Origin: Candidatus Poribacteria bacterium
Lineage (GTDB): Bacteria > Poribacteria > WGA-4E > WGA-3G
Direction: 5' to 3'
DNA: 64,000 bases
Assembly: GCA_964291315.2 (NCBI GenBank)
Contig: OZ219753.1
Location: 3,136,001 to 3,200,000, forward strand
The notes beneath the pieces are model-generated. The model searched no databases and was not told the origin of the DNA. It saw only the letters and a program-made list of their open reading frames with translations. The stretch's first letter is position 1, and each line of letters begins with the position of its first letter. The translations under genes and the position numbers were made by a program. Below are positions 1-64,000 of this stretch, in pieces.

Positions 1-1526
1 TAGTCTGTATCAATCAGAACACAATCAATCTGTGCACGAAAGTCGCCCAGCTGTTCATCAAAGACAGTGCGCTCTCGCTCCATCCGTGCCAAGATGCTCG
101 GGCTTAGATAATCTGAAAGCGTAATCTTGACGATGAGCCCCACTCTTTCAAAGCTAACCTCTGCTTCAGCAGGGGCATACGTCGTGATACCTTCACGTTG
201 AATATCACGAACAATGAGCTTGTTAATCGGACGATGCCGGTTGGCTCTGTCCAACTCCGCTTGTATGCCGACTTCACTGCCGTTGCACAAGACTGTGATG
301 TCGCTTGTCTCGTCTGGCGAGTTTCGGAGTTCGTCTTTGATGAGCTGGATATCCAAGCGTGTGAGCGGTTTTCCGAGATCAGCGATTTTGACCAGCGTGC
401 CATCGAGGGTGCCGTCAAAGAAAGCGGCTTTCCTGTCGGTTTGCACGCCGTATTTAGCGATGAGGATCTGTCTGAGTTCGTGCTGGGTCTGAAAATCGTA
501 GTTATTGATGCGGTAGTGTGCGATGCCGCGGGTTTGGTGGCTGCTGTTTTGTATTCGTTTGAGAGTTGTCTGTATAGCGCCTTTATTGAGGTCAGCTGCG
601 ATCCAGCGTCTGCCGAGTTTGTCGGCTACAGCGGGGGTTGTGCCGCTGCCGACAAAGCAGTCGAGGACAATGGAGTCTTCATTCGTTGATACTTTGATAA
701 TACGATCAAGCAGAGCCTCAGGCTTTTGGGTCGGGAAGCCTAACAATTCATTGGGTTTTCGTCCAACCGGGGTTAATTCCCACCAATCTTCGGGAATCTT
801 GCCAGCTTTGTCCATTTCATAGTCATTCTGCAAAAATGCTGAACCCTTAGATGTTCCCGTCCGGTGTTTCTTATACGGAACTTTTATTTTATCAGTGTTA
901 AAAATAATATTGTCTTTTTTCTTGCCGTAAAAATAGATGGCATCGTGCTTCCGTGCGAAAAAGCGGTTTTTTCTAGACGGTCCCGTGTAACACCAAATAA
1001 TTTCATTAACAAAATTTACCGGTTCAAATACTTCATCCAACAAGCACCGCAGATGGTGATTTTTATGCCAATCACAATGCAGATAGAGACTCCCTTTTTC
1101 GCTGAGGAGTTCACGCATCAAGATAAGCCTTTCATACATAAATTGGAGGTAGTTGTCATTTGCCCAGATGTCGGTGTATTGTGTCTGCTCAATAACAGTG
1201 TGGCCTTCACCTTCTAAGTTCCTCTGATCACCGCGTAATTTTACTTTTCGCACATAATCTGCCCCGCTATCAAATGGGGGATCAATGTAGATGAGATCTA
1301 TCTTTCCACGGAATCCCTGCACCAGCAGTGTGGAGAGGATCTCCTTGTTATCTCCGTGAAAAAGCAGGTTGGGGCCTCCCCAAAATTTATCGTAAGTCGG
1401 CTCTTTCTCTGGGTTTTCAACGTCATAGGTTTCTACAAGTTGTGCGGGATAGGCGTTGACTGTGTCGATGGGGCGTTTGCCGACCCAGTGCAGCATTGGT
1501 CTCCCTTTAATAGGTGTAATTTTCAT
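1..1526 (-). CDS. DNA amino-methyltransferase (Type III Mod-like, beta class); 3' end runs off the window
   Basis: Hand translation of the minus strand from ATG 1526 (GGAG upstream): MKITPIKGRPMLHWVGK...GKIDLIYIDPPF (motif IV)...VLDCFVGSGTT...LGRRWIAAD (motif I). Missing from the ORF track because no stop lies in the window. Confidence 0.9.
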   Translation of the reverse strand, partial: MKITPIKGRPMLHWVGKRPIDTVNAYPAQLVETYDVENPEKEPTYDKFWGGPNLLFHGDNKEILSTLLVQGFRGKIDLIYIDPPFDSGADYVRKVKLRGDQRNLEGEGHTVIEQTQYTDIWANDNYLQFMYERLILMRELLSEKGSLYLHCDWHKNHHLRCLLDEVFEPVNFVNEIIWCYTGPSRKNRFFARKHDAIYFYGKKKDNIIFNTDKIKVPYKKHRTGTSKGSAFLQNDYEMDKAGKIPEDWWELTPVGRKPNELLGFPTQKPEALLDRIIKVSTNEDSIVLDCFVGSGTTPAVADKLGRRWIAADLNKGAIQTTLKRIQNSSHQTRGIAHYRINNYDFQTQHELRQILIAKYGVQTDRKAAFFDGTLDGTLVKIADLGKPLTRLDIQLIKDELRNSPDETSDITVLCNGSEVGIQAELDRANRHRPINKLIVRDIQREGITTYAPAEAEVSFERVGLIVKITLSDYLSPSILARMERERTVFDEQLGDFRAQIDCVLIDTD

Positions 1527-1862
1527 AAAGGTTCTCCATGTTTTACGTGTCCTCTCTTCTTTACCAAAGCATCTACGGAAAAGCTTCCTCGCGCCCGGGG
1601 TTTCCGACAAGGAAGCCCAAGAAGCACTCCGCCGCTGGCATATTTCATACTTAAGAGTATAGCAGCCGCATTGTAACCCGTCAAGGGTTTTCTCACATCA
1701 ACCCATTGTAAGATTGTGTGACAGATTTTCCGATTCCTGCTGCTTGCTTTCCAATTTTTAAGAACATTACCGACAACCATCCGTGTATCGGTTGATTTTA
1801 CGATCTAGCTTGTTGTAAAATAGATAATTGAGACTTGTTAGATAAGAACATTTCCAAAACCC

Positions 1863-4800
1863 ATGAATTGGAGAATTATTGCCTATCTAATGCGATTTGT
1901 AATATTAATCACTCTTGCTTTTTCCGGTGTCCTCGGTTTCGCTTTCGCCGATCCTTGGCTGTGTGGGCTGCCTCTTCTGCACCAACAACATTCGGTGCAA
2001 CGCCCTTCCGATGCAACTGCTGCTGCCCCCGGTACCCCTGTTCAGCCCGGACAGACAGAACGTTTTTTTATTCACATTCCGGAAGCGGAGGTAACAGCTA
2101 CTTGTATCGCCAAGAGTGAACATCTCTATGTCTATGTCGATAATTCCGTGCGGGAGTTACTCACAGAGGCCGAAGCAGTTGCAGTCGCAAGGGAATTTGA
2201 CAAGCGTATCTACCCAAGCGTTAGAAAGTGGATGGGAAGTGAATGGAAGCCTGGGCTTGATGGAGACAACCGTATAACTTTACTGATGCACGACGTTGGT
2301 ATGAACAATTCCGGAGCAGACTACGGCGGTTACTTCTCACCTGTTGACCAGATACCTACGGCACGCAACAGCAATCGTCGTGAAATGCTCTATATGGACG
2401 TTTTTCAGTTTAGGCAACGCCCCCGACGGACCTTCTACAGCAGCCTGGCACACGAATTCGCACACCTCATCAATTGGTTTCAAAACGGTGGAACTATCGA
2501 TCAGCGGTGGTTAGAGGAGGGTATAGCCTCCTTCGTGGAATGGGCAGTCTACGGAACTGTACACACTATATTTGTCGACGGCTATCTGTCGAATCCCGGT
2601 GCTTCGCTTGCTTCCGCAAACACAAGGGATGTTTATTACGGTGCGGCTTTCATGCTGATGCTCTATCTCTATGAGCACTACGGAGGTCAAGAACTTATCC
2701 GGGGTATTGTAAAGTCAGATGCATCTGGGGAACATGCAATAAACGCTGCTTTGGCAACTGGGCCTATGAACCTTTCTGCCCGGAGTGTCCGATTTCCAGA
2801 AGTCTTTCTGAATTGGGGGTTGGCGAATTGGTTTAACATGCCAATGCGAAACAGGCTGCTCGGCTATTCGCATCTTCGCCATAGGAAGGTAAACGCCGCA
2901 GTGCCACACGTCTCTAATTATCCAAAAGAAGCGAAAGATATCCCAATTGACCAATGGGGTATCCACTACACTGTTTTTCAAAGCCTGCCAGCAACCTTGG
3001 ATCTGTTGGTGACAGGTGCTGATATTGGTAATATTTATGCAACAACTCTCTATCTAACGCCTGATGGAAAAGCAGTGATTACTCCTATTCAGTTCGATAC
3101 TGAGAATAAAGGACACACAAGACAAGATGGGCTAGAGCATCAAGGAGAATTTGTGTTGATGGTAACGGCGGATACCCCACAGATGTTTCGTTTCGTCGCT
3201 GCAACACACCCCGGTGCGGATGCTGAAACGGCAATAGGTATGAAACGCGAGCATGTATCAGATGCTTTACCGGATGCCATAACTTATGCCCTCAGAAACC
3301 GAGCACAGCCGAGTCTCCGGCTCACGAATCTTACACCGAAAACGTACCTTGAACCGAAGACGCAGATCCATCTCGCCAGCGACTATACTGATGTTGAAAT
3401 AGACGGTGTAGATCAAAGCTACCTTTACGCTGCGAGTCAATGGGGGCTTGAAATCTTTACGCTTGTTGAACCGACAAAACCTTCTCGTGTCGGTGAAATT
3501 GCCACACCCGGGCAAGCACAAGCTGTCGCTGTTGAGGATAACATTGCTTACGTTGCTGATGGCGCGGCAGGTGTGCATGTCGTCGATATTACCGTTCCAA
3601 CCGATCCGAGTATACTGCAAACAGTTGGAGGCCTTACAGATGCACACGGAGTCCACGTGGATGACGGAAATCTCTATGTGCTAGATACAGAGCGCGGAAT
3701 GCTTGTTTTCAATCTCCGAGACGCTCATAACGTCCTAACACCGCCGCGCCGTTTTTTTCGCACAGCGGGCACGCCGCTCAATGTCGCAATTCATGAGGGG
3801 AACGTCTATTTTAGTGACGACAGACACGGACTTTTTATTCTCGATCCAAACCCGTTCGGGAACTTTACCGTACAAAGTGTTGTGCCCATTTTTGCTGCAG
3901 CTTATCAAATCGCAGATAAAGACGCGGCATCCTACGCTTACGTTGCCTCAGGTAATCTCACGCTTATCGATATCACAGAAACTCAGAACCCTGAGATAGG
4001 TCACCATTTGAATACACCAGGGCTTGCAACCGGTATTCAGATCCGGGACAACACAGTGTATCTCACTGATCGACAAACAGGCTTGCACATTATCGACGTG
4101 CGTAACCCACGGCACCCTCAACGCGTCTCTTCACATACTACAGTGGGCAACGCAAAGAATATAGCGCTTCGGGATACACTTGCATATGTCGCTGATGGAA
4201 AAGGGGGCATCCAGACAATTGATGTAAGCCAAGCGAAATCGCCGAAGTGGTTGCATCGGTATGCTTTTGGCGGTACGGTTCATGGATTGGATGTCGTTAA
4301 AACAGGAGAAGACACCCGAACAGCCTACATCGCCAATGGCATTGCCGGTCTGATGACGCTCAAATTCACAACGCCTTATCAAGGGACGGTGACAGAAAAG
4401 CTGGCATTTCCAGTCAATACTATCACCTTTAATAATATATCTGAAGCAGTGCGCTGCACCAAAATTCGTGTCCGAGATAGGTACGGCTTCGTTGCTGCTG
4501 AAACAGGCATGTTTGTTGTGGATCTTACAGCGAATACAATTGTAACGCATGTACCGACAGATATATCTGTCTCGGACATCGCGTTACATGAGCGTTACAC
4601 CTATGTTTGTGCCGGAGCCTTGATTGTTATCGATAGCCAATTCCCGCAACAGAGCAGAATCGTATCTGAACGCAACATGTCTGGAAGTGCCTATCGTGTT
4701 GTCGTTGATCCGAATTCGTCTACACATGCCTATGTCGCTGCGCTTGAAGGTGGACTACATATTTTTGACATTACAGATCCAGCAGTACCGCGCCCAATTG

Positions 4801-5504
4801 GGAATTATCCGACACAAGGCAATGTGACCGGTGTTGCCGTTACCGAGAAACTGGCTTACTTATTAGAGAGTGGAGTTGGTGTGACCACGCTTGACATAAC
4901 TGAACCTAACAAACCGAAATTGGAGAGTATATACAGAATCGATGGAACAGTATTAATAGATGCTCAAGTTAGTAGTAACTTTCTTTATTTACTTGATAGC
5001 GAAAGCGTTCAGGTTATTGATACACGTAGGCTGCCAACGACTTCAGCTCTCCTTTACAGAAATAGCGACCTCCAGTTTCCATCCGAATTGAAGTTAGTAG
5101 ACGGTGTCCTCTATGTTGCTGATTTGTATCAGCTCCGAACGTTTCGTGTGCATCCGGAAGGCTACTCGCTCGCTGTAGAGGAACCTATACTATCTGAGTG
5201 GGAACCCAATCCCCTTAAGCCAATGTCGGTTAACCGTTTGGATCAAAACTTCCCGAACCCATTTAATCCGGAGACATGGATTCCGTATCAACTCGCTTCA
5301 GATGTGAATGTAGTACTCCATATCTACGATGTCCAAGGTAGACTTATCTATTCCGAGACACTCGGATATCAAAAATCAGGTTCACACACCGCCTATTGGA
5401 ATGGCCGTAATGCTGCTGGTGAATCGGTCGCGAGCGGCATCTATTTTTATTCGCTTGAAGCTGGCAGTTTTCATGCAATCCGTAAAATGCTCATCCAGAG
5501 ATGA
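1863..5504 (+). CDS. Secreted Zn-metallopeptidase (M30/immune inhibitor A-like) with LVIVD repeats and a FlgD/T9SS-like C-terminal domain
   Basis: Signal peptide; LAHEFAH and WLEEG motifs; many AYVADG..G...D repeats; C-terminal QNFPNPFNPETWIPYQL...WNGRN..GE.VASGIYFY. Confidence 0.8.
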   Translation: MNWRIIAYLMRFVILITLAFSGVLGFAFADPWLCGLPLLHQQHSVQRPSDATAAAPGTPVQPGQTERFFIHIPEAEVTATCIAKSEHLYVYVDNSVRELLTEAEAVAVAREFDKRIYPSVRKWMGSEWKPGLDGDNRITLLMHDVGMNNSGADYGGYFSPVDQIPTARNSNRREMLYMDVFQFRQRPRRTFYSSLAHEFAHLINWFQNGGTIDQRWLEEGIASFVEWAVYGTVHTIFVDGYLSNPGASLASANTRDVYYGAAFMLMLYLYEHYGGQELIRGIVKSDASGEHAINAALATGPMNLSARSVRFPEVFLNWGLANWFNMPMRNRLLGYSHLRHRKVNAAVPHVSNYPKEAKDIPIDQWGIHYTVFQSLPATLDLLVTGADIGNIYATTLYLTPDGKAVITPIQFDTENKGHTRQDGLEHQGEFVLMVTADTPQMFRFVAATHPGADAETAIGMKREHVSDALPDAITYALRNRAQPSLRLTNLTPKTYLEPKTQIHLASDYTDVEIDGVDQSYLYAASQWGLEIFTLVEPTKPSRVGEIATPGQAQAVAVEDNIAYVADGAAGVHVVDITVPTDPSILQTVGGLTDAHGVHVDDGNLYVLDTERGMLVFNLRDAHNVLTPPRRFFRTAGTPLNVAIHEGNVYFSDDRHGLFILDPNPFGNFTVQSVVPIFAAAYQIADKDAASYAYVASGNLTLIDITETQNPEIGHHLNTPGLATGIQIRDNTVYLTDRQTGLHIIDVRNPRHPQRVSSHTTVGNAKNIALRDTLAYVADGKGGIQTIDVSQAKSPKWLHRYAFGGTVHGLDVVKTGEDTRTAYIANGIAGLMTLKFTTPYQGTVTEKLAFPVNTITFNNISEAVRCTKIRVRDRYGFVAAETGMFVVDLTANTIVTHVPTDISVSDIALHERYTYVCAGALIVIDSQFPQQSRIVSERNMSGSAYRVVVDPNSSTHAYVAALEGGLHIFDITDPAVPRPIGNYPTQGNVTGVAVTEKLAYLLESGVGVTTLDITEPNKPKLESIYRIDGTVLIDAQVSSNFLYLLDSESVQVIDTRRLPTTSALLYRNSDLQFPSELKLVDGVLYVADLYQLRTFRVHPEGYSLAVEEPILSEWEPNPLKPMSVNRLDQNFPNPFNPETWIPYQLASDVNVVLHIYDVQGRLIYSETLGYQKSGSHTAYWNGRNAAGESVASGIYFYSLEAGSFHAIRKMLIQR

Positions 5505-5740
5505 ATTTTCTGTATTTATCTTGAATCGGCCCTGTTATCAGAAAACCGATGTCCCTGCTATCTCATCCGTCTTTTCTGAATCCTTGCTGACCGCAAGTGA
5601 GTTTTGATTCAGACAAGCGTGAAAAATAAAAATTTGTAACGCAAATGAACAAAAAACGTTGAATAGATTAACCTGACCTTATCCGATGAAGTGTCTATGT
5701 TACTTTTGTTCACTAAGGAATTTGCAAGGAGAAAGCTAGT

Positions 5741-7378
5741 ATGGCTAGGAATAGCATAACAGGGCGTTTTCGAGATATTGAGATAGCGTTTAGTGTCGAC
5801 GCGGATTGTATTCGTATGAACCTGCAGAATTTGGTTGTTGATCGGAAACAGGTGCGTTTGATGTATCAGAAACAACCCTCGAGTGGCCTCGCCAATTGGA
5901 AGCAATTTGAGTTAATAGACGAGCCAGTCACATTTCGTCTGCCTGTAGAGGTACTTGAAGCATACCGATTAACCTTTTTCGTTGATGATGCCGAGCCTAT
6001 TTCTGCCCGTATTGAAAACATATTGACAGAACTGGAGATGCTCAGTAGCGAATCGCCACCAGAGGATTTACCAGAGAAAACTGAAGCTGTAACAGAAATT
6101 GAAGCTGTAACGAATACGGAATCCGTAGATACTCCGCACAAGGTAGAAGCACAAATTTCTAAAGAACCCGAAGGTGCGGCAGCCAAGTCAATAGAAACAG
6201 ACCTCGATTTGACAGAAATACAGCGTTCGACAAACCCACCGAGTACTGTGAACGCGCATGTTTCTGAAGAGCCAGAAGCCGTTGCAGTCAGTTCAAAAGA
6301 AACAATACCGCATTTATCGGAAATACAGCACCCGAAACAAGAGCCTCGCCAATACCCAGAAGATCAGCAAGAGGTTGACGCACAACGTGTCCCTTCAGGT
6401 ACTGTAGCGCGGTCGTCGATGCAGACGATCGGGTCTAGGCTGCCCAGTTTGGGTTCTCATTTGGAATTTAGGGTTTCGGTTTCCACGCTGCCACCAAGCG
6501 CGCTTTCAAAACAGAAGGAAGCGCGGGTAAAAGAGACGATCGGAAACACCACGCCTGATGTTCGCAGAAAATCTAAACAGAAGGAAAGCGGTTTCTTCGG
6601 GCAAATCGTGCGGACTTTGAAAGGTGAAAAACATGGAAAGGCTTACTACCAAAGTAGAGGCGAAAGCATTCAAGACGAGTTCCAAGACCAACTCTCTAAA
6701 TTGGAGAAAGATTACAACGAGGGGTATGGGCTTAACCTTCTCTCCTGGAAACCAGAGACGCTCTCTGAAGAGGAAACCGCCATTTTTCTCCTTAATCTCA
6801 TGGTCAATGAAATAATAGCCTGGCAGAAAGAAGTAGGGCGTTCTACACCTGAAACCGAAGGGATCGTCGAAACGCTCGTCGAAGTAGATGCTCTGCTCCG
6901 TCAGACGCTCAAGCAGACGCGCGGCATCAGTGCCCCGGCACCGACGTTGTTTCCCAACCTCCTTGCCGAAAATGAACGAGATCTTGAGAAAATTCGGAGT
7001 GAGTGTGATGCCTATCTCTGCCGTTTCACTAGCAAATTGATTAGACAAGAGAAGGATCACGCCGCCAAGATTGAGATTCTCTCGTTTAGAAAATTTCTTA
7101 CGGAATTCGTCAGGGATTTCCTGTTTGCCGAGATCGCGAGAAGCACCCCCGGAAACGCCTTATCTGATCGACTGAATTGGTTTCTCGAACTCGTGGACTC
7201 TAAAGTGATGCCGATTGAAATCGGGAAAACCAAAGTATCGCCGAGTCATCACAAAGTCAAAGATGCTCGTCCAAGTGAATGTGAGCCCGGGACAATCGTC
7301 GAAGTCATCACCCCCGGCTTGCAATCGAAAGATGGCAAACGCGTCAGCCAGATGGCTGTGGTCATTGAAGCGGAGTAA
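5741..7378 (+). CDS. Hypothetical protein with low-complexity linker and GrpE-like C-terminal domain
   Basis: 545-aa ORF; C-terminus SPSHHKV...EPGTIVEVITPGL...AVV resembles the GrpE head. Confidence 0.55.
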   Translation: MARNSITGRFRDIEIAFSVDADCIRMNLQNLVVDRKQVRLMYQKQPSSGLANWKQFELIDEPVTFRLPVEVLEAYRLTFFVDDAEPISARIENILTELEMLSSESPPEDLPEKTEAVTEIEAVTNTESVDTPHKVEAQISKEPEGAAAKSIETDLDLTEIQRSTNPPSTVNAHVSEEPEAVAVSSKETIPHLSEIQHPKQEPRQYPEDQQEVDAQRVPSGTVARSSMQTIGSRLPSLGSHLEFRVSVSTLPPSALSKQKEARVKETIGNTTPDVRRKSKQKESGFFGQIVRTLKGEKHGKAYYQSRGESIQDEFQDQLSKLEKDYNEGYGLNLLSWKPETLSEEETAIFLLNLMVNEIIAWQKEVGRSTPETEGIVETLVEVDALLRQTLKQTRGISAPAPTLFPNLLAENERDLEKIRSECDAYLCRFTSKLIRQEKDHAAKIEILSFRKFLTEFVRDFLFAEIARSTPGNALSDRLNWFLELVDSKVMPIEIGKTKVSPSHHKVKDARPSECEPGTIVEVITPGLQSKDGKRVSQMAVVIEAE

Positions 7379-8395
7379 ATGATGCAAACTGCGGAGCAGT
7401 TGATTCAGCGAGTAAGACGGATATCCCAAGTTAAACTTGGTCATTTTCCAACGCCCCTTGAGGAATGTCCAAGGCTCTCCGATGCACTCGGCGGTCCACG
7501 TATTTTCATGAAACGCGAAGATTGCTCAGGGTTAGCCTTTGGCGGTAACAAAGTTCGGCAGCTCACGTTCACACTCGGAGATGCTGTTGCACAAGGGGCT
7601 GATACAATTGTGCACGGTGCAGCCTCCCAATCAAATCATTGCAGGCAAGCCGCCGCTGCTTGTGCAAAACTTGGACTTAAATGTTATCTACGCCTCGCCC
7701 GAGACCACAAGAGTATCCTACAAGGCAACCTATTGCTAAATCAATTAGCAGGTGTTGATGTTGAAATTGTGGATGTACCCTTCGGCCCTGAGCTAGACGT
7801 AGTAAAGTATGAGCTGGCGGCAAAACTAAAAACAGAAGGAATGAAACCTTACGTCGTCGCCTCTCCCCGATCAACCGCGCTGGCCGCTGTCGCTTTTGCA
7901 TGGTGCATCGCTGAAATTGTCCAACAGCAACAACTCTTGCGGATTGATGCTGATTGGATTTATACCTCTTCCGTAGGTGGCACGCAAGCAGGACTTATCC
8001 TTGGAACTAAGGCACTCGCCCTGAAAATGAAGCCTTTCGGTATCGCCCCAATCCGTTGGGAAAATAAACACGAACGCTTACGCACCGCTGCAAACGATGC
8101 AGCAGATATCCTTGGACTCGATATACGGGTTGCAGACGCAGACATTCAAAACACTGACGACTACATTGGACAGGCCTATGGGTACCTCACCCCAGAATGT
8201 ATTGAGGCACTCAAACTGGTTGTTAAAACAGAAGGAATTTTTCTCGACCCCGTCTATACCGCTAAAGCGATGGCATGTCTCATTGACCATATCCGACAAG
8301 GCAAACTGGGACGAAACGACACCGTTATCTTCTTACACACCGGCGGCACCCCAGCTCTCTTTGCCTACCAAGAGGAATTAGTTGCTAACTTGTAA
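7379..8395 (+). CDS. D-cysteine desulfhydrase / ACC deaminase family PLP enzyme
   Basis: PTPLE, KRED.SGLAFGGNKVR, QSNHCR, LDPVYTAK and FLHTGG motifs. Confidence 0.9.
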   Translation: MMQTAEQLIQRVRRISQVKLGHFPTPLEECPRLSDALGGPRIFMKREDCSGLAFGGNKVRQLTFTLGDAVAQGADTIVHGAASQSNHCRQAAAACAKLGLKCYLRLARDHKSILQGNLLLNQLAGVDVEIVDVPFGPELDVVKYELAAKLKTEGMKPYVVASPRSTALAAVAFAWCIAEIVQQQQLLRIDADWIYTSSVGGTQAGLILGTKALALKMKPFGIAPIRWENKHERLRTAANDAADILGLDIRVADADIQNTDDYIGQAYGYLTPECIEALKLVVKTEGIFLDPVYTAKAMACLIDHIRQGKLGRNDTVIFLHTGGTPALFAYQEELVANL

Positions 8396-8553
8396 CGTCA
8401 ATCACCCGGGCAAACCCTCGACTGCCTCAGGGTACGCCTAGCATCAGATACATTGCGAATGAAAAGACACGCGAACATCCCATCGATCCAAATAGGTGTC
8501 CCTGAAACACCCACTTCCATGTGCGTAAGTGTGCGTAAAGATGAGTCTCTTTG

Positions 8554-8602
8554 CGTGCCTATACCAGATTACCCCCCCCCGCTTTATGTAAGTTAAGTTC
8601 TT
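8554..8602. repeat. About 50-bp motif with a C9 tract (copy 1; copy 2 at 23078-23129)
   Basis: cgtgcct..agattaC9gctttatgtaagttaagt vs cgtgcct..agattaC8accttacgttagttaagt. Confidence 0.6.
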
Positions 8603-8774
8603 TATACAATCAGGTAGGTTCGGAAACATTACAGCTCCGGCTTGCTGCCTTCGCGCCCGTGCCCACTCCGTTTTGGACGGAGCCCCTCAGCACGGGCTTT
8701 CTTTGTTGCAGTGGCATTTCGCTATTGCAAGTTTCCCCGTTATACACAACGCACACAACCCGTGGCAGGTTCAT

Positions 8775-11558
8775 ATGACGCACCGCAAAAAACTGATTGA
8801 AGTCAATATACCGCTCCAAGCTATCAATATAGAATCTGCAAAGGATGGAGCGCTGAAACATGGACACCCGTCAACGTTGCACCGCTACTGGGCGCGCCGC
8901 CCGCTTGCCGCATGCCGCGCTATCGTCTTCGCCAGCTTCGTCGACGATCCCGCTGAATGTGAAGACGAGTTCACAACCGAAGATGAACAAGATGCCGAAC
9001 GCGACCGGCTCTACGACATCATTAAACGGCTTATCATCTGGAAGAACAGCAACGACGCGAACTTGCTGGCAGAGGCACGCTATGAGATCGCCCTCTCCGT
9101 CGCCCGCAACAATGGACAAGATTTAACCGAGTTTCGCGCGCAATATAAGGGCGATCCAGAGGCGGTTTTACAGTATCTGCGCGAGCACGCCCCCGCTGTC
9201 TACGATCCCTTCTGTGGCGGCGGCTCGGTTCCGCTCGAGGCACAACGCTTAGGACTAAACGCCCGAGGCTCCGACCTGAACCCGCTCCCGGTGCTACTAA
9301 ACAAGGCGATGATTGAACTGCCGCCGAAGTTCCACAATCAGCAACCGGTCAACCCGGAGGCGGACCCGATGCACATGTTCACAGACCGTGGCAAAAGCAA
9401 GGCTCGCGCGCCTTGGAGAGGCACTGCGGGCTTGGCAGCGGATATCCGCTACTATGGTGCCTGGATGCGCGAGGCGGCATACAAACGGATTGGGCATCTC
9501 TATCCGAAGGCAGAGTTGCCGGACGGCACTTCAGCCACTGTGGTTGCGTGGCTCTGGGCGCGCACGGTGCTGTGTATTAATCCCGCTTGCGGTCTACAGA
9601 TACCGTTGATAAAGACGTTCCAGTTGTCGAAAAAGAAGGGACAGGAGCAATACATTAAGCCGGTGGTTGAGAGAGAGACGAATACCATATCGTGGCATGT
9701 GCAGACCAATCCTGACGGGTTGCCGGCGCCCACGGTGATGCGCACGGGTGCGTATTGTTGTGGTTGCGGCACCGCTGCGAAGCTGCCTTACCTTCGGGAG
9801 CAGGGAAAAGCCGGCAGGATGGGAGAGAGAATGACAGCGATAGTTGCTGAGGGAGAACGCAGAAAGTTATTCTTGGCACCCGCTGAAGCTCACGTCCAAA
9901 TCGCCCAATCGGCTGAACCGAGTTGGAGGCCGAGAGGCACGCTGCCGACGCAAGGAATAAGTATTAGCCCGCAGCTTTACGGGTTCATAAACTGGCATCA
10001 ACTTTTCACGGAACGACAGTTGACAGCGCTCAACACTTTCTCCGGCTTGTTAGCTGAAGTTCACAAGCGCATGAGGGAGGACGGGGCAGAAAACGAGTAT
10101 GCCGATGCCGTTTCTACCTATCTCTCCCTCGCCATCGACAAAACTGCTGAAAGTCATTGCAGCTTTGCATGGTGGCAAGATTCGGTGGTTAGAACTGTCT
10201 TTACATCACATAGAATTCAGATGACTTGGTCATTTGCTGAAGCGAACCCTTTTTCTACGTCAACACAAAATTGGATGGCACAAATAGAGTGGGTTTCAAA
10301 GGCGGTAGAGAATCTACCTGCACCTGTGAACCCCGGCGAGGCACATCAGGCGGATGTGTGCACCACACCGCACGCCCAGAACAGGCCTGTTGTCATCACC
10401 GATCCCCCCTACTACGATAACATCGGCTTCGCAGACCTCTCCGACTTCTTCTACGTCTGGCTCAGACCCCTCCTGCGCAACACCTATCCCGAGCTGTTCG
10501 CCGGGATGACAACACCAAAGGCAGAGGAAATAACCGCTATTCCACGGTTTGAAAACCCCAAGCAGCATTTTGAAGACTTACTCAGCAGGTCGTTTCGGCA
10601 GGTGCGTCGCTATTGTTCAGACAAATACCCAACGTCTATCTTCTACGCCTATAAGCAGCGAGAGAAAGAACAAGACGGGAAGACCTCTACCGGATGGGAG
10701 ACGATGCTGGAGGCAACTATCAACGCCGGCTTTCAGATCGTTGCCACCTGGCCCCTGCGAACAGAGGTAGAAAAAGGGCAGAAAACAGGTAAAAATACGC
10801 TCACCTCCTCTATTCTATTGGTGTGTAGACCGCGCCCCGAGGATGCATCCCGCAGCGACCGAAACGCCTTCATACGCGCCCTGGAACACGAGATGCCTGC
10901 AGCGCTCGACCGACTCACCCGCATTGCAAACATCAGACCCGTCGACTTGGCACAAGCCGCTATCGGCCCCGGCATGGAGATCTACTCCCGCTATCGCAGC
11001 GTCACGCGCATGAGCGGCGAAGTCGTCTCCATACGAGAGGCACTGCTACACATCAACAACGCCATTACCGCTTATCACGAGAAGGTGATGGGACAATTGG
11101 ACACAGAGACGCAGTTCTGCCTGACGTGGCTGCGGCAGCACGGATACTCGGCAGGCAGTTTCGGGGATGCCGAGGCACTTTCAAAGGCGAAGGGCGTTCA
11201 TATCGAGGCGATGCACGACACGCTGCTGCTGTCGTCTCCGGGCAGCGTGCGTCTGTTGAGATCGGAGGAATATGCGGATCGCGAGGAGCGCCGAGAGATG
11301 TCGTCGTGGGAGGGGTGTCTTCGGATGGCGTGGCATCTGTCTCACAGTGAGTTCAGCGGTGGTATTCAGGGGTGCGCGCGGGTTGCGCGCTTGATGCGTG
11401 ATTATGATGGTGCGAGACGTTTGGCTCTGATTTTATACAGCCACTATGAGGCGTTGGGTGATACGGAGACTGCGTCGCAGTATAACTACTTGGTGACGGA
11501 ATGGACGTATATCTATCGGGCGATGGGTTCTCCCGTGCAGATAGAGGCGGACGTTTAA
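8775..11558 (+). CDS. DUF1156-family adenine DNA methyltransferase with Zn ribbon
   Basis: KKLIEVNIPL, LHRYWARRPLA, DPFCGGG, CxxxxC/CCGC, TDPPYY, STGWET; start placed at ATG 8775. Confidence 0.85.
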   Translation: MTHRKKLIEVNIPLQAINIESAKDGALKHGHPSTLHRYWARRPLAACRAIVFASFVDDPAECEDEFTTEDEQDAERDRLYDIIKRLIIWKNSNDANLLAEARYEIALSVARNNGQDLTEFRAQYKGDPEAVLQYLREHAPAVYDPFCGGGSVPLEAQRLGLNARGSDLNPLPVLLNKAMIELPPKFHNQQPVNPEADPMHMFTDRGKSKARAPWRGTAGLAADIRYYGAWMREAAYKRIGHLYPKAELPDGTSATVVAWLWARTVLCINPACGLQIPLIKTFQLSKKKGQEQYIKPVVERETNTISWHVQTNPDGLPAPTVMRTGAYCCGCGTAAKLPYLREQGKAGRMGERMTAIVAEGERRKLFLAPAEAHVQIAQSAEPSWRPRGTLPTQGISISPQLYGFINWHQLFTERQLTALNTFSGLLAEVHKRMREDGAENEYADAVSTYLSLAIDKTAESHCSFAWWQDSVVRTVFTSHRIQMTWSFAEANPFSTSTQNWMAQIEWVSKAVENLPAPVNPGEAHQADVCTTPHAQNRPVVITDPPYYDNIGFADLSDFFYVWLRPLLRNTYPELFAGMTTPKAEEITAIPRFENPKQHFEDLLSRSFRQVRRYCSDKYPTSIFYAYKQREKEQDGKTSTGWETMLEATINAGFQIVATWPLRTEVEKGQKTGKNTLTSSILLVCRPRPEDASRSDRNAFIRALEHEMPAALDRLTRIANIRPVDLAQAAIGPGMEIYSRYRSVTRMSGEVVSIREALLHINNAITAYHEKVMGQLDTETQFCLTWLRQHGYSAGSFGDAEALSKAKGVHIEAMHDTLLLSSPGSVRLLRSEEYADREERREMSSWEGCLRMAWHLSHSEFSGGIQGCARVARLMRDYDGARRLALILYSHYEALGDTETASQYNYLVTEWTYIYRAMGSPVQIEADV

Positions 11559-11580
11559 TGTTGGAGACTGTCCGACACAG

Positions 11581-11636
11581 GATACCAATAGCCTATGCTA
11601 CAACTCTATCGCACAGACTAACAGTCTATGCTACAA
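11581..11636 (-). repeat. REP-like GTAG-headed palindromes (two units)
   Basis: 11612-11636 is the exact reverse complement of TTGTAGCATAGACTGTTAGTCTGTG at 23381-23405; a variant unit ends at 11603. Confidence 0.7.
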
Positions 11637-11730
11637 CCATACCGAATAGTGGGACAAAAGAGCGTCGCTAACGCTGTTTTCAAATACACGTTAGTAGCTA
11701 TAGAAACGAAAACACAGTGAAGGAATCAAA

Positions 11731-11756
11731 GAAGTGCGGTCAAGAGACCGCGTTTC
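11731..11756. terminator. Hairpin between convergent genes
   Basis: gaagtgcggtc-aaga-gaccgcgtttc stem with G-U pairs. Confidence 0.5.
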
Positions 11757-11775
11757 ATAGTATCAATAAGCTGTA

Positions 11776-12450
11776 TTAGAATCCAGATTTAATCTTGCCC
11801 CATTGGGTAGCCAATTTGTCCTTGGCATCAACGGGAAAAGGGGTATCCCGGTTCAGATCGTCTTCGGGTTCACCTTCAAAATAGCGGAAATTATCGATCC
11901 AGAAATCGACATCTGATTGTGCAATAGACAAACTTACCCACATGTCTCTTGAGACATCTGCTGTTGCGGTGAAGGTATAAGTATATTCTTCCCACTCGGG
12001 CCCCGCCAAATTTATTAAAGGACTGGGCTGATTGTTTAGATAATTCACCCAAGGATCGTGTTGCATCTGGAAATTTACCAGTACCTCACGCGGTTTCTCG
12101 GAACGCGCGTAGAAGACGACAGAGTACTTTTCGCCCTTCTGCATCGAGACGCTTTTTTGCTTAACTTTTGCGTGCCAAGCTGTCCCGGTGGCCTCATGTC
12201 CGATGATCTTGAGCGATTTCTTTCCGTGTTGCGGGTTCTTCTTGTCAATCTCCATTGTATAGAGCCCGCCCCGATCACAGCATGCGCCGTCCTCTAATTC
12301 CCAACCAGCCAGATCCTCTTCAAAACTGTAATTTTCAATGAGAAGCTCACCGGTTTTCCATTTACCTAATTCCTGTGGTGTTTCTGCAAATGCGTTAAAA
12401 CGTATGAGCAGCGCGAACAGAAACACACTTATAGCGATAGATTTCGTCAC
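11776..12450 (-). CDS. Secreted carbohydrate-binding (CBM4/9-like) protein with C-terminal KLATQWGKIK motif
   Basis: GTG 12450 after AAGGAG; signal peptide; N.SFE..L.GW and FWIDNFR jelly-roll motifs. Confidence 0.7.
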   Translation of the reverse strand: MTKSIAISVFLFALLIRFNAFAETPQELGKWKTGELLIENYSFEEDLAGWELEDGACCDRGGLYTMEIDKKNPQHGKKSLKIIGHEATGTAWHAKVKQKSVSMQKGEKYSVVFYARSEKPREVLVNFQMQHDPWVNYLNNQPSPLINLAGPEWEEYTYTFTATADVSRDMWVSLSIAQSDVDFWIDNFRYFEGEPEDDLNRDTPFPVDAKDKLATQWGKIKSGF

Positions 12451-12490
12451 CTTAAATTTCTCCTTTGTGTGCGAAAGCACATTTATGAAA

Positions 12491-12859
12491 TTAGACATCG
12501 CCCCGCATAAGAGATTCGACTTCAGGGAGTACGTCTGCAACCGTCGCCTGGTCAACCTGTTTGGCGATGTTGCTGTAACCCGCCGCGTGGATCATTTCCG
12601 CAAGGTTTTGTCCCAATTGTTCGATTGTCCATGCAACTGAGTCCGGCACGCTTGTCTTATCGAGATGCCGCTGATCGTTCTTTCCCGAAGGATCGTAATG
12701 ATAATGTGGGTCTTTGCGGAAACAGTCGAAACGGAGCAGTTGCACGTTTTCACCGTTTGCCTCACCGTAAACACGCACGGAAGGCCCACCATCTGATCCG
12801 AAATTGCGCTGATCTACATGGAGTTCAACGCCCCCTACATCAAACACTCTTTCAGCCAT
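12491..12859 (-). CDS. Hypothetical protein
   Basis: ORF with LLRFDCF...HYHY motif; likely start ATG 12859. Confidence 0.6.
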   Translation of the reverse strand: MAERVFDVGGVELHVDQRNFGSDGGPSVRVYGEANGENVQLLRFDCFRKDPHYHYDPSGKNDQRHLDKTSVPDSVAWTIEQLGQNLAEMIHAAGYSNIAKQVDQATVADVLPEVESLMRGDV

Positions 12860-13089
12860 GAGTCTTCTTCCTATTTTTGCAGATTTCCACAATTATACAG
12901 CATAACGGCAAACATGTCAACTAAAACCTCAGCGATGTCTTGGAAATTTATCTCTCGTTACCTAAACGTCCTTTTTAAAGCGCTGTACGTATAAAAAATT
13001 GGCAAAGAGAATAAAAATATGATATACTATTATTAAATTTAAGTTTGTCTCAATTAATAAATGTAGTAAATGAATAATAAATGTAATAC

Positions 13090-14085
13090 ATGAAACGACG
13101 CATGCTCGACCGCTTTGGGCGGATTCATACAAACCTGAGAATTTCGGTGACCGATGTCTGCAATTTCCGATGTATCTATTGTATGCCGGAAGACATGAAC
13201 TTCATGCCAGACGCTGCCCTCATGACGTTCGACGAGATTCTAGATCTCACAAGGATTTTTGTTGGATTAGGCGTTAACAAAATCCGCGTTACTGGCGGTG
13301 AGCCGCTTGTTCGTCCTGATGTGCCTTTGCTCATAAAACATTTGACACAGTTCGAAGGGCTAAAAGACATCAGTCTAACGACAAACGGCATTGGACTTAT
13401 TAAGCAGGCGAAACCGCTTTATGACGCTGGGCTTCGCCGTATTAACGTCAGTCTAGATACACTCAATGAAGAGAAGTTCGAGCAGATGACCCGTCGGAAA
13501 GTACTTTCACGCGTGCTTGAAGGGCTCAAAACAGCACACCGATGCGGTTTCAATCCGATTAAGGTTAACGCTGTCGCAATGCGTGGCTTTACCGATGACG
13601 AAATCATCGATCTAGCAGCTTTTGCACGTCAAAATAATTATCAACTCCGATTCATCGAATTTATGCCCTTAGATGCCGATGATATTTGGGGACGTAACAT
13701 GTACATCTCGGGCAAAGATATCATTGAAAAAATTAACGCAGTCTATCCGCTCACACCCGTAACGCTGAACGGAGAGGCGAAGAGTGACACCGCCAAACGT
13801 TACCGCTTTACGGATACTAGTAATGAGGTCGGAATAATTCCTTCTGTGAGCCAACCGTTCTGTGAAAATTGCAACCGGGTTCGTCTGACTGCTGATGGGA
13901 AATTCCGGACGTGTCTTTTTTCATTAACAGAAACGGATCTGCTTACGCCTTTGCGCCAAGGGGCATCGGACGAAACACTCGCAGAGCTAATTCTGGCGGC
14001 AGTTTTACAAAAGGAGGCGGGGCATAAAATTAACGCAGCAGACTTCATTAAACCCGAGCGAAATATGTCGAGAATAGGCGGCTAA
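13090..14085 (+). CDS. moaA: GTP 3',8-cyclase
   Basis: LRISVTDVCNFRCIYCMP radical-SAM motif, FCENCNRVR, C-terminal MSRIGG. Confidence 0.97.
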   Translation: MKRRMLDRFGRIHTNLRISVTDVCNFRCIYCMPEDMNFMPDAALMTFDEILDLTRIFVGLGVNKIRVTGGEPLVRPDVPLLIKHLTQFEGLKDISLTTNGIGLIKQAKPLYDAGLRRINVSLDTLNEEKFEQMTRRKVLSRVLEGLKTAHRCGFNPIKVNAVAMRGFTDDEIIDLAAFARQNNYQLRFIEFMPLDADDIWGRNMYISGKDIIEKINAVYPLTPVTLNGEAKSDTAKRYRFTDTSNEVGIIPSVSQPFCENCNRVRLTADGKFRTCLFSLTETDLLTPLRQGASDETLAELILAAVLQKEAGHKINAADFIKPERNMSRIGG

Positions 14086-14209
14086 AGCAGCATGTGTTGT
14101 GAGATACACAAATGTTAAAAAATCACGTTGTAGTTGCAGTATAAACACACATACTAAAGAAATCTAATTGTAACCACATATTTCAACTTTAAGGAGTTCA
14201 AGCAAAGGA

Positions 14210-15001
14210 ATGAGCAAAAACTTAGTCATTAAAGACTTGCACATCAGTGTGCAGGGCCAACCCATTATTAAAGGGCTAAATTTGACCGTCCAACAGGGCG
14301 AAATTCATGCCCTCATGGGTCCAAATGGGTCTGGTAAAAGTACCCTCGCCAACGGCTTAATGGGACATCCGCTTTATGATACTGATTCAGGCGAAGTGAC
14401 TTTCAACGGTGTTGATGTCCTAGAACTTGAACCAAACGAACGCGCGAAACTCGGACTTTTCCTCGCTTTTCAATATCCAACGGTTATTCCAGGGGTCAGC
14501 TTAGCGAATTTTCTGCGACTCGCTGTGAGCGCAGTTCGTGGAAAAGAGGGAAACGGATCCAATAATGATAAACTTATTCCAATGCGCGAGTTCCGTCGCG
14601 AACTTCGCAGTAAAATGAAACAACTAGGCGTTGATGATTCTTTCGCCAGACGATACCTCAACGACGGTTTCTCCGGCGGCGAAAAAAAGCGCGCAGAGAT
14701 CCTGCAACTCGCAATGCTTGAACCTAAAATTGCTGTTCTTGATGAAACCGATTCCGGACTCGACATTGACGCGGTTCGAATTGTCGGTGAAAGCGTGAAT
14801 AGACTTGTCGGCCCCGACCTTGGAGTCCTCATTATTACGCACTACCCCCGTTTACTAGACTACATCCGGCCAGATTTTGTACATATACTGCTAGACGGTA
14901 GAATTGTTGAATCCGGCGGTTGGGAACTGACACAGATCTTAGAAGCAAAGGGCTATGATCCCCTTCGAGAAAAATACGGGATTGCAGAGGAAACTGAATA
15001 A
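14210..15001 (+). CDS. sufC: Fe-S assembly ATPase
   Basis: GPNGSGKST, GLFLAFQYP, FSGGEKKR, LDETDSGLDID. Confidence 0.97.
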   Translation: MSKNLVIKDLHISVQGQPIIKGLNLTVQQGEIHALMGPNGSGKSTLANGLMGHPLYDTDSGEVTFNGVDVLELEPNERAKLGLFLAFQYPTVIPGVSLANFLRLAVSAVRGKEGNGSNNDKLIPMREFRRELRSKMKQLGVDDSFARRYLNDGFSGGEKKRAEILQLAMLEPKIAVLDETDSGLDIDAVRIVGESVNRLVGPDLGVLIITHYPRLLDYIRPDFVHILLDGRIVESGGWELTQILEAKGYDPLREKYGIAEETE

Positions 15002-15055
15002 ATCCAAACGGCGGTCGGAGTACACGCCTCCAACCAATAATAAGGAGAAAGTAAA

Positions 15056-16474
15056 ATGGCAACTTCTGAAAAGAACACGATGGAAGAACTCGGAATTAGC
15101 AAAGAGTACCAATACGGGTTCCATGACAATATTAAACCGACATTTAAGTCACGCAAAGGGTTGGACGAGGAAGTTATCAACGAAATGTGTGACATCAAAG
15201 GCGAACCAGATTGGATGCGCGAGTATCGACTCAACGCTTATCGGATTTTCAAACAAAAACCGATGACCAAATGGGGTGGTGATCTGTCGCAACTCGATTT
15301 CGATGACATCTACTATTACGTTAAAGCTTCTGACCGCAGTGAGCGCAGCTGGGACGACGTGCCAGAAGATATCAAGAAGACTTTCGATCGCCTCGGCATC
15401 CCCGAAGCAGAGCGAAAATTCCTTGCAGGTGTCGGCGCACAATACGACTCGGAAGTCGTCTACCACAATATTGTCGAAGAATTAGACAAAATCGGTGTTG
15501 TCTTCCTTGATACCGATACCGCTGTCAAAGAATACCCGGATTTAGTAAAGAAATACTTTGGCACTATTATCCCATCTGCTGATAACCAATTTGCAGCGCT
15601 CAATAGTGCCGCCTGGAGTGGAGGGAGTTTTGTTTACGTCCCCCCCGGCGTGAAAGTCGAATATCCATTGCAAGCCTATTTCCGAATCAATAGCGAGAAC
15701 ATGGGGCAATTCGAACGCACACTCATCATCGCTGACGAAGGATCACAGGTACATTATGTCGAGGGGTGTACTGCACCGACATACAGCAGTGAATCCCTGC
15801 ACAGCGCGGTCGTTGAGATTGTTTGCATGAAAGGTTCGCGAGTCCGTTATACGACTATTCAGAACTGGGCAAACAATGTATACAATCTCGTGACAAAGCG
15901 CGCGGTAGCTTACGAGGATGCCCAGATGGAATGGGTGGATGGGAATCTGGGTAGTAAATTAACAATGAAGTACCCGAGTGTTTATATGATGGAGCCCGGG
16001 GCGCGGGGCGATATTCTCTCCATCGCTTTTGCTAGTAATGGCCAGCATCAGGATGCAGGCGCGAAAGTCTACCACTGCGCACCACACACCACTTCGCAGA
16101 TAACCTCAAAGAGTATTAGTAAAGATGGTGGCCGGTCAAGCTATCGCGGATGGGTTGATGTCGCAAAAGGTGCGAAAGGCTGCAAATCGCATGTCGTTTG
16201 TGATGCCCTCATTCTCGACAAGGACTCGCGTTCGGATACCTATCCTGTCATTGAAATCGGTGAAAGTGATACTAACATTGAACACGAGGCGCGCGTCAGC
16301 AAAATTGGGGAGGAACAACTCTTCTACCTGATGAGCCGCGGGCTTTCGGAAGAGGAAGCCTCGACTATGATTGTTAATGGGTTTATCGAACCCCTCGTGA
16401 AGGAACTCCCGATGGAATACGCAGTTGAGATGAATCGCCTCATCCAACTTCAGATGGAAGGATCAGTCGGTTAA
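15056..16474 (+). CDS. sufB: Fe-S assembly scaffold
   Basis: [27 protein letters not shown] terminus. Confidence 0.97.
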
Positions 16475-16498
16475 ATAGTGGTCGGAAACCATTGGCAG

Positions 16499-16566
16499 TC
16501 AGCTGTCAGTAACACTTGGGATGGGTGAAAACGTTTGGAATGCCCCGATGAGCTTCTGACAGCTGA
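16499..16566. repeat. Intergenic inverted repeat
   Basis: tcagctgtcag (16499-16509) pairs perfectly with ctgacagctga (16556-16566). Confidence 0.6.
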
Positions 16567-16588
16567 TAGCTATTACAAGGATAAAAAA

Positions 16589-17950
16589 TTGCAAAAAGGC
16601 CAATTTTCAAAAGCATTTCTTCAAAAAATATCAGAAACTGAACCCGGGTGGATGCGCAAGAAACGGCTGGAGGCTTATACACTTTACGAATCACTACCGA
16701 TGCCGCATACAACTGAAGACGACGTATGGCGACGCACTGTTGATATGCGTACCCAAGATTATTGGAGGCGAAGCCGGCGATCTCTCCGTGGCTTTTCCAT
16801 CGATAAATATTATCCAAATGTTCCGGCAAGCGGTGGGATCTGCACAGAAGATGGAAAAGAGAATGATGCGGAAGTCGCCGGAGTGTTGGTGCAAGTTGAT
16901 GGACGACTCCAACGTATTTCTCAGACCGAAACAGCGAAAAAAAATGGGGTCTATTTTGCGCATCTTCGCACTGCCTTACAGGAACAACCGGAACTGCTCC
17001 GCACCTACTTCATGAACAAGGCAGTGACCTTGGAAACAACACTAAAGAGCGGGAATATTGCACAACGCAATAAGTTTGACGCGCTGCACGGTGCTTTTTG
17101 GCAAGGTGGTTATCTGTTGTATATTCCGAAAGGTGTGAAAGTCGAAGTGCCGCTTCGGGTCTATATCAGAATGTCAGAAGCTGAACAAGCCGATCTTTCT
17201 CATACGCTCATTATTGCTGAAGAGGGCAGCGAAGTTACAATTTTGGAAGACAACCTATCTACAGATTCGAGGGCGGAAGGCTTACACAACGGTGCTGTCG
17301 AAATTTTCGTTGGACAGAACGCTAATGTAACTTACGCGCAAGTCCAACGTTGGAACCGGCAGGTCTGGAATATCGCTTCGCATCGTGCTATGGTTGCTAG
17401 AGATGCCCAGCTCTGTTGGGTGACTGCCACATTCGGTAGTAGACTCAGCAAGATAAACCAAGCGGTTATTTTAGAAGGTGAAGGGTGCACCGCCCAAATG
17501 CTCGGATTAGCTTTCACAGATGCCCGTCAACACTTAGATATTAGCACCGCCCAGGAACATGTTTCGCCGCATACCTCTAGCAATCTCCTCTATCGGACTG
17601 TCCTGAAGGATAGAGCACAGAACGCCTGGGGCGGGAATATTTACGTCTACCCTGCAGCAAACCATACCGATGCCTATCAGAAAAATGATAACCTTCTGTT
17701 AAGCGAACGTGCCCACGCGGATACCTTACCGGGCTTGGAAATCCAAGCACATGAGGTGCGGTGTACACACGGTGCAACCGCTGGAAAGATTGATGCAGAA
17801 CAGGTTTTCTACTTAATGAGTCGCGGTTTGCCTTATGCACAAGCTGAAAAACTAATTGTTGAAGGGTTCTTTGAACCTGTCATGGAACGTATCCCGTTAG
17901 AATCTGTGCGTGAAGAATTAACTACATCTATTACGCACAAACTTGCATAG
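16589..17950 (+). CDS. sufD: Fe-S assembly protein SufD
   Basis: SufBD fold, PGLEI..EVRCTHGAT, FYLMSRG; likely TTG start 16589 after AAGGA. Confidence 0.93.
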   Translation: MQKGQFSKAFLQKISETEPGWMRKKRLEAYTLYESLPMPHTTEDDVWRRTVDMRTQDYWRRSRRSLRGFSIDKYYPNVPASGGICTEDGKENDAEVAGVLVQVDGRLQRISQTETAKKNGVYFAHLRTALQEQPELLRTYFMNKAVTLETTLKSGNIAQRNKFDALHGAFWQGGYLLYIPKGVKVEVPLRVYIRMSEAEQADLSHTLIIAEEGSEVTILEDNLSTDSRAEGLHNGAVEIFVGQNANVTYAQVQRWNRQVWNIASHRAMVARDAQLCWVTATFGSRLSKINQAVILEGEGCTAQMLGLAFTDARQHLDISTAQEHVSPHTSSNLLYRTVLKDRAQNAWGGNIYVYPAANHTDAYQKNDNLLLSERAHADTLPGLEIQAHEVRCTHGATAGKIDAEQVFYLMSRGLPYAQAEKLIVEGFFEPVMERIPLESVREELTTSITHKLA

Positions 17951-18066
17951 ATACAGTCTGCTGTTATCGGAGGTCGGTTAGTCCTGATGTTCACATCGAC
18001 AGATAATCGATAACCGAACTGACTGAAAATTGAAAATCGTTAACAACTAAAAAGGAGCAACTCACA

Positions 18067-18408
18067 ATGAGTCAACCGAAAATTATCGCGTATATGAAAC
18101 CGGTCTGTGGATGGAGCAACGGTGTCCGCGCTATCTTCACTAAATACGGTTTGGAGTATGAAGACAAGGACATCATCAACGATGAAAATAATTATCGCGA
18201 AATGGTTCAGAAAACACAGCAGCCGTATCAGCCGTGTGTTCAGATAGACGATGTGATGCTTGCCGATGTCAGTGGTGATGAAGTGGAACACTATTTGGTA
18301 TCGGAAGGGATCGTCCAATCGAACGATGCTGAAACCGACGTGCCAACCGATCAGGCGTGTGAGGATCATGGACCAACGGCTGTCAATATCGGTTTCCCGA
18401 GCCGATAA
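18067..18408 (+). CDS. Glutaredoxin-like protein
   Basis: KPVCGWS monothiol-like site; thioredoxin-fold size; suf context. Confidence 0.8.
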   Translation: MSQPKIIAYMKPVCGWSNGVRAIFTKYGLEYEDKDIINDENNYREMVQKTQQPYQPCVQIDDVMLADVSGDEVEHYLVSEGIVQSNDAETDVPTDQACEDHGPTAVNIGFPSR

Positions 18409-18426
18409 CACTCTTTTCTTTTTAAT

Positions 18427-19476
18427 ATGGGCGAGGCGTTTATGCCTCGCCCAACACAACGAACTATAACAACATATAGAATGACACTCGAAGGGCACAT
18501 CGAGGATATACGGCAACGCTTAGAGAAAAATGAATTTAGAGATGAAGCTGCCGTGCGCCTAGGCATTATCAATAGACTATTGAAGGTCTTGGGATGGCCA
18601 ATATTTGACGTTAAGATCGTTTTTCCAGAATATGGCGTTAACAACGGAAAGGTAGACTACGCGCTTTGCCATCCACCATCAAATCCTCGCGCCTTTATTG
18701 AAGTAAAGCGGGTCGGAAACATTGATAAAGGAATAGAACAACTCTTTGAGTATGCTTATCGCCAAGGGATAACTATTCTTGTGCTTACGGACGGTCAAAC
18801 ATGGCGATTTTATTTTCCTGCTGGCGAGGGATCTTACGAAAACCGTAAGATAGTAGAGGTGGACTTCACTGTAGGAAATAGCGAGGAATTTGCTAAGCGT
18901 CTTGACAGATACCTTAACTACGAATCCGTGAAGACCGGCAAAGCTGCTAAAAATATTACAACGGATTATTGGCAGGAACAGGTTGAGAAGATATTACCAG
19001 AAGTGTGGAATGAATTGGTGCAGGAAAAAAATGAGTTTCTCCTACACGCTATAATAGATAAAACAAAAGATAGGTCCGGACATGAACCTACAACAGAACA
19101 GGTCCTAGCCTTTCTGGAAAAACTATCCGTTCTACACGAAAATGGTATTATATATGATGATACGGAAGAGCTTGACGCGGAACGTTCCGTTTCTAAGCTG
19201 CGCGTCACGATGCCCGATGGAGAGGCAATTGAGCATAAACTTGCAATACATACCTTCATAGCTGTTATTGAAAAGATAGGGATAGAACGTGTAGAAACAC
19301 TCGGCCTAATCCAAAATGCTATTCCTTTAATTTCAACCCGTAAAGACCCAAAACGTGCACAACATCAAAGAGGTCAGTATTATATAGTATCTGGATTATC
19401 TAATCTTAAGAAAAAAACATTTCTTGAGGAGATTGCCGAGAAGTTACGGATTGACTTAAAAGTAGAACTTCGTTGA
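18427..19476 (+). CDS. HsdR N-terminal-like PD-(D/E)xK nuclease-domain protein
   Basis: EAAVR..II..LL..LGW...PEY...VDYAL...FIEVKR...LTDG.TW; real start may be 18481. Confidence 0.75.
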   Translation: MGEAFMPRPTQRTITTYRMTLEGHIEDIRQRLEKNEFRDEAAVRLGIINRLLKVLGWPIFDVKIVFPEYGVNNGKVDYALCHPPSNPRAFIEVKRVGNIDKGIEQLFEYAYRQGITILVLTDGQTWRFYFPAGEGSYENRKIVEVDFTVGNSEEFAKRLDRYLNYESVKTGKAAKNITTDYWQEQVEKILPEVWNELVQEKNEFLLHAIIDKTKDRSGHEPTTEQVLAFLEKLSVLHENGIIYDDTEELDAERSVSKLRVTMPDGEAIEHKLAIHTFIAVIEKIGIERVETLGLIQNAIPLISTRKDPKRAQHQRGQYYIVSGLSNLKKKTFLEEIAEKLRIDLKVELR

Positions 19477-19597
19477 TAAGATATGACCTTGTGATTCAAC
19501 GTGCACGGTGGTATCGATTTGTTAAGGTAAGCACTGCGTTTGTAGAAGCGGTTTAATCTGCGATTCAAACAGTAAATAAGATAGGTTATAAATAATA

Positions 19598-20845
19598 ATG
19601 AACACTTCCGACTTTCGACCGCTGGATGTGGAACGTATCCGTAAAGATTTTCCGATTTTCGCGACAACGCCACCCCTCGCTTTTCTGGATAGTGCTGCCT
19701 CAACACAGACACCGAGACCTGTCGTCGAAGCAATGGATGCCTATTACGATACCTATCGTTCTAATATCCATCGCGGTATCTATCAGATCTCAGAGGAAGC
19801 GACGGCACAGTACGAGCGCGCGAGAGAAAAAGTGGCGCAGTTGATTAACGCGCCGCGCACACGTCAAGTTATTTTCACGCGGAATACAACCGAATCCATT
19901 AATCTCGTCGCTTACAGTTGGGGAAGCTCGAATATCCGTGAAGGTGATGAAATCATTCTCACCGTCATGGAGCATCATAGCAATCTTGTTCCTTGGCAGC
20001 TGCTTGCGCAGCGTACAGGTGCAACCCTCCGGTTTCTTGAAATAACCACAGAGGGTTTACTCGACTTTACACAACTGCGCGACCTACTGACCGAAAAAAC
20101 GAAACTCGTTGCCATCGGGCACGTTTCCAACGTGCTTGGCACTATCAATCCGATCCAATCCGTTATTGTTGCTGCGCACACTGTCGGTGCAAAAGTGCTT
20201 GTTGATGCCGCACAATCTGTGCCTCACTTCCATGTGGACGTTCAGCAACTTGATTGTGATTTTCTTGCATTCTCTGGACACAAAATGTGCGGTCCCACAG
20301 GTATCGGTGTCTTATATGGCAAATTGGACTTGCTTGAGGAGATGCCTCCGTTCCTCGGTGGTGGTTCAATGATTCGCAGTGTTGAACGCGACGTATCTAC
20401 TTATGCAGATCTCCCCGCTAAATTTGAAGCGGGAACTCCAAGTATTGCGGAAGCGATTGGACTTGGACACACTGTTGACTATGTTACACAAGCCCACTTA
20501 GCATCAATTCAGGTCCATGAACAAGAGCTCTTAAAATATGCGCATCAGCGTTTAAAGAATATAGAAGGAATTACCCTTTACGGACCGGCACCGCATCAGA
20601 AAGCAGGGGTCATCTCCTTCAATATTGAGGGCATTCACCCGCATGATGTTGCTGGAATCTTGGATACGTGCGGCGTTGCTGTCCGTGCGGGGCATCACTG
20701 TGCACAGCCACTCATGAAGAGATTAGATGTCATAGCCACTGTTCGCGCTAGCTTTTATCTTTACAACACAATCGAAGATGTTGATCGCTTATGTGAGGGC
20801 CTTTATAGGGCACAGAAGCTCATGACCCGGAGAAAAACAAGATGA
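19598..20845 (+). CDS. sufS: Cysteine desulfurase
   Basis: LDSAAS, EHHSN, FSGHKMCGPTG, RAGHHCA. Confidence 0.96.
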   Translation: MNTSDFRPLDVERIRKDFPIFATTPPLAFLDSAASTQTPRPVVEAMDAYYDTYRSNIHRGIYQISEEATAQYERAREKVAQLINAPRTRQVIFTRNTTESINLVAYSWGSSNIREGDEIILTVMEHHSNLVPWQLLAQRTGATLRFLEITTEGLLDFTQLRDLLTEKTKLVAIGHVSNVLGTINPIQSVIVAAHTVGAKVLVDAAQSVPHFHVDVQQLDCDFLAFSGHKMCGPTGIGVLYGKLDLLEEMPPFLGGGSMIRSVERDVSTYADLPAKFEAGTPSIAEAIGLGHTVDYVTQAHLASIQVHEQELLKYAHQRLKNIEGITLYGPAPHQKAGVISFNIEGIHPHDVAGILDTCGVAVRAGHHCAQPLMKRLDVIATVRASFYLYNTIEDVDRLCEGLYRAQKLMTRRKTR

Positions 20846-21231
20846 ACATATATCAGGAAGAACTGCTTGACCACTACGAAAACCCAAGCAACTACGGAAC
20901 GTTGCCGAATCCTGATATTTCACATGAAGAAGACAATCCACTTTGTGGCGACAGAATCCGCATTGACCTAGTCATCGAGAACGACGCAATTAAAGAGGTC
21001 CGTTTTTGTGGTCACGGTTGTACTATCAGTCAAGCCGCTGCCTCTATGCTGACCGAAGCGATCGAAGGCAAAAGTCTTGATGAAGTCAAGAAGATTACAA
21101 AAGACGACATGTTGGATATGGTCGGTATCCCTTTAGGCCCTGTCCGGCTTAAATGTGCTTTATTAGCACTTAAGGTACTCAAAGCTGGTGCCTATGGGAT
21201 TACAGCGTGGCCCGGCGAGGAAGACACATAG
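20842..21231 (+). CDS. sufU: SufU/IscU-like sulfur acceptor
   Basis: NPLCGD, GCTISQA, RLKCALL. Confidence 0.92.
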   Translation: MNIYQEELLDHYENPSNYGTLPNPDISHEEDNPLCGDRIRIDLVIENDAIKEVRFCGHGCTISQAAASMLTEAIEGKSLDEVKKITKDDMLDMVGIPLGPVRLKCALLALKVLKAGAYGITAWPGEEDT

Positions 21232-21294
21232 AAACACAGAACGTTCTCTTTTCCTAGCCTATAGTTTGCCCATTTTACTTGAAAAAAGGAAATT

Positions 21295-21606
21295 ATGCCA
21301 GAATTCTATAAAGTTGCGAAAGTTAATGAAGTACCACCCGGCACCAAAAAGTTGGTGGAGGTAGATTTTGTTCCGGTGCTAATCTTTAACGTCCAAGGTG
21401 AATTTTATGCCATAGAAGACGTTTGCACACACGACGGGGGGCCCTTAGCGGAAGGCTTGTTCAGAGGCGATGAGATAGAATGTCCTCGGCACGGGGCCCG
21501 ATTCTCTGTAAAAACAGGGGAACCGCTCTGTATGCCCGCTGTCGAAGGTGTTGAATGTTACACCGTCAGAATTGAAGATGACGATATCCTTATCAGTCTT
21601 GATTGA
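21295..21606 (+). CDS. Rieske-type ferredoxin
   Basis: CTH...CPRH. Confidence 0.92.
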   Translation: MPEFYKVAKVNEVPPGTKKLVEVDFVPVLIFNVQGEFYAIEDVCTHDGGPLAEGLFRGDEIECPRHGARFSVKTGEPLCMPAVEGVECYTVRIEDDDILISLD

Positions 21607-21644
21607 ATTCAGGGCCGATACCGTATGTATAGGAGACAATTGAA

Positions 21645-21947
21645 ATGCTATCAGAAGAATCTGTCTTGGAGACTATCAAAGAAAATATTATCGATCCAGA
21701 AATCGGAATCAATATCGTTGACATGGGACTCATTTACGGGGTTGACATCGAGGATACGACGGTTGACATTACCATGACGTTAACAAGCCCCGGATGCCCT
21801 GCGGGCGGACAGATCGTCAACGGCATACAACACGTCACACAGCAGATGGAGGGCGTTGCTGAAGTGAATATCAGTGTCGTCTGGAATCCACGTTGGAGCA
21901 TGGAAATGATGAGCGAGGATGCGAAGGATGAGCTCGGTATCTTCTAG
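21645..21947 (+). CDS. DUF59 / SufT-like Fe-S maturation protein
   Basis: DPEIGINIVDMGL, TLTSPGCP. Confidence 0.9.
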   Translation: MLSEESVLETIKENIIDPEIGINIVDMGLIYGVDIEDTTVDITMTLTSPGCPAGGQIVNGIQHVTQQMEGVAEVNISVVWNPRWSMEMMSEDAKDELGIF

Positions 21948-21955
21948 TAAGATCC

Positions 21956-22360
21956 ATGCTGTTTATCACCCCCATGCGGAACGATGCCAAGAATCCGAAA
22001 CGCCTCAAGAAACATCAAAACGCCTTCCAGGTAGAGTGGAAAGATGGACATACCAGCTGGTATCCATACACCTATCTTCGGCAGATATGTCCCTGTGCTG
22101 AATGCGCGATCATCCGGCATGAAGGCAGAGATGTACACTCCCTCTTTTCGCCGCAAGGTGACGGAGATATAACGTTGATTGAAGTGTCAGACGATATTCA
22201 ACCTTTGGATGTCCAATTGGTCGGCCGCTACGCACTTCAGTTCAGTTGGAACGATGGACACAACACCGGCATATATCCGTTTGAAGTCCTACGCGAGATG
22301 TGTCCGGGTCCAGAATCTGCCCCCTTACCGCCCGTTCAAACGGAGGAAGAATCTGAGTAA
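21956..22360 (+). CDS. DUF971 (GBBH N-terminal-like) protein
   Basis: W.DGH...LR..CPCAEC...VGRYAL..W.DGH.TGIY. Confidence 0.88.
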   Translation: MLFITPMRNDAKNPKRLKKHQNAFQVEWKDGHTSWYPYTYLRQICPCAECAIIRHEGRDVHSLFSPQGDGDITLIEVSDDIQPLDVQLVGRYALQFSWNDGHNTGIYPFEVLREMCPGPESAPLPPVQTEEESE

Positions 22361-22689
22361 TGCAGAGAGACATCCCCGAAATTCTGCCACAAGAATTGAA
22401 ACGGAAATTGGACACGGACGAATCCCCGTTCTTGCTCGATGTTCGAGAACAGGCCGAACACGATATTGTGCACATGGAAGGTGCTCGGCTCATACCGCTC
22501 AACACACTACCGCAACACATAGACAGTCTCCCAATAGACCGAGAAATTGTGGTCTATTGTCACCACGGAACCCGTAGCCTCTATGCCACGGCTTACCTAC
22601 ACCAAAATGGATTTACTGATGCAAAGAACCTGGTAGGTGGAATTGACTTGTGGGCAGCCGAGATAGAGCCGACTCTAAGGAGATATTAG
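22360..22689 (+). CDS. Rhodanese-like sulfurtransferase
   Basis: LLDVRE, YCHHGTRS, L.GGID.W. Confidence 0.9.
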   Translation: MQRDIPEILPQELKRKLDTDESPFLLDVREQAEHDIVHMEGARLIPLNTLPQHIDSLPIDREIVVYCHHGTRSLYATAYLHQNGFTDAKNLVGGIDLWAAEIEPTLRRY

Positions 22690-22872
22690 ATGATTGTTGA
22701 ATTTGAAAACCGTTCTGGCGAAATAGAGCGGGCCGAAATGGAAATTGACGAGCCTTGTCCGATATGCTGTGGGATGCTCTTTCCGCTTGTGGAAGCCCAG
22801 CCAACCAGGGGGTATCGCTGCAGTAGTTGTGGGCTCGTCTTCGCGCCTGTAGAAGAAGATCTGGGAATATAG
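22690..22872 (+). CDS. Small Zn-ribbon protein
   Basis: CPIC...CSSC; abuts the upstream stop codon. Confidence 0.65.
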   Translation: MIVEFENRSGEIERAEMEIDEPCPICCGMLFPLVEAQPTRGYRCSSCGLVFAPVEEDLGI

Positions 22873-22888
22873 ATTTTTTACGAAAAAT

Positions 22889-22917
22889 TTGACTAAAACC
22901 TATATCTTTTGTATAAT
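22889..22917 (+). promoter_or_regulatory. sigma70-type promoter
   Basis: TTGACT-17-TATAAT. Confidence 0.65.
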
Positions 22918-23077
22918 TAGACACATTCAGCAATTTGTTAGGTTAGAAAAGTGCCGGCTGTGCATTTTCGAGCCACTTTGTAAGGATGAAGCACATGCAA
23001 AACAGGGTTTCCAATTTCCATATACCGAGCTCACCGAGTCCCACGCTTCGATCGGCCGGTGTGTGTTTTTGCATGTT

Positions 23078-23129
23078 CGTGCCTGAATATGTGAGATTAC
23101 CCCCCCCACCTTACGTTAGTTAAGTATTT
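23078..23129. repeat. About 50-bp motif with a C8 tract (copy 2)
   Basis: Aligns with 8554-8602. Confidence 0.6.
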
Positions 23130-23346
23130 CAAATCGTTTTTTCACCAAACTGCGTCAGTGTTCACTGCTGTAGTGGTTTTTTCGCGCCTGCGCGTGCCTT
23201 GCACGTTGCAGGCTATTTTTGTTGTCGCGTCGGGGTTTTCCCGGTGCATGTTTCCCTGCTATCTCGCCTCCACAGTGCTTTGTAGCTGCCGTGGCGGATA
23301 TGCATGCGTATCTGTAACTTGTAGGATAGTTTCCTGTTAGGCTGCC

Positions 23347-23465
23347 TTGTAGCAGAACCTGTTAGGTTGTGCAGTGGTGCTTGTAGCATAGACTGTTAGT
23401 CTGTGGATCCGGAACGAGGTTTCCTGTCCGGCTGTGCATCCGGCTCATAACCCGTTAGGTTGTGC
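23347..23465 (+). repeat. Cluster of REP-like palindromes
   Basis: TTGTAGCAGAACCTGTTAGGTTGTGC, TTGTAGCATAGACTGTTAGTCTGTG, GCTCATAACCCGTTAGGTTGTGC. Confidence 0.7.
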
Positions 23466-23550
23466 AAGGTTTCTTTTTGATCAAAGATGAGCCAAATAAT
23501 TATCAAGATCGCGTTATGCTTACACTTTTACATTTAAAGGAGAATTTTCA

Positions 23551-24426
23551 ATGCGAAGATATTTAAGAACAGCTTTTGTTACCCTAATAGCCTGCACGAT
23601 CGCCCTTACCAGTTGTGATCGAACCCAGAAAGCCATCACACCTATCATGCCTGAAACAGAAACGGAAAGGCAGGGAGAGGTTTTGATCTATACAAATCGT
23701 AGTTGGTGGATAACGTTAGAAGACGCAGCCATTGCAGCAGAGACTACAAAAAGTCTCTTGGAAGCTAAAAATATCCAAGTGCAAATCACCAAAGATGGAG
23801 AGACTGTCAAAGAATGGATGCTCCAAACTACCGGGAATGGCAACGTTGATGTCATAGTTCTTTATGGTGTGTTACCTGCCTCAATTTATGCCCCTGGGAA
23901 TACTCAGCCCGATGGGTCAATCGCAGAAAATTGGATTGAAACGACGGACGGTGACACCATCCTGAATCACGCCGATTATATAGCCTTCAATGCTGACTCT
24001 GATGTAAATCTTGAATGGGAAGGTCAGAGTGCAAACGGGAGTTCCGGTTTGCGACAGCTTATGGACAACCCTATTATAAACCTGTTTTCTCCGCTTAGGG
24101 GGGCCATGATTCCCACATCTGACGGAATTGCGCTAACACCTAGTTTAATCGACTTCACATCTCATAGACCTATTCCGTTGGGGCAGCTTCAAGGGGAATG
24201 GTTTGCTGAAAAGATTTTTGCAAGCGATACAGGAGATGATCAGGCATCTTATGCGGATCCCGTCATTGTTCGAGACGGGGACCGCGGAAGACTCGCAATC
24301 GTTTACGCTCACGCTACCGACGAGAACCACGGTTATGCTGGATTTATTGGCGAAACGCGAGCGCAGGCTGGACTTCTACATGGAAAGGTCGCAGCTGAGA
24401 TAATCGCCAACTATCTCATCCCTTAA
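23551..24426 (+). CDS. Hypothetical lipoprotein
   Basis: AAGGAG RBS; signal peptide with LTSC lipobox. Confidence 0.75.
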   Translation: MRRYLRTAFVTLIACTIALTSCDRTQKAITPIMPETETERQGEVLIYTNRSWWITLEDAAIAAETTKSLLEAKNIQVQITKDGETVKEWMLQTTGNGNVDVIVLYGVLPASIYAPGNTQPDGSIAENWIETTDGDTILNHADYIAFNADSDVNLEWEGQSANGSSGLRQLMDNPIINLFSPLRGAMIPTSDGIALTPSLIDFTSHRPIPLGQLQGEWFAEKIFASDTGDDQASYADPVIVRDGDRGRLAIVYAHATDENHGYAGFIGETRAQAGLLHGKVAAEIIANYLIP

Positions 24427-24629
24427 TTCCTTATCAGATTGTTTCTACAAGGGATATGGAGACAGATTGCACCTTGTAGACAATTTGATCGGATCAGAAA
24501 GCTGAGAATCCTGCTGAGCTGCTCATGTCCGATACCGTGCAGCAGGTTCTCAATCTTTTGCATGCACAAAATAACGGTTCGCGGAAAAATATAAGCATTC
24601 TTGAAAACTCAGTATGAAACAGAGGGAAA

Positions 24630-25718
24630 CTATTCAATTTCTCGAAAGTTTGGGACATCTACCGGGGCACCGCCGTTCGCAATGGACTGCTCTGAAACCA
24701 AACCCGGCACCGTGAAATCCATCGCTGTATAAACATCAAGAGGCGGCGATGTGTCGGTAAGAATGCTATCAACGAAATCTCGGACCTTGAAGTACTCGCC
24801 GAGATCGCCCGCTTTTTCTGCTTCAGCAGGCGGATTTTTCCACCGTTCTGGCAGAAGGTCTTCAAACTGGGAGAGCGGCCTCCACTGCTCAGTTACCGAA
24901 AACTCGTCCAACCAAACCTTCGGGGCAGCACCTAATCCACGCGAACCCTCATAACACCCCTTTGTACCTTGCAAACTGAAATAGGAATTCGCGGGACGAT
25001 TCGAGAGCATGTCAACTCGAATCTTAATTAAGCCACCACAATCTATTTTGCAGAGCATCATCACGGTATCTTCCATGGCGTGCTCTGGATCCGTGTTAAC
25101 GCCCGTGCCGAGGCAACAGACACTGGTCACACGTCCACCAAACCACTGCAGCACCGGCCCCAAGCTGTGCGTCGCATAGTTGCACCGATTGATGCCGACC
25201 TGCCAATAGTAGCGCCACGTCGGCTTGCCACTTGTATCGTGATGAAGCGATTTAACGTTGTGCAGATACTCCCCTTCGCCGAAATAGACATCCCCAAACA
25301 GACCCGCTTCTACCATGCTGCGGATGAGGACGTTCGACTTGGCGTAGCATGTATTCTCAGCCATCGTGTATTTTGCAGATGCCCTCCGAACTGTTCGAAC
25401 TAAGTCGTAACATTCCTCTAACTTAACAGCTGCGGTGACTTCACTGATGACGTGCTTTCCCGCCTCTAATGCCTCGATGGACTGAGGGACATGTAGATTC
25501 TCAGGTGTAGCCAGCACAACAAGATCTACCGCATCCAGCATCGTGCTATAATCTGTAAACTTCTGAGGAATATCAAACCGTTTAGCGACGTTCTGAAGCG
25601 TTTCTGTGTTGATGTCACAAACCGCTGTCACATCTGTCTCTGCTATCGCTCTAAAAGGCGCAACATAAGAACTACCTCGATGTGCCCCAACAATTCCGAC
25701 CTTGAGTTGATTCGCCAT
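24630..25718 (-). CDS. Gfo/Idh/MocA oxidoreductase
   Basis: KVGIVGA, LATP..LH, GKHVISEV; start placed at ATG 25718. Confidence 0.9.
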   Translation of the reverse strand: MANQLKVGIVGAHRGSSYVAPFRAIAETDVTAVCDINTETLQNVAKRFDIPQKFTDYSTMLDAVDLVVLATPENLHVPQSIEALEAGKHVISEVTAAVKLEECYDLVRTVRRASAKYTMAENTCYAKSNVLIRSMVEAGLFGDVYFGEGEYLHNVKSLHHDTSGKPTWRYYWQVGINRCNYATHSLGPVLQWFGGRVTSVCCLGTGVNTDPEHAMEDTVMMLCKIDCGGLIKIRVDMLSNRPANSYFSLQGTKGCYEGSRGLGAAPKVWLDEFSVTEQWRPLSQFEDLLPERWKNPPAEAEKAGDLGEYFKVRDFVDSILTDTSPPLDVYTAMDFTVPGLVSEQSIANGGAPVDVPNFREIE

Positions 25719-25864
25719 TCTGTATATCCTTCCATTCGATGGAGTTTCGCAACGCAAACTGAAACTTGCCCTGATAGATCATCGCCGTAGCATAGCATAT
25801 CGTGTGTAATTTATTAGAATTTATTTCGCGTTAGGAGCGCGTCGGTTGTGATCATCTTTTCTGT

Positions 25865-25893
25865 TTGACATAACAACATAGATATAGTATAAT
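25865..25893 (+). promoter_or_regulatory. Consensus sigma70 promoter
   Basis: TTGACA-17-TATAAT upstream of the peptidase pair. Confidence 0.75.
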
Positions 25894-26081
25894 TAATGTT
25901 AAGTATCAGAGGAGCGTCAGTTGCGATCACTTTTGCTTCTCTATCAAGTGTTTTAAGATACACTGTTGAAATTGGGATTTCGTCTGTTTTCTCACTAACA
26001 GCACACTTAAGAATAATTATTGAAAGCGGACGAGTCAAAAACAATTCGTAAAAGTCCAAGGTAGACAAAGGAGAATACATT

Positions 26082-27149
26082 ATGAAAAAGTTTTGTTTGA
26101 TTTTTCTTACGGTTATTAGTATATGTGTAAATGCGTATGCTAATAATTTCGTAGTAGACTGCATCTATTTTAAGCCGTCTGACATTGGAGATCACCGGTT
26201 AGACAAAATAAAACGAACGATAACAGAAGCACAGATCAGGTATGAAGAGGAGATGCATCGCCACGGGTTCGGTCGCAAAACATTTAGACTGCAGAGAGAT
26301 GCAACGGGCGAGATTATTATTCATAAAGTCAACGGTCTTAACGGTTGGCGCAGCTACACACAAAACACCTGGGATAAACTACTGCCTGAATTACCAGACA
26401 GGTTTAATCCCGAGACTCCGGTCTGGGACAAGCAAGATCGCGTAAGACTGATTATAATAGGTGGTTTGGAATATACAAACGGTGTATCCTGGGGTGTAGG
26501 TTGGCCCCGGCATTCCAATCGCTATGGCGGCACCGCCCTTATAGCCGCCAATAGCGGGCATTTCAGTGCAGGTTTGATTTTTCACGAGCTCGGGCATACC
26601 TTCGGCCTATACCATAAACCCCCAGGCATGGATCCAGAGGCATTAGATGAGTATGAGGCACGGTGGTTAGATAAACATTACCACTTCAACCATCGCCACA
26701 ACAATTTTAATCTACCTACTGCTGAATGGAGAACCCCTAAGCTGACAGCCATTCGCCCCGATAATATCAAAATAGAGATCAAAGCCGCAGCTGACTTAGG
26801 ATTACACCAAGCCGAAATTTTCAGACAAGAGGACATAACGGTTGTAGGCTATGATTACCTCAACGGCGAGAAGACTGATATTATCTCAATTCAAGCACAC
26901 AGACGGGCATGGTCAGATAAGATTTTTCTCAAATTGATGGATAACCATGGCAGCTATATAATGATCGATATGAATATCCAACTGCCGAGTCAAAATGAGA
27001 TACCGTTGACTAATAATGACCTAAAGAACCCCGAGTTAGCAGGCAACGCTCAACAGAGACAGGACGATAACAGAGATACAGAAAAAGATGCCCACGTCAA
27101 TAGCAGTTTCAAACTTACTACACAATGGGCAAAACTCAAAAAGCAATAA
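26082..27149 (+). CDS. Secreted zincin metallopeptidase, paralog 1
   Basis: Signal peptide, HELGHTFGLYH, C-terminal KLTTQWAKLKKQ. Confidence 0.8.
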   Translation: MKKFCLIFLTVISICVNAYANNFVVDCIYFKPSDIGDHRLDKIKRTITEAQIRYEEEMHRHGFGRKTFRLQRDATGEIIIHKVNGLNGWRSYTQNTWDKLLPELPDRFNPETPVWDKQDRVRLIIIGGLEYTNGVSWGVGWPRHSNRYGGTALIAANSGHFSAGLIFHELGHTFGLYHKPPGMDPEALDEYEARWLDKHYHFNHRHNNFNLPTAEWRTPKLTAIRPDNIKIEIKAAADLGLHQAEIFRQEDITVVGYDYLNGEKTDIISIQAHRRAWSDKIFLKLMDNHGSYIMIDMNIQLPSQNEIPLTNNDLKNPELAGNAQQRQDDNRDTEKDAHVNSSFKLTTQWAKLKKQ

Positions 27150-27189
27150 GCTCTGCACTAGGTCCAGCGTGGACAAAGGATGATATATT

Positions 27190-28275
27190 ATGAAAAAATT
27201 ATGTTTGTTTTTGCTTTTCAGCGTGTGTATAAACGCATATGCTAACAATTTTGAAGTGGATGCTATCTATTTTAAGCCGTCTGATATTGCGGATCACAGA
27301 CTGGACAGAATAAAACAGGCGATAACAGAAGCACAGATCAGATATGAAGAGGAGATGCATCGCTATGGGTTCGGTCGCAGAACATTTAGGCTTCAGAGGG
27401 ATGCAAGAGGTGAGGTTATTCTTAATCAAGTCAACGGGGCTAACGGTTGGCGCAACTACTTAGTAGACTCATGGGAAAAAATAAAAGCAGAATTACCAGA
27501 CAGATTTAACGCTTATACTGCCCCCTTTGACAAAGCGGATCGCATACAACTGATTATTGTAGGCGGCGTAGCTTCCGTGCTTAAGTCCGGCCCCCCTGCA
27601 GCAGCAGGTATAGGTTGGCCCCGGCACTCATATAGATACGGTGGCACCGCACTTGTAGCTGCTGGAGCTCATTTCGATCCAGATAGAACCTTGAAAGATG
27701 TAATTTTTCATGAGCTCACACACTGCTTCGGTCTATATCATAAACCTGCCGGCAGGGATCCGTATGCATTGGACGAATATGAGGCACGGTGGCTAGATAA
27801 ACACTACCATTTCAACCATCGCCACAACAATTTTACTCTACCTGCTGCTAATACGCAAAACGCTAAGCTGACAGCCATTCGCCCCGATAATATCAAAATA
27901 GAAATCGCAGCCACCGCTGAATTAGGGTTACATCAAGCCGTGTTGTACAGAAGATCTGACATCATGCTGATCGGCCATGATTATCTCAACAGCGAGAGGA
28001 CTGACATTATCTCAATTCAAGCACACAGACGGGCATGGGGAAATGAGCTGCTCTTCGCATTGATGGACAACGATGGCAACCATATTCAGAAAACAATAAA
28101 TGTCCGACTGCCGAGTCAAAATGAGATACCATTGGCTAATAATGATCCAAAGAACCCTGATTTAGCAGGGGACGCTCAACAGAGGCAAAACGATAACAGA
28201 AATACAGAAAGAGACGCAAGTGTCAATAGCAGTTTCAAACTTACTACACAATGGGCAAAACTCAAAAAGCAATAA
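27190..28275 (+). CDS. Secreted zincin metallopeptidase, paralog 2
   Basis: Signal peptide, HELTHCFGLYH, identical C-terminus. Confidence 0.8.
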   Translation: MKKLCLFLLFSVCINAYANNFEVDAIYFKPSDIADHRLDRIKQAITEAQIRYEEEMHRYGFGRRTFRLQRDARGEVILNQVNGANGWRNYLVDSWEKIKAELPDRFNAYTAPFDKADRIQLIIVGGVASVLKSGPPAAAGIGWPRHSYRYGGTALVAAGAHFDPDRTLKDVIFHELTHCFGLYHKPAGRDPYALDEYEARWLDKHYHFNHRHNNFTLPAANTQNAKLTAIRPDNIKIEIAATAELGLHQAVLYRRSDIMLIGHDYLNSERTDIISIQAHRRAWGNELLFALMDNDGNHIQKTINVRLPSQNEIPLANNDPKNPDLAGDAQQRQNDNRNTERDASVNSSFKLTTQWAKLKKQ

Positions 28276-28543
28276 GTTTGAGCATTGTGTACATCATAGA
28301 CAAATAAGGGGATAAAGGTGGTCTCCTGTTTGATAGGCATTAGTAGTTCTTGTCTACACATGGACATTCGATTCCAGTAAATCACCCTTGTGCCACACAA
28401 GGTCCCCAGATTACTAGTGCCAAATTGTATAGGCAATGTTTATATCATCCTCTTCGGCTGATAAACCGCGGGCTGCGGACTTTATGCTGTTACGTGGCGA
28501 AATGTATAGGACTAAATCCCCGTAATTTGCATTCTTTTTCGAC

Positions 28544-28572
28544 TTGAAAAACTTACGCGAACGTGATAAAAT
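28544..28572 (+). promoter_or_regulatory. sigma70-type promoter for the RM cluster
   Basis: TTGAAA-17-TAAAAT with TG extension. Confidence 0.55.
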
Positions 28573-28599
28573 ACGAGAAAAGATATTGCTACCAACACC

Positions 28600-29535
28600 A
28601 TGAATATTGCCAAGAAACATCTTCTTAAAGAGAGCATGTTGGAAAATAGGCAAATTACAGAGGATACCCTTGAAGAAGGGAAACTCATTGAAGGCAATGC
28701 TCTCAGCGTTCTGGATACGATAGATGATAACGTCATCAACCTCGGGGTTACTTCACCTCCATATAACAAGCAAGAAAAACAGAAAGGCTGGCTTGTAAAA
28801 AATGTGGTCTACGATGCCTATAAAGATACCATGCCTGAACCCGAGTATCAGCAGAACCAAATAGACGTGCTGAACAAAATTTACCGGGTAACCGCACCCG
28901 GCGGTTCATTTTTCTATAATCATAAAGTCCGATGGCATAAAGGCAACATGTATCATCCTATGGACTGGCTGCGTAAAACCAAATGGACAGTAAAGCAGGA
29001 GATTATTTGGGATAGAGCGATCGCAGCAAACATACGTGGCTGGCGGTTTTGGCAAGTAGAGGAGCGCGTCTATTGGTTGTATAAGCCCATCGGAGATTAT
29101 CTCATCGGAAAAGAACTGAGGTCTTGCGATGCAAAGTTGACCTCTGTATGGCGCGGTGTGCCTGAAAATGGCAGAAAGAATCCGCATCCCGCCCCCTTCC
29201 CGATCTGGCTGCCTGCCCGTGTCATTATATCCATCCTGGGTACAGAAACACAAGGGATTGTGCTAGACCCCTATATTGGCAGCGGCACGACTGCTGTTGC
29301 AGCAAAGCTGTTAGGGCATAGATACATAGGCATTGACAGAAGCCCCACGTATCTGAAGATGACTGGCGACAGATTAGATAATGCTCCGAAGGAGATGCCT
29401 AAAATCCGAGAGGAACTTGCGTTGCATGATGTACGGACGACCTTTAAGGAACGCAAATCACAAGGTAGGCATGTAGGTAAATATCGCAAGGCAGATGATA
29501 AGAAGGACGAAATTCAGCAAAATTTTCTTATATAA
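28600..29535 (+). CDS. DNA amino-methyltransferase (SPPY, likely N4-cytosine, beta class)
   Basis: TSPPYN, HPAPFP, LDPYIGSGTT. Confidence 0.92.
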   Translation: MNIAKKHLLKESMLENRQITEDTLEEGKLIEGNALSVLDTIDDNVINLGVTSPPYNKQEKQKGWLVKNVVYDAYKDTMPEPEYQQNQIDVLNKIYRVTAPGGSFFYNHKVRWHKGNMYHPMDWLRKTKWTVKQEIIWDRAIAANIRGWRFWQVEERVYWLYKPIGDYLIGKELRSCDAKLTSVWRGVPENGRKNPHPAPFPIWLPARVIISILGTETQGIVLDPYIGSGTTAVAAKLLGHRYIGIDRSPTYLKMTGDRLDNAPKEMPKIREELALHDVRTTFKERKSQGRHVGKYRKADDKKDEIQQNFLI

Positions 29536-29648
29536 AGGCGGCCTCTGCGCCTTGACGACTCCTTCCGATTCACGCCTCTAATACAAGGAAAAATAGAAAT
29601 AAAAAGAGACTTATGTTTCTTTATAGCGGATAAATTCGGGAACTTGAT

Positions 29649-30584
29649 ATGAATGGAAACACATTTATCAACACAATCATAGTTGGAGATACCACAGAAG
29701 TTCTACCACAGCTGATTAGGAGTAAGAAACAATATGACGTGATTATCGCAGATCCGCCGTACAACATTGGTAAAGATTTCGGTAATAATAGGGCCTTAAT
29801 GCCCATGGACGACTATGTAAAATGGGCAGAAGTATGGATAAAGGACTGCCTTCGTCTTCTGACAGATGATGGATTGCTTTATCTTTATGGTTTCCCTGAA
29901 ATTATTGCAAGAATCTCTGTCTGTTTTCCTCTGCATGCGCAACGCTGGTTGGTATGGCATTATACTAACAAAACAGTCCCGTCCCTCAAATTTTGGCAGC
30001 GGTCGCATGAAACAATATTATGTCTTTGGAAGCCGAATGTGTCACGTCCAGATTTGGAGATAGACCCAATTAGAGAACCGTATACTGATAGTTTCTTAAA
30101 GAACGCAGCCGGAAAAGAGCGAAAAACCGCCCCTTCTCGCTACGGGGGATCTGGCAAAACAACCATTTATCAAGCACATGAAAATGGAGCTTTACCCAGG
30201 GATGTTATTAAAATTCCAGCCTTGGCAGGAGGAGCAGGACGGGCTGAAAGATGGTTCGTTTGTAGAACTTGCGATTCTCAAATTTACCCCCCTGAATATT
30301 TGTCCAAACATCGCGGACACGACATATTGAAGCATCCAACCCAAAAGCCTATGGAATTGACCAGACGGCTCATCCGATCTCGTATTAATAGGAGAGACGG
30401 GAAAGTGCTTATTCCGTTCTCGGGCTCAGGTTCAGAATGTATCGTGGCTCAATCATTGGGCATCGAGTATTTTGGTATAGAAATAAACCCCGAATTTGTT
30501 GACTTTGCAACGAAGTGGCTCGAATGTAACAACAAACAATTAGAATGGGTAATAGAGGGGGACAATGTACCGGTTAACGCCTAG
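29649..30584 (+). CDS. DNA amino-methyltransferase (DPPY, beta class)
   Basis: IADPPYN, HPTQKP, PFSGSGS. Confidence 0.92.
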   Translation: MNGNTFINTIIVGDTTEVLPQLIRSKKQYDVIIADPPYNIGKDFGNNRALMPMDDYVKWAEVWIKDCLRLLTDDGLLYLYGFPEIIARISVCFPLHAQRWLVWHYTNKTVPSLKFWQRSHETILCLWKPNVSRPDLEIDPIREPYTDSFLKNAAGKERKTAPSRYGGSGKTTIYQAHENGALPRDVIKIPALAGGAGRAERWFVCRTCDSQIYPPEYLSKHRGHDILKHPTQKPMELTRRLIRSRINRRDGKVLIPFSGSGSECIVAQSLGIEYFGIEINPEFVDFATKWLECNNKQLEWVIEGDNVPVNA

Positions 30585-31179
30585 AATGCAACGGAATTTA
30601 CGCCAATACTTGAAGAAATATCACGATTTATTTGATGGCGGACGTTGTTCCGGCTGGAAATTAGAAGAATTGATATACAAGTCTATTCAATCGGATAACA
30701 CAGCAGGGCATCACGCAACTTGGAAGGAAGGGGGACACGACGATCAAGCAGATATTCGCGTTAAGGTAAATGGAGAAATATATCCATTACAAATCAAATC
30801 TGGCGAGATTAAGCAAATTAAATCTGCGGGTAAAAAGAAACCGTATCTCGTATTATCAGGACATAGGATAACCCGTTTTAAGGGAGATTTTAAAGCGATC
30901 ACAGAATATTTGAATGAGGAACGTGCTGATCTTTTATCGATGCCTTACCGCAAAGTAGACGATGAAAATGGTAGACATCATAACTACCGAATTGTGTACG
31001 TAGAAGGAAGATATCTTCGCCAACTCAATCCAGATCATTGGGAAAAGGCAAAATCAAGTTGGAAACAGATCAACCGTTATGGTGTAGACTTCACGGTATC
31101 CCCCTCTATGAGTTGGCAGGTCTGGTGGAGAATACCTTTATCCCTGGTGCATCATTCACCGGAATTCGTTATCGGATGA
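30565..31179 (+). CDS. Putative restriction endonuclease
   Basis: Overlaps the MTase gene; E...AD......Q-x-K (QADIR...LQIKSG) PD-(D/E)xK variant. Confidence 0.55.
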   Translation: MYRLTPRMQRNLRQYLKKYHDLFDGGRCSGWKLEELIYKSIQSDNTAGHHATWKEGGHDDQADIRVKVNGEIYPLQIKSGEIKQIKSAGKKKPYLVLSGHRITRFKGDFKAITEYLNEERADLLSMPYRKVDDENGRHHNYRIVYVEGRYLRQLNPDHWEKAKSSWKQINRYGVDFTVSPSMSWQVWWRIPLSLVHHSPEFVIG

Positions 31180-31197
31180 CGAATTCTGCCATGCCGA

Positions 31198-32631
31198 ATG
31201 AACAAGAAAACACTTGACCATTTACTCATCACGCTCACTGTTTTATTCGACTTCTGTTTTGTCGCCACCGCCATTGTCGTAGCCTATTGGATCCGGTTTG
31301 AATCGGGTTGGATCCCCGAAGCCCTCGTCTTCCATAAAGGTAGCACTCCGCCCCTTGACGACTATTACCGCCTCCTTCCATTGATGGCACTCATCTGGAT
31401 AACGGTTTTGAAGGCATTAAAGCTCTATCACCCAGAAAACAGCGTCACACTTTCGGCCTTCTGGTCTCTCTGCAAAGCTGCTGGCATTGCGCTCATCGCT
31501 ACATTGGCTGCGTTATTCTTTATTTTCCACCATGATTCCTATTCTCGTTGGGTCATGCTGCTTTCCACGGGATTCAGTCTTATCAGCTTATTTTTGGGAA
31601 GGTTCGTTCTTTGTCGCTTCCGACAAGCAGTCCACGCGCAGGGTGTCGGTGTTCAGCGAATCGCAGTCATCGGTTATGATGCACGTGTCGAAAAGCTAAT
31701 TAATACCTTGAATACCAGCTCGAATAGCGGTTACAAGCTAATTGGCATAATTGATGAGAGAACAGGCAGCAGTCATCAAGCGAGTCGAGAGTCTACAACG
31801 GATAACCAATTGCGATATCTTGGTGAAAGTCGAGACGTTCTCGACCTGGTGCAAACCCATGGACTCGACACACTTTTCATAGCGTCGCCTACAGTATCAA
31901 GTGACACAATTCTACGGATTCTCGGTGCCTGTGAAGGGGTGCCTGTCCAAATCAACGTACTGCCCGAGCTCTCCGAATTTATTAGGAGCGGTACTGCTAT
32001 CACCTTTTTTGATGCCATGCCGATGTTCCGGCTATGTGAGACTCCGATGCAAGGTATGCAGGGCGTTGCCAAACGTTTTGTAGACATCATTTTGAGTCTT
32101 TTCGCGTTAGTTGCGTTAAGTCCGCTCATGTTAGCAATCGCCGCTGCGATTCGCCTTACCTCACCTGGCGGAGCGATCTTCTGTCAAGAGCGAGTTGGTA
32201 GAGCCGGGAAGCGATTTAACATTTATAAGTTCCGCTCGATGCGGGCTGATGCCGAAGAGAAATTGGGGCATATATGGGCAAAAGATGACGATCCACGGGA
32301 GACCCCACTCGGGAAATTCTTGAGACGGTGGAGTTTAGACGAACTCCCCCAATTTTTCAATGTCCTCAAAGGCGATATGAGTCTCGTTGGGCCCCGGCCG
32401 GAGATGTCTGGTCTCATCGATGCCTTCCGAGAATCGATACCGCACTATCTTACGCGGCAGCGCGTCAAGCCCGGGATGACCGGCTGGGCACAAGTCAATG
32501 GTTTACGGGGCAACACCTCCCTTGAAGAACGGGTCTCTTATGACCGATATTATATCGACACCTGGTCCCTCGGGTTGGATATCAAAATCATTTTGAAGAC
32601 GTTGTGGGCAATCAAAAAAGGCGGGCGATAA
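31198..32631 (+). CDS. Undecaprenyl-phosphate sugar phosphotransferase (WcaJ-like)
   Basis: N-terminal TMs; KFRSM, SLDELPQ, MSLVGPRPE, KPGMTGWAQVNG. Confidence 0.93.
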   Translation: MNKKTLDHLLITLTVLFDFCFVATAIVVAYWIRFESGWIPEALVFHKGSTPPLDDYYRLLPLMALIWITVLKALKLYHPENSVTLSAFWSLCKAAGIALIATLAALFFIFHHDSYSRWVMLLSTGFSLISLFLGRFVLCRFRQAVHAQGVGVQRIAVIGYDARVEKLINTLNTSSNSGYKLIGIIDERTGSSHQASRESTTDNQLRYLGESRDVLDLVQTHGLDTLFIASPTVSSDTILRILGACEGVPVQINVLPELSEFIRSGTAITFFDAMPMFRLCETPMQGMQGVAKRFVDIILSLFALVALSPLMLAIAAAIRLTSPGGAIFCQERVGRAGKRFNIYKFRSMRADAEEKLGHIWAKDDDPRETPLGKFLRRWSLDELPQFFNVLKGDMSLVGPRPEMSGLIDAFRESIPHYLTRQRVKPGMTGWAQVNGLRGNTSLEERVSYDRYYIDTWSLGLDIKIILKTLWAIKKGGR

Positions 32632-32638
32632 CCGGTAT

Positions 32639-33676
32639 CTATTCTGCAAAGTAGCGCCGCACAAAGGGCCATGCCCCAGCTTTATAGTATCGATGCCCTC
32701 CCTCACCTATGAAAAGTTCACACCTATCGGCAACACCTGCCACCGTATAGATTTCCTTTAACCGTTCATACGCTAATTTGACATGGTCTATCGGAAAGAT
32801 TCGGTCATCTCGCCCCGCGATTGCACAAAACGGGCGCGGTGCGATTAAGCCTGCAATGTCGTACATTTCTCCAAGCCGCATGACCCTTGGCACATAGTTA
32901 CACTCACAGTGTCGGATCGTGCCGATGCTGCCTTCAAATGTGCAGAAATAGCAACCCGGTACTGCAACTGCGATGCGAGTGTCACACGCTGCAGCAAAAA
33001 GTGAAACGGTTCCACCGCCGGAATTCCCGGTAATCGCGATGCGGTCAGGATCTACTGGTAGCTGCCTCGTTGCCCAGTCAATAAGCCGTGACATGTCCCA
33101 TACCCGTTCCCCTATCGGGGTGCGTCCGACAAGTATGCTGTGAACCAATTGATGCCGACATGAATGCGTATTATTAGCATGTTTATCCGGCTCCGTTCGT
33201 GTCTCACCGAACGCCCGTGTTGTCGGAGCGATAGCGATGTAACCTTCTTCAACAACTGCCTGGCGTGCAATGTCACGTTCCCCTTCCAACATATGCTTTT
33301 CTTCGGCTTTCGACTCGGCGATACCGGCATAGATGTGCGGATGATTGTGCCCGTGTGGTGCAAGCACTAGTGGAACTTTACCTTTTAGCTTTTTCGGCCG
33401 AAGCATATAAAACGGCAGCGGCACTGTCGGTTCTACCCATAAATACCAACTTTCGCGAAAGTGGTCATTCATCTCCAAGGTTTCGATCTGCTCAGCTTTC
33501 GGAACGTAGTCCGCTAGATCGGATTCCATGTTATCTAGGCCGAGAGTTTCCCGCAACTCCGGGCGAAAATTAGCTTGCCAGGCCAACAGCCCCTCTCGCG
33601 TGGTTTCCTGAAATTCATATTTCCGCGGCACTGTGTCGTATAAGCTTTTGAAATGTACTTCAGCGTTGTACATCAC
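32639..33676 (-). CDS. Alpha/beta hydrolase (dienelactone hydrolase/esterase-like)
   Basis: PHGH, GNSGGG nucleophile elbow, GRDD, GGH. Confidence 0.85.
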   Translation of the reverse strand: MMYNAEVHFKSLYDTVPRKYEFQETTREGLLAWQANFRPELRETLGLDNMESDLADYVPKAEQIETLEMNDHFRESWYLWVEPTVPLPFYMLRPKKLKGKVPLVLAPHGHNHPHIYAGIAESKAEEKHMLEGERDIARQAVVEEGYIAIAPTTRAFGETRTEPDKHANNTHSCRHQLVHSILVGRTPIGERVWDMSRLIDWATRQLPVDPDRIAITGNSGGGTVSLFAAACDTRIAVAVPGCYFCTFEGSIGTIRHCECNYVPRVMRLGEMYDIAGLIAPRPFCAIAGRDDRIFPIDHVKLAYERLKEIYTVAGVADRCELFIGEGGHRYYKAGAWPFVRRYFAE

Positions 33677-33710
33677 GTTTCTCCTTCGCAGATGCGGTCA
33701 ATTGAATCGC

Positions 33711-33738
33711 TTGACAAAATTCATGGCTCTGTTATAAT
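33711..33738 (+). promoter_or_regulatory. sigma70-type promoter
   Basis: TTGACA-16-TATAAT. Confidence 0.6.
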
Positions 33739-33939
33739 ATTGGCTTGTAGACTTCGAAATAAATTTTAAAAGAGAATAAAGGATACGCGAATACCTGTCA
33801 ACATAATTCAGGAATTATGCAAAGTCGAAAGGTAGCCCTACTTCTCCACAGAATTCGGGCACTGATGTCCGCAAAAACGAGGCAGTTTTCCGACCGTATG
33901 CCTTGCGTAAGTCCTAAAAGTGAGTGAAAGATTTTTTAT

Positions 33940-34824
33940 ATGAAAATATTGATAACTGGAGCAAGCGGCAGGCTTGGCCGATATGTGATCCGAGAATTAA
34001 CAGCGAAACACGAATTAGTGTTGATGTCGCGCAGAACGCCGCCAGATGAATTTTCACACCTGCCCTTTATTCAAGGCGACCTGAACAATTTTGAGGACTG
34101 CCAACGCGCTGTTAAGGGTGTGGAGGCGATTCAACACCTCGGCGCTCAACCGAATCCGGTCGATCATCCGGAGTTCCGATCAGGTGCAGCAGAAAACGGT
34201 ATCCCGTTCGATGCAACTTTCAAAACAAATATGCTCGGCACCTATTACCTCATGCAAGCAGCGATTGAAGCAGATGTACACACGGTGGTGATGTGCGGCA
34301 GCAATTGTGCGTTGGGGCACGGCTTCCGAATCAGCAAAACCAATATTCCAATAGACTATCTGCCTATCGATGAAAAACACCCATGCTACCCCGAAGATTC
34401 CTATAGCTTTTCTAAACGTTGTGGTGAGGATCTGTTAGCAAGCTACACCCGCGCGTACGGGATCCGAACCTACGTCACACGTCCCGCGGGTATCAGTCCT
34501 GAAGAACGACGAAAGCAGATGGCAGAAACCACTAAACCAACGACCCATTGGACACCCTGGCTCTGGTGTTGGGTTGGGAGTGAAGATGTCGCTAGGGCGC
34601 ACCGCCTCCTGATGGAAAAGGCGGCTACCCTTCCCCCACATGATGTCTATTTTCTGAATGCTAATGATACTTCGGCATTAGAGCCCTCTCAAGAATTAGT
34701 TGAATGCTTCAAACCTGAACTCCTTCCGAAAGTGAGATCACTTCAAGGACATCAATCCTTTATCAATTGTAACAAACTGAAATCTGCTGTCGGATGGCAG
34801 CACAAAACATCGTGGCGGGTATAG
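33940..34824 (+). CDS. NAD-dependent epimerase/dehydratase
   Basis: ITGASGRLG, YSFSK. Confidence 0.9.
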   Translation: MKILITGASGRLGRYVIRELTAKHELVLMSRRTPPDEFSHLPFIQGDLNNFEDCQRAVKGVEAIQHLGAQPNPVDHPEFRSGAAENGIPFDATFKTNMLGTYYLMQAAIEADVHTVVMCGSNCALGHGFRISKTNIPIDYLPIDEKHPCYPEDSYSFSKRCGEDLLASYTRAYGIRTYVTRPAGISPEERRKQMAETTKPTTHWTPWLWCWVGSEDVARAHRLLMEKAATLPPHDVYFLNANDTSALEPSQELVECFKPELLPKVRSLQGHQSFINCNKLKSAVGWQHKTSWRV

Positions 34825-34941
34825 TGCAGGCTGTCGGCCTTCGATTCTCCATCAAGAGCTCCATGTGGTAGGTACACAAAATGGAATTGCTACATTGACA
34901 TAGCTGATAACTAAATACGATATAAAATTGGAGGAATTATC

Positions 34942-36024
34942 ATGTCAACGGGTGATAGAGTACGGATCGGTGTTGTCGGCGTTGGTAGCATTTCTGTCCG
35001 TGGAATCCTGCCACACCTCACACAAGACGACGTTCAAGACAGATTAGAGGTAACCGCTGTCTGTGATCCCGTTCCGGGTAGGGCGCAAGCCGCATCCGAG
35101 AGGTTCAATGTCCCGCATGCTTACGAGACTTATGAGGCACTTCTGGCAGATGGACATGTGGATGCCGTCAGCATCGCCTCGCCTATCGGTCTTCATTATG
35201 AGCAGGGTAGACTTGCCATCGAGCATGGTATTCATGCCCATTTCAACAAGACGATGACAACGTCCGTTGACGAAGCGGACGACCTCATTGAATCAGCGGC
35301 GCGCCGGGGTGTTAAATTAGTGGCATCCCCAGGGGAGATGCTCCGTCCTATCCATCAAAAAATTCGCAGGCTCATTAACGAGGGGGCTATCGGAACTCTA
35401 ACGTGGGCAGCCGCCGGATCAGCTTTCGGGAGCTACCATGAAAACGAATCTGTCAGGCACGGCAACGATCCGCTTTCGAATATCAATCCTGCGTGGTACT
35501 TCCGTAAACCCGGCGGTGGTCCTCTCTACGACATGACCGTTTACGGTTTGCATGCGATGACTGGCATCCTTGGCCCCGCAAAACGTGTGACAGCGTTCTC
35601 TGGTGTTCGTATTAAAGAACGAGAATTCCGGGGGGAGATGCTGCCTTGCGATATGGACGATAACACCTTCATTCTGCTCGACTTTGGCAAAGCATTTTTC
35701 GGATTTGCCTACGGCGCAGCCGCCGGATCGGTTGTCAGTGGAAGACTAGCAATCCACGGCACCACTGGCACGATTGAGGGGAATTTGCTGAACAAGAAAC
35801 GGATTGAGATATCGGATGCGGAACTTCCGCACGTCGTAGGACCCCATCGCAACATTCAGGAATCACATGTCTATGAAGATATTATGCAGTTGGTGGATTG
35901 GATCCGCGAGGGTAAACCGACGATTGTCACGGCGGAGCATGCGCGACATGTCATAGAGATTTTTGATGCAGGCTACACGTCTGCACAAACCGGTCAAGCA
36001 CAAGTGTTGAGAACTACATTCTAA
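34942..36024 (+). CDS. Gfo/Idh/MocA oxidoreductase
   Basis: IGVVGVG, GGGPLYDMTVY. Confidence 0.9.
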   Translation: MSTGDRVRIGVVGVGSISVRGILPHLTQDDVQDRLEVTAVCDPVPGRAQAASERFNVPHAYETYEALLADGHVDAVSIASPIGLHYEQGRLAIEHGIHAHFNKTMTTSVDEADDLIESAARRGVKLVASPGEMLRPIHQKIRRLINEGAIGTLTWAAAGSAFGSYHENESVRHGNDPLSNINPAWYFRKPGGGPLYDMTVYGLHAMTGILGPAKRVTAFSGVRIKEREFRGEMLPCDMDDNTFILLDFGKAFFGFAYGAAAGSVVSGRLAIHGTTGTIEGNLLNKKRIEISDAELPHVVGPHRNIQESHVYEDIMQLVDWIREGKPTIVTAEHARHVIEIFDAGYTSAQTGQAQVLRTTF

Positions 36025-36043
36025 TAAGGAACGGAACACTTTT

Positions 36044-37000
36044 ATGCCCAAAGCTCTATGTATCGGAGAACTCCTCATCGACTTTGTGTCCACGACACCT
36101 GACGTAACCCTCGCTGAAGCCCCGGGATTCGTTAAATCCCCCGGGGGCGCGCCCGCTAATGTTGCTGTCGGACTAGCTAAACTCGGTATAGACAGTGGGT
36201 TTATCGGAAAGGTTGGTACAGACGCATTCGGCGATTTCCTGCGCGATACCCTTCAACAAAACAACGTGGATACCACCTACCTCATCGCCGGAGAGGAATC
36301 GCGAACGACATTAGCTTTCGTAGCTACACGCTCTGATGGCATGAAAGACATCATCTTCTATCGGCATCCGGGGGCGGATATCCAACTCTCTTCAGAGGAA
36401 ATCGACACGCGTTATGTCGAATTAGCGGAACTCTTCCACTACGGTTCTGTTAGTCTTAGCCATTCGCCAAGCCGCGAGGCAACGCTTCATGCAATCCAAT
36501 CTGCAAAGGCGAGCGGCGCAATGATTTCCTACGATCCGAATTTGCGGTTACCCCTGTGGGACACTGTCGGCGATGCCAAACGCTGGATCTGGGAGGTCAT
36601 GCCCTACGCAGATGTCGTCAAGATATCAGAAGAAGAGTGGGCGTTCGTTACAGGAGATACTGAACTAACTAGCGGGGTTGAGCGTATTCTTGGACTTGGT
36701 GTAACATTGCTAGTTGTTACGTTAGGTGAACGCGGCTGCTACTACACAAACGGTACTGTTGAGGGTTATGTTGACGGTTTTGCTGTTGATGTTGTTGATA
36801 CGCTTGGCGCGGGCGATGCCTTCGTTGCTGCTATGCTCATGCAATTGATGAAGCATGGGAATATCAGAGGGCTTGACGCGGCGCGCCTGAGTGCAATTAT
36901 GCGTTATGCGAATGCAGCGGGAGCGTCAGCAACCCAAAAAATAGGCGTAATTCCTGCATTGCCAACGCTATCTGAGATTGAACAGTTCTTGGAAGAGTAA
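36044..37000 (+). CDS. PfkB-family carbohydrate kinase (fructokinase-like)
   Basis: PGGAPANVA, YDPNLR, DTLGAGDAF. Confidence 0.93.
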   Translation: MPKALCIGELLIDFVSTTPDVTLAEAPGFVKSPGGAPANVAVGLAKLGIDSGFIGKVGTDAFGDFLRDTLQQNNVDTTYLIAGEESRTTLAFVATRSDGMKDIIFYRHPGADIQLSSEEIDTRYVELAELFHYGSVSLSHSPSREATLHAIQSAKASGAMISYDPNLRLPLWDTVGDAKRWIWEVMPYADVVKISEEEWAFVTGDTELTSGVERILGLGVTLLVVTLGERGCYYTNGTVEGYVDGFAVDVVDTLGAGDAFVAAMLMQLMKHGNIRGLDAARLSAIMRYANAAGASATQKIGVIPALPTLSEIEQFLEE

Positions 37001-37058
37001 CCGCTCATTAAATTGAACTCGCGTTTGAGACAAAATGATGAAACATGGGAAAACCTGT

Positions 37059-39062
37059 TTACTGCACAGTTATCAGTATCGGTTCAACGCCCAGCATTTT
37101 TTGAATACGTTGCCGGAGCGCTGCTGCGTCTTCGCGTGTGCCAAACTCTCCGATCGTCACACGGTGCCTCGCCTTACCATCAACACTAGTGATATGTACG
37201 GTAACCTTCTGGTTGGGATTTTGATTCCGTAACTGTGTTTCCAACCTTTTAGCATAACGGGCTTCTACAAACGAACCGACCATGAGCGTTAATTTCGGTT
37301 GCGGGTCATTGACTGACGCTTGTTCCGTTTTGGGAGCTGCCTGATGCTCTGTCCCTAGATCGAGTTGTACCTGTTGCTTGTTCTGATTGCCTGCTATATC
37401 CTGAACGCTTAATTTACAAGTATACCGAGCGAGTGGTTTTGTTTGTAAGCTGCTTAAAAAAACTTCTGTTGGTGGGGGCCCGTTTCCTTCCATTTGTTCA
37501 ACAATCATGTTGCTGGCGTCAAAAATTTCCATCTTCCAACGTGCAAGCGGGTTGAGGTCCAAAGTCTTGATACCGACGGAATACCACCCGCGCGTTCCGT
37601 GTTGATTGATCGTTGCTGCTTTCCTAAAGATTTCTAATGTTGTTGGAATAACATCTACCGTGATCTTTGCGCTATCGATGAGATGCGGTGTGCCGTGTAC
37701 GTCTAAAACATGCAGATGTGCTTCGTAGTTGCCATCAGGCACCAGCTTGCCGGTATCGGCAATGCCATTCCAGATGATGCCTTCTATAGGTGCCCCTCTT
37801 CCTGATTGTTCCCAGACACTCTCGGTGTATTCATCAATAAGCGCCAGCCGCCAGTTAGTGTCTGCCGAGGCATTAAAATGGAAAGTGGTGCTATCTGCAA
37901 AGCCGTCGTTATTCGGTGAAATTGCGTGTTCAGAGACTCGTAGTTCTCCAAGGAATGCCGTGATTCCGGTTTCCGTTGTGAGGGTAGTTGGCATTAAAAT
38001 TGGAATACTTTCATCGGGGTTGTATATTTCGACAGTTGGTTCGACGAGAGTTGGTTCTGGGAGCGGTGCTGCCTCGCTCGTACCCCAACGTAAGGTTGCG
38101 GAAAGCCAATGGATAGACTGTTCCAATTCCTTACCACTCACATAGGCATAATCAAGTTGTCCCGACGAATTCCGGAAACTGAAACCTCGCGCCCATTCCC
38201 CGGCTTTGACTCTTTCGGAAGCCATTAGAGCCGTGTATCCAAGACGTAGGCCTAGATGCCCACGAATCAGCCAGCGTTCCGCGCCAAGGTGCAATCGGAG
38301 TCTCTCGCCCCAATGTCCGCTATTTTCGCCTCGGACAGCGAGGTCCACAGAGAACAACGTTTCACCGCCTAATTGATACGTTGTTCCGAAGCGCGCTGCT
38401 AATGGGACACTCTCAAGGAGGACGCCGTCCATCCGAATCCCATTACTCAATTCGGATAAATTCACGCCTACGGTTACCGAGTCTGCTGATTCTCCGGATT
38501 TTTTCAACGGATAGGTGAATTGCATACCCAGATCTAAGCTCCAGAGGAAATTTGTCCTACTAGGTGTACTATTTTGATAGTAGCGCAGATTTGCGCCCAC
38601 TGATGCGCTTCGGCCTAATGCAAACCCATAGCCTAGAAGCACGATCTGTGTGGAATCAGTTGTATCTCCCTGCCAGCCATCGAGCCAGGTCGCAACGGAT
38701 AGGTTGCCAACGTTCTTATCCGTTAAACCGAAAGTATGAGGATTCGCGGCGATTGAGAACGCCTGCTCCAATCCTGATGAGCTTCCTGAAAAGGGCATAC
38801 CACCCATATTCACTTCAACACCGTCCATAAAACCGAGTGATGAAGGGTTCCAAAGAAACCCACTTGTTGCGGCGGGGCCCGCCGTAAAAGCGCTTCCCAT
38901 ACCGACAGCGCGTGCACTAGCACCGACAAAAATATCTCGATGATTAATGCCAGAAGCCCACGTAGGAATGGAAACAACGAGAAACGCTATTATGATAACA
39001 CCTGTCGCTCGCCAAATTCGGATTGACGAGGGGCTAGTGAATTTAAAAAAATGTAATTGCAT
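37059..39062 (-). CDS. Outer-membrane protein: PorV/UPF0164-like barrel + FlgD Ig + SPOR-like domain
   Basis: VGASARAVGMGSAF..WNPSSL; ISPNNDG.D; WNG...G.LVPDGNY; C-terminal VGSF...RVTIGEF.TREDA. Confidence 0.65.
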   Translation of the reverse strand: MQLHFFKFTSPSSIRIWRATGVIIIAFLVVSIPTWASGINHRDIFVGASARAVGMGSAFTAGPAATSGFLWNPSSLGFMDGVEVNMGGMPFSGSSSGLEQAFSIAANPHTFGLTDKNVGNLSVATWLDGWQGDTTDSTQIVLLGYGFALGRSASVGANLRYYQNSTPSRTNFLWSLDLGMQFTYPLKKSGESADSVTVGVNLSELSNGIRMDGVLLESVPLAARFGTTYQLGGETLFSVDLAVRGENSGHWGERLRLHLGAERWLIRGHLGLRLGYTALMASERVKAGEWARGFSFRNSSGQLDYAYVSGKELEQSIHWLSATLRWGTSEAAPLPEPTLVEPTVEIYNPDESIPILMPTTLTTETGITAFLGELRVSEHAISPNNDGFADSTTFHFNASADTNWRLALIDEYTESVWEQSGRGAPIEGIIWNGIADTGKLVPDGNYEAHLHVLDVHGTPHLIDSAKITVDVIPTTLEIFRKAATINQHGTRGWYSVGIKTLDLNPLARWKMEIFDASNMIVEQMEGNGPPPTEVFLSSLQTKPLARYTCKLSVQDIAGNQNKQQVQLDLGTEHQAAPKTEQASVNDPQPKLTLMVGSFVEARYAKRLETQLRNQNPNQKVTVHITSVDGKARHRVTIGEFGTREDAAALRQRIQKMLGVEPILITVQ

Positions 39063-39486
39063 CGCATAGACTCCATTTTTCTGACAGCGTGCTTACCTAT
39101 ATCCGACCTCTCTTTATCTATTTGATAATACCCTATGGAACACGCTTTTTTTAAAGGATCCTCTTTATCTCAAACGTTACAAACGTTACACTGTAAGCTT
39201 TGCCTACTATACTTTAACGTCAAATCTATAAGAATAGGTACACACATCAGGCAAGATATATACAAACAATCCCAAAAACTGGTATCATCCTGAGTCTGAA
39301 GGCAAAATGTGTCAAAAACCCGCGTTATTCGTCTCAGCTGTGTAAGCCGCGATTCAGACGTTACTTTCCCGCCGCCCTATATTTTCCTTGATTTTTTCTC
39401 TGCCGTGTGCTAAAGTTAAAATAGGTTATTTTGCTGGGAACACCTCATAAAAACCACTCTTATCCTAAAACAAAGGTTACCACTCT

Positions 39487-41471
39487 ATGCCCAAACACAA
39501 CTTCAATGAGAGACTGACAGCACTCCTCAAAACTGACACTGATTTTATCGACGACGCAGGCGAACTCATCCTCGCCGCTGTCAGAGAACACGCTTGGAGA
39601 CTCGACCACAACCTCATCAGATTACTCATCACCGACACAGAGATTAAGAAAACCTTCTTTCACGAGATCGAAGGACATTGGGTCTTCAATCACAATACCT
39701 TCGTTAACTATATCACCGATAAAAACTTCCTCGCCAATTCCTACACCCGTTTCCGAAATAAAATCGGCTTGAATATCGGCGGCAAATATCTCCGAGAACG
39801 CGGTGAAGTGTCGCTGGTTTGGCCTTACAAAGACTGCGTTCTGGAAGGCGGGCAGACGCGCGAAGAAGAGCAGCGTGCGGAGATATTTTTCAATGAGGTG
39901 CTTGCACAAGATGAGATAGATCGGCTGTTTGATCCGAAGGTTCTGACGAGTTGGCGGCGTTATACGTCTGATATTCTGGTTGACAAAAGCGGGGGGGGGT
40001 ATTTCATGATAAGTATACCGAAGGTGGCGTGGGAGAACTGAAGCGAGATGAGAACGGGGTTATTCGTGAGAACCTCATTATCAAAGGCAACAATCTCATC
40101 GCGCTCCACACGCTCAAGCAGCAATTCCGCGGACAGGTCAAGCTCATCTACATCGACCCGCCGTATAATACCGGAAATGACAGTTTCGGTTACAACGACA
40201 AATTTAACCATTCCAGCTGGCTAACCTTCATGAGAAATCGATTGGATATAGCAAGAGAATTGTTAAGAGAGGACGGTGTCGTTTTTGTACAATGCGATGA
40301 TAATGAGCAGGCCTATCTGAAAGTTTTAATGGACGAAGTTTTTGGCAGTAAAAATTTCGTCTCAAACTCCGTAGTGGTCATAAATAGGGGTGGTCGAGAT
40401 TATGGAGGGATAGCGCGAACGCACGAATACCTTTTGGTATATTCAAAAGAACCACAAACTGAGCTAAATCAGATAGAAGAAAAAGACAAAAAATTTGCTT
40501 ACGAAGATGATCGCGGCGGCTTTAACTTAATGGAATTGAGAAACCGTAATGTTCGATTTAATTCTGAGAATTGCCCAAGTTTATGTTATCCATTTTATGT
40601 CAACCCAGCCGACGTAGATATCAACGGTTTATTGGAGCTCTCATTAGAGAGAAAACCGGGGTTTGTCGAAGTGATGCCGTTAAAATCTCAGGGCGTGCAG
40701 ACCGTCTGGAGGTGGGGTCGGGAAAGAGCCCTTAAGTATCTAAACACTGAAATAAAAGGGAAATCGAGACGGAATGGCGGTTACATGATTGTTCAAAAAT
40801 ATAGGAGTACCTCTAAACGTCAAAGAAGCGTTTGGGACGAGAAAGCGTTTGTAAACCAAAGAGGAACTGCACACATAAAAGCCTTGTTTAACGGAAGCGT
40901 TTTTGATTATCCAAAATCAGAGCATCTAATCGCACGGATTATTGAGCTCGGCAGCAAAGTCGGGGACATTATTTTAGATTTCCAGCTCGGATCCGGGACA
41001 GCTGCCACTGCCGCCCATAAAATGAGGCGGCAGTATATAGGTATTGAGCAGATGGATTATATTACCGAGGTGACTCTGCCGCGACTCAGCAGTGTCATTG
41101 CCGGTGAACAAGGCGGCATCTCTGAATCAGTCAAGTGGCAAGGCGGCGGTGATTTCATCTATTGTGAGCTAACGCCATATAACCAAAGCTATATGGACAA
41201 AATCCAAGCCGCACAAACCTCTGAAGAACTGATCGCCCTCTGGCGAGAGATCGCTGAAAACTCATTTCTGAATTGGTATGTCAACGCCGAAGTGCCCCAA
41301 GAGGCGATAAACGACTTCAAGGCTATCAGGGACGTGCAGAAACAGAAGCATCTATTGGCAGAACTTCTGGATAAAAACCAGCTGTATGTCAATCTCTCGG
41401 AGATAGAAGACGCAGATTTTAGGATTAGCGAGGAAGATAAAACCTTAAACAAGGCGTTTTATGGCGAATAA
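39487..41471 (+). pseudogene. mod: Type III Mod-like adenine methyltransferase split by a frameshift at a G9 tract (39991-39999)
   Basis: ORF1 (V.LVWPYKDCVLEGGQ..EIFFNEVLA) and ORF2 (NLIIKGNNL, IDPPYNTG, YPKSE, LDFQLGSGT) fuse into 661 aa with one extra G. Confidence 0.85.
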
Positions 41472-41581
41472 AAAATTTCACGGCGGGCAAAAGACGATAG
41501 GAAGCACAGGGATCTATCCGTTGTGAGTATCACCGTAGCAGTATTGACAATATTTATGCCCCTGCTCGTTGTTCCTAAAAT

Positions 41582-41610
41582 TTGATTTAAAAGTCAGTTT
41601 TTGATATAAT
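41582..41610 (+). promoter_or_regulatory. sigma70-type promoter
   Basis: TTGATT-17-TATAAT. Confidence 0.6.
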
Positions 41611-41661
41611 ACGGTTTTAAAGTAAACACTTCTAATTGCAACGCGAAAGGAGATTCCGGTC

Positions 41662-42540
41662 ATGCGAGAATTTGGGTATATTGACGCGAAAACTGTATCG
41701 GAAGCTGTTACCCTACTCGATAAGAAAGGGCAGACTGCGCGGATTTTAGCCGGCGGTACCGATCTTATCGTCCAAGTGAGAGAAGCACAGAGAGATGTTG
41801 ACTGGATGATCGATATCAAATCCATCCCTGAGGTCAACGTATTAGATTATAATGCGGATGCTGGTTTAACGCTCGGTGCTGCCGTGGAATGTTATAAGAT
41901 TTATGCTGTTGACGAGATCTGTGATGCCTATCCATGTTTAGTTGATGCTGCCAAAATTATTGGGGGCACTGCAATTCAAGGACGCGCGGGGGTTGGTGGT
42001 AATTTGTGTAACGCCTCACCTGCGGCAGATACCATACCGCCTCTAATTGTGTTAAATGCCATTTGTGTCATCGCCGGCCCAAACGGTGAACGCCAGCTGC
42101 CAGTTGAACAATTCTGTACCGGCCCTGGGCAGACTGCGTTAGAAACGGGGGAGATACTTGTATCCTTAAAGATACCGGCACCTGCCAGCAATTCAAGCTC
42201 CTACTATCTCCGGTTCATTCCACGCAACGAGATGGATATCGCTGTTGTCGGTGCAGGTGCTTCTGTGAGGCTTGACGATGCTAAACAGTCCATTGTCTCT
42301 GCTCGGATCGCGCTCGGTGCTGTTGCACCAACGCCGCTGTTTGCAGAAGAGGCGAGTGGGCTACTCGCGGGGCGTGAAGTCTCTAATACCGCGATTGACG
42401 AAGCCGCAGCGGCTGCGCAAGCGATCGCCCGCCCGATTAGCGATATGCGTGGAACGGCAGAGCAGCGGACACACCTTGTTGGTGTACTGACGCGGCGCGC
42501 CCTCAATGGTGCAATCCAGAGAATCCGTGACGCAGCATAA
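41662..42540 (+). CDS. Xanthine dehydrogenase-family FAD subunit
   Basis: LAGGTDL, GGNLCNASPAAD. Confidence 0.93.
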   Translation: MREFGYIDAKTVSEAVTLLDKKGQTARILAGGTDLIVQVREAQRDVDWMIDIKSIPEVNVLDYNADAGLTLGAAVECYKIYAVDEICDAYPCLVDAAKIIGGTAIQGRAGVGGNLCNASPAADTIPPLIVLNAICVIAGPNGERQLPVEQFCTGPGQTALETGEILVSLKIPAPASNSSSYYLRFIPRNEMDIAVVGAGASVRLDDAKQSIVSARIALGAVAPTPLFAEEASGLLAGREVSNTAIDEAAAAAQAIARPISDMRGTAEQRTHLVGVLTRRALNGAIQRIRDAA

Positions 42541-42634
42541 ACATTCTTGTTTTACCTGCATCGGTTGATTAACGTTTCTCTATCGGAAGGACACACCCTT
42601 CCTTCTTCACTCAATGCAAAAGGAACTCATAACT

Positions 42635-43105
42635 ATGGCGAGAAAATCGCACGTTCAAACCGCTATTAATGGTGAAACGGTGGAATTTCTATGTGAGCCC
42701 CGGCAGAGTTTGCTGGAAATTCTCAGAGATGAACTCCACCTTACTGGTGCTAAAGAGGGATGCAACAACGGAAATTGTGGTGCCTGTTGTGTCATTCTCG
42801 ATGGCAGACTCGTCAATTCATGCTTGGTCTTGGGGGTCGAGACTGAAGGCAAATCCGTTGAAACGATCGAAGGACTTGCTGAACCCGAAAAATTGCACCC
42901 CATTCAGGAAGCTTTCCTCGAAAACGCAGCGCTTCAATGCGGTATCTGTACTCCGGGCTTTATCATGAGTGCGAAAGCACTTCTTGATAAAACCCCAAAC
43001 CCGACTGAACACGAAATTCGATACTGGTTGGCCGGAAATTTATGTCGCTGTACCGGTTACGATAAAATTGTTCGAGCTGTGCTCGACGCAGCCGCAGCTA
43101 TGTGA
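42635..43105 (+). CDS. Xanthine dehydrogenase-family 2Fe-2S subunit
   Basis: [27 protein letters not shown]. Confidence 0.95.
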
Positions 43106-43135
43106 AAGGAGCGTCTCTCGACGAAAAAATAGAAA

Positions 43136-45391
43136 ATGGCTGATAACAAAGAATACAAAGTTGTTGGAACCCGACCTATCCGCCATGACGGCGTTGACAA
43201 GGTCACCGGCCGGGCTCTTTACGGGGCAGATTTTCAGATCACAGGACTCCTTCACGGCAGGGTGCTTCGGAGTCCACATGCCCACGCCCGAATCCTCTCA
43301 ATTGACACGAGTCGTGCCGAAGCTCTTCCGGGAGTCAAAGGGGCAGTCACTGCACAAGACTTGCCTACCGCTGAGGACAGAGTCGCAGACCTCGGTGAGG
43401 GAGCTGTCAATCTCAAATATCTCTGCGATAACATTTTAGCGAACGACAAGGTGCTGTACAAAGGACACGCAGTTGCTGCAGTTGCTGCGACGGACCCGCA
43501 CATTGCAGAAGAGGCATGCAAACTGATTGATGTTGAATATGAGGTGCTGCCCCCTGTGCTAGAGGTGCGTCATGCTATGGAGTCGGATGCGCCTCTCCTG
43601 CACGAGAATCTGAAAACTACTTCACTGGGTGAAACTGCTGAGGAACCGAGCAACATTGCAAGTCACATCCAACATAAAAAGGGCGATACTGAGAAAGGGT
43701 TCGCGGAAGCAGATGTCGTCATTGAACGGGACTTCGTTACAGGCACTGTCCACCAAGGCTACATTGAACCGCACAATGCCACGGCACATTTCAACCAAGA
43801 CGGTCAGCTGACCATTTGGTGTAGCACACAAGGGGCGTTTACTGTTCGTGAGCAGGTTGCTGAGATCCTCCACTATCCGATTTCTAAAATTAAGGTTGTC
43901 CCGATGGAGATCGGGGGAGGCTTTGGTGGCAAAATCAGCGTCTACATTAAACCGGTGGCAGCACTGTTAGCAAAGAAAACAGGCAAGCCGGTCAAGGTCT
44001 TGATGAGCCGCACGGATGTGTTTGAAGGTACAGGACCGACCCCGGCCTCTTACATCCGCGTCAAGATGGGGGCTACTAAGGACGGTAAGCTAACTGCGGC
44101 TGAGGCGTATCTCGCTTTTGAAGCGGGAGCTTATCCCGGCTCCCCGGTTGGCCCCGGGGCCATGTGTATCTTTGCACCTTACAACATTGAAAACGTCCTC
44201 ATTGACGGTTACGATGTTGTTGTGAACAAACCGAAAACCGCTCCGTATCGCGCACCGGGGGCAACAAACGCAGCTTTCGGTTCAGAGACAGTGCTTGACG
44301 AGATCGCCGAAAAGCTGGGCATAGATCCTCTTGAAATCCGGTTAATCAACGGTGCGAAAGAGGGGGATCGTCGTGCAGACGGTCCGGTTTACCCACGCAT
44401 CGGCTTCATTGAGTCAGTTGAGGCCGCGAAACAGCATCCACACTATGGCTCACCGAACGGGAAAAAGCACCACGGGCGTGGCGTTGCTTCTGGCTTCTGG
44501 TTTAACATCGGCTTGGAGTCGAGCGTGACGATTAATGTTAACGCCGATGGCACAATTAATCTCATTGAGGGGTCAACAGACATCGGCGGCACGCGCGCTT
44601 CCATCGCCATGCAAGCGGCAGAGGTTCTTGGTATCCCCGCGGAATCGGTGAACCCGAGCGTCGTTGACACCAATTCTGTGGGTTATACTGCTGTAACAGG
44701 TGGCAGCCGCACAACGTTCGCAACGGGGTACGCAGCGTATGAAGCAGCACAAGATGTTAAGAGACAGATGATCGATCGCGCCGCGAAACTCTGGGAGGTG
44801 GACGCATCCAAGGTCCAGTTTGCAGAGGGCGTATTTTCATCCATTAACGGCAAAGAGGAACAGATAAGTTTCCGTGACCTCTGCGCGCGTCTCGGTGAAA
44901 CCGGGGGTCCAATTGTCGGCAGCGGAACCGTAAATCCTGGGGGCGCTGGCGGTGCCTTCGCAACCCACGTTGTAGATGTGGCAGTAGACGAAGAGACCGG
45001 CAAGGTTGAAATTTTGCGCTACACCGCAACACAGGATGCAGGAAAAGCCATTCATCCGAGTTACGTTGAGGGGCAAATCCAAGGCGGTGTTGTTCAAGGC
45101 ATTGGCTGGGCATTGAATGAAGAATATATCTACAACGCCGAGGGTACGATGACAAACGCCAGCTTCCTTGACTATCGGATGCCAACCTGTTTGGACTTAC
45201 CTATGATTGATGCTGTCATTGTTGAGGTGCCGAATCCCGGGCATCCGTATGGTGTGCGTGGTGTCGGCGAAGTGCCGATCGTGCCACCGCCTGCTGCTAT
45301 CGCCAACGCTATCTACGATGCAATCGGCATTCGAATGACAGAGCTCCCGATGTCGCCAGATCGGCTTCTGAAAGCCATGGGCAAAATCTAA
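43136..45391 (+). CDS. Xanthine dehydrogenase-family molybdopterin subunit
   Basis: RSPHAHA, GGGFGGK, YRAPG, GQIQGG, GVGE. Confidence 0.95.
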   Translation: MADNKEYKVVGTRPIRHDGVDKVTGRALYGADFQITGLLHGRVLRSPHAHARILSIDTSRAEALPGVKGAVTAQDLPTAEDRVADLGEGAVNLKYLCDNILANDKVLYKGHAVAAVAATDPHIAEEACKLIDVEYEVLPPVLEVRHAMESDAPLLHENLKTTSLGETAEEPSNIASHIQHKKGDTEKGFAEADVVIERDFVTGTVHQGYIEPHNATAHFNQDGQLTIWCSTQGAFTVREQVAEILHYPISKIKVVPMEIGGGFGGKISVYIKPVAALLAKKTGKPVKVLMSRTDVFEGTGPTPASYIRVKMGATKDGKLTAAEAYLAFEAGAYPGSPVGPGAMCIFAPYNIENVLIDGYDVVVNKPKTAPYRAPGATNAAFGSETVLDEIAEKLGIDPLEIRLINGAKEGDRRADGPVYPRIGFIESVEAAKQHPHYGSPNGKKHHGRGVASGFWFNIGLESSVTINVNADGTINLIEGSTDIGGTRASIAMQAAEVLGIPAESVNPSVVDTNSVGYTAVTGGSRTTFATGYAAYEAAQDVKRQMIDRAAKLWEVDASKVQFAEGVFSSINGKEEQISFRDLCARLGETGGPIVGSGTVNPGGAGGAFATHVVDVAVDEETGKVEILRYTATQDAGKAIHPSYVEGQIQGGVVQGIGWALNEEYIYNAEGTMTNASFLDYRMPTCLDLPMIDAVIVEVPNPGHPYGVRGVGEVPIVPPPAAIANAIYDAIGIRMTELPMSPDRLLKAMGKI

Positions 45392-45756
45392 TTTACTCTC
45401 AATGCTACCGGGGTGGGGCCCGCCGCCTACCCCTACAAGTCAACCGAGTTGATAAAAACAGACAAACATCCGAAGTATGCCAACCGTTGCCATTCCCGCT
45501 CTCATGCGTAATCTTACAGACGGTGAAGAGAGCGTCTTGGTCTCTGGGACTACTGTCCGTGAAGCGATTGATAGCTTAGAAAGTCGCTACCCGGGTATCA
45601 AAGTTCGCTTGTGTGAAGGGGACCGTCTTAAACCCGGTATTGCCGTCTATATCGACGGTCTTCTCACCCGAGGGTCTCTCCGCGAACCGGTTAATGCGGA
45701 TGCGGAGATCCATTTCCTTCCTGCCATCAGCGGCGGCGCTGCCGAATCAACCTGTT
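45334..45756 (+). repeat. Direct repeat R1, copy a
   Basis: Nearly identical to 47589-48015. Confidence 0.95.
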
Positions 45757-45758
45757 AA
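45477..45758 (+). CDS. MoaD/ThiS-family protein, copy a
   Basis: Ubiquitin-like size; PAISGG followed by a short tail. Confidence 0.88.
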   Translation: MPTVAIPALMRNLTDGEESVLVSGTTVREAIDSLESRYPGIKVRLCEGDRLKPGIAVYIDGLLTRGSLREPVNADAEIHFLPAISGGAAESTC

Positions 45759-45839
45759 GATTGGTTATATGTAATCAGGCAAAAGATGGCGAATAGTCAA
45801 AAAAGTATCCCCACTATAATTCCAATCCTGATGACGAGT

Positions 45840-46323
45840 TGATGGAGTCCTCTTGGCAGCAATTTGATCTTATCGGTGCCTCGCTGACCTTCTACGGATA
45901 ACGGATGATGTGAGTACGTGCGGGCACCGCGTTGGTGGTCGGCTTCCTGTTTCTATCCCCAGCTTCCGGCCCGTCCGAAACAACGCAACGGGACACGTCG
46001 AGATTACCGGGATAACGCAGTCTGAACTCAATAACGCGGGGTTCAATATCCTACGGAGTAAGAGCAAGGCCTGCAAGTTCCCAGCGATTAACACAAAAGG
46101 GCTAATTGCTGGCCACGGCACGACACCCGAGAAGCATGTCTATACCTACACAGATACCACTGCGAAACCCATGGTCTATTACTACCAGATAGAAGCCATT
46201 TCTATGGACGGGGTGCGCACGATGTTACGGACGACGCATCTGCGTGGAAATGTCTCTGTGAGTGGTAACCTCACAACGTGTTGGGGTGAGCTGAAATCGC
46301 CAAATAGCAGACATAGCAGTTAG
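45840..46323 (+). pseudogene. 5'-truncated, degraded C-terminal fragment of a large secreted protein
   Basis: LPVS...ELNNAGFNILRS...GHGTT...YYYQIE...NLTTCWGELK with no signal peptide or RBS; start approximate. Confidence 0.65.
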
Positions 46324-46547
46324 ACAACAAACTAACCTTACAAATCAATTAACCGAACGTAGAGGGCGGAACTCATGTTTCACTCCCCAACGTTTTTTAA
46401 CCACAGTCGCTGCCTGTTTTCTTTTCGGTGATCGAAAAAAAGCTAAACTTTTTGGACCGAAACGTATATATATAAATAATAAGGCGAAACATCACCGGAC
46501 GTGAAAGTATCCGGGAGTTTTGCACTACAAGAGGAAGGAGAAAACAA

Positions 46548-46865
46548 ATGAAAACGTCTTTGTTTCAAATGCTTGTGATTCTTAGCTTCCTTACCGTAGG
46601 TTTCATGACCGTTACGTCGTTTTTTCAAGAGAGTGGGGCAGATCCAAGCGAGGTTATACATGAGAGACACGAATATTGGAGGCGGTGTATAAACCTACCA
46701 AGTTCACCACAACTCCTGTTTATTCAGAATAAGGTCTATGCGAATGGGTGGCATGAAGGGGATCACTGGAGCAGCGGTGGAAACGACTCTGTGCCGCGCC
46801 ATCTTGTATCCATAATACGCAGAACGGTTTACCATCTCCGTTGGGTACGGTGTGAGGTCGCCTAA
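46548..46865 (+). CDS. Small secreted His/Cys/aromatic-rich protein
   Basis: AAGGAG RBS; signal peptide; 105 aa. Confidence 0.7.
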   Translation: MKTSLFQMLVILSFLTVGFMTVTSFFQESGADPSEVIHERHEYWRRCINLPSSPQLLFIQNKVYANGWHEGDHWSSGGNDSVPRHLVSIIRRTVYHLRWVRCEVA

Positions 46866-46882
46866 ACCTTACCTTTTCTTTT

Positions 46883-46919
46883 TATAGGTAGGACTTGCCA
46901 GAGACAAGTTCTACCTATA
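46883..46919. other. Intergenic hairpin between small protein and partner
   Basis: tataggtaggacttg / caagttctacctata. Confidence 0.65.
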
Positions 46920-46951
46920 TCTAATCTTTAAAATAGGAGGTATTCTTAGAA

Positions 46952-47593
46952 ATGAAACGAGTTTTTTTCACTGCCGGCGCTCTAATTTTTTTAGGCATCG
47001 CTTGGACGTTATTTCTCCGGTGGGATAGGATCCGTTTTGTGGAAAGCCTACCCAAAGCGCCCGTTCGCACTGATATCCAACACGCCACAGAACAGACTCC
47101 TCAAGATCTCATTGCTGAAGACAAAAGCAGCGATGCGCTTAGAGTCCAGAGAACACAAGATGAGTCTGCCCATATAGATGAGGAAACGCCTATAGACACA
47201 ACGGACAGGCCCTTGCATCACAATGAGACTCATTCGTACCGCCCCGAACTCACTTTTCGCCATGAGTCTGAACAAGGCATTGAAACTCTCAAACCAGAGA
47301 ATAAATCCCCAATTTTTGCTCCGGATCTCTCCGCAGAGGAACTCATAGAGATGGACCGTCAGAGCTTCGTAGAAAAATACGGTAATATTCCTGAGATAGA
47401 CATATTTTTCAAATATATGTCTCCTGTTTATGAAGCGTGGGCAGCTGGGGAAAGTCAGTTTACCGTTGACAGAACCAACGAAAAAATACTTGAGTTGAGC
47501 CGCGCACAGATGGTTTTGTATCCGGATAAGCCTTATTTTAGAAAGGAATACGAACGCGCGCTAAAAATATTGAAGGAGCAAGAACAACAATGA
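46952..47593 (+). CDS. N-anchored exported protein (GDIPE-type family)
   Basis: GGAGG RBS; N-terminal TM; ELIEMDRQSFVEKYGNIPEI. Confidence 0.75.
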   Translation: MKRVFFTAGALIFLGIAWTLFLRWDRIRFVESLPKAPVRTDIQHATEQTPQDLIAEDKSSDALRVQRTQDESAHIDEETPIDTTDRPLHHNETHSYRPELTFRHESEQGIETLKPENKSPIFAPDLSAEELIEMDRQSFVEKYGNIPEIDIFFKYMSPVYEAWAAGESQFTVDRTNEKILELSRAQMVLYPDKPYFRKEYERALKILKEQEQQ

Positions 47594-48015
47594 CAGAGCT
47601 CCCGATGTCGCCAGATCGGCTTCTGAAAGCCATGGGCAAAATCTAATTTACTCTCAATGCCACCGGGGTGGGGCCCGCCGCCTACCCCTACAAGTCAACC
47701 GAGTTGAAAAAAACAGACAAACATCCATCCACAGTATGCCAACCATTGCCATTCCCGCTCTCATACGTAATCTTACAAACGGTGAAGAGAGCGTCTTGGT
47801 CTCTGGGACTACTGTCCGTGAAGCGATTGATAGCTTAGAAAGTCGCTACCCGGGTATCAAAGTTCGCTTGTGTGAAGGGGACCGTCTTAAACCCGGTATT
47901 GCCGTCTATATCGACGGTCTTCTCACCCGAGGGTCTCTCCGCGAACCGGTTAATGCGGATGCGGAGATCCATTTCCTTCCTGCCATCAGCGGCGGCGCTG
48001 CCGAATCAACGTGTT
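47589..48015 (+). repeat. Direct repeat R1, copy b
   Basis: Last about 58 nt of the Mo-subunit gene + intergenic + moaD-like gene repeated. Confidence 0.95.
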
Positions 48016-48023
48016 GGAATTAG
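47736..48023 (+). CDS. MoaD/ThiS-family protein, copy b
   Basis: Three substitutions vs copy a (V4I, M10I, D15N) and a 2-aa longer end. Confidence 0.88.
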   Translation: MPTIAIPALIRNLTNGEESVLVSGTTVREAIDSLESRYPGIKVRLCEGDRLKPGIAVYIDGLLTRGSLREPVNADAEIHFLPAISGGAAESTCWN

Positions 48024-48191
48024 TTTTAGGTATCGATGCAAAAAGCGCGCGTATGATCGGCGATTCTGCTTAAAAATGCAGGTAAAACCCCTAAAATTTC
48101 CTGATCACAGCTTTTCTTCGTAAAAAAAACGAATAAATTTGAAAAAAAATGGTTTTAAGGGCAGAATTATGCATTTTTTTGACAAATTAAT

Positions 48192-48274
48192 TTGACAAAC
48201 GCTTTTTGAAGGTGTATAATTAACATTACCTTTCAATAGGAAAGGTGGTTTTGTTCTTTGAAAGTTAAATAGTG
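48192..48274 (+). promoter_or_regulatory. rRNA promoter, boxA-like element and 5' processing-stem strand
   Basis: TTGACA-17-TATAAT (48192-48220); tgttctttgaaagttaaatagtg pairs with cactatctaactttcaaaaaca at about 49967-49988. Confidence 0.85.
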
Positions 48275-48338
48275 AACGTGACGTGCCTATTAAATAGCTT
48301 GTGAGTGCACTTCCATTGAGAAGATGTACTTCAATACT

Positions 48339-49997
<1,659 letters not shown>

Positions 49998-50073
49998 AAC
50001 AAATGTTCTAACACATCCTACCTTGCTACAACTTATCTTGCAAAGAACCTCCAATTAGAGGAGATCAATCAAC

Positions 50074-50847
50074 ATGTGGAAAGATGTTCTCTTCAACAAA
50101 CGTTTTTTTACTGGCCTCGTTTTTCTCACGCTTCTTATTGTAGGCAGCATCATCTGGTATGAAAGTGAAATACGCAAATTACGAAAGAGCGAGGCAAAAA
50201 CTCAGGTATTTCTCGACGCTTTAAAGAAAGACACCCTAGCTACCAAAGATGGTGAAGAGAATCCGGACTTGGCCATTTCACAGTCGGAAACCACAACAGC
50301 ACCTCTGGTGGTTGAAGAAAATGAAATGCAGACATTACAACAAGAGAATTTTATCAGGGACGATCAAAGTATGGAGACTGCGGAGCCCCTGAGAAACAGT
50401 AAGACTGGTGACATAATAGGTGAATCAAATTTAATAAATGACTTTCCAGAAGTTCCTGAAGGGTTTCCATCCGACCTTATTCCGGTTTGGGTTCACCTCC
50501 CGAATTATCAAAAAGGTGATATGTACGGACATGAACTGATGTATCGGGTTTTGATAAAACTCTGGAATCAGGGCGATCACGATTTTGTAAACGGCATCTA
50601 TAGCCACAATAATGGCCGCGTCTACCCACTCTGTAATGATGTGCTGTATGTTGAATGGGACGATGAGGTTGTTAATGGTAAAACTATTAGGTTTCCAGTT
50701 GCTACGACTGGAGCAATGGAATATCCCTTTACAATTGAGGAACAGATCACAGGAAGTTACTTAACGAAATATCCCGGCCTCAAGTTTGTTGATTGGCATC
50801 AGGCGGGATATGACCCTGAAACTTTTCTGAGTGCTGATGAAAAATAG
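50074..50847 (+). CDS. N-anchored exported hypothetical protein
   Basis: GAGGAG RBS; TM; FPEVPEGFP...ELMYRVLIKLWNQG. Confidence 0.8.
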   Translation: MWKDVLFNKRFFTGLVFLTLLIVGSIIWYESEIRKLRKSEAKTQVFLDALKKDTLATKDGEENPDLAISQSETTTAPLVVEENEMQTLQQENFIRDDQSMETAEPLRNSKTGDIIGESNLINDFPEVPEGFPSDLIPVWVHLPNYQKGDMYGHELMYRVLIKLWNQGDHDFVNGIYSHNNGRVYPLCNDVLYVEWDDEVVNGKTIRFPVATTGAMEYPFTIEEQITGSYLTKYPGLKFVDWHQAGYDPETFLSADEK

Positions 50848-50929
50848 TAGACACTGTGTCAAAAAGGTTATCCGACTTTTTTTGCAATTGATACGATCAC
50901 TGTCATGTTCAGTGCAACAGGGGAAAATT

Positions 50930-51036
50930 ATGATACGGAAACCTAGCTTCTCGGTTACATTATCAGTATTGCTGCTCACATTTTCTGTCACAGTTAGGTT
51001 AGGGGCATATGGTGTTTTTACCACTGCACATCGAAA

Positions 51037-51055
<19 letters not shown>
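50930..51055 (+). pseudogene. Signal-peptide gene stub fused to the 16S fragment
   Basis: MIRKPSFSVTLSVLLLTFSV...AHRN runs into rRNA sequence at 51037. Confidence 0.5.
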
Positions 51056-51842
<787 letters not shown>

Positions 51843-51904
51843 TCGGAACCTAGCTTCACAGACAGTAAACACTTTGTCTACACCCCTTAGGAAAAGGAGA
51901 AAGA

Positions 51905-52261
51905 TTGATGTTTTTCTTCACTCGTATGATGGTTATCCTCTATATGTTGAGTATCATATCATTTGCTTGGATACCGCATGCAGAAGCCGGCTGGGGCGTC
52001 GAGATCGTTACAGATATACATTCGCCGTGTTATGCATCCCACCCCGGGTATGGTAGCTACTATTGCGGCACTAAAACCAATACACGCTATGAGTATGAAA
52101 GTCCACCTGAGCCACCAGCTCATTATTGGTATTATCTTGATCGATATAATAGGCAAATTCCTGTACACGTTGAGCATCCACGAGAACGGCGAAATAAACG
52201 ATTAGTCATTTTTCGGAAAGAAAGCACTTGCATGGAATGCGATTTCGGTGTTGTCTATTAA
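51905..52261 (+). CDS. Small secreted Tyr/His/Cys-rich protein
   Basis: AAGGAG RBS; signal peptide ending AEA; four Cys. Confidence 0.7.
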   Translation: MMFFFTRMMVILYMLSIISFAWIPHAEAGWGVEIVTDIHSPCYASHPGYGSYYCGTKTNTRYEYESPPEPPAHYWYYLDRYNRQIPVHVEHPRERRNKRLVIFRKESTCMECDFGVVY

Positions 52262-52270
52262 CATTTGACT

Positions 52271-52299
52271 CGTGCGGATAGAAGATTTCTATCCGCACG
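52271..52299. other. Perfect 13-bp hairpin between small protein and partner
   Basis: cgtgcggatagaa-gat-ttctatccgcacg. Confidence 0.8.
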
Positions 52300-52317
52300 T
52301 ACTCGATTGGAGTTTTT

Positions 52318-53037
52318 ATGAAATTATGGATGGTTGCAGCAACCCTGTCTATTCTCTTGGCTTGTGGGTTCCTCGTTTATACAAAATGGGAAAAGCAGCA
52401 TTTTTTAGAAGGTATTCCGAAAAATCCGGGACTCGAAAATCTTCCGAAACATCGAGCTGTCGACTCTACGGAACCCTTTAAGACACAAGAGCTAAAAACT
52501 GAACAGAATACACAACGGCATCCGAGATTAATTTTTGAACATACTGAAGACAGAAACTATCAGATAGAATCCCCGGATGAACATGCCGCCCCAAATTGGG
52601 ATGACAACGAATCCCCCGCTGAACAAAGCCAGGACCCCTGGGGAGACATGATCGACAAGGAGCGGATCAAAGCACGTGGGGCTTATATCGAGGATCCGGA
52701 AAACATGGAACTCGGAGAACTTGTTGAGGCGGAACGTCAACAACTCATTGAGCGATTTGGAGATATTCCTGAAGTGAGTCTTTATACTTCTTTGAAACCA
52801 GGATACTTGGTTGGGAAACTAAATCTTGACGAACTGATAACTTTTCTCAAAGCCCAATATTCACTCTTTCCAAGCGAAAGTACTCGGAAGTCAATTGTCT
52901 TACGCGAATGGGAAAAATCGAGGGATGATAGAGGCGTTAGGCATCAAGATCCAACAGAGGCGGATCTAGAATATCTCAAATCCCAGGGTATTACTGTCAG
53001 AAGGACAAGAAACCGTTTAACGATTACCAGTGAATAA
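52318..53037 (+). CDS. N-anchored exported protein (GDIPE-type family), copy a
   Basis: TM; ELVEAERQQLIERFGDIPEV. Confidence 0.8.
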   Translation: MKLWMVAATLSILLACGFLVYTKWEKQHFLEGIPKNPGLENLPKHRAVDSTEPFKTQELKTEQNTQRHPRLIFEHTEDRNYQIESPDEHAAPNWDDNESPAEQSQDPWGDMIDKERIKARGAYIEDPENMELGELVEAERQQLIERFGDIPEVSLYTSLKPGYLVGKLNLDELITFLKAQYSLFPSESTRKSIVLREWEKSRDDRGVRHQDPTEADLEYLKSQGITVRRTRNRLTITSE

Positions 53038-53166
53038 GAATTAGCGATTGCAAGCATATCGTTTTCGGAAACACTTTTGACAGCGCCACATTCCAGCAGA
53101 TCCAATTCCGCTTTCGGTTTCCGGCGATGACAATAGACAAGGTTGTAAAATTTAAGGACACATTGT

Positions 53167-53430
53167 ATGTTAAGGAAAAAGAACCTGCTTATAATAGGCG
53201 GGGTCTGTTTCCTCATAGGGGCTATTTTCCTTTATCTACACACTTCTTCCCGAAGAGTTAGCGAAGAAGTGAAGCCGCACCTTAAAAAGCTTTATGCCCT
53301 TTCGGGTGAACTGACTCTAGCACAAAAACTGGAATATATCGAGATAATGGCTGCCATTCAGGCCGTTCATAATCAAACGCCCCTCCCGGTGGAAAGATGT
53401 TCTCTCCAGCAAACTCGCTTTCAATTTTGA
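53167..53430 (+). pseudogene. Truncated copy of 57063..57605
   Basis: First 74 aa match, then fused at 53389 to sequence matching 58124 onward. Confidence 0.85.
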
Positions 53431-53455
53431 AAAACCCCATTTCTTAGGAATTAAT

Positions 53456-53484
53456 TTGACAAATCCTACTGCTGAGCGTATGAT
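53456..53484 (+). promoter_or_regulatory. Duplicated tRNA promoter
   Basis: AATTAATTTGACA-17-TATGAT, homologous to 58192-58220. Confidence 0.7.
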
Positions 53485-53558
53485 TAATATTGCGTTTTGC
53501 CAAGAACAGCTCGGCGGTCCTTCCCTAAAGACTGTCTTTTCTTCAAGATACCTCTCAT

Positions 53559-53612
53559 AGGCTTATAGCTCAGGCAATTAGAGCACCCCTGATAAGCGCG
53601 AGGTTTCTGGTC
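53559..53612 (+). pseudogene. Degenerate, 3'-truncated tRNA-Ile(GAT)
   Basis: ggcttatagctcag...ttagagc...cctgataagcgcgaggt; ends in the T-arm. Confidence 0.8.
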
Positions 53613-53671
53613 CACCGTGTGTTTATAGTTCGGCTGATTGTCTTTAACTAACAACAAAGGAGAACACTTTA

Positions 53672-54520
53672 ATGAAGCATTTACGTACACCCTATCGCCT
53701 GTTTATAGGTGCCCTGATTGTCTTTGTCGGCATCTTTGCTTTAAGGACGCTCTACCTCAGGCATGCTGAACGTGAGACGCAAGAAGCGATTAAATTGGCA
53801 CCGCTGCCGACAGGGACTATCCAAACCCCCTCTATAGAAGAAACATCAGAAGGCGGACGTTTCCGAACCGGCGGCGCAGAGCATGCACAACCGGGCGAAA
53901 CGACTCATTTAGATGAGGCAGAGACATCCTCACAAAAGACCATTGTTGAGAATACCACTAGTGTTAAGAAACAGCCCACTCCTCTTGAAATGAAACTGCT
54001 GGAGCGTGGGATTGACATTAGCAAATTACCGCGCGGGCCCAATGGGGAACTTCTTAAAGGAGCAACAGGCGGAATCGCACTCGTTCCCAATCCTGTTGCC
54101 CCTACACAGAAAGACATTGAAAGAGCTAAGAAAGATAGACAGCTCAGGGAATGCCTTGCAGAGATTGAAACGGAACTTCTAAAATTTCCGTCCGATGGCA
54201 CTATAGGCAAGGAACCGTTCCTCAAAGTCCTTGATTTGCAAGAAGAGAAATTCCGTATAGAACGAGAGTTGGGCGTTCAATTGCGAGGTACTGCTGATCC
54301 GATTATAGGGGTAGAAATCGCAAGACATGCGATGAACGTTATGACTGATGAGGGGATCCCCGTCTCTGGTGTCCCTCGTTTCATAGAATTATTTGAAGAA
54401 CTGGGGGCTTTGGAGTTAGCACGTCTGTTTCGGCTTGCTGCGGAGAATGCTGTTCGAAACGGTGAAGGTTTCTTTCATTCTCCGCTAGAAATACAACACG
54501 GAGAATCAGATGAACCTTAG
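53672..54520 (+). CDS. N-anchored exported hypothetical protein
   Basis: AAGGAG RBS; N-terminal TM. Confidence 0.75.
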   Translation: MKHLRTPYRLFIGALIVFVGIFALRTLYLRHAERETQEAIKLAPLPTGTIQTPSIEETSEGGRFRTGGAEHAQPGETTHLDEAETSSQKTIVENTTSVKKQPTPLEMKLLERGIDISKLPRGPNGELLKGATGGIALVPNPVAPTQKDIERAKKDRQLRECLAEIETELLKFPSDGTIGKEPFLKVLDLQEEKFRIERELGVQLRGTADPIIGVEIARHAMNVMTDEGIPVSGVPRFIELFEELGALELARLFRLAAENAVRNGEGFFHSPLEIQHGESDEP

Positions 54521-54621
54521 ATTTTTATTTATATGCCTTTTATTGATGGGCTCTTTTTTTAGTTTTGCCGATAACGAGTCAGGATTCTAGCAAGGCAGCC
54601 TTTTTAAAAGGAGATGACGGT

Positions 54622-56071
54622 ATGACACGATCGAAATACCTTTGGCTATTCTCTCTTTTAATCGTTTTAGCAATAATAGCCTTTTTTCTTTTTCGATTAC
54701 AGGAACCCTCTAAGAACGCTGCCGCCCCATCAAACCTGAAAACGACTGAAAAGAAGGTGCTCGGTAGTTTTGACAGTCAGACCCCAATGCAGACAACGCC
54801 CCTTAGCAACAGCACAGACGCATGGGAGACCTGGATCGAGAAACAAACCGAAGATCTCTTGAAGTTCGCCATTTCAGATTTGTATAAACAGATACCCGCT
54901 GCACAAACGCTTGAACCAGAACAGATTGAGGACATGAAAGCCAGCTTTCGGGCACAAATAGCAGAGCATGCGGCTCGACTGAAAAACGAAAGAACCGATC
55001 CGCCACCAATAAGTCCAACCTTCGAAACAACGTATAGGACCTCCGACTTTGAGAAATACACAGGTGCCCAAACGGTAGCGGCGATCATGGAAAAATATGA
55101 TGAAGGATACACTCGCTTCCATAAGGACACACTCGCGGACACAAAGTATCCAAGAGAGGAATGGCTCGCTATGCTGCTGGATCGCGGGATCACTATAGAG
55201 ACAATTCTGGACTATCAGAGCTACCTGCAGATACGCAAGGACTTAGCTCACTTGGAGAACAATCCGGGTGCCTGGGAATCGTGGGGGCACGGGGCGATCG
55301 CTCCAACGGACGACTGGGAAACCTACAAGTCTGCGTATACGGAACGGAAGATTTGGGAAGCCCAACAAGTTCAGCAAGCCCAGCGAGCAGATCCAAGCGT
55401 TGACGGCGGAATGTTTGGTGGGACGGATCGCAAAACGTTCCTTCCTATAAGGCACGACACCCTTTATGTCAAGCGACGCGGCATGAGATTCTCATTTTCT
55501 GGGGCACCCTTTAGAAATAAGACGCAAGAGTTTAACCTGATATTTCGCAGAGCCTGAGGGGTATGACATCATTTATCTGGATTCAAACGACAATATACTC
55601 AGCGAGCCGCCTCCGCCTATCACGCGGGAAGAGCTGATGAATGCGGGAGGTGCGGTGCTGCCAGAGGCGTGGTGGGAAGGCGACTTCAGCGAACAGTCCC
55701 TGACGGAGTTTCAAAGGGACGTTCCTATGCAAGAGATGCCTGAAACTCGGAGTGTAGAGGCTCCGCGTTTTGCTGCAGATGTCGAGCAAGAGATAAAGGC
55801 TCAGGTAGAGCAAGCACAACAGAGCACGGAGCGTTTATTAGAGAAGCTCACCCAGAGTGATGCTGATTTTCAGGAAGAGTTTAAGAAGCAGTTTCTGCCT
55901 GAGGTATCCGATGAGGGTTTTGAGAATACACTTCGGCGCCGTTTTTCACCGGAGCGTTTCAACGCGGCATTGCAGACGCTAAAACGTTATGGTCCTAAAG
56001 AGGGACTCCGTAAATTGAAAGAGGTTGATCCAGAAGTTGCGATACACTTAGAACGTTTAATCCAACGGTAA
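54622..56071 (+). pseudogene. N-anchored exported protein frameshifted at about 55549
   Basis: ...FNLIFR continues in the +1 frame as EPEGYDIIYLDSNDNILSEPPPPITREEL into ORF 55637..56071. Confidence 0.7.
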
Positions 56072-56085
56072 GGCGGAAAACACAA

Positions 56086-57285
56086 CGAAAGAAACGATTA
56101 GTCATTTTTCGGAAAGAAAGCACTTGCATGGAATGCGATTTCAGTGTTGCCTATTAACATTTGACTCGTGCGGATAGAAGATTTCTATCCGCACGTACCT
56201 GATTGGAGTTTTTATGAAATTATGGATGATTGCAGCAACCCTGTCTATTCTCTTGGCTTGTGGGTTCCTCGTCTATACAAAATGGGAAAAGCAGCATTTT
56301 TTAGAAGGTATTCCGAAAAATCCGGGACTCGAAAATCTTCCGAAACATCGAGCTGTCGACTCTACGGAACCCTTTAAGACGCAAGAGCTAAAAACTGAGC
56401 AGAATACACAACGGCATCCGAGATTAATTTTTGAACAGGCTGAGGACAGAAACTATCAGATAGAATCCCCGGATGAACATGCCGCCCCAAATTGGGATGA
56501 CAACGAATCCCCCGCTGAACAAAGCCAGGACCCCTGGGGAGACATGATCGACAAGGAGCGGATCAAAGCACGTGGGGCTTATATCGAGGATCCGGAAAAC
56601 ATGGAACTCGGAGAACTTGTTGAGGCGGAACGTCAACAACTCATTGAGCGATTTGGAGATATTCCTGAAGTGAGTCTTTATACTTCTTTGAAACCAGGAT
56701 ACTTGGTTGGGAAGCTAAATCTTGACGAACAGATAACTTTTTTCAAAGCCCAATATTCACTCTTTCCAAGCGAAAGTACTCGGAAGACAATTGTCTTAAG
56801 CGAATGGCAAAAATCGAGGGATGATAGAGGCGTTAGGCATCAAGATCCAACAGAGGCGGATCTAGAATATCTCAAATCCCAGGGTATTACTGTCAGAAGG
56901 ACAAAAAACAGTTTAACGATTACCAGTGAATAAGAATTAGCGATTGCAAGCATATCGTTTTCGGAAACACTTTTGACAGCGCCACATTCCAGCAGATCCA
57001 ATTCCGCTTTCGGTTTCCGGCGATGACAATAGACAAGAGTGTAGGATTTAAGGACACATTGTATGTTAAGAAAAAAGAACCTGCTTATAATAGGCGGGGT
57101 CTGTTGCCTCATAGGGGCTATTTTGCTTTATCTACACACTTCTTCCCGAAGAGTTAGCGAAGAAGTGAAGCCGCACCTTAAAAAGCTTTATGCCCTTTCG
57201 GGTGAACTGACTCTAGCACAAAAACTGGAATATATCGAGATAATGGCTGCCATTCAGGCCGTTCATAATCAAACGCCTCTTCCGG
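56086..57285 (+). repeat. Direct repeat R3, copy b
   Basis: Begins inside the 3' end of the small-protein gene. Confidence 0.95.
56214..56933 (+). CDS. N-anchored exported protein (GDIPE-type family), copy b
   Basis: 10 aa differences from 52318..53037. Confidence 0.8.
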   Translation: MKLWMIAATLSILLACGFLVYTKWEKQHFLEGIPKNPGLENLPKHRAVDSTEPFKTQELKTEQNTQRHPRLIFEQAEDRNYQIESPDEHAAPNWDDNESPAEQSQDPWGDMIDKERIKARGAYIEDPENMELGELVEAERQQLIERFGDIPEVSLYTSLKPGYLVGKLNLDEQITFFKAQYSLFPSESTRKTIVLSEWQKSRDDRGVRHQDPTEADLEYLKSQGITVRRTKNSLTITSE

Positions 57286-57605
57286 ATGAGGAAGCTCGTC
57301 GTGTGTTGCAACATGCCTATACGCTCGTTATGTCAAACCCTGAACTTATTAAATTAGGCGGTATGATAGAGGATAAGGCACACGGCAACACCCATGAACA
57401 TAATTTGACCGAGCAAGAAAGGATACAAAAAAGGCTTGATGCATCGGTTGAAGATATCTTAAGCAATCCGATACCAAAACCACAAGGTTTTACGCCGCAG
57501 CGTTTTGAAAAGGCCACGCGAACCTTGGCAGAAAAAGGGATGCGCAGCCTCGAAAAAATAGATCCTGATATGGCGAAGTATCTTAAACAACTCATTACCC
57601 CCTGA
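57063..57605 (+). CDS. N-anchored hypothetical protein
   Basis: TM; C-terminal FTPQRFEKA..TL...GMRSL..IDP motif. Confidence 0.75.
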   Translation: MLRKKNLLIIGGVCCLIGAILLYLHTSSRRVSEEVKPHLKKLYALSGELTLAQKLEYIEIMAAIQAVHNQTPLPDEEARRVLQHAYTLVMSNPELIKLGGMIEDKAHGNTHEHNLTEQERIQKRLDASVEDILSNPIPKPQGFTPQRFEKATRTLAEKGMRSLEKIDPDMAKYLKQLITP

Positions 57606-57720
57606 AAAGAAAGGAAACCGAGCTGCCGAAGAGAGGGAAGGGGATCCGAAATTGGACATTTCACAGCCAGAACCCCTGACCGCACCTCTGGTGGTTGAAG
57701 CATTGGAATGGAGGCATTTT

Positions 57721-58059
57721 ATGAAGAAGATATTTCAAAATACAATCGATTCTCTTCATCTCTTTTTTGAGATGTCTTCGGAATGGAGACGTTTTACGAA
57801 GAAGGAGCCGAAGAAGAAGCCTCGGTTGGAACTCAGTTCTGCTGCGTGGAGTTTGGTAGGCACCCTCGGATATTTATTCGCTCGACTGGTCGATCACTGG
57901 TATCCGTTTCTGATTGCTGGTTTACTTGGTGTTGTGTTTTCTTTATTTGAGGGACCACACCCCCGCCCCAAACCAGCACGCGAGGCCTACGCAGAGTATC
58001 TGGCAAGGCGGCAAGAGCAGAAAAGGCAAAGAGACTCAAGTCGTAACCCGGAAAAATGA
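57721..58059 (+). CDS. Small membrane hypothetical protein
   Basis: GGAGG RBS before ATG 57721; two hydrophobic segments. Confidence 0.6.
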   Translation: MKKIFQNTIDSLHLFFEMSSEWRRFTKKEPKKKPRLELSSAAWSLVGTLGYLFARLVDHWYPFLIAGLLGVVFSLFEGPHPRPKPAREAYAEYLARRQEQKRQRDSSRNPEK

Positions 58060-58191
58060 AGACGCATTTGCAAAGCATCGTAGACATCTTGTCAGAACCG
58101 AGTGCCTTGTTCACACGCCTCATGTGGAAAGATGTTCTCTCCAGCAAACTCGCTTTCAATTTTGGAAAACACTCATTTCTTACAAATTAAT

Positions 58192-58220
58192 TTGACAGTT
58201 CCTCTCTTAGAATGTATAAT
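58192..58220 (+). promoter_or_regulatory. tRNA promoter
   Basis: TTGACA-17-TATAAT; same ACAAATTAATTTGACA...TGTATAATTAA context as the 16S promoter. Confidence 0.85.
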
Positions 58221-58278
58221 TAATATTAGATTTGGCCAAAAAATAGGTGTTCTTTCCCTGAACATCTATATTCCTCAA

Positions 58279-58352
58279 GGGCTTATAGCTCAGACGGTTA
58301 GAGCGCGCGCCTGATAAGCGCGAGGTCCCTGGTTCGATTCCAGGTAAGCCCA
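58279..58352 (+). tRNA. tRNA-Ile(GAT)
   Basis: Acceptor GGGCTTA/TAAGCCC, anticodon loop CTGATAA, GGTTCGATTCC; CCA not fully encoded. Confidence 0.97.
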
Positions 58353-58525
58353 CCTTCCTCCCTATCGCCCCCTTCACAGTCTATCTGCGGAGATTTTAAT
58401 TGAAGAAAAATATCTGGACTGGGTTTTAATACGTGCTACGATGAAGGCTAATCGTTCATACCCGTCCATATTCGGTATTGCTGCAAGCAAGTCTGAAATC
58501 TCTGACCTGTGAGGAGAAACGTTCT

Positions 58526-60052
58526 ATGCTGCTAACGCTCATCCGTCGAGAGCTTCTCGACAACCTCATGACCTTCCGTTTCGCGGCTGCAGTCTTCATT
58601 ACACTGCTGCTGGTGGTTGCCAATACCGTTGTCCTCCTCAAGGACTATGAACAGAGACTCGCCGCTTACAACACCGCCACCACGGAAAGTCGCCAGAGAT
58701 TAGAGAAAGAAAAAGTCTATGCGCGTTACGCTAAAAAACTGGTTGTGCATCGTCCTCCGAACCCTTTGAGCATTTTCAACCTGGGATTAGATAGGCAGGT
58801 GGGTAACAAAATTAATATATACCACGCGTTTGTACCGACAATTTGGGATGCAGAGAAGCACGGTTCGGATAATCCGTTTCTCAACCTCTTCAATTCAATT
58901 GATATTGCCTCTATTTTTCAGGGGACGCTGAGTCTCCTCGCGCTAATTTTCGCTTACGATGCGCTGGCTGGTGAACGTGAACGCGGTACGTTACGCCTTG
59001 TACTGACACACCCGATCCGGCGCGGATACATCCTATTTGCCAAGTACATCAGTGCGATGCTTTGTTTACTGTTGCCGTTGCTGATAAGCCTTCTCCTATC
59101 TGTCATCTTGCTGACGACATCCCCAGCGATTTTTCTGAACACAGGCGAATTTCTTCGGATCGGTGGGATTGTCCTAACGTCATTTCTTTATCTGTCGCTG
59201 TTCTATCTCATCGGCATGGGTATCTCCTTGATGACGCGTCGAAGCGGTACCGCGCTCATGCTTTGCATGTTCGTCTGGGGTCTCTTAGTGCTTGTGTATC
59301 CGAACCTGATTGTTACTGCTGTTGAAATTACCCCGCAACCTGATACGCAACTATCTGTCTATAACCAAATCAGACAGATATGGGAAAAATTGGACAGAGA
59401 AAATAAGCAGTTTCTCCGTAATGATACTGTCCTGGGCCCTCTATCGCGTGGCGGCGAAGATTGGGGGTTTAAACTAGAAGGCGTTGAATATACCTTTCCG
59501 GTGAGTGCGGACAACCCATCAACACTGCTTTACTTTTACCAAACCGGATTCTATGCTGGAAAAGTTAAGGCGGAATCTGAACCATTGGTACCGTACGTAC
59601 AGGACTATTACCGTTACTATAGTAGAGAAGTTGCAGATACCGTGCAGCAAACGTGGCTTGTTCGTAAGCCTGCCTTAGAGACCGCCTACGTCCGCCCTGC
59701 AAACCTCGGGCGAGTACTATTAAAGTTCTCACCCGTTGGGTTGTATGATGCAGCAACGGAGGCTTGGGCAGGCACTGGTTTAGAGGGGATTCAAGACTTT
59801 TTCAGTGCGGTTCGACGTTACCGGCGCGCGGTCCTTGACTATTTCCATGACGAAAAAATATTTGAATCGCGACAATGGTTTGCTGCCGATAGGGGCACAG
59901 CTGATTGGAACGCGCTCCCTCGGTTTTCTTTTCAGCGGAGCAGTATAAACATCAACGCACAGAGAGCTTTGCCAGATTTAACCTTATTGTTTATGATTAA
60001 CCTCATGCTGTTCACTGTCATATTCCTGATTTTCATCAAGAGCGAGGTATAA
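58526..60052 (+). CDS. ABC-2 type permease, subtype A
   Basis: RELLDNLMTFRF; AYDALAGERERGTLRL. Confidence 0.88.
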   Translation: MLLTLIRRELLDNLMTFRFAAAVFITLLLVVANTVVLLKDYEQRLAAYNTATTESRQRLEKEKVYARYAKKLVVHRPPNPLSIFNLGLDRQVGNKINIYHAFVPTIWDAEKHGSDNPFLNLFNSIDIASIFQGTLSLLALIFAYDALAGERERGTLRLVLTHPIRRGYILFAKYISAMLCLLLPLLISLLLSVILLTTSPAIFLNTGEFLRIGGIVLTSFLYLSLFYLIGMGISLMTRRSGTALMLCMFVWGLLVLVYPNLIVTAVEITPQPDTQLSVYNQIRQIWEKLDRENKQFLRNDTVLGPLSRGGEDWGFKLEGVEYTFPVSADNPSTLLYFYQTGFYAGKVKAESEPLVPYVQDYYRYYSREVADTVQQTWLVRKPALETAYVRPANLGRVLLKFSPVGLYDAATEAWAGTGLEGIQDFFSAVRRYRRAVLDYFHDEKIFESRQWFAADRGTADWNALPRFSFQRSSININAQRALPDLTLLFMINLMLFTVIFLIFIKSEV

Positions 60053-60203
60053 GCGTTTTCATCAGCGTGGGGTGTTGCGGTCTCTTTCAGTTATCCGTTT
60101 CCAATGAGGCGACTATGTGGTAGGCAAGCGGTTTTCAACAACCAACATTCTAACTGACGATTGAAACGAACGGAGCAAAAAGAGGGACAACTTGCAACGA
60201 TAA

Positions 60204-61628
60204 ATGTGGCATATTATAAAACGGGAAATCTATGATAATCTCAATAGTCTCCGCTTTGCGCTAACATTTGTATTATTGTTAGCCCTGATGGTAACGAATG
60301 CTGTCGGCTATCTCCGAGAACATCCAAAACGCGTGCAAGAGTACCGGAATGCTGTCACCGAATCTTTGAATCGTTTGAATGTTCATGCTGAAGGCAGTCT
60401 CTATAAACTGGCACAATATGGGCCGGGGAATTTCTACAAGAAGCCCTCTCCACTTCACTTCTGTGCAAACGGAGGTTTCTCCCTTTTACCGGATAGAGTC
60501 GAAGTGGACGAACCACGTGTGTTCGCAACGGATTCGGAAGGTAACTCGACACTCGTCGGACTCTGGCGTTTGCTATATCTAGAGGCCAACCTTCAGAATA
60601 AGAACGTTGGTCCGGACGTTCCACAAGTGGATTGGGCGTTCATCATCGGTTACGTTTTAAGCTTGATAGCCCTTTTGTTTACCTTCGACACCTTTTCTGG
60701 CGAACGCGAGCGCGGGACACTCCGGTTGATGTTGGCAAATCCAGTGCCTCGACACACGCTCCTTATCGGCAAGTTTTTAGGAGCAATGATCAGTATCAGC
60801 ATCCCGTTTACAATTGCGGTAGTGGTAAATCTCTTGTTGATTTCTACTGCTAGTACTGTTCACCTCACGTCAGAGGCATGGGCACGCTTAGGTATTATCT
60901 TCTGTGTTGCGCTTTTGTACACAAGTCTGTTTTTGGTGTTAGGCGTGTTAGTCTCTACGCGTGTGCAACAGAGCTCGGTGAGTCTGATGATACTTCTTTT
61001 GACGTGGATAACCTTTGTTGTCTTTATGCCCAGCACCCTTGCTTCAATTGCAAGTGGTTATTCACCTACCGGGTCCTTTGATGAATTTTGGAAGCGGCGG
61101 AACCCAATTCAAGAGGATTTATGGGATAAATATGACGAGTGGATCTGGTCAGACGAATTGGACGACAAGACGTTGCGCGGGAAAAGTGAGTTCTTCACCA
61201 AAAATGTTGAAAGATCGGAGCGGTGGCACGAAACACGGTTAAAGTATCGGAGTACTCAAGTGCAACGCGCCCGCGCTATCTCTAGTATCTCACCGGCCAC
61301 ACTGCTGAAGCATCTTATTGAAGGGTTTGCCGGAACCGGATTTGAGCGGCATCTGCAATTTGTGGAGAATGTACAACATTACGCCCGGCAATTCCGCGAA
61401 TTCATCGTTGACACCGATAGAGGCGACCCTGAAAGTCTTCATATCATAGGCGTTCGTGAAGGCATGTCACAGAAGCTCATCAATCTAGCAGGAGTTCCGA
61501 GATTTGAAGATAGATTCAATCTCAGTCAGGACTTCAATACTAGAGCAGCGGAATTGCTGCTCTTAGCACTGCTTGTCGTTGTCCTACTCTCCGGGGCATA
61601 TCTTGCATTTGTGCGCGCGGAGGTGTGA
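60204..61628 (+). CDS. ABC-2 type permease, subtype B
   Basis: MWHIIKREIYDNLNSLRF; FDTFSGERERGTLRL. Confidence 0.88.
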   Translation: MWHIIKREIYDNLNSLRFALTFVLLLALMVTNAVGYLREHPKRVQEYRNAVTESLNRLNVHAEGSLYKLAQYGPGNFYKKPSPLHFCANGGFSLLPDRVEVDEPRVFATDSEGNSTLVGLWRLLYLEANLQNKNVGPDVPQVDWAFIIGYVLSLIALLFTFDTFSGERERGTLRLMLANPVPRHTLLIGKFLGAMISISIPFTIAVVVNLLLISTASTVHLTSEAWARLGIIFCVALLYTSLFLVLGVLVSTRVQQSSVSLMILLLTWITFVVFMPSTLASIASGYSPTGSFDEFWKRRNPIQEDLWDKYDEWIWSDELDDKTLRGKSEFFTKNVERSERWHETRLKYRSTQVQRARAISSISPATLLKHLIEGFAGTGFERHLQFVENVQHYARQFREFIVDTDRGDPESLHIIGVREGMSQKLINLAGVPRFEDRFNLSQDFNTRAAELLLLALLVVVLLSGAYLAFVRAEV

Positions 61629-61634
61629 GCCAAA

Positions 61635-63128
61635 ATGCTCAAAGTACTCATCGTTAGAGAACTGCTTGACAACCTCATGACCTTCCGTTTTGCCGCGGTC
61701 TTGCTGATTACACTCCTGCTCGTTGTTGCAAATACCGTTGTGCTTGTTCAAGATTACGAACTCCGTTTAGCGAGTTACAACGATGCTGTCAAAATCCACA
61801 ACGTGGAACTACGGAAGGCAAAGACCTATTCTAAGATGTACCTGACTGTTGACCGGCCCCCCAATCCGTTGAGTATTTTTAATGTCGGATTGGATAAACG
61901 TTTAGGTAATTCTAGCGGCATCTGGCATGGATTCGTTCCGACGCTCTGGGACGCTCAGAAGCACGGCACCGATAACCCGTTTATCGCCTTCTTTTCTTCC
62001 ATGGATATTGTCTTTGTCTTTAAGGTGATTTTGAGTCTTATAGGGTTGATATTCGCTTACGACGCGATTACAAGGGAGCGGGAGCGTGGCACCCTACGAC
62101 TTGTTCTTGCACAGCCCGTCGGACGCGGACAGATCCTGCTTGCAAAATATATGAGTGCGATGGTATGCCTGTTAGTTCCGTTAATATTAAGCCTTCTTTT
62201 TGCCCTACTGTTGATAACCCGTTTGATTCCGTTATCAACTGCGGATTTCCTCCGCGTCGCTGGAATTGTGTTTACGTCGTTTGCCTATCTGTCCTTGTTC
62301 TATCTCATTGGATTGTTGATATCCGCGATGACCCAAAGAACCGGTACTGCGGTGATGATCGCAATGTTCGTATGGGGCTTTCTGATACTTGTGTACCCAA
62401 ATCTGATTCGGGCAACAGTTAACCCAGGAGGCGATATTCGCGAGCGCACAAAGTCCGCAGAAAATCAAATTCGACAGATTGTAGATGAATATGAGAGAGC
62501 ACGGCAAGAATTTCTTGAAAAGGAGGGTGTCGCCGGCGAAACATCTGAGTTTAACAAGGCTTTGGGGCTTTACACGGATGCACACGTGGATCCAGTCACC
62601 CTCTCGCCTTATTTGGAAAATATGAGCGAGATTTCAGAAATTCCCCCGAAGTTTGAGAAGTACGTTTCAGTCGCTAAGCGATATTATGCATTTGTGGAAC
62701 CGCTGGCTGCCGATGCCGCAGAAAAGGCATGGTTCATACAGAGGCAGGCACTTGATGCCACTTTTGTTCGACAAGCCGAAACGGATAGAGCACTGTTGAA
62801 GCTTTCACCGGTGGGTATCTATGAGGCCGCAACACAAGCATGGGCAGGTACTGACTTATCGGGGCTTAGAGATTTTTTTCGGGCAGCACGCCGCTACCGA
62901 AGGATCCTAATTGATTATTTTTACGCAAAGAACGCATTTTCATCACGGGAGTGGTTTGTTGCCGATAGAGGCGTGGTCGATTGGAGCACACTCCCCACAT
63001 TTACTTACCAGAGAAACAATATAGGGGTGAATGCCAAACGAGCATTGCCCAACCTACTTCTATTGTTGATAGCTAACCTCACACTATTTATGGGGATAGT
63101 TCTCGTTTTCATCAAAAGCGAGGTATAG
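61635..63128 (+). CDS. ABC-2 type permease, subtype A
   Basis: RELLDNLMTFRF; AYDAITRERERGTLRL. Confidence 0.88.
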   Translation: MLKVLIVRELLDNLMTFRFAAVLLITLLLVVANTVVLVQDYELRLASYNDAVKIHNVELRKAKTYSKMYLTVDRPPNPLSIFNVGLDKRLGNSSGIWHGFVPTLWDAQKHGTDNPFIAFFSSMDIVFVFKVILSLIGLIFAYDAITRERERGTLRLVLAQPVGRGQILLAKYMSAMVCLLVPLILSLLFALLLITRLIPLSTADFLRVAGIVFTSFAYLSLFYLIGLLISAMTQRTGTAVMIAMFVWGFLILVYPNLIRATVNPGGDIRERTKSAENQIRQIVDEYERARQEFLEKEGVAGETSEFNKALGLYTDAHVDPVTLSPYLENMSEISEIPPKFEKYVSVAKRYYAFVEPLAADAAEKAWFIQRQALDATFVRQAETDRALLKLSPVGIYEAATQAWAGTDLSGLRDFFRAARRYRRILIDYFYAKNAFSSREWFVADRGVVDWSTLPTFTYQRNNIGVNAKRALPNLLLLLIANLTLFMGIVLVFIKSEV

Positions 63129-63296
63129 AATAACGGGCAGCAGGGAGCTATCAGCTCGTAGCTTGCTTGAACTGCATCTCATTAGAGTGCCTGCCGAAAA
63201 AACGCAATGTCCGTTTGGGCCTGACCTCTCCAAGAACGAGTGACATTCAACATATTTTTGCGGATTGAAAACTGACAACGGACAACTATTTAACCG

Positions 63297-64000
63297 ATGT
63301 GGCATATCACAAAGCGTGAACTCTACGACACCGTCAATAGCCTGCGTTTCGCGTTGGGAACGGTGCTCCTCCTAGTGTTGATGTTAACCAATGCTGTTCT
63401 GCATCTGCGTGAACATCCGGCGCGTCTACAAGCGTATCATAACGCAGCTGCAGAATCTATAAAGACGTTAGAATCGCGCAGTACCAGTTTATATCGTCTT
63501 GCAACAGAAGGCCCTGGAGACCTCCATAAAGCCCCCTCATCCCTCCATTTCTGTGCTGAAGGCGACGAGGTACTTTTACCTAGACATGCCAGTGGCATAA
63601 ACTACTTTCGCTATGTCGCCAACGCTAGGCCCGTCTGGCGGATGGTGTATCCACAAGAGACACCTGATCTACGGAATATCCGTCCTGAGTTTACTACACT
63701 CGATTGGGCGTTTATTATCGGCTACGTACTGAGCTTTATCGCCATCCTGTTCACTTTTGACGCAATTTCTGGTGAATTGGATCGCGGCACCTTGCGACTG
63801 ACTTTAGCAAACGCTATTCCGCGGCATACGGTGCTGATCGGAAAGTTCTGCGGAGCATTTATCAGCATTAACATACCCTTCACTATTGCGGTGCTGATGA
63901 ATCTACTTCTCATCTCTACCTCGAACGCCATACACCTTAACGTCGAGGCATGGAGCCGTTTAGGTATCTTGTACGCTATCGCTATCCTCTATGTCTGCCT
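63297..64000 (+). CDS. ABC-2 type permease, subtype B (partial)
   Basis: Hand translation MWHITKRELYDTVNSLRF...FDAISGELDRGTLRL; runs off the window. Confidence 0.85.
   Translation, partial: MWHITKRELYDTVNSLRFALGTVLLLVLMLTNAVLHLREHPARLQAYHNAAAESIKTLESRSTSLYRLATEGPGDLHKAPSSLHFCAEGDEVLLPRHASGINYFRYVANARPVWRMVYPQETPDLRNIRPEFTTLDWAFIIGYVLSFIAILFTFDAISGELDRGTLRLTLANAIPRHTVLIGKFCGAFISINIPFTIAVLMNLLLISTSNAIHLNVEAWSRLGILYAIAILYVC

What the first reader, a model, noticed from the sequence alone, without database searches (positions are those of the whole stretch)
45334..58352. Integrase-free repeat-cargo-repeat accretion zone around the 16S gene
Seen: three X-cargo-X units in 13 kb. X is ordinary host DNA: R1 45334-45756/47589-48015, R2 49192-49997/51037-51842 and R3 52190-53389/56086-57285. 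Each second copy starts mid-gene. The cargoes (about 1.8, 1.0 and 2.7 kb) have ragged ends that cut through genes, and consist almost entirely of lineage-specific exported proteins, all on the + strand. There is no integrase, transposase or RT, no terminal inverted repeats, and no junction motif I could see. Known: IS target duplications and att cores are usually far shorter than 0.4-1.2 kb. Inference: a recurring capture mechanism, such as single-crossover integration of small circles or homology-anchored illegitimate recombination, builds an excisable array of surface or secreted variants.
Basis: partly seen in the sequence, partly recalled or inferred. Interest (0 to 1): 0.85.

Follow-up and report, generated by a model that had tools for sequence, protein, structure and literature searches.

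The report
Repeat-flanked insertions around a 16S gene
In a sponge-symbiont (Poribacteria) genome, the single 16S rRNA gene sits in a strain-variable patchwork of small membrane-protein genes, each patch bounded by a duplicated piece of neighbouring DNA, most likely made by ordinary recombination and not by a mobile element.

Summary
Three direct-repeat pairs (about 424, 806 and 1200 bp; 95.6-99.75% identical) each flank unique DNA, and one repeat is a 3' fragment of the 16S gene.

It is probably not an assembly artefact. Independent unitigs from two samples bridge the junctions of units 2 and 3 at single-copy depth. The 5' tRNA-Ile remnant bounding cargo 3 is decayed. Unit 1 was not tested with reads.

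Related Poribacteria have a compact xdh-ThiS-16S-tRNA-Ile arrangement or other genes in these gaps. None of 12+80 loci examined has these units.

The "cargo" is not simply captured DNA:
- One gene (57063-57605) is syntenic with G078's 16S-tRNA-Ile spacer.
- Another has its ortholog elsewhere in G068.
- All tested cargo proteins belong to multi-copy Poribacteria families.

Copy identity drops sharply at about 53435. A contig from another sample leaves the window sequence at the same place, which marks a recombination breakpoint.

Best reading (0.55): sequential recombination between divergent alleles of a hypervariable locus, with some homologous and some illegitimate junctions. No integrase or transposase was found. 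Circles and a dedicated capture mechanism are unsupported. Interest is moderate.

The parts
43136..45391 (+). Molybdopterin-binding subunit gene of a xanthine-dehydrogenase-family enzyme. Its last 58 nt form the start of repeat R1.
   Evidence: Pfam MoCoBD_1, MoCoBD_2 and Ald_Xan_dh_C. Syntenic in all relatives examined.
45334..45757 (+). R1 copy a: the xdh 3' end, an intergenic stretch and ThiS/MoaD-like gene a (45477-45758).
   Evidence: Pfam ThiS.
45758..47588 (+). Cargo 1. It holds a 3' fragment of a roughly 930-aa exported-protein family gene with its downstream DNA (45820-46425), ORF 46548-46865 (105 aa) and ORF 46952-47593 (213 aa). The 213-aa ORF is a distant paralog of the R3 gene, and its stop codon lies inside R1b.
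   Evidence: No Pfam or NCBIfam hit.
47589..48016 (+). R1 copy b: 58 nt of the xdh 3' end, an intergenic stretch and ThiS-like gene b (47736-48023). It runs on into the native 16S upstream region.
   Evidence: In G017 the stretch from ThiS to the 16S end is contiguous.
48192..48220 (+). Consensus sigma-70-type promoter upstream of the 16S gene (12 of 12 positions).
48339..49890 (+). The only full 16S rRNA gene of the genome. The 23S gene lies on another contig.
49192..49997 (+). R2 copy a: the 3' 700 nt of the 16S gene plus 107 nt of downstream spacer.
49998..51036 (+). Cargo 2: ORF 50074-50847 (257 aa), built of a TM helix, a disordered linker and a C-terminal domain, followed by a short ORF start that is cut at 51036.
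   Evidence: A single unitig covers 49968-51066 with 0 mismatches in X21, and two overlapping unitigs cover the same span in X22.
51037..51842 (+). R2 copy b: a truncated 16S 3' fragment plus spacer.
   Evidence: It has 2 mismatches to copy a.
51843..52261 (+). ORF 51905-52261 (118 aa, signal-peptide-like). Its 5' part is adjacent to the 239-aa gene ortholog in G068, so the adjacency in copy a is native.
52190..53435 (+). R3 copy a: the 239-aa gene 52318-53037, truncated gene 53167-53430, then 46 nt that match 58124-58170. Copy a lacks the 840 bp found in copy b.
53436..53611 (+). An older, diverged copy of the tRNA-Ile promoter (53456-53484, 11 of 12 positions) and of the first 58 nt of tRNA-Ile (53554-53611). 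The tRNA remnant is decayed and cut at the T arm.
   Evidence: ARAGORN and Rfam call no tRNA here.
53612..56085 (+). Cargo 3: ORFs 53672-54520 (282 aa), 54565-55557 (330 aa) and 55637-56071 (144 aa, which has only the C-terminal domain shared with gene 57063-57605).
   Evidence: The junction at 53611/53612 is bridged by contigs in X21, X22 and X23. The junction at 56085/56086 is bridged in X22 and X24.
56086..57285 (+). R3 copy b: the last 72 nt of a 51905-like ORF, the 239-aa gene 56214-56933 and the start of gene 57063-57605.
57286..58123 (+). The 840 bp present only in copy b: the rest of gene 57063-57605 (180 aa, ortholog of G078's 457-aa spacer gene), a remnant of a 50074-like gene (57607-57735) and ORF 57652-58059.
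58124..58354 (+). The native tRNA-Ile promoter (58192-58220, 12 of 12 positions) and the intact tRNA-Ile(GAT) gene (58279-58354).
58478..61628 (+). Downstream flank: two ABC-2-type permease genes, syntenic in relatives.

Best explanation
The 13-kb zone is a real, strain-variable mosaic in a Candidatus Poribacteria symbiont. It was built by several sequential recombination events between divergent versions (alleles) of one hypervariable locus, the flanks of the unlinked 16S gene and its neighbouring tRNA-Ile.

Each event added a block from another allele and left a duplicated piece of resident DNA beside it. One end of a block is joined by homology, either in the repeat itself or, at about 53435, inside the duplicated tRNA promoter. 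The other end is joined illegitimately, in the middle of a gene. This is the outcome expected from three routes:
- homology-facilitated illegitimate recombination;
- interchromatid (unequal) integration of incoming or sister DNA;
- Campbell-type integration of a circularised fragment.

No element-encoded enzyme is involved. The genes carried are members of Poribacteria-specific families of small N-terminally anchored proteins. Some of them were already residents of this spacer.

Shown:
- the repeats;
- the junctions of units 2 and 3 in independent unitigs;
- absence of these units from the relatives examined;
- synteny of part of the 'cargo' with G078's spacer;
- the breakpoint at about 53435;
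- no recombinase or transposase gene found.

Inferred:
- the order of events;
- that the donors were sibling strains;
- the molecular route;
- any effect on expression. All genes are co-oriented behind three consensus promoters, one of which is a duplicated tRNA promoter placed in front of cargo 3.
For: 1. The repeats are real and each has two copies in the genome.

2. Unitig evidence:
- In X21, one unitig covers 49968-51066 with 0 mismatches, so it spans the R2a end, cargo 2 and the R2b start. Its depth is about 998, the same as 51813-52225 (1000) and cargo 3 (about 880-1090).
- X22 gives the same span as two overlapping unitigs.
- Junctions at 51842/3 and 52190 are bridged in X21.
- 53389 is bridged in X22.
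- 53611/2 is bridged in X21, X22 and X23.
- 56085/6 is bridged in X22 and X24.

3. The tRNA-Ile remnant differs from the real gene at about 8 of 58 positions, including a 2-nt deletion. The real gene is identical in G007 and G017. The remnant is therefore an old pseudogene, not a co-assembled allele.

4. Identity between the two copies is 46/48 in 53389-53435 and 60-77% in 53436-53611. A 1602-nt contig from X23 matches 53435-54250 and then continues for 787 nt with unrelated sequence to the left of 53435. This gives a breakpoint inside the promoter homology and a different allele in another sample.

5. Near-neutral divergence differs between repeats: about 1% in the R2 spacer, 3-4% in R3 non-coding DNA, 8% in the R1 intergenic stretch and over 20% in the old promoter/tRNA copy. 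This fits events of different age.

6. Comparison with relatives:
- G007, G017 and G068 have a compact xdh-ThiS-16S-promoter-tRNA-Ile arrangement.
- Other relatives carry different genes in the two gaps.
- None of 12 loci and none of 80 further xdh loci has these units.

7. G078 carries, between its 16S and tRNA-Ile, an ortholog of gene 57063-57605 (72-77% aa identity) flanked by 50074-family genes. This is the same order as the remnant in the window.

8. The ortholog of the 239-aa R3 gene lies in G068 at a place syntenic with own contig C4 at about 1.668 Mb, where this genome has another gene.

9. Genome-wide, 37 direct-repeat pairs were screened. Only 4 have a two-copy X and cargo unrelated to the flanks, and 3 of those 4 are here.

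10. No Pfam match to an integrase, transposase or RT was found, and there are no inverted repeats.

11. Published models of the same logic exist: PMC5361080 (passages read) and PMC3784515 (abstract read).
Against: - No donor allele has been seen whole. The X23 flank is known only as 30 letters and matches nothing I hold.
- The illegitimate junctions show no clear microhomology, and it cannot be measured without donor sequences.
- X21 is probably the sample the genome was assembled from, and X21-X24 are all from one study, so support from reads is not fully independent.
- Gene conversion between copies could also produce the uneven divergence, so the order of events is uncertain.
- Natural competence or any other DNA-uptake route in this organism was not examined.
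- A replicative template-switching route would give the same end product.
Confidence: 0.55

Rival explanations
1. Replication-based rearrangement at a heavily transcribed locus. Tandem duplications or template switching (of the FoSTeS/MMBIR kind; names recalled, not from a call) at the 16S and tRNA genes, followed by deletions and gene turnover, produced the pattern without any exchange between strains.
For: - The genome is rich in local duplications: 62 direct pairs of 200 bp or more, at least 90% identical, within 20 kb.
- G077 has duplications of 872 bp and 2541 bp between ThiS and 16S that look like a partly deleted tandem triplication.
- All three units sit next to consensus promoters of the stable RNA genes.
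Against: - None of the three cargoes has a second copy or a tblastx match in the adjoining DNA. Simple tandem duplication would therefore need at least five well-placed deletions.
- The truncated 16S and truncated tRNA lie in the order opposite to that expected from one tandem duplication of the 16S-tRNA segment (coordinates; the ordering argument is inference).
- The X23 contig shows a different allele at the 53435 breakpoint.
Confidence: 0.2
2. A dedicated, recurring capture system. The locus would be an integrase-free acceptor site that repeatedly takes in small circles carrying surface-protein genes and can release them again.
For: - Three of the four 'unique cargo between two-copy repeats' units in the genome are clustered here.
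- All genes are co-oriented behind strong promoters.
- Cargo proteins come from fast-evolving anchored families.
- The contents of the zone differ between samples.
Against: - No circle junction or excised form was seen. The only skip joint over cargo 2 (X23, 50012 to 51706) has a 27-letter side, which the tool flags as unreliable.
- There is no shared junction motif.
- Part of the cargo is ancestral to the spacer.
- One junction is plain homologous recombination.
- None of 92 other loci has such units.
Confidence: 0.1
3. Decayed integrative element(s) that targeted tRNA-Ile. Cargo 3 would be the remnant of an island whose integrase has been lost, and the partial tRNA would be its att scar.
For: A 58-nt partial tRNA-Ile copy bounds cargo 3 on the left and the intact tRNA-Ile lies on the right. 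That partial tRNA copies bound islands is recalled general knowledge, not the result of a call.
Against: - No integrase was found in the ORFs scanned across 29.6-61.6 kb.
- The duplicated part is the 5' half of the tRNA plus at least 120 nt of upstream promoter, not a 3' core.
- Units 1 and 2 have no tRNA at all.
- Repeats of 0.4-1.2 kb are far longer than att cores.
Confidence: 0.08
4. Assembly artefact: haplotypes of co-occurring strains were concatenated in a metagenome-assembled genome.
For: - The genome is a MAG (completeness 95.2%, contamination 3.49%).
- X21 holds two variants of cargo 3 at depths of about 600 and 439.
- The ranking of identity (16S, then coding, then intergenic) is what strain alleles would show.
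Against: - The junctions cargo-to-mid-gene X exist in Logan unitigs of two samples at full population depth (about 1000 in X21), not at the depth of one variant.
- The tRNA remnant is decayed and truncated.
- A bubble between haplotypes cannot by itself create a junction from cargo into mid-16S (inference).
- Unit 1 remains untested with reads.
Confidence: 0.05

Closest known systems
Orphan or displaced module arrays of Rhs, CDI and T6SS effector-immunity loci, thought to arise by homology-facilitated illegitimate recombination (Kirchberger et al. 2017, PMC5361080, passages read; it cites Jackson 2009 and Poole 2011, which I did not read)
   Same: New blocks are added next to a conserved anchor. 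Older blocks are pushed downstream and begin with a partial copy of the anchor. No integrase is involved. Arrays differ between strains.
   Different: Here the anchors are housekeeping DNA (the xdh 3' end with ThiS, the 16S 3' end, a tRNA promoter), not the conserved core of a toxin gene. The cargo shows no toxin or immunity signature. Only one genome shows the array.
Transformation-induced merodiploidy, in which tandem duplication arises by interchromatid integration of a partly repeated fragment (Johnston et al. 2013, PMC3784515, abstract and outline read)
   Same: It offers a route by which one recombining fragment, paired with two places, leaves a duplication. It needs only the host's recombination functions.
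   Different: The duplications described there are 100-900 kb long and lie between IS-derived repeats. Here they are 0.4-1.2 kb with unique DNA between the copies. Competence of this organism is unknown.
Campbell-type single-crossover integration of a circular DNA that carries a host fragment (textbook knowledge, recalled)
   Same: The product is exactly X-cargo-X. It can be reversed by recombination between the copies.
   Different: No circle, replicon or circular junction was seen. At least one junction (about 53435) is better read as an ordinary homologous crossover between promoter copies.
tRNA-linked genomic islands and their decayed remnants, including the tycheposon-type islands of marine cyanobacteria
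   Same: Cargo lies next to a tRNA gene and has a partial tRNA copy at its far end. Contents vary between strains.
   Different: No integrase was found. The duplicated part is the 5' half of the tRNA plus its promoter. Two of the three units do not involve a tRNA.
Unlinked rRNA genes (Brewer et al. 2020, seen only as a citation in a passage of PMC7534041). An unlinked 16S gene beside a molybdenum oxidoreductase on a Poribacteria fosmid is recalled from Fieseler et al. 2006, which the library does not hold.
   Same: The 16S gene is separate from the 23S gene. The xdh-family operon lies directly upstream in all relatives examined.
   Different: My four library searches listed no paper whose title or abstract start reports a truncated second 16S copy or repeat-bounded insertions.

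Membership tests
Insertion sequence / transposon | Transposase gene inside the unit | tested here: not met
   No Pfam or NCBIfam transposase match in the 16 ORFs scanned in 45477-58059.
Insertion sequence / transposon | Terminal inverted repeats and short (2-15 bp) target duplications | tested here: not met
   0 inverted pairs of 60 nt or more in 43000-60000 (shorter TIRs were not searched). The flanking duplications are 424-1200 bp.
Integrative element / genomic island (tyrosine or serine recombinase) | Recombinase gene in or beside the unit | tested here: not met
   No such Pfam family among 30 ORFs between 29.6 and 61.6 kb. ORFs under 140 aa outside the zone were not scanned.
Integrative element / genomic island (tyrosine or serine recombinase) | Short att core repeated at both ends, typically the 3' part of a tRNA | tested here: inconclusive
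   A partial tRNA-Ile copy bounds cargo 3, but it is the 5' 58 nt together with the promoter. Units 1 and 2 have no tRNA.
Integron | intI integrase with an adjacent attI, and attC-bounded cassettes | tested here: not met
   No integrase match. No inverted repeats of 60 nt or more. attC-type structures were not searched specifically.
Simple tandem duplication | The DNA between the two copies recurs after the second copy or before the first | tested here: not met
   tblastx of each cargo against equal-length flanks gave best HSPs of 0, 0 and 27 aa. Most of the other 33 pairs in the genome gave over 100 aa.
Homology-anchored insertion with displacement (HFIR-type arrays) | A partial copy of the anchor precedes the displaced downstream block | tested here: met
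   R1b, R2b and R3b each start mid-gene and run on into the native downstream context.
Homology-anchored insertion with displacement (HFIR-type arrays) | Alternative alleles of the same site exist in the population or in relatives | tested here: met
   The X23 contig has different sequence to the left of 53435. G078, G068 and 11 other relatives carry different contents in the same gaps.
Homology-anchored insertion with displacement (HFIR-type arrays) | An illegitimate joint at microhomology, judged against the donor sequence | not testable with these tools
   No donor sequences are available. The junctions are listed.
Campbell-type integration of a circle | A free circular form or an outward-facing junction | not testable with these tools
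   The X-cargo and cargo-X junctions of a circle are the same as those of the integrated form. Unitig depth equals single-copy depth. Long reads or PCR are needed.
Assembly artefact | Junctions absent from independent read data, or present only at the depth of one strain variant | tested here: not met
   Seven junction points of units 2 and 3 are bridged by unitigs. X21 depth is about 1000 at 49968-51066 and at 51813-52225, whereas the two cargo 3 variants have depths of about 600 and 439. Unit 1 was not tested.

The most novel reading that the evidence does not exclude
The flanks of the unlinked 16S gene and tRNA-Ile in this Poribacteria lineage could act as an integrase-free acceptor and expression platform. 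Homology-anchored recombination would stack variable membrane-anchored protein genes, in one orientation, behind the rRNA promoter and behind duplicated copies of the tRNA promoter. The long direct repeats would allow blocks to be lost and regained between strains. Functionally this would be an integron-like cassette array run entirely by host recombination.
Probability: 0.12. Interest if true: 0.75.

Novelty: new variant of a known kind. Interest (0 to 1): 0.4.

Why it matters
1. A truncated second 16S copy and 0.4-1.2-kb repeats in a MAG would normally be dismissed as misassembly. Here the read evidence indicates that two of the three units are real, which matters for how such structures are filtered in symbiont genomes.

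2. The locus is a compact natural record of how recombination between strain alleles, partly homologous and partly illegitimate, can add genes without any mobile-element enzyme. It shows the same logic as Rhs and T6SS orphan arrays, but anchored on housekeeping and stable RNA genes.

3. One of the events placed a copy of a consensus tRNA promoter in front of three genes of unknown function, and other genes now lie directly behind the 16S gene. If these genes are transcribed from those promoters, Poribacteria-specific anchored proteins would be expressed at very high level in a sponge symbiont. This is a testable lead on symbiont surface biology.

Tried and rejected
**One event for units 2 and 3.** I considered that units 2 and 3 are a single insertion of a 2575-bp allelic fragment running from mid-16S to mid-tRNA-Ile (51037-53611). 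I rejected this as the main reading for three reasons:
- Its three homologous parts differ greatly in divergence (about 0.25%, 2.4% and over 20%).
- X23 has the old promoter, the tRNA remnant and cargo 3 with a different left flank.
- From reading the sequence shown, stop codons follow within about 12 codons of 53612 in all three frames, so the ORF cut at 51036 cannot run on there.

**Parts without read cover.** X23 and X24 have no cover of 50111-50954 (cargo 2). X23 has little cover of 51799-52220, although its cargo 3 depth is about 4000. This hints that those samples lack cargo 2 and the 5' part of ORF 51905. No reliable contig joins across the gap, because the only joint (50012 to 51706) has a 27-letter side. 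I therefore do not use it as evidence.

**Similarity between the cargo 2 tail and 51843 onwards.** The local alignment scored 23, against a shuffle mean of 18 and maximum of 30. This is chance.

**Which 16S copy is ancestral.** At 49460 the partial copy carries the base seen in 43 of 47 relatives' matches and the full gene carries the minority base. The second site is mixed. The result is not informative.

**Donor loci for cargo 1.** The best relative of ORF 46952-47593 is a 38%-identical broken ORF in G068, far from its 16S. No donor was found. A 211-aa gene between ThiS and 16S in G079 looked similar by eye but gave no blastp match at E below 0.01.

**Metagenome scans.** A 41-letter pattern from the 16S spacer and the 33-letter cargo 2/16S junction each gave 0 matches. 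I take this to reflect limited coverage of the collection and not evidence on the structure.

**Naming the cargo.**
- Pfam and NCBIfam gave nothing above cut-off. The only hits were weak: DUF6376 at E = 2.4e-4, below its cut-off, and two chance-level hits.
- The ESM Atlas gave no usable hit for the 257-aa protein.
- The full-length model matched only coiled coils through its long helix.
- The C-terminal domain model (pLDDT 93.9) had no PDB match: best Foldseek E = 0.3 and best VIA-align Z = 2.4. This shows neither a new fold nor the absence of relatives.

**Loose ends.** The X23 loose end to the left of 53435 and four other loose ends matched nothing in the genome or in the 121 loci held.

**Earlier notes of this scan.** None near the window.

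**Papers.** Four library searches listed no paper whose title or abstract start reports repeat-bounded insertions or a truncated 16S copy in Poribacteria. Supplementary files were not consulted.

Full report
**1. The observation**

- R1: 45334-45784/47589-48043, 95.6% identical.
- R2: 49192-49997/51037-51842, 99.75% identical (2 mismatches).
- R3: 52190-53389/56086-57285, 97.6% identical (29 mismatches, no gaps).

Against the whole 4.4-Mb genome (4 contigs; the window is C4:3136001-3200000), each repeat has two copies only.

Rfam finds one full 16S gene (48339-49890), a partial copy (51074-51722, model positions 874-1520) and one tRNA. ARAGORN calls the tRNA tRNA-Ile(GAT) at 58279-58354. The only 23S gene is on contig C1, so the rRNA genes are unlinked.

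R1 comprises the last 58 nt of a xanthine-dehydrogenase-family molybdopterin subunit gene, an intergenic stretch and a ThiS/MoaD-like gene. Homology ends at the ThiS stop codon.

No inverted repeats of 60 nt or more were found. No integrase, transposase or reverse-transcriptase family was found in the 16 ORFs of the zone, in 4 flanking genes, or in 10 upstream ORFs of 140 aa or more.

**2.

R3 continues in a diverged form. 53389-53491 matches 58124-58227 (87%), and 53554-53611 matches 58274-58333 (83%). This stretch is the promoter and the first 58 nt of tRNA-Ile.

The remnant at 53554-53611 carries about 8 changes, including a 2-nt deletion, and stops at the T arm. The intact tRNA-Ile is identical in G007 and G017.

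Copy a lacks 840 bp that copy b has (57286-58123). This truncates gene 53167-53430 relative to gene 57063-57605.

Three consensus sigma-70-type promoters lie on the + strand:
- before the 16S gene (48192-48220, 12 of 12 positions);
- before tRNA-Ile (58192-58220, 12 of 12);
- the duplicate before the tRNA remnant and cargo 3 (53456-53484, 11 of 12).

**3. Is it an assembly artefact?**

The genome is a metagenome-assembled genome (completeness 95.2%, contamination 3.49%).

Four runs of one study (organism C) hold the stretch 49900-56200, with word shares of 0.88, 0.58, 0.31 and 0.30.

I laid Logan contigs of the four runs on 49900-56200. I chose this stretch so that it holds only one copy of each long repeat. 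The results:
- In X21, one 1099-nt unitig covers 49968-51066 without a mismatch. It spans the R2a end, cargo 2 and the R2b start. Its depth is 998, the same as the unitig 51813-52225 (depth 1000), which bridges 51842/3 and 52190.
- X22 covers the same cargo 2 span with two overlapping unitigs (0 mismatches), bridges 53389 (53353-53617) and bridges 56085/6.
- X21, X22 and X23 bridge 53611/2. X24 bridges 56085/6.
- X21 holds two variants of cargo 3 at depths of about 600 and 439, so strains are mixed. The cargo 2 and 51813-52225 unitigs, however, are at the full depth.

X21 is probably the source sample and all four runs belong to one study, so this support is not fully independent.

Together with the decayed tRNA remnant, these results lead me to give the artefact reading about 5%. 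Unit 1 could not be tested.

**4. Relatives**

The record titles of 80 loci found with the xdh-family protein name Candidatus Poribacteria (78 of 80). The runs are sponge-associated.

In 12 loci from 11 genomes of the same genus the order xdh-ThiS-16S-tRNA-Ile-ABC-2 genes is kept:
- G007 and G017, and also G068, have the compact form. ThiS is followed directly by the 16S promoter region, and the 16S spacer is followed within 8-86 bp by the tRNA-Ile promoter.
- Seven others carry three genes (3-keto-disaccharide hydrolase family, PhyH family, polysaccharide deacetylase) between ThiS and 16S.
- In 7 of 9 loci examined, a 250-290-aa signal-peptide protein gene lies between 16S and tRNA-Ile.

None of the 12 loci has repeat-bounded units.

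In the 80 further xdh loci, 17 include both 16S and tRNA-Ile. Their distance ranges from 107 to 2878 bp, against 8389 bp here. No locus shows a second 16S piece within the 6 kb covered.

One genome, G077, has a comparable but different structure between ThiS and 16S. Repeats of 872 bp (97.9%) and 2541 bp (94.6%) duplicate the deacetylase and the three-gene block.

**5. The 'cargo' is not simply captured DNA**

- G078 carries three genes between its 16S and tRNA-Ile: 279 aa, 457 aa and 271 aa. The 457-aa gene is the ortholog of 57063-57605 (72% and 77% aa identity at its two ends). The other two belong to the family of cargo 2's 257-aa protein (31-35% identity).
- In the window, gene 57063-57605 is followed by a remnant of a 50074-like gene (57607-57735, 44% aa identity, E = 1e-6). 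This is the same order as in G078.
- The 239-aa R3 gene and the 5' part of ORF 51905-52261 have their only close nucleotide match in G068 (82% and 80%). There they lie side by side at a place syntenic with own contig C4 at about 1.668 Mb, where this genome has a DNA-methylase-like ORF instead. The adjacency in copy a (51905 then the 239-aa gene) is therefore the native one, and the left edge of copy b (cargo 3 joined to the last 72 nt of a 51905-like ORF) is a novel joint.
- Cargo 1 starts with the 3' end of a gene of a roughly 930-aa family, which has 29 other partial nucleotide matches in the genome.
- The 330-aa and 257-aa cargo proteins have relatives in 64 of 65 and 48 of 65 genomes of the genus, usually in several copies and at 25-50% identity.
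- 122 database proteins match the 257-aa protein at E of 1e-5 or below. All those that carry a name come from Poribacteria.

**6. A dated breakpoint**

Between the two copies, identity is 46/48 in 53389-53435 and 60-77% from 53436 to 53611.

The X23 contig (1602 nt, depth about 4350) matches the window from 53435 to 54250. To the left of 53435 it continues for 787 nt with sequence unlike the window. The 30 letters shown occur nowhere in this genome or in the loci I hold.

The step in identity and the departure of another sample's contig thus fall at the same base, inside the promoter homology. I read this as a homologous crossover that joined a younger block (51843-53435) to an older promoter/tRNA remnant already sitting in front of cargo 3.

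Near-neutral divergence supports events of different age:
- R2 spacer: 1 in 107.
- R3 non-coding parts: 3-4%.
- R1 intergenic stretch: 7 in 89.
- Old promoter/tRNA copy: over 20%.

Gene conversion could blur these figures. The 239-aa gene copies differ at 5 synonymous and 10 non-synonymous codons, so they are not under strong purifying selection.

**7. Is it a recurring process in this genome?**

I screened 37 direct-repeat pairs (300 bp or more, at least 90% identical, at least 500 bp between the copies, less than 20 kb apart). Thirty have cargo homologous to the adjoining DNA (best tblastx HSP of 33 aa or more, mostly over 100 aa), which marks tandem paralog arrays. Three more have multi-copy repeats. 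Only four have a two-copy repeat with unrelated cargo: C1:217440/222260 and the three in the window. The clustering is striking, but it is one locus in one genome.

**8. Mechanism**

In each unit the first X keeps its native upstream context and the second X keeps its native downstream context. The product therefore equals the insertion of 'cargo plus a copy of X'.

This product is expected from three known routes:
- single-crossover integration of a circle;
- homology-facilitated illegitimate recombination on replicating chromosomes;
- interchromatid integration.

Published models of that kind exist. One covers T6SS immunity arrays and Rhs orphan tips (PMC5361080, passages read). Another covers transformation-made duplications (PMC3784515, abstract and outline read).

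I favour sequential exchange between divergent alleles of this hypervariable locus (0.55). Replication-based duplication or template switching comes second (0.2). The evidence does not decide between the molecular routes. Circles, excision and expression from the stable RNA promoters remain untested.

**9. The cargo proteins**

All main ORFs are on the + strand. Most begin with a hydrophobic helix. None has a Pfam or NCBIfam assignment above cut-off.

The 257-aa protein is predicted as a long N-terminal helix, a disordered linker and a compact C-terminal domain. Modelled alone, the domain reaches pLDDT 93.9 and pTM 0.86 and finds no match among solved structures (best Foldseek E = 0.3, best VIA-align Z = 2.4). 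Its function is unknown.

**10. Verdict**

Part of the cargo is ancestral to the spacer.

I file this as a new variant of a known kind, namely homology-anchored insertion with displacement or duplication, here anchored on a 16S gene, a tRNA promoter and a housekeeping operon end. Interest is 0.4.

Noticed in passing
window 50074-50847 (and paralogs at own C4:1675-1687 kb): A protein family named only from Poribacteria records (122 database proteins at E of 1e-5 or below; 14 matches in this genome). It has a TM helix, a disordered acidic linker and a 137-aa C-terminal domain. The domain is modelled at pLDDT 93.9 and has no match among solved structures (Foldseek E of 0.3 or higher, VIA-align Z of 2.4 or lower).
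   Followed up: partly
L016:10023-10775, and the same place in L017, L019-L023: In 7 of 9 relatives' loci examined, a 250-290-aa signal-peptide protein gene with no Pfam match lies between the 16S gene and tRNA-Ile. The tRNA has its own consensus promoter and the 23S gene lies elsewhere. This is an unusual layout for an rRNA locus.
   Followed up: partly
L120 (G077) 1394-8873: Another Poribacteria genome has repeats of 872 bp (97.9%) and 2541 bp (94.6%) between ThiS and 16S. They duplicate the polysaccharide deacetylase gene and the three-gene block, and 1.5 kb of DNA without long ORFs lies between the two blocks.
   Followed up: partly
window 45820-46425 and 29 other places in the genome: The 3' 400-500 nt of a roughly 930-aa exported-protein gene family, plus about 100 nt downstream, are conserved at 77-82% across all copies. 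Copies often come as tandem pairs about 2.9 kb apart.
   Followed up: no
own genome C4:1675150-1687923: A 12.7-kb array of paralogs of the 257-aa cargo 2 protein, with many internal repeats. It sits where G068 has only 234 bp between the syntenic flanking genes.
   Followed up: no
own genome C4:1668290-1668991: At the place where G068 carries the ortholog of the 239-aa R3 gene, this genome has a 234-aa ORF with a DPPY motif. I judged it DNA-methyltransferase-like by eye; it was not scanned.
   Followed up: no
own genome C1:217440-217905 / 222260-222737: The only other two-copy repeat in the genome (93% identical) that flanks unrelated DNA. The 4.35 kb between the copies holds four ORFs.
   Followed up: no
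window 39487-41471 and 29649-30584: A Type III R-M methylase N-terminal domain ORF (184 aa) overlaps the start of a 480-aa N6/N4 methylase ORF, which may be one gene read as two. A second DNA methylase gene lies 10 kb upstream.
   Followed up: no
L116:3792-4319: In a distant Poribacteria record (xdh protein 79% identical), a gene of the 257-aa cargo 2 family lies about 560 bp downstream of the xdh-family gene.
   Followed up: no
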